The position numbers and the translations under genes were made by a program. From Candidatus Hydrogenedentota bacterium (lineage in GTDB: Bacteria > Hydrogenedentota > Hydrogenedentia > Hydrogenedentales > JAEUWI01), in NCBI GenBank assembly GCA_034669905.1, contig JAXMOL010000072.1, positions 1 through 30,729 on the forward strand: 30,729 bases of DNA, written 5' to 3'. Below the pieces are notes generated by a model. The model was not told the origin of the DNA, made no database searches, and saw only the letters and a program-made list of their open reading frames with translations. This document shows positions 1 to 30,729 of the stretch, piece by piece (the stretch's first letter is position 1; every line of letters begins with the position of its first letter).

Positions 1-123
1 CCAATGCATCCGAGACAACTTCTAAGGGCCCAGCCGCTAAAAATTCAGCTGCCAGGCTTGGGGGTATAGCTGTGTTGCATTTAGTATATGAATCCAAGGG
101 GCAGTTGACAGGTGTCAGTTCTA

Positions 124-972
124 TTAGGGGGTGGAGGTCAGGCTTTTTGTCATGAAATCCACGACGATGGGAAGACTTTCGCGGACTACGTCGAAGGTGT
201 GGCCCCCCTTGAGTTCATGGTAGTCGTGTTGGATGCCCAACTCGGTCAGTCGCGCGGCGAAGTTTTCATTCATGGTGCGATCAAAGGCCGTATCGCCCGT
301 GATGATACAGAGGGCCATATTGCGCAGCGATTCCGCCTGGTGCAGGGGATTCAAGGCGAGCCAGGTTTCCCTGTCTTCACCAAAGCGGTCCAGCGGGACG
401 GCGTAGGATTGGCCTTTCGGCAGTCCCGTGCGGGGGAAATCGAGGAGGCCGATCATGGGCGCGAGGGCCGCGAAGTTCTCCGTGTTGGCGAGGGCGTAGC
501 GGGTGCAGCCGTAGCCGCCCATGCTCCAGCCACTGAGGCCCCGCTGCCTGGGGTCGGTGGAGAGGTTGAACTGGGCCGTGGCGTGGGTGACCACTTCGTC
601 CATGTAATCCTGATAGCGGTCCTTCGGTTTCGCGGGTGAATTGATGTACCACCCATCATCGCCGTCGGGCAGGATGGTGACGAAGGGGGCAGCGAGGAGG
701 GCTTCCCGTGCCCCGGGGTCATCCACCAGGGAGCGCTCATGACGTCCCCGACCATGGAAGAGAAAGAGGACGGGCCAGGGGCGGGCATCGCGTTCGTAGC
801 CTTCGGGAAGGACGGCGCAATAGGTTTTAGTTTTTTCGAGCACCTGACTGGGGAAGGAGAGGGCGTGAATGCGGGGTGCGATAACCGTGTCCGCCGCAAT
901 GGCGGGCGCTGGGGTGGACACGCCTAACGTGAGGAGCAGGGCGATACGCGAAATCATAAGTGGCCAATTCAT
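124..972 (-). CDS. Secreted alpha/beta-hydrolase esterase (putative esterase family)
   Basis: Nucleophile elbow GWSMGG, HG motif (LFLFHGRG), C-terminal GGHTF catalytic His, N-terminal signal-peptide-like stretch. Start moved to the ATG at 972 (MNWPLMISR), which overlaps the TAA of the GH95 gene (TAATG). Confidence 0.85.
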   Translation of the reverse strand: MNWPLMISRIALLLTLGVSTPAPAIAADTVIAPRIHALSFPSQVLEKTKTYCAVLPEGYERDARPWPVLFLFHGRGRHERSLVDDPGAREALLAAPFVTILPDGDDGWYINSPAKPKDRYQDYMDEVVTHATAQFNLSTDPRQRGLSGWSMGGYGCTRYALANTENFAALAPMIGLLDFPRTGLPKGQSYAVPLDRFGEDRETWLALNPLHQAESLRNMALCIITGDTAFDRTMNENFAARLTELGIQHDYHELKGGHTFDVVRESLPIVVDFMTKSLTSTP

Positions 973-3368
973 TATTCCCGTTCCAGTCCGTTGGGCGCTT
1001 CCAGGTCGCTTGGGGTAATCGTAGTCGTGTCGGAGTTCAGCATCAGCGCGCGCGTCCGGTCGCCGTACCGCAATTTCACGTGCCCACCCGATTTCTTGTG
1101 GAGGGTGGCTTCGATCAGTGCGCCGTCGCGCCATGCCATATCGACGACAACGCCGCCGCGGGCGACGAGCCCTTTCACTTCCCCCTCTGGCCAGGCGGAG
1201 GGCAGGGCCGGCAAAAGGTGTATTTCGTCTGCGTGACTCTGGAGGAGCATTTCTGCCATGGCGGCCGCCGCGCCCATATTGCCGTCGAGCTGGAAGGGCG
1301 GATGGGCGCAGAACAGGTTTTCATAAACGCCACCGGCCTTTTCCATGACGACGTTTTTCTCGTGGGTGAGCTGGAGCACGTTGCGGAGCAGCTTGTGCGC
1401 CCGGTCTCCATCCTGGAGGCGCGCCCAGAAGCAGGCCTTCCAGGCAATGGACCAGCCCGACCCCCTGTTGCCCCGTCCCTCCAGGCTGACCCGTGCGGCA
1501 TCGGCCCATTCCGGCGTCTGGGTGACGTTGATTTGTGCACCGGGAAAGAGGGCAAAGAGATGGGAGACATGGCGGTGGGTGTTTTTGGGGTCGTCTACAT
1601 CCTCGATCCATTCCTGGAGCTGGCCCCACCGGCCCACGGTGGGGGGATGGATTCGGTCGCGGAGGTTACGGGAAAGGTTGGTGTGCGTGTCCTCGAAGCC
1701 GAGGACCTGGGCGGCCTTCACGCAGTTGTTGAGCACGTCCCAAGCGATTTGATGGTCCATGGACGCGCCGCCCGAGATGCCGCCGTGTTCGGGGGAGTAG
1801 GAGGGGATAGAAACGAGGTTACCGTTTTCGTCTTCCTGAAGATACTCAATCCAGAATCGGGCGGCTTCCTTCATGACCGGATAGGCCTCATCGCGGAGAT
1901 AGTCCACATCGCCCGTGAAGGCATAGTGCTCCCAAAGATGCTGAGACAGCCAGGCCGCGCCGGCGGGGAAGAATCCCCAGGGGAAATCCCAACCGGGTGC
2001 GGTGAATCCGTAGGCGTTGTTCATGGTGTTGACGACCCAGCCCTGTCGGGTTCCAAAGTGGGTTTGGGCGGTCACGCGGCCGGGCTCGACGAGGCTTGCG
2101 GTATATTCCAGCAGGGGGCGGTGGCACTCGGAAAGATTGGTGACTTCGGCGGGCCAGTAGAGCATTTGCTCATTGATGTTGGTGTGGTAATCGGCGGCCC
2201 AGGGCGGATTCGTGCTGTTGTTCCACTTGCCCTGGAGGTGCATGGGGAGCGTGCCGGGGCGTGATGCGGCAATGGTGAGGTAGCGGGCGTATTGAAAGAG
2301 GAGGATCTCGAGGGCGATGTCGTCGGCGCCATTGCGGTAGGCGAGGAGCCGGGTATTGGTGGTGGCGTTGGACGGGGGGAGCGATGTCCCCAGGTGCACG
2401 GAGACGCGGTTGAAGAGCTTCTGGTGGTCCGCAATATGGATAGTTTTTACCGTCTCGAAATCGAGGCCGTCGAGCCCCTGTTGTGCCGTGTCGTTCTCCG
2501 CGACGTAGTCCGTGCCGCGATAGGTCGGGTAGTCGTTCTTGTAGGCCGTGGCCGCGAGGTGAAAAAGAGTAAGGGACCGGGCTGCCGTCACGTGCAGACG
2601 GCCCGCTTCATCGGTCGTCACGGCGCCATCGGTTTGTACGAGCAGCCGGGTCTCGAAGGCGAGCCCGTTGTCGGCCACATGGCCCCGGAGCCGAATGCCG
2701 GTAGTGTCGGCGGTCAGGCTGTCGACGGCGTGGGGCGTTTCGATGCGAAGGGTGTATGCGGTGCCATCCGGTGCGTTGTTTTCGAAGTGGTAGGCCATGG
2801 CTCGATGGGGGTAGCTGCCCAGAAAGGTGCGGGTGTGACGTACCCCGCCTGCGGTGTAGTGGACCTGGCCCAGGGCCTGTTCAATATCGAGGGCCCGTTT
2901 GTAACCGGTGACGGGACCCTCCTGCGCCACCGAGACATAGAGGTCTCCCATGGTCTGTTGGGCACCGTAGTCACCAAAGTCGAGCGCGCTTCCCTCCTTC
3001 TTGTGAATGACACCCGTGAGTTCCCGGTTGGCCAGTGCGTGGGCCTCGTCGCGCTTACCCGCTTTGAGGAGGGTCCGTACGGCTTCCAAATGCTCCGCCG
3101 CGCCTTCACGGTTACCGAAATTGTAGTCGGGGTGTGCGCCCGGCCCACCGGCCCAGAGGCTGCCTTCGCTGAATTGGATGTGTTCCTCGTCGTGTCCTCC
3201 GAAAAACATGGCCCCCATGTAGCCATTGCCAATCGGGAGGGCCTGGGTCATCCAGTCTGTGGCGGGGGCGTCGTAATGGAGACGCAGGGGGGATGCTGCG
3301 GCGTAGGCGAGGGGGGCGGTAGCCACGAGGGTCAGGACAGTTAATGCCAGAAAACGTATGGGCGACAT
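972..3368 (-). CDS. Glycoside hydrolase family 95 (alpha-L-fucosidase/galactosidase-like), secreted
   Basis: ALPIGNGYMGAM, LFQYARYL, LQGKWN, ADYHTNINEQMLYWP, SYSPEHG, HRHVSHLF and HPPFQLDGNMG are typical GH95 motifs. Signal peptide present; AGGAG RBS upstream. Confidence 0.93.
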   Translation of the reverse strand: MSPIRFLALTVLTLVATAPLAYAAASPLRLHYDAPATDWMTQALPIGNGYMGAMFFGGHDEEHIQFSEGSLWAGGPGAHPDYNFGNREGAAEHLEAVRTLLKAGKRDEAHALANRELTGVIHKKEGSALDFGDYGAQQTMGDLYVSVAQEGPVTGYKRALDIEQALGQVHYTAGGVRHTRTFLGSYPHRAMAYHFENNAPDGTAYTLRIETPHAVDSLTADTTGIRLRGHVADNGLAFETRLLVQTDGAVTTDEAGRLHVTAARSLTLFHLAATAYKNDYPTYRGTDYVAENDTAQQGLDGLDFETVKTIHIADHQKLFNRVSVHLGTSLPPSNATTNTRLLAYRNGADDIALEILLFQYARYLTIAASRPGTLPMHLQGKWNNSTNPPWAADYHTNINEQMLYWPAEVTNLSECHRPLLEYTASLVEPGRVTAQTHFGTRQGWVVNTMNNAYGFTAPGWDFPWGFFPAGAAWLSQHLWEHYAFTGDVDYLRDEAYPVMKEAARFWIEYLQEDENGNLVSIPSYSPEHGGISGGASMDHQIAWDVLNNCVKAAQVLGFEDTHTNLSRNLRDRIHPPTVGRWGQLQEWIEDVDDPKNTHRHVSHLFALFPGAQINVTQTPEWADAARVSLEGRGNRGSGWSIAWKACFWARLQDGDRAHKLLRNVLQLTHEKNVVMEKAGGVYENLFCAHPPFQLDGNMGAAAAMAEMLLQSHADEIHLLPALPSAWPEGEVKGLVARGGVVVDMAWRDGALIEATLHKKSGGHVKLRYGDRTRALMLNSDTTTITPSDLEAPNGLERE

Positions 3369-3480
3369 GTGGAGGGGCTCCTGGTTGCTGAGGAGACATC
3401 ATGCCAAATCGGATTGACTGGACGCCAGCGGTTGTGCCGCGTTGAGGTGCTTACTCCGCCGTGCAGGGGCTTTCCGCGAC

Positions 3481-3540
3481 GTGGCACCCGTAAACCCGGC
3501 GACCGGTGGTCGCGTGCCGGGTGTAAGGGTGGCACCCTTG
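3481..3540. repeat. Intergenic hairpins with a 9-nt direct repeat
   Basis: ACCCGGC(3494-3500)/GCCGGGT(3516-3522), with alternative inner pairing GCGACC/GGTCGC. Second stem AAGGGT/ACCCTT at 3525-3539. GTGGCACCC occurs at 3481 and 3529. Confidence 0.4.
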
Positions 3541-3586
3541 CCGTCGCTTTCACAGACGTGAGATGGTCGTGTCGGTGGAGAGCAGG

Positions 3587-5470
3587 CTACGGGTAGACGC
3601 GGACTTCGAATATGCGGGCGTGGTCGAGACCGTTGGTCGCGGTTACCGTGACGCGTAGTTTGCTTATGGTTGTGGTGGTGTCCACGGTGTGACGTACCAG
3701 TCGTTGGTAGTTGTTCTTCACCGAGACCAGGGGTTCCCACGTGTCGCCATCGAAGCCTTCAATGACATAGTCCCGCACCGTTTCCCCCTGGGCTATGCCC
3801 CATTCCATCTTACTGGCGGTGTAGCCATCGTGATGGCTCAGAGTGAGGTGTCGGTGCATGCCCGTATCGAACACAAGCTGTATCTCACGGGGAACTATCA
3901 GGCCATCAAACGCAAGTTCCAGCGAGGCAGGTAAGGCATCGCTGGGGTCAGACATCCACCGTTGGCTGCCGGGAAAGTTTCGATTCGGCGGTGCGCCACG
4001 CTCTCCGTGGACACAGCGGGTCTGGCCTTGGAGGACGGCACTCGCGGGGCCTTCGGGTTGTTCGTTGGAGGCCATTATCCTTGCGGTGCGGGCGAGATCC
4101 AAGGGATCTTCGTTAACCCGTCCGACGAGAAAGCAGTCATCCCGCAGCAAACGCTGCTGGATAGTCTTCAGGTCGTCCGGGGAATCCAGGAGCTGAGGGA
4201 GCGCCAGGTGGGCGTCTGTTGCATGGGCCAGCGCCGTGCCGACTCCTTGCCCCATGACGGCACAGGTGGCCATCACGCGGGTGGAGGCGAAGGCCACGTG
4301 GGTGGCAGAGATGTTGCGCCCGGCGAAGGCGAGATTGGTCACGTTCTTCGAGATACAGGCCGCGAGGGGAATGTCGTAGAGCCAGGGCACGGGATGCTGC
4401 ACGCAGGGCTCGAGCGTCGGGGCGTCGATCCCTTCGGGTGGGTGGAGGTCGATAGACCAGCCGCCGTAGGCAATGGCATCCTCAAATTTCCGGGAAGTCA
4501 GCACATCGTCCTGGGTCAGTATGTGGTGACCGACGAAGCGGCGACTTTCTCGTTTGCCGGGAAGAAAGCCAAACCAGTCGAGGGCCCAGTGGGAGGCCTC
4601 AAAGGGGTCGGCCCCCGGCGCGGTGCCCTCGGGGCCGTTTTTCACGTGGTCCCAGATGCCGAGCACAATGGCCAGCAATTCATCGCGGATGGCTTCATTG
4701 TCTTTGATGGTATCCAGCACGCCGCCATACTCGGCCCACCAATAGCCGTATTCGTGGGTGGGTTCCTCTTCGCCGGGTGTGGCGTAAAGGCGGAGGGCAA
4801 AATCGTCTTTGGTAAATTTTCGTGCCCACTCGGGGGCCACAAAGGGCATGGGACGGTCGTGTTTTCGTGCCTGCAACAGAATGGTCGAACCGAGGCGTTT
4901 GTTGTCGGCCTGGTTTTGGGCAAGGCTCTCGCCATGAGACGCCTGATCTTCGCGCCCCTCCATAAACAGGGCACCTGCTTCCGCGCCAAGGCGTCCATCC
5001 CCGGTGCAATCCACGTAGTAGTCGGCCGTGATGGTGAAGCGGTCTTCCGTGGCCTGGCGCTCGGCGACAGCGGTCGCAATCCGGTCGCCGTCCATGGAGA
5101 CGGCAGTCAGGGTGGTGTTGAGCAGGAGCGTGAGATTGGGCTCGGCGCGGCACTTTTCATAGAGGATGAGGTCAAACATGGCGGCCGAACGCTGGGGATT
5201 GCGGATGCAATTTTCCAGGCGAATCTCTTCCACAATGCCCCCTTCGCGGGCCTCGGTTTTGAGCGCTTCGCCGCGGTCAAAGTGGCCCGTGCCATTGGCC
5301 CCCACGATGTGCATGCGCACTTCGCTGGAGGCATTGCCACCCAGGACTGGGCGGTCATGGACGAGGATGACGCGGGCGCCATTACGCGCGGCGGCGAGGG
5401 CACAGGGCACCCCCGCCGGACCGCCCCCGGCGACGAGAATTTGAGCCGAAAGACGATGTTCTTCCAGCAT
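3587..5470 (-). CDS. FAD-dependent oxidoreductase (FAD_oxidored-type) with a C-terminal discoidin/F5-8-like domain
   Basis: Rossmann motif VAGGGPAG, LGGNASSE, DCTGDG, GKRESRR, AGRNISATH, STRVMAT. C-terminal beta-rich domain ending ARIFEVRVY. Confidence 0.85.
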   Translation of the reverse strand: MLEEHRLSAQILVAGGGPAGVPCALAAARNGARVILVHDRPVLGGNASSEVRMHIVGANGTGHFDRGEALKTEAREGGIVEEIRLENCIRNPQRSAAMFDLILYEKCRAEPNLTLLLNTTLTAVSMDGDRIATAVAERQATEDRFTITADYYVDCTGDGRLGAEAGALFMEGREDQASHGESLAQNQADNKRLGSTILLQARKHDRPMPFVAPEWARKFTKDDFALRLYATPGEEEPTHEYGYWWAEYGGVLDTIKDNEAIRDELLAIVLGIWDHVKNGPEGTAPGADPFEASHWALDWFGFLPGKRESRRFVGHHILTQDDVLTSRKFEDAIAYGGWSIDLHPPEGIDAPTLEPCVQHPVPWLYDIPLAACISKNVTNLAFAGRNISATHVAFASTRVMATCAVMGQGVGTALAHATDAHLALPQLLDSPDDLKTIQQRLLRDDCFLVGRVNEDPLDLARTARIMASNEQPEGPASAVLQGQTRCVHGERGAPPNRNFPGSQRWMSDPSDALPASLELAFDGLIVPREIQLVFDTGMHRHLTLSHHDGYTASKMEWGIAQGETVRDYVIEGFDGDTWEPLVSVKNNYQRLVRHTVDTTTTISKLRVTVTATNGLDHARIFEVRVYP

Positions 5471-5472
5471 GG

Positions 5473-7131
5473 CTATGCGTTCTGTGTCTTGTCGCCCCGG
5501 TCAAAGAGCTTACAGGCGATATGGCCTACGACGACATTTACCAGCACCGTGCAGGGCGCAATCCAAAGGAAGCTGACGGGGTCGACGAGCACATCCGGCT
5601 CGGCGTCAGACAGGGGGACCCGACCGAAGATGTCACCAGAGAAGGCAATCAAAATCGCGGTCGTTGTTCCGAAGAGCCAGCCAATCCACACGCCGGGCGC
5701 ATTGGAGCGCTTCACGAAGAGGGAGAAGTAGAAGAGGCCGAAGATGGGGGTGACCAGCAGGTTGGCGGTCTTATTGGTAACTTCCGTGATGTTGCCCTGA
5801 ATCTGACCGACGTAGACACTGCCCAAAACAATGATAGCGCCAATGCCAAAGGCCATACAGCGGGCCATGATGACGTGGCCCCGTTCGGTCTTCGGTTTCT
5901 TCCCAAAGCGATCGAGCAGGTCGGTCATGACCACGGCGGTGATGGAGTTTACGCCGGAGTCAATGGAGGACATGGCGGCTGCAAACATGGCCGAAACAAC
6001 CAGGCCGGAAATACCGATGGGCAAGTGGAATGAAATAAAGCGGGGGAAAAGATCGTCGGCGTTTTCTTTGAGTACGAATCCTTCCGGGAGCAAGTTGGTG
6101 GCGTCTTTAAAGTATCCCATCAGCGCGAGTCCTACGATATAGAGGACGAAGGTGATGAAGGCCCCCACGCAGAGCTGGGTGGCCAGGGCGCGTCGGGCGG
6201 TTTTCGCGTCTCGGGTGGACATGAAACGTTGGACAGAAACCTGGTCGCCGCCGGAGGTGCAGATGTACCAGATGGCGACACTCACCACGGTGCCAATAAC
6301 GGTCAGGCGTGTTTTCGGGTCGAAACTGAAGAGGGGCTGGGTGTCCCAGTGGGGCTGCCAGGTGGTGGGAAACCAGCTGAAGCCGCCCTTGTCGATGGTC
6401 ACCATGACGATGACAAGCAGGGCGCCGCCCAGGAGCAGTATGGTCTGTATCAAATCGGTAATAACGACGGCCCGCATGCCGCCCAGGGACGTGTAGGTCA
6501 CCGCGACAAAGCCGGTCACCAGCACGATATGGGGGATGTATTCTTCACCCACCCCCATCATAACCGACATGGCCTTTGCCGTCAGGTAGACCAGGAGCGA
6601 CATCCACACGAGGCGAAGCAAGAGGAACATGCCGACCCCGAGGAGGCGCACACTCAATCCGAGTTTCGTCTCGAGGAGCTCGTAGGCGCTGGTGACGCGC
6701 TGTTCCATATAGACCGGGATCATGAAATAGCCCACGACAATAAAGACAATGGGATAAGCCAGCAGGGTAACGCCATAGATGGGGCCCTTGCCGACGATTT
6801 CTCCCGGGATGGAGAGATAGCTGATGGTACTCAGCAGCGTGGCGAAGAGAGAGACGCCAATGAGGAACCAGGGCATGTTGCCGCTGCCCACAAAGTATTC
6901 TTTGGTGGTGGTCTGTTTGCGGCTGAAATAGTAGCCGAGTCCGATGGTAGCCAGCCCGTAGGCGACGATAATGGCCCAATCGACGGCCGCAAGCCCGTGA
7001 GCGACGGGTTCTTCTGCCAGGGCCTCTTGTGCCCCCGCGATGCCCCCCAGACACGACATGCCGATGAAGCCGAGCGCGAATCGTGCCATCCCGCTATTCC
7101 AGTAAGTGGGTTTCATTTTGGGAATCATCAC
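5473..7131 (-). CDS. Sodium:solute symporter (SSS family)
   Basis: Many TM helices; EYFVGSGNM, SLFATLLS, SAYELLE, YTSLGGMRAVVITDLIQ, DQVSVQRFMS, AAAMSSIDSGVNS. GTG start with AGGAGGT RBS at 7141-7147. Confidence 0.93.
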   Translation of the reverse strand: MMIPKMKPTYWNSGMARFALGFIGMSCLGGIAGAQEALAEEPVAHGLAAVDWAIIVAYGLATIGLGYYFSRKQTTTKEYFVGSGNMPWFLIGVSLFATLLSTISYLSIPGEIVGKGPIYGVTLLAYPIVFIVVGYFMIPVYMEQRVTSAYELLETKLGLSVRLLGVGMFLLLRLVWMSLLVYLTAKAMSVMMGVGEEYIPHIVLVTGFVAVTYTSLGGMRAVVITDLIQTILLLGGALLVIVMVTIDKGGFSWFPTTWQPHWDTQPLFSFDPKTRLTVIGTVVSVAIWYICTSGGDQVSVQRFMSTRDAKTARRALATQLCVGAFITFVLYIVGLALMGYFKDATNLLPEGFVLKENADDLFPRFISFHLPIGISGLVVSAMFAAAMSSIDSGVNSITAVVMTDLLDRFGKKPKTERGHVIMARCMAFGIGAIIVLGSVYVGQIQGNITEVTNKTANLLVTPIFGLFYFSLFVKRSNAPGVWIGWLFGTTTAILIAFSGDIFGRVPLSDAEPDVLVDPVSFLWIAPCTVLVNVVVGHIACKLFDRGDKTQNA

Positions 7132-7223
7132 GGGCGAAATACCTCCTGCTGTAGGGTGGGCCGCAACCGGTGTGAAGTCCCGGTAAGGGCCCGTTAATTC
7201 GGATTTTCGTTACTCGGTGCAGT

Positions 7224-7267
7224 ACTATAGCATGCCCACCAAGGCAAAGGGAAAGACTTGTTATAAC
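7224..7267. promoter_or_regulatory. Candidate divergent extended -10 promoters
   Basis: Minus strand TG-C-TATAGT (7232-7224) points to the symporter. Plus strand TG-T-TATAAC (7259-7267) points to the aldolase. Confidence 0.4.
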
Positions 7268-7306
7268 CAATCGGCGCCCCGTTCGGCGCCATGGAAAGTG
7301 CTGTTT

Positions 7307-8083
7307 ATGTTGAGAAAAAGTAAAGCCCTCGCCAAAATTCGCGCGGGAGAGGCCGTCCGCATCTGCATGCTGGGCCACTTCATTCCCCCCTATGTCCATC
7401 TCGCGGCCCAGGCCGGGTTCGATTGCATCTGGTTGGACCTTGAGCACCGACTCATAGACGAGCGGGAAGTGCAGGCCCTGTTGGCCCAGTTCCACCTGGC
7501 CGATATCGACTGTATGCTCCGTTCACCCACCCGTGAGAAGAACCGGCTCTATCGTTATCTGGAAGATGGTGCGGCGGGATTGATGATTCCCCATGTCTCG
7601 ACCGTGGAGCAGGCCGAAGCGTTGGTGCAGGCGACGAAGTTTCCGCCCCTGGGTGATCGGGGACTGGACGGGGTCGGCTTTGATACCCACTATACCTTGA
7701 CGGATCGGGAGACCTACACGGAACACGCGAATCGTGAGACTTTTCTGGTGGTGCAAATAGAGACGCCGGAGGGGGTGAAGAACGCCGAACAAATCGCGGC
7801 CCTGGATGGTATTGCCGGACTTTTTGTGGGGCCCAGTGATTTGGGACTTCGTCTGAGCAAATTCAAGGGCCTTCCGAGCCTGGATGAATGCATCGAGCAG
7901 GTGGCCCATGCGGCGTCGCAATATGGTAAGGCCTGGGGATTGCCGGCCGGTACCCCGGAGCAATTGGCCAAGTACCACGGGATGGGCGCACAACTCTTGG
8001 CCCATGGGAGTGAGTATGGCGCCTTGAAAGGCATGTTGGACGCCAGTTCACGCCGCTTTGACGCAGCACTTGCCCCCAAATAA
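7307..8083 (+). CDS. HpcH/HpaI (class II pyruvate) aldolase family protein
   Basis: GFDCIWLDLEH, LEDGAAGLMIPHV, KFPPLGDRG, VQIETPEGV, LFVGPSDL. The ATG at 7307 (MLRKSK) is preferred over the ORF-track start at 7217. Confidence 0.9.
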   Translation: MLRKSKALAKIRAGEAVRICMLGHFIPPYVHLAAQAGFDCIWLDLEHRLIDEREVQALLAQFHLADIDCMLRSPTREKNRLYRYLEDGAAGLMIPHVSTVEQAEALVQATKFPPLGDRGLDGVGFDTHYTLTDRETYTEHANRETFLVVQIETPEGVKNAEQIAALDGIAGLFVGPSDLGLRLSKFKGLPSLDECIEQVAHAASQYGKAWGLPAGTPEQLAKYHGMGAQLLAHGSEYGALKGMLDASSRRFDAALAPK

Positions 8084-8118
8084 AAAATACCCCTGTGTGC
8101 CGGGGGGCGCACAGGGGT
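8081..8118 (-). terminator. Intrinsic terminator between convergent genes
   Basis: 13-bp stem ACCCCTGTGTGCC(8089-8101)/GGCGCACAGGGGT(8106-8118) with one imperfect pair. The A-run at 8082-8087 gives a U-tract on the minus strand. Confidence 0.75.
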
Positions 8119-8148
8119 CAAAGTAGTTGGGAAAATGCCAGGGTCCCG

Positions 8149-8892
8149 TCAGGGGGCATGGTCGCTCATGGGGGAGCACTCCGAACCGTCTTGTACCATG
8201 TTGCACCAGGTCTGGGGGTCACCGGAGTCAACGCACGAGCCGTTGGAGCACCATTTCCCATTGCCGCCCGTGGGGGCGTAGGTGCCCACGCTTTTGCTGT
8301 TGTCGAGCAGAATCTTGTTTTTTCTGGCTTGCTGCACCGATTTCCGGATGTTCCACTTGTCGGTCTGATAGAGTTCGCCCAGGGTGCGGTCGCCACAGGC
8401 TTTGATAAAGTCGTCCCATTCTGCGGTCGAGACGTAGGCATCGTTTTCCTGCATATACATGAAGGGAGTGCAGAAGTGATTCATACGTCCCCCGGCGTCG
8501 ATGAAGAATTTGCTCAACATGGAAACGATCGCAGCGAGGGGAGAATCGGCGGGGGCTTTCTGGAGGAAGAGGGTGTCCAGATGAGCGTCTTCCGGGTAGC
8601 CCGCAGCCTTTAGCATGGCCTCAATCTGGGTCAGCACACCGGTGGGGCCGACGAGTTCGGCCTTGACGTCATAGGCATTGCCATCGGGATCGGTCTGAAG
8701 GTCAGGGTGCTGATCCAGGGCATCGGCGTTGGCCATCAGTTTTCCCAGGCCCGAGGTAACGCTTCCGTCACTGAACTTATTGCTATACAGTTCGGTGTAG
8801 GTAATCCCGTCCAGCAGGTATACCATCAGGTTGATTCCCCGGGTAAGCGGTGTGGTGCGCATTTCTTTCGTGACATCACTCGGTAGCGACAT
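8149..8892 (-). CDS. Unknown protein, family X copy 1 (247 aa, 4-Cys tail)
   Basis: RGINLMVYLL, HFCTPF and C-x4-C-x8-WCN-x7-C are shared with three other ORFs in the window. RBS GAGGA; starts 63 nt after the kinase 1 stop. Confidence 0.85.
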   Translation of the reverse strand: MSLPSDVTKEMRTTPLTRGINLMVYLLDGITYTELYSNKFSDGSVTSGLGKLMANADALDQHPDLQTDPDGNAYDVKAELVGPTGVLTQIEAMLKAAGYPEDAHLDTLFLQKAPADSPLAAIVSMLSKFFIDAGGRMNHFCTPFMYMQENDAYVSTAEWDDFIKACGDRTLGELYQTDKWNIRKSVQQARKNKILLDNSKSVGTYAPTGGNGKWCSNGSCVDSGDPQTWCNMVQDGSECSPMSDHAP

Positions 8893-8955
8893 GAATGTTC
8901 CTCTGCGTTTGATTGCGGTTACTGACTACTGCCAAAAAGGATATCGGTGGGGGGA

Positions 8956-11900
8956 TCAGGTGCTCTTCAAAACGAGTTCCACATTTTGAAACATCCCCCG
9001 GGTAAGCGAGATTGAGAGCTCAAAGGATGGGTTGCCTTCGAGATGGTCCAGTGCCGTCTGGCAGAGGGTGTCGAGTTGGGTCAGCGAAGTGATGGGCTGA
9101 CCGGAGATGGCGGTGATGCGACTGCCGGGGTAGAGATGCAGGCGGGCGAGGGGCGCGTCCCAGAGCTTCTGAGTTTGTGCCAGGATCCAGTAGCCGGAAA
9201 GGGCGCCTGGGGAAAGGGGCTCACGAAGGATGGTACGGGTCCGCGCTTCGTTTACCTCGAAAATCGTGTCTGTATCGAGCCGTAGCATTTTCAGTCCCGC
9301 CTCCAGGAATGCCTGGGCCTCTTCGCGGTTCAGGGTCACGGTTTCCGACTGGGGCGGGGCAGGCAGGGTGATGAGGCGACGGGGCCTGGATTGACCATCA
9401 CGGGTCACCATGAGGTCCAGCGTGAGAAAGCTTTCGTCGGGTGCTGCGGTGGCGGCACGGTTCTGCACGGTGGTGGTGACCGCAGCCAGGTCAGCGCCCG
9501 GGAAGCGGATTTCATCGCCGTCTTGTATGCCCAGTGCCGCGAGTATTGGACCCAGGGTCTCGTTTTCCACGACGCGCACGGGGTCTTGTGTCGCGTCGGT
9601 AGCCGACCAATGCGTCAGGGTTTGGGTGAGGTCGGCGAGACGGCAGAATTGCACGGTTGCCAATGCCGTGTCTGTAGCGGCGGGTTGCACCTCCCGCTGA
9701 GCAAGCTGGACACGAAAGGCGCGCACGGTGTTTTCCAACGCTTCGCGGGTCGTGACCGGTGGTCCGTCTGGCACGGGGAGGGCCGCATAATGGGCCAGAT
9801 TGCCGTCTTTGGAGGCGACCAGGAATCCGGGGCGCTCGGGGGCGAAGAGGGCGAAGCGTGGCTCGTCCATGGGGGTTTCAATACCAATCAGGTGGAAGCC
9901 CCGGGTGGTGTTCCAGATGTTGATGCGGCTTGAAGAGACCGTCATCAGGCGGGAGCCGTCGTGGTTGAAGTCGGCCATAACGGCACGGCCCGTCTGGGTG
10001 CCCGTCTCGAAACGCAGGGTCCCCGATTCGGTATCCCATACTTGCGCACCCCCATCCGATGACACCGTGGCGATGGCGCTGCCGTCTGGCGCAAACGTGG
10101 TGTGGAGTGGGCGACCGGTGTGGCTTATCCGGAAGCGCTCTTGGTTGGTGTCCAGGTTCCATACGATGACATCACGATCGCGGGAAAGGGTGGCCAGAAA
10201 GCGTCCATCGTGGGAAAAGGCGGCATTGAGGACCGTATCGGTGTGGGCGTCGAATTGATGCAGTAGCGCGCCGCTTTCCGAATTCCAGATGCGGGCGCTG
10301 TTATCCCACGAGGTGGTGACGATTTGCGTTGCGTCTGCGTTGAAGGCCAGGGACGTGATATAGCCATCGTGCCCTTCAAAGCGCGTAAGCACTTCGCCAG
10401 AGGCAACATCCATGACGACCGCGAGAAACTCATCCACAACGACGCCCAGACGGGAGCCATCGGCATTGAGGCAGAGCCCCGTGCCATTGGGTCCGGGCTG
10501 TCGGTTGACGGTCAGCAAGGTTGTGCCCCCCTGGGTGTCCATGACCCGTACGGCACCATCGGCGCGCACAAAGGCCGCGCGATTTCCGTTATCCGACAGG
10601 GCAATGGCCACCGGCGCATAGGGGGCGGATTCCCAGAGGTGTCGGTGGGGCATGCCGCGGGTGAGCCATGTGCGGATGGCGCCCCCCCGCTCGGTCGTCC
10701 GATAGGAGGAGGTGTCGTCCATCACGGCGAGATTCAATAAGGGATTCCGTGCGCCGGTGCCCCGACTCAGGAGGCTACCGGTTTCGACGTCCCACACGGT
10801 GCGGACGCTTTCGCTATCCACGGCAAAAATGAGGGTGCCATCGGGCGAGCGCTGGCAATCCTGAATGCCTTGGCCAATGTTCAGGGTCCGCTTGACGGCG
10901 CCGGTCTCGCCATTCCAGAGTCGGACGAGACCATCCTCGGTACCCAGGAGTACGTCGGGTTCGCCGGGGTGCACCCGGGCACGTCGAATGGGCGCATCAA
11001 GGGCGATGGTGTGGCGGGTGCTCAAATCGCGGGTGTTCAGGCTGTAGGCGACACGGTCACCGGAGACGAGGAGGGTCGTGTCGTTGATGCCGCGGATGAG
11101 GCCCTGTACGTCGGCCCGGCCCAACTCCTCGCCGGTATTCGCGTCCACCGTTACGATCAGGTCTTCGGCGGTATTCACAATAAACTGTGCAGGGTCTTCC
11201 CCAAAGCCGACCCAGCGTAGTCCACCAGGATAGGCCGGGAGTTCCCGAAGAAGCTGGCCGGCCGCCACGTCCCAGAGGCGGACGATACCGTCGGAGCCGC
11301 CCGTGATGAGTTGGGAGCCATCCTTTCCGAAGGTGCACTGACTGACCTGCTGCCCGTTGGCTTCCAAAAGGGTCACCTGACCGCCCGTCTTCGGGTCCAG
11401 CAGATAGATGGCGCCGTCATAGGTGCCCAGGGCAATGTGTGCGCCGTCGGGGCTGATGGCGGCCGCCCGGGAGGTTGTACGCGGGACATTCCATTCAAAC
11501 ACGGTTTCGCCGCTTTCCCGGTCCCACAGCCGTGCGGTGGGGGCGACGGCGAGCGAAAGGGCCTGCGTTCCGTTGGGCAGATAGTGCACGGCAAAGATGC
11601 GGTCACTGTCTTCCCCGAGGGTGGCGAGTTCCTGGTTACAGAGGGTAGCCAGGTAGCTCCACTCGAAGCCCCGTCGGGAGGGCTCGGTGGTGAGTAGGAT
11701 GTCCTCGGCGTCCTGTAGTTTGCCGTCGCTTATATAGGCATTGGCCAGTCGGATTTCGGCGACGTACTTTTCGTCGGCCGTCTGGCGTTCCGCAGATTCG
11801 GCCCGTTCGCGCTCCCGTTCGGCCAGTACCCGCTGCTCGTCGGCGGCATCCCGCTGTTGCTCCGCATTGAGGCGTTCCTGTTCCGCCAGATTACGGGCCA

Positions 11901-13380
11901 CCGCCTCCAGGTTCTTGGCCTGAAGAATCCGCACGTAGGACCACGAGGCGATCACGAGGATGGCGAGGGCGGCTACGGCGGCGCTGTTCACCACGGCCTG
12001 ATGCTCGCGGTAGAGTCGGGTGAGTTTATCGCGGAGGCGGTAGGCGTAGGCATTAACGACCGCGCCTTCCAGAAAATGACGGATATCCTCGGCCAATTCC
12101 CCCGCGTTCGCATAGCGTTTCGCCGGATCGTAGGCGAGGGCCTTGTCGCAGATGGCGGCCAATTCGGGGGGCGTCTTGGGTGCCGCCGTGAGTACGGAGG
12201 GCGCGGGCGTGTGGCCTACGCGCTGCACCGTATCCCGTGAATTGCTCCAGGGGTGGGGTACTTCGCCGGAAAGAATCTCGAAGAGGACCACGCCGAGGGA
12301 GTAAACATCGGAGTGGGTACCCACGGCGTCCAACTCACTCCGTGCCTGCTCGGGCGACATATAGATCGGGGTGCCCAGCACATCCTTTGCCCGGGTATCC
12401 GCAGGCTGGACATCTTCGGGGTTGAGTTCGAGGTGCTCCAGCGTTTTCAGCAGGGCCTCACGGTGCTCGTCTTTATCGCCACCCGTTTTGGCCAAGCCCC
12501 AGTCGAGTACCACGCATTCGCCAAATTCACCCACCATGATATTGGAGGGTTTGAGATCCCGGTGGATGACGTCGCGGGAGTGGGCATACGCCATGGCCTG
12601 GCACACGTCGAGGAAGGGGCGAAGGAGACCCAGTCGCTTTTCGGGCGTGTCACACTGCGCGATTGCGGCGGCCAGGGTTTCCCCGCGGACCAGCTTCATG
12701 GTGTAGTAGAGACGGCCATCGGCCCGGGTGCCCAACTCGTAGACGGGCACGATGGAGGGGTGCTCCAGCTGGCCCGTGACCTTGGCTTCCTGAAGAAAGC
12801 GGGCCATCATGGCGGCCGACTGGCGGATGGGCGTGCTGGCACCCGCGCCTTCGGGGGCAGGAGACAGGGTGGATGCGGTGGGGTTGATGGCGTGCTCGGG
12901 AAGGAGCTCCTTCAGGATGACTTCCCGGCCAATTTGCTCGTCGTGTACCAGTAAGATGCGGCCAATGCCGCCCCGGGCATATTCCGAGCCGCCTGTATAG
13001 CGGCCAATTTGCTCGGTCGTGATATTTTCCGGACTGCGGTCGACGAGAATGGTGCCCCGAACGGTCTTGTCGGCCCCCATGTCGGGCGCATTCCTCGCCC
13101 CGCCCCGCAGCGGAGCCAGGGTGGACTCCAGTTCGCCCTTCCCCCCGAACGCATCGAGTGCGGCCTTTGCATCACCTTTGTGGGCGTGGACGAGGGTGTC
13201 CACCAGGTGAACGAGGAGGTCATGGTCGGCCTGGCTGAGGGCGCCACTGTCACACAGGTGGGACAGGGCGGAAGCATCGGGGTGCCTGGCGCCGTGGTCG
13301 GCGAATTCGGCGAGCCGGTCGCGTGAAAGAAGACGCAGTTGGTACGCCAGCAGTCCAAAGAGAATGTCGTAATCGCGCAT
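8956..13380 (-). CDS. Membrane Hanks-type Ser/Thr kinase with WD40 repeats and a C-terminal PDZ-like region (kinase 1)
   Basis: ARGGIGRI, VILKE, HRDLKPSN, DWGLAK, GTPIYMSPEQ, DVYSLG; one TM (AAVAALAILVIASWSYV); coiled coil; WD40 units such as GHDGYITSLAFNADATQIVTTSWDNSARIWN. Start set at MRDYD (13380) from the paralog alignment and promoter position. Confidence 0.92.
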   Translation of the reverse strand: MRDYDILFGLLAYQLRLLSRDRLAEFADHGARHPDASALSHLCDSGALSQADHDLLVHLVDTLVHAHKGDAKAALDAFGGKGELESTLAPLRGGARNAPDMGADKTVRGTILVDRSPENITTEQIGRYTGGSEYARGGIGRILLVHDEQIGREVILKELLPEHAINPTASTLSPAPEGAGASTPIRQSAAMMARFLQEAKVTGQLEHPSIVPVYELGTRADGRLYYTMKLVRGETLAAAIAQCDTPEKRLGLLRPFLDVCQAMAYAHSRDVIHRDLKPSNIMVGEFGECVVLDWGLAKTGGDKDEHREALLKTLEHLELNPEDVQPADTRAKDVLGTPIYMSPEQARSELDAVGTHSDVYSLGVVLFEILSGEVPHPWSNSRDTVQRVGHTPAPSVLTAAPKTPPELAAICDKALAYDPAKRYANAGELAEDIRHFLEGAVVNAYAYRLRDKLTRLYREHQAVVNSAAVAALAILVIASWSYVRILQAKNLEAVARNLAEQERLNAEQQRDAADEQRVLAERERERAESAERQTADEKYVAEIRLANAYISDGKLQDAEDILLTTEPSRRGFEWSYLATLCNQELATLGEDSDRIFAVHYLPNGTQALSLAVAPTARLWDRESGETVFEWNVPRTTSRAAAISPDGAHIALGTYDGAIYLLDPKTGGQVTLLEANGQQVSQCTFGKDGSQLITGGSDGIVRLWDVAAGQLLRELPAYPGGLRWVGFGEDPAQFIVNTAEDLIVTVDANTGEELGRADVQGLIRGINDTTLLVSGDRVAYSLNTRDLSTRHTIALDAPIRRARVHPGEPDVLLGTEDGLVRLWNGETGAVKRTLNIGQGIQDCQRSPDGTLIFAVDSESVRTVWDVETGSLLSRGTGARNPLLNLAVMDDTSSYRTTERGGAIRTWLTRGMPHRHLWESAPYAPVAIALSDNGNRAAFVRADGAVRVMDTQGGTTLLTVNRQPGPNGTGLCLNADGSRLGVVVDEFLAVVMDVASGEVLTRFEGHDGYITSLAFNADATQIVTTSWDNSARIWNSESGALLHQFDAHTDTVLNAAFSHDGRFLATLSRDRDVIVWNLDTNQERFRISHTGRPLHTTFAPDGSAIATVSSDGGAQVWDTESGTLRFETGTQTGRAVMADFNHDGSRLMTVSSSRINIWNTTRGFHLIGIETPMDEPRFALFAPERPGFLVASKDGNLAHYAALPVPDGPPVTTREALENTVRAFRVQLAQREVQPAATDTALATVQFCRLADLTQTLTHWSATDATQDPVRVVENETLGPILAALGIQDGDEIRFPGADLAAVTTTVQNRAATAAPDESFLTLDLMVTRDGQSRPRRLITLPAPPQSETVTLNREEAQAFLEAGLKMLRLDTDTIFEVNEARTRTILREPLSPGALSGYWILAQTQKLWDAPLARLHLYPGSRITAISGQPITSLTQLDTLCQTALDHLEGNPSFELSISLTRGMFQNVELVLKST

Positions 13381-13419
13381 GTTGGAAACCCCCAATTGGG
13401 CGCAAGAGTAGCTCGGGAT

Positions 13420-13448
13420 AGTGTAGCGCAATGTCGGAAAAATAGCAA
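13420..13448 (-). promoter_or_regulatory. Sigma70-like promoter of kinase 1 module
   Basis: TTGCTA(13448-13443)-N17-TACACT(13425-13420), about 40 nt upstream of the ATG at 13380. Confidence 0.6.
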
Positions 13449-13564
13449 GGCACGTAGTGTGCTGTGGGAGGGGTGTTATAGTCACTCAGCGGCGCGGCGC
13501 CACCCACGAGACACGGATGCCCTTTGCCGGAGCCAAAATGGTGGCGTGGGACGCGGGTACCGGC

Positions 13565-14431
13565 CTAATTGCCGTCGTAGAGCAGGGGGAAGAAGGTGCC
13601 ATCGAGGGCTTCACCCTTGGGTACCGGGGGCACCCCGTGCAGCAAGACATCGTCCGACACGGATTTCACACCATCGCGCACCACATTCAGGACAATGGCG
13701 CGGCGGGAACGGTGGGATTTGTTGTCGTAGGAGCCATGGACCAGCAAGGGATGGTGGAAGGCACATTCCCCCCGCTTGAGCCGGATGGGGACGGGCTTGA
13801 AGGCGGCCTTTTGTTCGTCAGAAAGGACGCTCTGGATGGCCTCCATATCTCCCGCGAGACCCGTGATAGGGAGGAGGGGCCATCGGTGGCTGCCTGGCAC
13901 GTAATAAAGACAGCCGTTTTCTTCATCGGCATCGTCCAGACCAATCCAGCAGGTGAGGTGTTGCATGGGGGACGTGCGGGTCCAATAGGAGTAGTCCTGG
14001 TGCCAGGCGACCACGCCGCCGTGCTGGGCGGGCTTACAGAAGAGTTGGTCGTGCCAGAAGCGGACCGGGCCACCGAGCAAATCGCTGGCGGCACGGGTAA
14101 AGGCGGGATTCCACAGGATATCGTGAAAGCCCGGGCTTACCCGCCAGGCACCCAGGGCGTGAAATAGCACCGTGTTGGGATCGGCAGATTCGTTGGAGTT
14201 GTACTCATAGAAGAGGTGATTGCCCGGATGCGTGGGGTCTGCCAACTCCGCCAACTCTTCACAGAGGACGTCACACTGGGTCTCCGTCAGGATACGGGTG
14301 CCCGCCACATAGCCAAACTCGTTGTAATGGGCCACCTGCTCGGGGGTGAGGTGAAAGGCGCTCTTGTCCGGCGCTTCCAGTTGTTCGCTGAACAGATCGC
14401 CCGCGGGTTGGTGTTGTGTTGCCAAGTCCAT
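13565..14431 (-). CDS. Phytanoyl-CoA dioxygenase (PhyH) family Fe(II)/2-oxoglutarate dioxygenase
   Basis: [19 protein letters not shown] (HxD), [21 protein letters not shown], distal His in LVHGS, and RRA for 2OG binding. Confidence 0.9.
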
Positions 14432-14486
14432 GACGGCGGTTTACTCCTCTACACGGGATTCAGGGTGGTATGACGACTGATAGGGC

Positions 14487-14515
14487 GTTATACAGGATCT
14501 GGTGGGGAATTCCAA
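14487..14515 (-). promoter_or_regulatory. Sigma70-like promoter of the PhyH gene
   Basis: TTGGAA(14515-14510)-N17-TATAAC(14492-14487). Confidence 0.4.
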
Positions 14516-14736
14516 GTTGGGGAAGGGGCCGGGGTGGGCTTTGTCGCAAGCCTCCACAAGCCAGGTGCCCCCCCGAAAAACCTTCGGCGTGTCGGTAGTC
14601 AGCCGTGGCAACCGTCAGGTCAAGGGCGTGTGCGCGCGCTCGCGGCGTTGGCCCTTAAGAGTCGGCCTCGCCTTCTCCCCGGGCGCCTCATGTTTAGTGG
14701 GCGGGCCCGGAGGAGAAAGCGGAGTCTTCAGGCCGA

Positions 14737-15558
14737 TCAGGGGCTGCTCGCTGCGCTACAGCTACCATTGGACGTGGAGTTACACCAGTCGTTCGGATGA
14801 TTTAAATCCTTGCAGGTGCCATTGTCGCACGTCAAGCCATTCGCGACAGGGTCGCTTCCGAAAAGCTCCACCGTTTTTTCCTCTTCTTCGTCCAAGCTGT
14901 CTTCCACTACGAAGCGGGAGCTGTGGTCGATCAGGATTTTACGATTTCGGGCGTCCCGGATCGCCTGGATTCGCTTCTCCTTTACATAGTCGGTCTTTTT
15001 CTCTGTGTAGAGGTCGACCATACGCTTATCCCCTAGTACATTCAGGAAATCTTCCAGATGCTGTGGTGGTTCGAGCCTTTTCCCCCGTTGCTGGAAGAAG
15101 CGGAAGGGGCAGCAAAAATGGGTAAGCTCACAGTTTCCGTCCTTCATGCTCGCCTGATACAGTTCATTAAGGCGAACCAGGATCTTGCGTTCCGCCCGCA
15201 CCGAGCCCGCAGAGTAAATTGCTGTGAACAGGTTTCCGAGTTTGGTTTGCGGGGCACTGTCCACATAGCCTTGGATGTCCTCAAGGGCTGTGACCATTAG
15301 GTCTCGAATCGGGTAGTGTATCCCGCTGTATGCACCCACATTGAGCAGTGCGTTGTTCGCAGGGTCATTGAGTAGCCGGGCCTGCTTCACCATTTCGCCG
15401 ATGGCGTATCCAAAGGGGTCGCTATAGAGTTGGTTGTAGGTTACGTTTTCCAGCAGGAAGCACATGAGGTTGATACTCTTGATGGTCCGCTTGACCTGGT
15501 CAGAATAATTTCCTGAAGGCATCGTTGTTTCAACATCAAAGGGTTTGGTGTAAGACAT
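14737..15558 (-). CDS. Unknown protein, family X copy 2 (273 aa)
   Basis: KSINLMCFLL, HFCCPF, CDNGTC...WCN...C tail. ATG at 15558 (MSYTKPFDV) has an AAGGA RBS and aligns with the paralog N-termini. Confidence 0.85.
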   Translation of the reverse strand: MSYTKPFDVETTMPSGNYSDQVKRTIKSINLMCFLLENVTYNQLYSDPFGYAIGEMVKQARLLNDPANNALLNVGAYSGIHYPIRDLMVTALEDIQGYVDSAPQTKLGNLFTAIYSAGSVRAERKILVRLNELYQASMKDGNCELTHFCCPFRFFQQRGKRLEPPQHLEDFLNVLGDKRMVDLYTEKKTDYVKEKRIQAIRDARNRKILIDHSSRFVVEDSLDEEEEKTVELFGSDPVANGLTCDNGTCKDLNHPNDWCNSTSNGSCSAASSP

Positions 15559-15660
15559 TACGTGTTTTCCTTGAGTTGCCGTATGCAAGCGTATGGCCTG
15601 CCCTCTTTGGGGCAGGGCTGATCGCACCGGTACGCGAAAGTGGTCGATGGAAATTTCGGG

Positions 15661-16404
15661 CTAACTGGCTATCGTGCAGTTGCCATTCTCGTCCAAATTG
15701 CACCAATCATTAGGGTCTCCCGGGTCGCAAGCGGTACCGCTGTTGCATACGTACCCGTTCTTCGGATCTTTGGTCTTTATGACGAGTTCTGGTGCAGTCC
15801 GGTCTGTGAACGTCAGGATTCCAATCGCCTTTGCAGAGTCTACTTCGTCTATTTGGCTTTGGTATTTTCCTGTTGCGTTGCTCAAGGTGTAGATGTCGAA
15901 CAGCGTGAATGCCCCCAGGTTTTTAAGGTAGGTGTTCATGCGAGTAATGGGTATGTGCCTGTTCGGGTCGTCGTATATTGGGAGAAATGGCATGCAGAAG
16001 TGGTCAAGTTTACGCGGCAGATTCCGCAATATTTCCGCGATGTCAAAATACAATCCAGTCGAGTCGGGCGCTCCCTGATGCTCAAAGTAGTGCCTTAGCC
16101 TTAGACCAGACGGACGGTATTCAGGCTCAATCAGGTCACTTATCTTCTGAAGCTCTATCGCTAAATCCGCACCCAAATCATTGTCTGTGCTTCCATCGGC
16201 AGCTATTAATAGTGAGCTTGGGAATCGGTCCAAATTGATCAAGAGCCGGTCAACTACGTTTTCGATGTGGTCATCATACAACGTTAAATAGGGGATGTTA
16301 TGGAGCAGATAGGCCATGAGATTGATCGAACGCGTACCTATTGTGTCCGCCATTGTCCGCCCGCCTCCCAGCGTATCCTTGACATCCCAGTCCCAGTAGT
16401 TCAT
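15661..16404 (-). CDS. Unknown protein, family X copy 3 (247 aa, lower GC)
   Basis: RSINLMAYLL, HFCMPF, CNSGTAC...WCN...C tail; AAGGA RBS. Confidence 0.85.
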   Translation of the reverse strand: MNYWDWDVKDTLGGGRTMADTIGTRSINLMAYLLHNIPYLTLYDDHIENVVDRLLINLDRFPSSLLIAADGSTDNDLGADLAIELQKISDLIEPEYRPSGLRLRHYFEHQGAPDSTGLYFDIAEILRNLPRKLDHFCMPFLPIYDDPNRHIPITRMNTYLKNLGAFTLFDIYTLSNATGKYQSQIDEVDSAKAIGILTFTDRTAPELVIKTKDPKNGYVCNSGTACDPGDPNDWCNLDENGNCTIAS

Positions 16405-16430
16405 TTTCTGATGTTCCTTTCGAGTAGATT

Positions 16431-16493
16431 CGGCTTCTGGGTGATGTTAACGGTGCAGGCGTCATGCTCGCCCCGTTGTACTTGCAGGGTCAG
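16431..16493 (-). pseudogene. Remnant of the 3' end of a kinase-WD40-PDZ gene
   Basis: Translates LTLQVQRGEHDACTVNITQKP versus the kinase 2 C-terminus LTLHIQRGEYEARTVTITHQP (17372-17310). Hand count gives 13/21 aa and 46/63 nt identical with no gaps. Confidence 0.8.
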
Positions 16494-16513
16494 TATCTCC
16501 GCCTTAGCCCCGC

Positions 16514-17275
16514 TCAACTGGCGGCAGTGCAGTTTCTGTCATCGTCGGCGTTGCACCAGACATTCTGTCCCGGTCTGTGGACGCAGGTTCCATTCACACA
16601 TTCCCACTCATTGAGTAGATTGACCGTATTGAATTTATCCGAGTCGTCGACAGGCTGATACGGCGCGGGCGTGTAGAAGATGCCGTTTCGCTTTGCGGCT
16701 CGAATCGCGTCGCGCTGGGGCTGCGAATAGGATTTCTTGGCCTCCGTATAGAGGTGGTAGAGCTTCTTCTTTCCGAGGGGGCCCAGGAAATCCTTCACTA
16801 ACTCGTCCTCGTCAAGCAGGTTTCCCGAAAGCTGAATGGGCATAAAAGGCATGCAGAAATGCTGTAAATCCACCGTGCTTCCGACTTTTCTCAGCTCGCC
16901 GACGGTCTCGACGAAGAGGCGGTATCTTCCAACACCGGGCGTGTATTGGCGCTTGTGGAAGAAGTGGCCGGCGATAACCCGGTCCTCAGAGGCGGGCCTG
17001 CGTGAGCGCAGCGTCGCGCGGATTTTGTTTAGGTGCTGCAGCAGGGTGGCCTTGATGGGGCGCCCGTTTCCGTGGGTGTCTTCGTCCAGGTATTTTGGCA
17101 AATGCTTCAGGTTGTCGATAATCGCGTCGAGGGCCCCGTCCACCGGTTCGCCATAGAGTTGGTTGTACGTCGTGTCCTTCAGCAGGTAGCACATGAGGTT
17201 TACACTGCGTGTGCCAACCGTGTGTGGATTCGTACCCGTTCCATAGGTCTTGGTAACATCCCAGGTCCAAGCCAT
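16514..17275 (-). CDS. Unknown protein, family X copy 4 (253 aa)
   Basis: RSVNLMCYLL, HFCMPF, CVNGTC...WCN...C tail. GGAG RBS; starts 31 nt after the kinase 2 stop. Confidence 0.85.
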   Translation of the reverse strand: MAWTWDVTKTYGTGTNPHTVGTRSVNLMCYLLKDTTYNQLYGEPVDGALDAIIDNLKHLPKYLDEDTHGNGRPIKATLLQHLNKIRATLRSRRPASEDRVIAGHFFHKRQYTPGVGRYRLFVETVGELRKVGSTVDLQHFCMPFMPIQLSGNLLDEDELVKDFLGPLGKKKLYHLYTEAKKSYSQPQRDAIRAAKRNGIFYTPAPYQPVDDSDKFNTVNLLNEWECVNGTCVHRPGQNVWCNADDDRNCTAAS

Positions 17276-17306
17276 AATTCAGTCTCCCATTTGTTCTCTT
17301 GGTGGG

Positions 17307-20300
17307 CTACGGTTGATGTGTAATGGTGACGGTTCGGGCTTCGTACTCGCCCCGCTGTATATGTAAGGTCAGGGTGAAGGTCTCGTTTGCTTCGAGGTGG
17401 CGAAGTCCGTTCTCGCACAGTGTTATGAGTTGGCTCAGCGACGTGACGGGGGTGTCATGGACGGTGAGGATCCGATCCAGGGGCTGTATCCCCGCAGCGT
17501 CAAGGAGCTTACGACCAAAGAGATTGCCCGGTACGTTTACCAGCAGCCCCGCGAGGCTGTCGGGTTTTTCCATGGGATGTCGGGCGTATTGGGCCCACCG
17601 TTTGTTCACCTGCAGGATGGCCTCCGAGTTTGACTGAAGGGTCTTGATGGCTTGCTCCAGCAGTGCCGTGGCCTGTGCGCGAGGCATGGTGATGGTGCGC
17701 GTGTTTTCCGTCACAGGAAGCATGGTGATGTTGAAGCGAGTCGGCACGCTGTTTCGCAGGACCTCGAGATAGAAGGGGGTGCCGTTTTGGTCGGGCGGGG
17801 TGCGCGTTAATGCGGTGACGTACGCGGAGAAGGCCTCGGGTGCGTTTCCGTTCAGGCTCAGAAGAACATCTCCCGCTTGAAGTGGCACCGGCCGGAAGCG
17901 GGCGGCAATATCTTCTGTAAGGGTAGGCGCCTGGTCCGCTGGCGTCGCCGTCGTCAGTGCGCTCAAGGCCGTGAGGCGCTCAATGGTCCCCGGGGCGGAG
18001 AGGATATGGTTGATCGCGCCGCCAGAGTCTGGGACCGGTTGGGACGACAGATTTGCCGCGCGCGTTGCCTTATAGGCGATCAGGTGTTCCTGTAGGCCAT
18101 CGGGCGTGCGAAGCGGGGGGGGGGTATCGATAGGAAATCCAAAAAGTCTCTTGATAGCACCACTTTCCATGGTGATGAGGAGGGTGTTGTTTTCCGAGCC
18201 GAAATCGGCATCGGTCGCCGCTTCACTGCCGGTGTCCACATCCAATAAGGCCGATCCCGTTGCCAGTTCCCAGATCCGCACCGTATGGTCGCGTGACACG
18301 GAAAGGAGCCGTTTGTCGTCCGCACTGAATGATACGGAGGTAATATCAGAGGTCTGGCCGGAAAGGTCAAACACCTTGTTTCGCGTCGAGACGCGCCATA
18401 CCTGGATCGTGTCGTCTGCAGATGCGGTGGCCACAAGATCTGCGTCATGTGAAAAGGCCACGTGGACGACGCGACCCGTGTGCTGAATCGAGAAGACTTT
18501 CGTCTGGTCCGCCCGATTCCACACGATGGCGGTTTTGTCATTGGAGGCGGTAGCGACGTGAGTACCGTCGGAGGAGAACGCCGCATGGTACACAATATCC
18601 GTGTGGCCCGCGAGAACGCCCTGCGATGCACCGGTGGTGGCGTCCCACAAGCGTGTGGTGCTGTCCCAGGAATTGGTTGCGATGGTGGTGCCATCCGAAC
18701 TGTAGTTGACACGCTGAATGTATCCGTCATGCCCTTTGAGGCGGTGAAGCACCTGCCCTTCCGGCAGTTGGAGGACGAGAGGATGGAATTGGTCTGTGAC
18801 AAGCACCAGACGGTCTCCCTGCGGCGCGATGGCGGCCTTCGTTCCCCCCAATTTCTCCGAGAACGCACCCGTGTAGATCCGTTGTCCGCTCCGAAAATCT
18901 TGGACGATGACCTGGCCATCTTGCGAGGTGGCGGCCAGTCGCGTGGCTCCATCCCGTGCGATGGAAAGTCCCGTCACGCGGTCTGTCAACGTGGCCAGGG
19001 TGCCGATAAGGGGGGAGCCAGTCGTCTTCCAGAGCCTGGCCGTTCCATCCATGGAACAGGTCAGCAGCCGCTGCCCATGCGGATCGAAATCCATCGTGGC
19101 CGTTGCGCCCCGGTGCCCGCTGAAGCGTGCGATCTCATTGGAGTTGTCCAAATCCCAAACCACGATCAAACCATTGACCGCCATGGTGATCAGCAGCCTG
19201 CCATCGGGCGCAATCTGGCATTGCCTCAGGTCTTCCCGGACGTTAAAAATCTTTTCGAGCGTACCATTCTCGGCATTCCACAACCGCGCGTTGCCATCCG
19301 CACATGCGGTGACAACGACATTCCGGTCCGCATGGTAGGTTGCCCACCTGACAGCCGCTTCGTGGGGCAGGCGCAGGACTTCGGAAAGATCGCTTGCCTG
19401 GTAGAGGAATGCATGGTTGCCTTGTCTTGCGACGAGGAAGGTGCCCGTTTTTGAGGGCTTGACGGCCATGCCGGGTGCTACGGAGAGTTGCGTGCCGTTG
19501 CCCTCGAAGAGACGGATGTGCTCGTCGGATGTCACGGTATAGAGCTTTTGTTCGCCGTCGCAGAAGCCGACGGCTTTCAGCTCGTCGGGGTGCTCGTTCA
19601 ACGTCAAGACGACTTCGCGCCCGGCCAGATCCCAGAGCTTGGCGGTGCGATCACTGCTCGCCGTAAGCAACCGGTCTCCTGCGGCATTAAAGGCGCAAAA
19701 GTTCACCGGGGCGGTATGGCCCTTAAGCATAAAGAGCGCTTCACCGGTGCCTGGATCGACCATACGAACGGAGCCATCCGTCAGGCAAAGCGCGAGCTGC
19801 GAGCCGCCTGGGTTAAACGCTACGTGCCGTAAGAGGGCATCGGAATAGGTCCATTCCTGAAGGACTGCCAGTGTTTCGCTGTCCCAAAGGCGTGCGGACT
19901 GGTCTCCGGCAACGGTCACAATGGATTTCCCATCCGGGGAGAAGAAGGTTTCGAATACGACATTGGTGTGTCCCCGCAGTGTTGCCAGATCCTGGTGGCA
20001 CTGCGCCATAAGGTAGCCCCATTCAATATGCCGGTACGCGGGATGGGTTGCCAGCAGGGTGTCTTCTGCCGCCTGGAATTGGTAGTCGCGGACATAGGCG
20101 TCCGCGAGGCGGATGTCGGAGACATATTTTTCCCGGGCAGTGCGCTCTTCCGCTGTTTCGGCGCGGGTGCGTTGCGCTTCCGCCGCGTCGCGCTGGGTTT
20201 CGGCGATGGCCCGTTGTTCTACGGCCACCACCCGGGCTTGCTCCGTCTTCTGATTGGCGCGGACGATGTTCACATAGGAGATTATCCCCATGGTGATGAT

Positions 20301-21731
20301 GACCATGGCGGCCAGACTTATGGTGTGGATCAATGTCTTGTGCTGTCGATAAACCCGTTTCAGCAGATCCCGCGCCTTGTAGGAATAGGCCTCCACCACG
20401 GCGCCGTCGAGGAACTGGTTGATGTCGTCGGCCAGTTCGCGGGCCGAGGGGTAGCGGTGCGTAGGATCGTGTTGCAGGGCCTTGTCACAGATGGCCGCCA
20501 GTTCCGGGGGGACGTCGGGCGCGGCGCTGTGGAGGGGCGGTGCGGGTAGGGTGCCCACCCGTTGCACCGTATCCAGGGTGTTGGTCCAGAGGTGGGGGAC
20601 TTCTCCGCTCAGGATTTCATAGAGGATGACACCCAGGCTGTAGACATCGGAACGGGGCCCAACAAGATCGTTTTCGGCGCGGGCCTGCTCGGGGGACATA
20701 TAGAGGGGCGTACCGAGTACTTCTTTGGACCGGGTGTGATGGGCCTGCGGGTCCTGGCCGTCCATCTTGAGTTGGTCGATGGTCTTGTTCAGGTCATCCT
20801 GATGGGCATCTTGCTCCTCCAGGACTTTCGCGAGTCCCCAGTCGAGGACGACGCATTCGCCAAACTCGCCAATCATGATGTTGGAGGGTTTGAGGTCTCG
20901 GTGGATGATGCTCTTGGAATGGGCATAGGCCATGGCCTGGCAGATGTCCAGATAAAAACGGAGGAGGGCCAGGCGGGTGTCCAGCCCGGTGCATTCTTTA
21001 ATGGCGACCGAAAGGGTGTGGCCCCGGACGAGTTTCATCGTGTAGTAGAGCTGGCCATCGGTCCGAATTCCCAACTCATAAACAGGTACGATCGAAGGGT
21101 GTTCGAGCCGTCCCGTTACCTGGGCTTCCTGGAGGAAGCGGGCCATCATGGCGGCGGACTGGCGTATGGGACTGCCGGGACTGCCGGGGGAATGGGGGCG
21201 CGACAGGGTTTCTGCCGTGGGGCTCGTGGTGTGTTGGGGGAGCAGCTCTTTCAGGATAATATCGCGGCCCATTTGCTCGTCATGGACGAGGAGGACCCGC
21301 CCGATACCGCCCCGGGCATATTCGGAGCCGCCCGTGTAGCGGCCCAGGGATTCGGGCATGATTTGGGGGGGCAGGCCGTGGGGCAGGTGTTCGGCGAGAA
21401 TAGTCTTGTCGGCCTGGGGCTGCCAGGTGCCCTCTTCAAAGTGGACGGAGTGGATGAAGGCCGATTCGACAGCTTCCTGTCCGCCGAAGGTTTCCAAGGC
21501 GGCTTTTTCGTCGCCCCGGTGGGCGTGAATGATGTTATCCACCAGGCGAATGAGGAGTTCGTAATCGGCCACCGAGAGGGCATGATTGGCGAGGAGGATC
21601 TCGGAAAGGGGATCCTCAGATTTGTCAGCCAGCGCGACGGATCGAATGAGTGAGCCCCGCGATACAAGGCGGAGCTGGCAAGCGAGTATTCCGAGGATAA
21701 GGTCGTATTCGCGCATTGCTGTGATGCTCAT
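17307..21731 (-). CDS. Membrane Hanks-type Ser/Thr kinase with WD40 repeats and a C-terminal PDZ-like region (kinase 2)
   Basis: Same motifs as kinase 1 (HRDLKPSN, DWGLAK, GTPLYMSPEQ), TM ISLAAMVIITMGIISYV, canonical GH...WD repeats. Start is 21731 or 21716 (MREYD). Confidence 0.92.
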   Translation of the reverse strand: MSITAMREYDLILGILACQLRLVSRGSLIRSVALADKSEDPLSEILLANHALSVADYELLIRLVDNIIHAHRGDEKAALETFGGQEAVESAFIHSVHFEEGTWQPQADKTILAEHLPHGLPPQIMPESLGRYTGGSEYARGGIGRVLLVHDEQMGRDIILKELLPQHTTSPTAETLSRPHSPGSPGSPIRQSAAMMARFLQEAQVTGRLEHPSIVPVYELGIRTDGQLYYTMKLVRGHTLSVAIKECTGLDTRLALLRFYLDICQAMAYAHSKSIIHRDLKPSNIMIGEFGECVVLDWGLAKVLEEQDAHQDDLNKTIDQLKMDGQDPQAHHTRSKEVLGTPLYMSPEQARAENDLVGPRSDVYSLGVILYEILSGEVPHLWTNTLDTVQRVGTLPAPPLHSAAPDVPPELAAICDKALQHDPTHRYPSARELADDINQFLDGAVVEAYSYKARDLLKRVYRQHKTLIHTISLAAMVIITMGIISYVNIVRANQKTEQARVVAVEQRAIAETQRDAAEAQRTRAETAEERTAREKYVSDIRLADAYVRDYQFQAAEDTLLATHPAYRHIEWGYLMAQCHQDLATLRGHTNVVFETFFSPDGKSIVTVAGDQSARLWDSETLAVLQEWTYSDALLRHVAFNPGGSQLALCLTDGSVRMVDPGTGEALFMLKGHTAPVNFCAFNAAGDRLLTASSDRTAKLWDLAGREVVLTLNEHPDELKAVGFCDGEQKLYTVTSDEHIRLFEGNGTQLSVAPGMAVKPSKTGTFLVARQGNHAFLYQASDLSEVLRLPHEAAVRWATYHADRNVVVTACADGNARLWNAENGTLEKIFNVREDLRQCQIAPDGRLLITMAVNGLIVVWDLDNSNEIARFSGHRGATATMDFDPHGQRLLTCSMDGTARLWKTTGSPLIGTLATLTDRVTGLSIARDGATRLAATSQDGQVIVQDFRSGQRIYTGAFSEKLGGTKAAIAPQGDRLVLVTDQFHPLVLQLPEGQVLHRLKGHDGYIQRVNYSSDGTTIATNSWDSTTRLWDATTGASQGVLAGHTDIVYHAAFSSDGTHVATASNDKTAIVWNRADQTKVFSIQHTGRVVHVAFSHDADLVATASADDTIQVWRVSTRNKVFDLSGQTSDITSVSFSADDKRLLSVSRDHTVRIWELATGSALLDVDTGSEAATDADFGSENNTLLITMESGAIKRLFGFPIDTPPPLRTPDGLQEHLIAYKATRAANLSSQPVPDSGGAINHILSAPGTIERLTALSALTTATPADQAPTLTEDIAARFRPVPLQAGDVLLSLNGNAPEAFSAYVTALTRTPPDQNGTPFYLEVLRNSVPTRFNITMLPVTENTRTITMPRAQATALLEQAIKTLQSNSEAILQVNKRWAQYARHPMEKPDSLAGLLVNVPGNLFGRKLLDAAGIQPLDRILTVHDTPVTSLSQLITLCENGLRHLEANETFTLTLHIQRGEYEARTVTITHQP

Positions 21732-21754
21732 CAGTTGGGGGGTGAACTGGGGTG

Positions 21755-21783
21755 ATAGTAAAACAAAATAGACATTTTTGCAA
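21755..21783 (-). promoter_or_regulatory. Sigma70-like promoter of kinase 2 module
   Basis: TTGCAA(21783-21778)-N17-TACTAT(21760-21755) in an AT-rich patch. Confidence 0.65.
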
Positions 21784-22020
21784 GGGCGAAATAGGGATAA
21801 TCGCCAATAAATACAGGGTGATGCACGGTTGCACGGTATTTGTGCACCTTGTGTCTGTATTTCGGACAGATTGCGCAGGTGGAGCGTAGGTGGGGCAGCT
21901 TTTCACACCGTCGATGGTGTGTTCACGAACCTGTCGCGTGCCGTCAGAATGTAAGGCAGGCGGACACACCGAACGATGCGGGGGAAAGGGGCCTCAGGCT
22001 GGGTGGGATAGCCCCATCGC

Positions 22021-22773
22021 TCACTCTATGAAGAGAAAGCCACCAGTTTGGAGGCGGGTAGGTAGGGTATACAGGGCACCCGCCACGGAGAGGAGGAAGA
22101 GGGTCCAAAGATTGGCGCGGACTACAGCACCCAGCACTTTGCGAACGTCGAATCCATCTTTATCACGGCGGTGCATAAAGAGGATTACAGCCCCCTCAAA
22201 TACGCCACTCACTACCAGTGTCACCAGCAGGCCAAAGAATACCGCAATGTATTTCAATACCCAATAGCCGACGGCGATTCCATTGTCCGCGATGATATCT
22301 GCCGGATTCATATTCTCTGTGAGCATGAATAGTATGTAGCTGATAAACATGGCGAAACAGGTGAGCCCCGCCAGGCCAAAGCCTCCCAATATTCCGGATT
22401 TCAGATTACCCAATCGGGACACCAGCCTCCCCGCGATGGCGCCAATGAACAACATGGCTATTCCGAGGCCAATGAATGTGCTGGACGTGGAGGCGATGAG
22501 TCCTGCGATTATGACGCCGGGAACGGTGGAAACGATATTGCCCATCGCCATGTCCAGGGTTCCCCGAATGGGGCCGTAGGCTGCAAGCTGGGCGAAGAGA
22601 ATACTTTTTAGCGCGATTGCCAGAAAAAGCACGAATACCGATTTGAACAACAGTGCCCCAAAGGGGAGGGTCCCGCCGACGAAGATGAGCGTTGCCACGG
22701 GGGTACAGGCAGAGGTCGTCCCACAGCACAGAAGTATTGCAGCAATGGTCAGTATTCGATTGGTCGATTCCAT
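22021..22773 (-). CDS. Hypothetical multi-pass membrane protein
   Basis: 250-aa ORF with an N-terminal signal-like segment and roughly six hydrophobic helices; no family recognised. Confidence 0.7.
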   Translation of the reverse strand: MESTNRILTIAAILLCCGTTSACTPVATLIFVGGTLPFGALLFKSVFVLFLAIALKSILFAQLAAYGPIRGTLDMAMGNIVSTVPGVIIAGLIASTSSTFIGLGIAMLFIGAIAGRLVSRLGNLKSGILGGFGLAGLTCFAMFISYILFMLTENMNPADIIADNGIAVGYWVLKYIAVFFGLLVTLVVSGVFEGAVILFMHRRDKDGFDVRKVLGAVVRANLWTLFLLSVAGALYTLPTRLQTGGFLFIE

Positions 22774-23150
22774 TGCTCAATTCCCTATGTTGCCCCTGAA
22801 TGTTCGTTGCTATCGGGATCTAAGGGATGGTACCTGGCAAATGCGGGGGCGTTCAAATTCATCGGGCGGGCCTATCATGTACTTGGCAGGTCGCTCCAAA
22901 GACGGAAGATGGGCGACTGGATTGTGAATTGGACACGAAGGTCGCCGGGTTTCCCGTGGCAGGCGAAGGTGGTATCGTGACTGTCGCAGCGGTTCGTGTT
23001 CTCCAGATCCTGAGAGAAACCGGAGCGGAGGTTCACGTAGAATTTATCCTGAGTGGGGCCGATGGAACCCTGTTACTGCGTTTGGGATTGGTAACCCAGG
23101 GGCAGATGCGGTGCTACAATGAACGTATTTCCGCAGGAAAGGAATCCCTC

Positions 23151-25394
23151 TTGGAATGGGTGAAGCGACAATGGAGGAAGCCGTGGTGCTGGACCGTTTT
23201 GGGTCTGGGACTGTTGTGCTGCCTTGGTCTTGTTCTTATTGGCTGGCGGCTATTGCCACCTCTGGACCCCACGCCGTACCAGCAGCACTCGGCCTCGGGG
23301 CAGTTGCTCGATCGTCACGGAAAGCCGCTCTATCTGGCGTTGAACCGGGACGACCACTGGTCCTTGCCCCAATCGGGTGAGGCCTTCAGTCCCTATCTTA
23401 TCCAGGCGACCGTCGCGGCAGAAGATCAGCGGTTTTACCGTCACCATGGCGTGGACCCGGTGGCTGTGGTGCGGGCTGCGGGACAGAATGTGCAGGAAGG
23501 TGGGGTGGCGTCTGGCGCTTCGACCCTTACGATGCAACTCATCAAGCTGGGCGGCAAGGACAGCGGCTCCCTCATGGGGAAGCTGGGGCAGGCGTTGGGG
23601 GCGTTGCGTTTGGAAAAGTCCCTCGACAAACCGGCCATCCTGGAGGCCTATCTGAATCGCGCACCCTATGGCATGAATCTCCAGGGGGCAGAGGTGGCGG
23701 CGTGGCGTTATTTCGGGAAGACGGCCCGAACGCTCAGCCTCGGCGAAGCGGCCCTCCTGGCGGGACTGCCCAAGGCGCCCAGTCGGCTGAACCCCTTGTC
23801 CCATCCCGAGCGGGCCCGAATCCGACGGGACTACGTGTTGGGCCGCATGTTTGCGGAAGGGTACATCGATGCCGCCCAGCGAGATCAGGCACTGGCCGAA
23901 CCGGTTCTGGCCTCATGGCACGCCTTTCCCCGGCTCGCACCCCACCTGGGGAGCGCCTATCGGGAGCGACTTGAGGCCGGCGAAAGGATCGCCCTCCGCC
24001 TCGATGGTGAGCTGCAGCAGTCGTTGGAAGCCCTGCTGCCCCACTATCTGAAACGTTTTGATGGGGCCATCACCAACGGCGCTATCCTGGTGGTCGATGT
24101 GCCTACGGGTGATGTGCGGGCCCGCGTGGGCTCCGCCAGCTTTGAATCCACGCCCGGCGGGGGAGAGGTCGACAGTTGCCTGGCCTTGCGCTCACCGGGC
24201 TCCACCCTCAAGCCCTTTCTATTCGGCTACGCTATGACGGAGCAGCAGCTTTACCCGACCGAGGTGCTACTGGACGACGTGCTGGACTTTGGCCGTTACG
24301 CCCCGGGAAACTTCGATGGCCTTTTCAATGGTCCGGTGACGGCCACGGAGGCCCTGCGCTATTCCCTCAATGTGCCGGCCGTGGCCCTCCTCGACCGGGT
24401 GGGCGTGGCCAACTTTCACGGATTCCTGCGGCGCGGGGGACTCACGAGCATCGACCGTGCACCCAGCGACTACGGACTTGGATTGGCCCTGGGCAATTGC
24501 GAGGTCTCCCTCGAAGCCCTGGCCCGACTCTATTTGTCCGTCGCCAGCCTGGGCCGTCAGCAGGAGCTCCACCTGGTGGAGGGGCAGAAGCCATCATCCG
24601 GTGCGCCGGTATTTGCGCTGGAGGTGGCACGGGTGCTTTACGACATGCTGGCCCAACCCTTCCCCGAAGAGTTACAGCGGGGCTTACAGCGTCGCCGGGG
24701 CAACGAGGCCCCGGTCTGTTGGAAGACGGGTACGTCAACGGGCTATCACGATGCCTGGACCTTCGCGTTTAACCAACACTATCTGGTGGCCGTGTGGCTG
24801 GGTAATAATGATGGCACCGGTGTGCGTCAATTGGTTGGTGCCCATGCGGCACTACCGCTGGCGGCACGAATATTTCGCGAATTGCCCGGATTGGATGGGC
24901 CTGCATGGCCGTCACCCCTGTCTGGACCGACGGTTTCCTTGTGTGCCCTGTCCGGTCTGCCCGTCAACGAAGGCTGTGTCGACAGCCAGGCCGTCGTGCT
25001 CCCGGAGGGGCTCTGGCGTCACCGCCGCTGCACGGTCCATCGCTTTTCTCCGACGGGTCTTGTGGCGGCCCATGAGATTCGTCCGACCACGGCCACAGAT
25101 TGGAATCTGGCCACACCGACGGGCGACCGTCCCCTGGTGATTACGAGTCCGCCCCCCGGTTCTGTGTATGTATTGAGTGGTGTGGACGGCGGCGACCAGA
25201 TTCCACTTTCCACGGCGGGGGAGGCCGAGGGCGTCGTCCACTGGTTTCTGGACGGGAAGTATCTGGGTGCCGACATCCGGAACTGGGCGCTACAGCTTGG
25301 GGAGCATCGGGTGACCGCTCAATTGGCCAACGGCCAGCAGGGGAGCGCGACCTTCACCGTGGTGCGTCCGGAAGACGTGGGGCGTGAACCCTGA
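23151..25394 (+). CDS. pbpC: Penicillin-binding protein 1C (bifunctional transglycosylase/transpeptidase)
   Basis: EDQRFY, GASTLTMQL, SPGSTLKPF (SxxK), SLN, KTGTS and a PBP1C-type C-terminal domain (HWFLDGKY). Start uncertain: TTG 23151 follows AGGAAAGGA and an extended -10 TG-C-TACAAT (23112-23120); ATG 23106 is the alternative. Confidence 0.88.
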   Translation: MEWVKRQWRKPWCWTVLGLGLLCCLGLVLIGWRLLPPLDPTPYQQHSASGQLLDRHGKPLYLALNRDDHWSLPQSGEAFSPYLIQATVAAEDQRFYRHHGVDPVAVVRAAGQNVQEGGVASGASTLTMQLIKLGGKDSGSLMGKLGQALGALRLEKSLDKPAILEAYLNRAPYGMNLQGAEVAAWRYFGKTARTLSLGEAALLAGLPKAPSRLNPLSHPERARIRRDYVLGRMFAEGYIDAAQRDQALAEPVLASWHAFPRLAPHLGSAYRERLEAGERIALRLDGELQQSLEALLPHYLKRFDGAITNGAILVVDVPTGDVRARVGSASFESTPGGGEVDSCLALRSPGSTLKPFLFGYAMTEQQLYPTEVLLDDVLDFGRYAPGNFDGLFNGPVTATEALRYSLNVPAVALLDRVGVANFHGFLRRGGLTSIDRAPSDYGLGLALGNCEVSLEALARLYLSVASLGRQQELHLVEGQKPSSGAPVFALEVARVLYDMLAQPFPEELQRGLQRRRGNEAPVCWKTGTSTGYHDAWTFAFNQHYLVAVWLGNNDGTGVRQLVGAHAALPLAARIFRELPGLDGPAWPSPLSGPTVSLCALSGLPVNEGCVDSQAVVLPEGLWRHRRCTVHRFSPTGLVAAHEIRPTTATDWNLATPTGDRPLVITSPPPGSVYVLSGVDGGDQIPLSTAGEAEGVVHWFLDGKYLGADIRNWALQLGEHRVTAQLANGQQGSATFTVVRPEDVGREP

Positions 25395-25395
25395 G

Positions 25396-25424
25396 TTGTG
25401 GGGCCGCTTCCGCACTGTTATACT
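25396..25424 (+). promoter_or_regulatory. Sigma70-like promoter of the glycosyltransferase operon
   Basis: TTGTGG(25396-25401)-N17-TATACT(25419-25424) with a TG extension. Confidence 0.55.
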
Positions 25425-25462
25425 GACTTTTTCCTTCATCGCCCCGTTGCCAACAAGGATGT

Positions 25463-27199
25463 TTGCCCGTGACGGAAGCCCAGCCAGACGCGCCATCGTG
25501 CCCGGATACCGACGTCGTCGGGCGTGTCGCCTTTTCACGGGCCGACGGTATGCGCGTCTTGGGTTCTTTAGGGCTGGTGCTCGGCGGATTTACCTTCGTT
25601 GCTTCCCTGATACTCGTCCTCTATACCCGTCAGAATCCCGCGCTGGATGTCATTCAGTCGCCGGGCGGATTGCTGCTGCGGGTCGTACTCTTTGGCGTGC
25701 TGACCGCGCTCTCGGGTGCTCTGCTGTGGTGGTATCGGGATGTCCGCCCGAGCGATGCCTCCCACGTGCCGGACCAGCGCCTTTCGCGGTGTTCGTGGCT
25801 TGTCCTGTCGTTCGTGGTGACCGTGACCGTCCTCCTCCTGGGGCTCCAATTGGACCGTTATCCCTGGGCCGCTCCAGATGAAATACACCACCTAAACGTG
25901 GCACGAAACCTGGCCGTCCATGGGACCTATGCCTCGGGGAATCCGGAAAGCGGGTTCACGTACTTTGATTCCTTCGATTCCGTAGGGCCCACTGTGTTGC
26001 TGCCCGTGGCCCTCGCGCTGAAAATGGGTGGGGAGACCCTGGGGGTGGCCCGATGCCTCATGCCATTCTTCTTTCTGCTGCTGTGCCTGGGCGGTTTTCA
26101 GTTTTGCCGTATGCTCTACGGCACGTGGTCCGGTGTGGCCGCCGTGGCCTTCCTCCTCGCTACCTTTTCGTCGATTTACCTGGGACGTACCGTTTACGGT
26201 GAAGTGCCCGCCTTCGCCTTCTTGTTAGGTGGACTTATCACGTGGCACCGCGCCCTGGCCCTGCCGCATTGGAGCGGATGGGGGCTGGCCACCGGACTGC
26301 TTATGGCAGCGGCGGTGCTCTCCAAGACGATTGTGGTGTTGGTGATCTTCAGCCTGGCCGGTGCCTGGGCCTATGACCGGGTGCGTTATCACCAGATTCG
26401 TTGGCACCACGTGGTGGTGCCGGCCATCAGCGGCGTTGTGCTCCTGGGCATCTGGCACGTCTTTCAACGCCTTCACGGCGGCGATGGGGCCGACGAAGCG
26501 GGCCTCCTCACTATCTATCAGCACTACCTGCTCTTTGGCATAAGCAGCACGCCCTTCGCGATTGCCAACTCCGTGGCGCTCAATCCCGTGGCCCATCTGG
26601 GGTGGCTGGTCATCGCCGTGATTAGCGTGCCACTGGTCTTCCGGCAACGCTACACCCCCGCAGCGGTAGCCCTCTATCTCTACGCCCTCTTCATGCTCTA
26701 CTGGTGGTTTTTCTTTACGCCGGGACAGCTGCACCGCTACCTCTGGAATGCCTATGCCATCCTCGGACTCTTCGCCGCGCCGTGGCTGGTGACCGGGGTG
26801 CGGTATGTGTTGAACGCCCAAAAGGAAAAGGTGCGGCGGGTGCTGTGTCTGGTGGCGCTCGTCCTACTGGTGGGGCCGGGCATTCGTTGGGTGGGCTTGC
26901 AGGCCGCCGAAGTCCTGACGAAAGACGAGATGGCGGACGAGTGGGCCCTCCTGGAAGCGATCGAGGCCCTCCCGCCGACCCAACAGATAGGGACCACCCG
27001 TGGCCGTTTGCCCGGTGTGGTCCAGTTTTTCACGGGGCGCGTCATTCGGTCCCACGATGAGGTGGCGCACCTCTGGCCCCAGTGCGATGTACTCGTCCTG
27101 CCCGACATACCGGCGAATCGGGCGCGCATTCCAGAAGGGCAATGGCTTAACTCGGTGGGCGGCTTTGTGCTACTGTCTACCGCGAAAACAACGGAGTAA
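25463..27199 (+). CDS. GT-C fold membrane glycosyltransferase (ArnT/PMT-like)
   Basis: Many TM helices, a DE motif after an early helix (APDEIHHLNVARNL), YGEVP and AVLSK. Start is TTG 25463 or GTG 25469. Confidence 0.75.
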   Translation: MPVTEAQPDAPSCPDTDVVGRVAFSRADGMRVLGSLGLVLGGFTFVASLILVLYTRQNPALDVIQSPGGLLLRVVLFGVLTALSGALLWWYRDVRPSDASHVPDQRLSRCSWLVLSFVVTVTVLLLGLQLDRYPWAAPDEIHHLNVARNLAVHGTYASGNPESGFTYFDSFDSVGPTVLLPVALALKMGGETLGVARCLMPFFFLLLCLGGFQFCRMLYGTWSGVAAVAFLLATFSSIYLGRTVYGEVPAFAFLLGGLITWHRALALPHWSGWGLATGLLMAAAVLSKTIVVLVIFSLAGAWAYDRVRYHQIRWHHVVVPAISGVVLLGIWHVFQRLHGGDGADEAGLLTIYQHYLLFGISSTPFAIANSVALNPVAHLGWLVIAVISVPLVFRQRYTPAAVALYLYALFMLYWWFFFTPGQLHRYLWNAYAILGLFAAPWLVTGVRYVLNAQKEKVRRVLCLVALVLLVGPGIRWVGLQAAEVLTKDEMADEWALLEAIEALPPTQQIGTTRGRLPGVVQFFTGRVIRSHDEVAHLWPQCDVLVLPDIPANRARIPEGQWLNSVGGFVLLSTAKTTE

Positions 27200-27201
27200 T
27201 T

Positions 27202-27915
27202 ATGGCCAAGACGCGCGTATCAATTTTCTACCCCTGCTACAACGACTGGGGCACCATGGGCAGCATGGTCATGTTGACCATCCAGACGGCCGAGCGCCTC
27301 AACCTGGACTATGATATTACCCTCATCGATGATGGGAGCCAGGAGCATACCCTCGACCTCCTCAAGGAAATCGAGCGGGTCTTTCCCCAGGTGACTATTG
27401 TGCGCCACGAGAAAAACCGGGGCTATGGCGGGGCACTCCGCAGTGGCTTTGCGGCGGCCACGGGCGACTGGATTTTCTATACCGACGGCGACGCCCAGTA
27501 TGACGTGCGCGAAATGGACCGCCTCGTGGAGGCCATCTCCGACGACGTGGATGTGGTGCAGGGCTACAAGATAACTCGCCACGACCCCTTTCACCGCATC
27601 ATTATCGGCCGTATGTACCACCACCTGGTCCGCCTCGCATTCGGGCTCAAGCTGCGGGATGTGGACTGCGACTTTCGGCTCATTCGGCGCCGTGTCTTTG
27701 ACAAGGTAGAGCTCAAGAGTGACAGCGGCGTGATTTGCGCCGAGATGATGACCAAGATTCAGCGCGCCAACTTTCGGGTGGCCGAAGTGCCCGTCCACCA
27801 CTACGAACGCCAGCACGGCAAATCCCAGTTCTTTAATTTTCCCCGCATCTTCCGGGTGCTCCGTCAACTCTCTGGACTCTGGTTCCGCATGGTCGTCCAG
27901 GGAAAGGACGGTTGA
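27202..27915 (+). CDS. GT2 glycosyltransferase (DPM1/ArnC-like polyprenol-phosphate sugar transferase)
   Basis: SIFYPCYND, IDDGS, NRGYGGALRSGF, TDGDAQY (DxD), DVDCDFRL, EVPVHH. Confidence 0.9.
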   Translation: MAKTRVSIFYPCYNDWGTMGSMVMLTIQTAERLNLDYDITLIDDGSQEHTLDLLKEIERVFPQVTIVRHEKNRGYGGALRSGFAAATGDWIFYTDGDAQYDVREMDRLVEAISDDVDVVQGYKITRHDPFHRIIIGRMYHHLVRLAFGLKLRDVDCDFRLIRRRVFDKVELKSDSGVICAEMMTKIQRANFRVAEVPVHHYERQHGKSQFFNFPRIFRVLRQLSGLWFRMVVQGKDG

Positions 27916-29015
27916 CCGTGGTGCCCTTCGTCGAACTCCAATCCCAATTCCGGGCGCTGGAGTCCGAGGTGCGTGTGGCGATCGATGGTGTGCTGGCCCG
28001 AAGCTGGTACGTCCTGGGCGAAGAGTGTCGCGCCTTTGAAACGGAATTCGCGGCCTGGGTGGGCACCGGGCACGCCGTGGGCGTGGGCTCCGGGACCGAT
28101 GCCATCCAACTGGCCCTCCGTGCCCTGGGCGTGGGGCCGGGAGACGAAGTGATTACGGTGGCCAACACCTGTGTGCCGACCGTCGCCGCCATTGGAGCCA
28201 CGGGGGCGCGGCCCCGACTCGTGGACGCCCATCCCGACACCCTGACGCTGGACCCCGAAGGACTGGCCGAAGCGCGGACGGAAAAGACCCGGGCCATTGT
28301 GCCTGTCCATCTCTATGGCCATCCCTGCGATATGGATCCCATCCTGGAATTCGCCCGTCGCCATGGACTTGCCGTGGTGGAGGATTGTGCCCAGGCCCAT
28401 GGCGCCACCTACAAGGGGCGGACCTGCGGAACCCTGGGCGATCTGGCCGCCTTCAGTTTTTATCCCTCCAAGAATCTGGGGGCCTATGGCGACGGCGGGG
28501 CGGTGACCACTTCCAACCCCGACCATGCCGATAGGCTGAGGAAACTCCGCAACTACGGCGAAGAAGCGCGCTACACCCACACCCTCGAAGGGATTAACAG
28601 CCGGCTGGACGAGATTCAGGCCGCCGTGTTGCGGGTGAAGTTGCCCTACGTACACGGGTGGAATGCCCAGCGGGCCCAATGGGCGGCGCGCTATGACGTG
28701 GGCCTGGCAGCCACCCCGGTGGAATTGCCCCCACGTGCCCCGTGGGCGGCCTCTGCCCATCATCTCTATCCCATCCGCCATCCGGAGCGGGATGCCCTAC
28801 GCGCTTTTCTGCTGGAGCACGGCGTCCAGACCCAGATGCACTACCCGACGCCCATCCATCTTCAGCCCGCCTACCAATCCCTGGGCTATGCCGCCGGCCA
28901 ATTTCCTGTGGCCGAGCGGGCCGGCCGGGAAGTGCTCTCCCTGCCCTTGTACCCGGAGCTTCAGGAAGAAGCCATCGAAGCGGTGATGGAACAGCTCGCA
29001 CAATTTTTTACGTAA
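27912..29015 (+). CDS. DegT/DnrJ/EryC1/StrS family PLP-dependent sugar aminotransferase
   Basis: SGTDA, PVHLYG, EDCAQAHGA, FSFYPSKNLGAYGDGG (PLP Lys), NSRLDEIQAA, LSLPLYP. Overlaps the GT2 stop (TTGA). Confidence 0.93.
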   Translation: MTVVPFVELQSQFRALESEVRVAIDGVLARSWYVLGEECRAFETEFAAWVGTGHAVGVGSGTDAIQLALRALGVGPGDEVITVANTCVPTVAAIGATGARPRLVDAHPDTLTLDPEGLAEARTEKTRAIVPVHLYGHPCDMDPILEFARRHGLAVVEDCAQAHGATYKGRTCGTLGDLAAFSFYPSKNLGAYGDGGAVTTSNPDHADRLRKLRNYGEEARYTHTLEGINSRLDEIQAAVLRVKLPYVHGWNAQRAQWAARYDVGLAATPVELPPRAPWAASAHHLYPIRHPERDALRAFLLEHGVQTQMHYPTPIHLQPAYQSLGYAAGQFPVAERAGREVLSLPLYPELQEEAIEAVMEQLAQFFT

Positions 29016-29031
29016 AGGCATATTTGCGCTC

Positions 29032-29060
29032 TTGCGGGAAAAGGACGACGATGCTATGCT
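29032..29060 (+). promoter_or_regulatory. Sigma70-like promoter upstream of the DUF1559 gene
   Basis: TTGCGG(29032-29037)-N17-TATGCT(29055-29060) with a TG extension. Confidence 0.45.
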
Positions 29061-29111
29061 AGGGGTCAGCTTCAACGTTGAGGGAACACATTTCGCCCGC
29101 TCCATGCAGCG

Positions 29112-29205
29112 AACCCGCCCGTCAATTCCCCTCCTGAGAGGGGTAGGGGTGGGTTTGCGGAGTTTTTCGTGACTTGACCCACCCCCAGCCCCTCCGAAGG
29201 GGGGG
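29112..29205. repeat. Palindromic REP/MITE-like element with two inverted arms
   Basis: Arm A CCCCTCCTGAGAGGGGTAGGGGTGGGT and inverted arm B ACCCACCCCCAGCCCCTCCGAAGGGGGGG; each arm is itself a hairpin. Confidence 0.7.
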
Positions 29206-29321
29206 CACGGACGGAGGTTGGTCGAGGCGCTTGCACCGGGCGAATGACCCCGCTGCCGGAATCGGAACATCAGGAGCAGGTGAGGATCCAAGCGCAACCG
29301 TTCGCAAGGAGAGGATTTGTT

Positions 29322-30167
29322 ATGGCATTTCGCAAGGGCTTTACGCTTTTGGAGCTGTTGGTAGTTATCGCCATTATCAGTATCCTGGCGGCCATGTTGC
29401 TCCCCGGATTGGTGCGCGCACGGGAGGCGGCACGACGGGTAAGCTGCAGTAACAACCTCCGCCAGATGGGCATTGCGCTTAAGATGTATGCCAACGAAAG
29501 CCGGGGCCAGTTTCCACCGCTGCAAAAGTTTGTGGGCGATGCCTGCGAAACGAAAAATACCCGGACCTTCATGTTTGATGGTCCCTCCATTTACCCCGAG
29601 TATCTTGCCGAAAGCCGGGTGCTGGTTTGCCCGTCCGGATTCGAAGCCGTTCAGGAAGAGCGGGGGGGACGATGGAACCGCCCCGATGGGCCCCAGGGCG
29701 AACGGGTGGGAGGCTCGGTGAATCCCTGTCTCCTCGACCAGCTTTCCTATTTCTATGCCAATTGGATTTTTAAGACGGAGTGGATCACGGAAGAGGGCAC
29801 CGGGGACGTGAGCCAGCCCTTTCTCGACGGCTTGCGCAACGTTCTGGATGACCCGGACGTGGCGCCCCTGGAATCGTCGTGGTCCTTCACCAACGAATTC
29901 GGAGAGACCCAGCAGGTCTTTCGCCTTCAGGAAGGCATCGAGCGCTTTCAGATTACCGACATCAACAACCCCTCCAAGGCCAACATCTCCCAGAGTTCTG
30001 TGGCCATTATGTTTGACCGTATCGACCTGAACCCCCTCGGATTCAACCACCTTCCCGGTGGCGCGAATGTACTCTACATGGATGGACACGTCGAATGGGT
30101 CAAGTACCCCGGACCCTACCCCGTGAATCGGGCGTGGGCCACCCTGGTGGACTTGCTGGAGATTTAG
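29322..30167 (+). CDS. Prepilin-type N-terminal cleavage/methylation protein, DUF1559-like, with H-X9-DG C-terminal motif
   Basis: [46 protein letters not shown] and [21 protein letters not shown] 29322 with AGGAGAGG RBS. Confidence 0.92.
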
Positions 30168-30216
30168 GGGGGAGAATCTAAGATAGGGTAGTTTGTTCTG
30201 CCCGACTAGTTCATTC

Positions 30217-30287
30217 AACCCGCCGAACAATTTCCCTCCCGGGAGGGGGCAGGGGTGGGTCTAGTCACGAAAAGCATCGCCGAACCC
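30217..30287. repeat. Second, partial copy of the 29112-29205 element
   Basis: AACCCGCC..CAATT.CCCTCC.G.GAGGGG..AGGGGTGGGT matches arm A directly. The continuation CTAGTCACGAAAA matches the reverse complement of 29164-29176. Confidence 0.7.
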
Positions 30288-30571
30288 GCTATAGAGCGCC
30301 GGCGGCCCATCGGCATGGGCGTCCCAGCAATCTGTGGAATTGTAGAGCAAGCCTCGAGGTAGCCGCAAATAACGGTGACTGCCTTGAGAATTTGGATTGC
30401 GCCGCCATATTGCTATCTTCCAAGGTGACGTTGTAGCCGAGTTTTTCTAAATAAGCGAAGGTAGACCTCGAGCAAATCCAATCCGTTCGTTACGACAGCG
30501 CATGCAAGCGCCTGCAAAAGGCCAGCGGACGTTCGGCTTGGCCACTATTGATTAAAGAAGTCTTTGACATT

Positions 30572-30660
30572 TGGGAGCGCAGGCGACCCGCCTGCCTCGG
30601 GCCGAAGGCACGTAGTTTTTACGTCTTCGACGTAATGCAGGCGAGCCGCCTGCGCTCCCA
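30572..30660. repeat. REPIN-like element: inverted pair of 24-nt REP palindromes
   Basis: TGGGAGCGCAGGCGACCCGCCTGC (30572-30595) and GCAGGCGAGCCGCCTGCGCTCCCA (30637-30660) are 22/24 complementary. The spacer also pairs (CGAAG/CTTCG, ACGTA/TACGT). Confidence 0.8.
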
Positions 30661-30729
30661 AGCCCCAAATCTTTAAGATGGCAACCGAATGACTTGGAAA
30701 ATGTCCGAGATGAATCTTCGCCTATTTAG

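Follow-up and report, generated by a model that had tools for sequence, protein, structure and literature searches.

The kinase and family-X genes described here form an undescribed two-gene signalling module, a putative receptor-partner pair among the membrane kinase-WD40 receptors. In this module, the gene of a receptor-like Ser/Thr kinase is followed by one or more genes of a Cys-tailed protein family, referred to as X. The window, a stretch of 30,729 nucleotides, contains two such modules, and the host genome (G000) is 7.4 Mb in size and 95.7% complete. An earlier reading made from the letters of this DNA (the sequence-only reading) had framed the locus by reference to Planctomycetota, a frame that was replaced, as the organism belongs to Ca. 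Hydrogenedentota. No description of the kinase-X pair was found in a search of the full-text literature, the coverage of which excluded most subscription journals. Planctomycete-like bacteria encode many membrane Ser/Thr kinases with WD40 sensors, and X represents a concrete candidate for what these sense.

Two kinase-X modules and their kinases

Both modules were encoded on the minus strand in the same order, with one X gene after the kinase K1 and three after K2, and with kinase-to-X gaps of 31 nt (K2-X2) and 63 nt (K1-X1). This duplicated order had been described by the sequence-only reading and was confirmed from the open reading frames. In module 2, K2 (17307-21731, minus strand, as are all module features below) encodes a receptor-like Ser/Thr kinase of 1474 aa with a kinase domain (~20397-21344), one hydrophobic TM helix (~20259-20324), a double WD40 propeller (~18147-19994), and two PDZ domains (~17310-18044). 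It is followed by X2 (16514-17275, 253 aa), X3 (15661-16404, 247 aa), and X4 (14737-15558, 273 aa, ATG start). In module 1, K1 (8956-13380) encodes a receptor-like Ser/Thr kinase that is likewise 1474 aa long when counted from its ATG, the listed ORF beginning at a GTG at 13485, upstream of the promoter-like site. Its kinase domain (~12061-13008), TM helix (~11917-11985), double propeller (~9781-11631), and two PDZ domains (~8959-9681) are followed by X1 (8149-8892, 247 aa). A read-through fusion of kinase and X was ruled out, as K2 and X2 are out of frame and K1-X1 contains an in-frame stop.

Sigma-70-like promoter sites were predicted from sequence patterns at 21755-21783 for module 2 (TTGCAA-17-TACTAT) and at 13420-13448 for module 1 (TTGCTA-17-TACACT). 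The promoters proposed earlier were thereby supported in part: the pattern occurred at an equal upstream distance in all nine genus kinases examined, K1 and K2 included, but both sites matched 8/12 consensus positions, which is under the cut-off of the scan. The terminator proposed for module 1 was recovered as an intrinsic-terminator-like hairpin with a T-run behind X1 (8080-8119; z -2.1, with 7 of 200 shuffles equally good). A long GC-rich hairpin after X4 (14659-14738), a possible end of module 2, had no T-run and was stronger (z -3.8, 0/200 shuffles as good). An Rfam search of the window returned no match, and BLASTP with the 250-aa membrane ORF located upstream (22021-22773) gave no match at loci found from X first.

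Two further features went beyond the earlier description. A PhyH-family dioxygenase gene (Pfam PF05721; 13565-14431, minus strand) is located between the modules. It also flanks the locus in several relatives of the genus, and loci from other families did not show it; it is a genus-level neighbour and was not counted as a component of the system. The other feature is a degraded duplicate of the 3' tip of a K2-type kinase gene, located before X3 (16431-16493, minus strand), which reads LTLQVQRGEHDACTVNITQKP.

The kinase-WD40-PDZ architecture was borne out by Pfam searches and motifs. K1 and K2 matched PF00069 (E 1e-29 and 3e-31, respectively) and contained the Gly loop, catalytic Lys, HRDxKPxN, and DxG of Hanks-type kinases, with intact GGIGRV, HRDLKPSN, and DWG in K2. 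A single hydropathy peak was present between the kinase and WD40 parts of K1, K2, and all 26 full-length relatives tested. The AlphaFold2 model of the K1 ectodomain (pLDDT 89.5) formed a double propeller, and the PDZ part consisted of two permuted PDZ domains, with matches to the PDZ domains of DegP and RseP and with PDZ_6 (Pfam) in the tails of 32 of 38 relatives. Single-pass Ser/Thr kinases of Planctomycetota are composed of an N-terminal Pkinase domain, one TM helix, and a long array of WD40 repeats at the C-terminus, for which a periplasmic location is predicted (PMC11032199). K1 and K2 have the same kinase-TM-WD40 order and, compared with the kinases as described there, add two PDZ domains C-terminal to the propellers as well as a gene family dedicated to them that lies downstream; in the main text of that paper, "PDZ" and "Hydrogenedent" had no occurrences. 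The propeller/PDZ ectodomain is predicted to be periplasmic because of these planctomycete predictions (PMC11032199) and a basic stretch preceding the TM helix. The host genome contained 22 rough ORFs bearing the HRDxKPxN motif. The anti-phage kinase systems PD-T4-6, MADS, and BREX PglW were rejected as identities for the module, as their matches covered the kinase region only, scored far below the NCBIfam cut-off, and left X unmatched.

Linkage of X to one kinase architecture across the phylum

X was found in 45 of the 135 genomes of the phylum, and a tally by genome gave 46 with both genes, one with X only, seven with the kinase only, and 81 with neither. Among the 43 judgeable loci found from X first, X lay directly behind such a kinase in 36, a kinase was elsewhere in the locus in four more, and three had no kinase; these counts are not independent, because linked loci served to build the search profiles and the genomes are kin. 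The profile search that the sequence-only reading had proposed thus showed X to adjoin the kinase consistently rather than to be mostly unlinked, and its claim of a dedicated partner held, at the genomic level, throughout the phylum. When PDZ-tail kinases were considered (E<1e-12), 18 of 26 had X behind them (one of these weak) and eight had none. No X was found behind six weaker PDZ matches, nor behind five further kinase-WD40 genes that were inspected in the host genome. The linkage holds in no fewer than seven families and for three types of leader, and because the X family stays with one receptor clade, dozens of pairs, both cognate and non-cognate, occur naturally. An insensitive pattern scan of all genomes returned three loci, and 125 X clusters carry no taxonomy.

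The absence of an ECF sigma gene noted by the sequence-only reading was upheld: none was present in the window, and tblastn of five kinase-adjacent ECFs against G000 gave no match at 1e-6. Of 87 loci scanned, five (L083, L096, L102, L130, and L132) had an ECF gene as the neighbour. The kinases are related in type to those of the kinase-associated ECF groups, as far as these are described in PMC7826278, but X is not a sigma factor, and a kinase-regulated ECF system was rejected as no cognate ECF gene stands beside the kinases in the window.

At two loci X was divergently transcribed from an ECF-kinase pair. Together with the orphan X and X-less kinases, this would fit a mere co-transcribed output gene, such as a secreted factor, that never touches the kinase, and operon linkage is in itself no proof of binding. 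Such a role is regarded as improbable, given the linkage over so many families and all three leader types and the differing ectodomain features of X-linked and X-less kinases. For example, the D-x-F motif of propeller 2 was present in 84% and 74% of X-linked kinases, compared with 15% and 0% of X-less kinases.

Sequence, fold, and export of X

X1-X4 were shown to be true paralogues, as had been proposed, with BLASTP identities of 26-32% (E 1e-15 to 1e-29) and with NLM, HFCxPF, and four tail Cys in common. No X beyond these four was found in the 7.4-Mb host genome. The family could not be matched to a named one by family, profile, or structural searches, in agreement with the sequence-only reading. 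No family was common to the 114 members, and the best values were E 0.044 against PDB profiles, E 0.52 in Foldseek, and Z 3.8 in VIA; such negative results are no proof that the fold is new. The ESM Atlas gave no usable match for X2 and only "hypothetical" clusters (0.86) for lipoprotein-type X, and ten distant X, when looked up by cluster, were either labelled "hypothetical protein" or had no name. Longer fused forms were not found among 8000 candidates, which is weak evidence.

The X sequence includes a variable Gly-rich linker and a near-invariant Asn, followed by a 30-aa Cys-rich tail. This layout, and a Tat-leader subtilase located between kinase and X at one locus, could indicate a RiPP-type precursor, with the Cys/Ser tail being cleaved off or modified as a peptide. 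A precursor role is highly improbable. The AlphaFold2 model of X (pLDDT 92) was confident over the tail (pLDDT 93-96, pTM 0.90), which suggests that the tail packs on the core, and neither a modifying enzyme nor a transporter was found as a conserved neighbour of X loci. Lanthionine-synthetase matches were limited to the kinase stretch; LanL/LanKC aligned with ~110 kinase residues at 19-66 bits, far below the cut-offs of 575-650, and with X being a folded, 250-aa protein, a class III/IV lanthipeptide cluster was rejected.

Leaders were assigned by heuristic calls to 26 of 79 X, of which 17 were Sec or lipoprotein-like and nine Tat-like. The other 53, including all four X of the window, were leaderless. 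A concealed leader was also looked for in the open frame that precedes the core, where 0 of 52 leaderless X had either RRxF or a hydrophobic stretch. A T6SS was confined to this genus (9 of 135 genomes) and was rejected as a general export route, as leaderless X occur in other genera. Similarly, a twin-arginine motif before the kinase TM helix that might carry X along was not seen, and X-less kinases look similar in this region. The occurrence of Sec, Tat, and leaderless X behind one receptor type could point to an export route that is out of the ordinary or to a signal of membrane damage.

Tail Cys ranged from four to eight, with four invariant, and were even in number in 69 of 76 X and in 97 of 114 in a larger set. 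The Cys count grows pairwise, an added CC being paired with a terminal Cys, and Sec-type members carry CC and CxxC motifs. Disulfides in X were not established, because no Dsb system was found and the exported proteins of the host had no even-Cys bias (0.457 vs 0.460). Specifically, no DsbB, VKOR, or DsbA-like genes were found in the 95.7% complete host genome, no DsbB or VKOR in the three families holding Sec-type X, and no Dsb machinery in most X-bearing genomes. The invariant Cys, the CC and CxxC motifs, and the missing Dsb machinery would also suit a metal- or redox-sensing subunit, in which the tail Cys would bind a metal such as zinc and the kinase would be switched by oxidation or by exchange of the metal; Tat leaders, too, often accompany cofactor-loaded proteins. 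A sensing subunit is given a low probability, since the pairwise rise in Cys fits disulfides as well, and a generic sensor does not account for so many paralogues of 25-30% identity downstream of a single kinase.

Co-divergence, exchange, and the putative role of X

Among 42 pairs, the divergence of X followed that of the WD40 (rho 0.44) and PDZ (0.42) parts but not that of the kinase domain (0.05), with partial r of 0.52 for the ectodomain against -0.30 for the kinase domain, although this tracking could stem from linkage alone because X adjoins the kinase gene at its 3' end. By individual domain, rho was best for PDZ2 (0.52), compared with 0.14 for the kinase and 0.12 for PDZ1, the last of which breaks a simple distance gradient. 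The tandem kinases of G011 were 91-93% identical inside the cell and 17-21% outside, and each had a different X.

We regard it as an even call that X is a ligand or co-receptor of the predicted periplasmic part of the kinase. X would bind the ectodomain (double propeller and tandem PDZ) of its own kinase, with the DxF loop of the second propeller and PDZ2 as the candidate site, and the kinase domain in the cytoplasm would have its activity set by this binding. Leaderless X, all four of the window included, would have to reach the ectodomain side. Points against this reading are the lack of leaders in all X of the window, the failure to find a Dsb system in the host genome, the purifying selection on X, and the loose pairing of X and kinase. 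A complex prediction of the K1 ectodomain (336-900) with X1 scored 0.00 twice and was uninformative, the controls being unfolded and the first propeller omitted for size. The ligand question is directly testable with two purified proteins.

The substrate option named by the sequence-only reading was weakened because exported X exist and X tracks the outside domains and not the kinase domain. X could still act in the cytoplasm on the kinase domain, as its substrate or inhibitor, at least in leaderless lineages: leaders are missing from two thirds of X, a Dsb system was not found, zinc could be bound by the four Cys in that compartment, and a Ser four residues past the fourth tail Cys was kept in 62 of 76 X. 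However, this Ser was also kept in exported types (13/15 Sec, 8/9 Tat), and near-identical kinase domains accompany unrelated X, as in G008 and G002 (98% and 22% identity, respectively), which makes a cytoplasmic role unlikely.

By analogy with cytochrome c reaching Apaf-1, or a leaderless alarmin reaching a receptor kinase, leaderless X might be a compartment-breach alarm, produced along with the receptor but held in the cytoplasm, and meeting the predicted periplasmic double propeller only upon inner-membrane puncture or kin lysis. Exchanged X cassettes would then let one receptor respond to several strains' alleles. This is rather unlikely, but if true, bacteria would have a receptor kinase system that senses damage or kin through a protein ligand. 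Apaf-1, the partner of cytochrome c, resembles the kinase in its 15-blade tandem propeller and was among the Foldseek matches at ranks 28-32, a likeness that is common to many tandem WD40 proteins and says nothing of function. In plants, the receptor kinase SRK has a linked, polymorphic, Cys-rich ligand, SCR, and the kinase-X pair would be analogous as a linked, polymorphic receptor with a small Cys-rich partner; X is not homologous to SCR or cytochrome c. CpxP-CpxA and RseB-RseA are pairs of a periplasmic accessory regulator and a membrane sensor. X, as a putative ligand or co-receptor, is likewise small and co-encoded and would tune a membrane sensor from outside, but the kinase class is another one, and X has no sequence or fold match, several divergent copies, and many leaderless members.

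Pairing of X and kinase is loose, with up to three X per kinase, and X was exchanged jointly with the kinase 3' tip in two cases, one a clear tip-plus-X swap in a relative. Between G008 and G002, DNA identity falls abruptly 150 nt before the kinase stop, and in G006 and G008 the kinase tip is 68% alike and X just 28-31%. The tip duplicate before X3 had a DNA alignment score of 62, compared with a maximum of 39 in 300 shuffles, and also aligned with the kinase end preceding the X3 orthologue in G005. In orphan cdiA-CT/cdiI and Rhs cassettes, a long gene can have its 3' tip swapped together with the small gene that follows it, or a duplicate of the two can be left downstream (PMC4725963). The divergent X arrays, the remnant before X3, and the abrupt identity drop resemble the modules described there, and X might be an immunity or decoy protein of inter-bacterial conflict, gathered as orphan cassettes, whose extra copies protect against or recognise other strains' alleles. 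Immunity or decoy function is decidedly unlikely. In contrast to CDI/Rhs, the upstream gene encodes a membrane receptor kinase ending in tandem PDZ, with neither a toxin domain nor two-partner/Rhs delivery, and a remnant was found in just one of ten inter-X spacers. Pairwise dN/dS of orthologous X was 0.08-0.19 (X1 0.08, X3 0.19), which places them under purifying selection and gives no sign of positive selection. X was unmatched in PADLOC, and no relative was found in viral, phage, and plasmid collections. The conflict role raised by the sequence-only reading thus left no sign. GC was lower in X than in its kinase in 52 of 57 pairs, a family trait, and a recent foreign acquisition of X3/X4 suggested by low GC was therefore unsupported.

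Relatives of the genus indicated the descent of individual X genes. X3 shares 69% identity with the X directly behind the K2 orthologue in G005, so that by sequence comparison X3 is likely the partner of K2 by descent, and X2 was probably inserted between the kinase and X3. X4 shares 49% identity with a G005 X, and the K1-X1 pair is conserved in G007 and G004, where X1 identity is 83% and 68%, respectively.

Linkage of family X to PDZ-tailed kinases

The duplicated kinase-then-X order described in the sequence-only reading was present on the minus strand of the window, where the genes occur in the order K2 (17307-21731), X2, X3, X4, a PhyH-family gene, K1 (8956-13380), and X1, with kinase-to-X gaps of 31 and 63 nt. 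K1 and K2 are receptor-like Ser/Thr kinases identified from ORF and Pfam analyses, and the four X, small Cys-tailed proteins, were indeed all homologous, with pairwise identities of 26-32% (E-values 1e-15 to 1e-29). No other copies were found in a search of the window's genome (G000). Hairpins follow X1 and X4, and a promoter-like TTG-N17-TAxxxT occurs at a constant distance upstream of the kinase in 9/9 genus kinases examined. Elsewhere in the window, an ORF that lies upstream of K2 (22021-22773, minus strand) and encodes a 250-aa membrane protein with several helices had no match in Pfam, NCBIfam, or PADLOC, and a FAD oxidoreductase gene (3587-5470, minus strand) had a dS of 0.19 to the relative G007, against 1.1-1.9 for its neighboring genes, which suggests a recent exchange.

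As the X profile was widened, X was identified in 12 of 61, 34 of 135, and 45 of 135 genomes. Among the 47 loci fetched from the first two profile searches, 36 carried X directly behind a PDZ-tailed kinase or behind an X so placed. The kinase was present but not directly before X in four loci (an intervening subtilase, a 714-nt gap, and, twice, a divergent orientation next to an ECF-kinase pair) and absent from the fetched stretch in three; the other four loci are cut by a contig end. The subtilase (L093:6858-8159) has a twin-arginine-like leader. In a reverse test, the 40 best regions of a PDZ-tail search outside the earlier loci contained 41 kinases, nine of which were dropped for having <700 nt downstream. 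Using profiles that did not contain these X, X was detected behind 18 (17 clear, one weak) of 26 kinases matched at E<1e-12, and behind none of the six weaker matches. The predicted adjacency of X to this kinase architecture was recovered from both directions. Per genome, 46 of 135 contained both, one X only, seven the kinase only (four of these kinases end at a contig edge), and 81 neither. None of these counts, by locus or by genome, amounts to a statistical test, because the genomes are related to one another and the two profiles were built from linked loci.

In a FastTree phylogeny of the WD40 region, 13 judgeable X-less kinases, five from G000, formed one group, which includes one contig-edge kinase and adjoins the weak-X case; a further X-less kinase (L114) was placed among the X-linked ones. 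At L069, L070, L088, and L091, X is intact but the kinase is broken up into two or three ORFs, through either decay or assembly error. An ECF gene adjoins the kinase in five of 87 loci scanned, and kinase-associated ECF groups, as outlined in PMC7826278, form the background for such neighbors. The earlier claim that a kinase-adjacent ECF is lacking here agreed with G000, where none of that type was found. Its Planctomycetota frame holds only as an analogy, since the host belongs to Ca. Hydrogenedentota, the title carried by two of three related contigs (the third being an "uncultured bacterium").

Receptor architecture and co-divergence with X

Both kinases have intact catalytic motifs and a single hydrophobic helix, which is preceded by a basic stretch. 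The C-terminal 900 aa of K1, modeled with AlphaFold2 (pLDDT 89.5, pTM 0.83), comprised a long propeller region followed by two PDZ-type domains (PDZ1 and PDZ2); judging by the secondary structure, the propeller region consists of two propellers with about 15 blades in total. Foldseek matches of this model were tandem WD40 proteins of many kinds. Following the prediction for planctomycete kinase-WD40 proteins, whose WD40 part is placed in the periplasm (PMC11032199), the WD40-PDZ part of K1 and K2 would be periplasmic. This receptor class, the membrane kinase-WD40 proteins, is already known; full-text literature searches yielded no description of a tandem-PDZ kinase with a dedicated, exchangeable partner. 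The accessible part of a microbial PDZ survey describes twelve families, including one histidine-kinase family and no Ser/Thr-kinase family (PMC6411480), and neither such a kinase-partner pair nor the string "Hydrogenedent" (zero occurrences) was found in the text of two conflict-system surveys (PMC7159879, PMC8195603), whose tables could hold such neighborhoods. Two tandem kinase-WD40 genes of G000 (C28, 24017-30874) have neither PDZ tail nor X. A 1619-aa protein with a PDZ tail (L101:3130-7989) lacks the HRDxKPxN motif and has no X behind it; we take its N-terminal motif to resemble class III nucleotide cyclases.

The profile of the four window X matched 125 clusters at 50% identity. That X belongs to no named family was upheld: no Pfam family is common to 114 members, and the window X had no match in NCBIfam or PADLOC. 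A predicted model of X2 (pLDDT 92.1, pTM 0.90) showed a body of helices, a linker modeled with less certainty, and a tail made of two hairpins, and had no structural match (best Foldseek E 0.52, best VIA Z 3.8), which does not in itself prove a new fold. A role of X as a peptide precursor is very improbable. The four tail Cys are invariant across 114 members. The catalytic-looking core residues M28, C141, and Q148 of close relatives are not conserved in distant X, so a binding role is more likely than an enzymatic one.

Among 42 kinase-X pairs, X distance correlated with the distance of the WD40 (rho 0.44) and PDZ (0.42) parts and not with that of the kinase domain (0.05), with partial correlations of 0.52 for the outside part versus -0.30 for the kinase. 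By domain, rho was 0.52 for PDZ2, 0.36-0.37 for the propellers, 0.14 for the kinase, and 0.12 for PDZ1, which may be poorly aligned; the nearness of X to the 3' end of the kinase gene can produce part of this signal. A D-x-F loop of the second propeller occurred in 84% and 74% of the 42 X-linked kinases and in 15% and 0% of 13 X-less ones. Between K1 and K2, identity is 69% for the kinase domain and 16-32% for the parts outside the membrane. The most likely reading, to which we give about even chances, is that X is a ligand or co-receptor, which would bind at a site in the outside domains and set kinase activity. CpxP, RseB, SRK/SCR, and cytochrome c-Apaf-1 offer analogies. A co-transcribed output that does not bind the kinase would share the gene order and is improbable as the role of X.

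Exchange of kinase tips and X

Between X2 and X3, the spacer retains a degraded duplicate of the final 20 codons of a K2-type kinase gene (alignment score 62, shuffles <=39). In the relative G005, a K2 orthologue, which shares 84% identity with K2 over the final 43 residues, is directly followed by an X3 orthologue (69%). Together, the remnant and this arrangement indicate that X3 was likely the original partner of K2 and X2 likely an insertion that duplicated the kinase tip. The kinases of G008 and G002 are 63-93% identical by segment up to the last 43 residues, where identity is 23%; at the DNA level, identity drops to about 40% from roughly 150 nt ahead of the kinase stop codon, and their X are 22% alike. 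This tip change and the remnant recall orphan cdiA-CT/cdiI modules, as portrayed in PMC4725963. An exchange of tip plus X is not general, as a remnant was found in one of 10 inter-X spacers, and G006 and G008 have 68% identical tips with unlike X. X as an immunity or decoy cassette, to which the cdi likeness might point, seems quite unlikely; the dN/dS of 0.08-0.19 in four orthologous X pairs points to purifying selection.

A 430-aa protein with two tandem X bodies, of which just the second bears a Cys tail (L072:7940-9232, L073-L076), occurs at a second kinase locus of the genus relatives G001, G002, G003, G006, and G008, and was not found in G000. A weak X-like protein behind an ECF-kinase pair (L102:5724-6917) has an extra 170-aa C-terminal region without a Pfam family.

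Leaders, cysteines, and compartment

A hydropathy and motif heuristic called 17 Sec or lipoprotein-like leaders, nine twin-arginine leaders, and 53 without leader among 79 X; X1-X4 are all leaderless. In a quick, unrooted IQ-TREE phylogeny (74 of 78 rows), Sec-type X formed one branch (SH-aLRT 90), and Tat-type X needed five changes, at least two of them forced by strong branches. TatC is present in G000. The leaderless state is real: none of 52 leaderless X has a hydrophobic stretch or RRxF in the open frame preceding the core, a segment of at most 25 codons in 32 of them. X as a cytoplasmic substrate or inhibitor would suit these members and is unlikely beside the co-divergence with the outside domains; for X as ligand or co-receptor, leaderless members would presumably reach those domains by another route.

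Tail Cys mostly number 4, 6, or 8 and are even in 69 of 76 X and in 97 of the 114 representative members, and an added CC is usually paired with a terminal Cys, a pattern that fits disulfides. Counting against these, searches of G000 for DsbB, VKOR, and DsbA-like genes found none, the even-Cys bias is absent from its roughly predicted exported proteins, and VKOR and DsbB (20 and one of 135 phylum genomes) were not found in families with Sec-type X. The tail Cys may possibly bind metal; a metal or redox sensor subunit, compatible with the invariant Cys, is doubtful as the role of X. Across the 135 genomes, the standard disulfide-forming system is apparently missing from most of the phylum.

X as an alarm for membrane breach or kin lysis is rather unlikely. 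T6SS genes (VipB and Hcp; G000 C9, about 41500-43400) were found in none of the 126 other phylum genomes searched and in all nine genomes of the window's genus.
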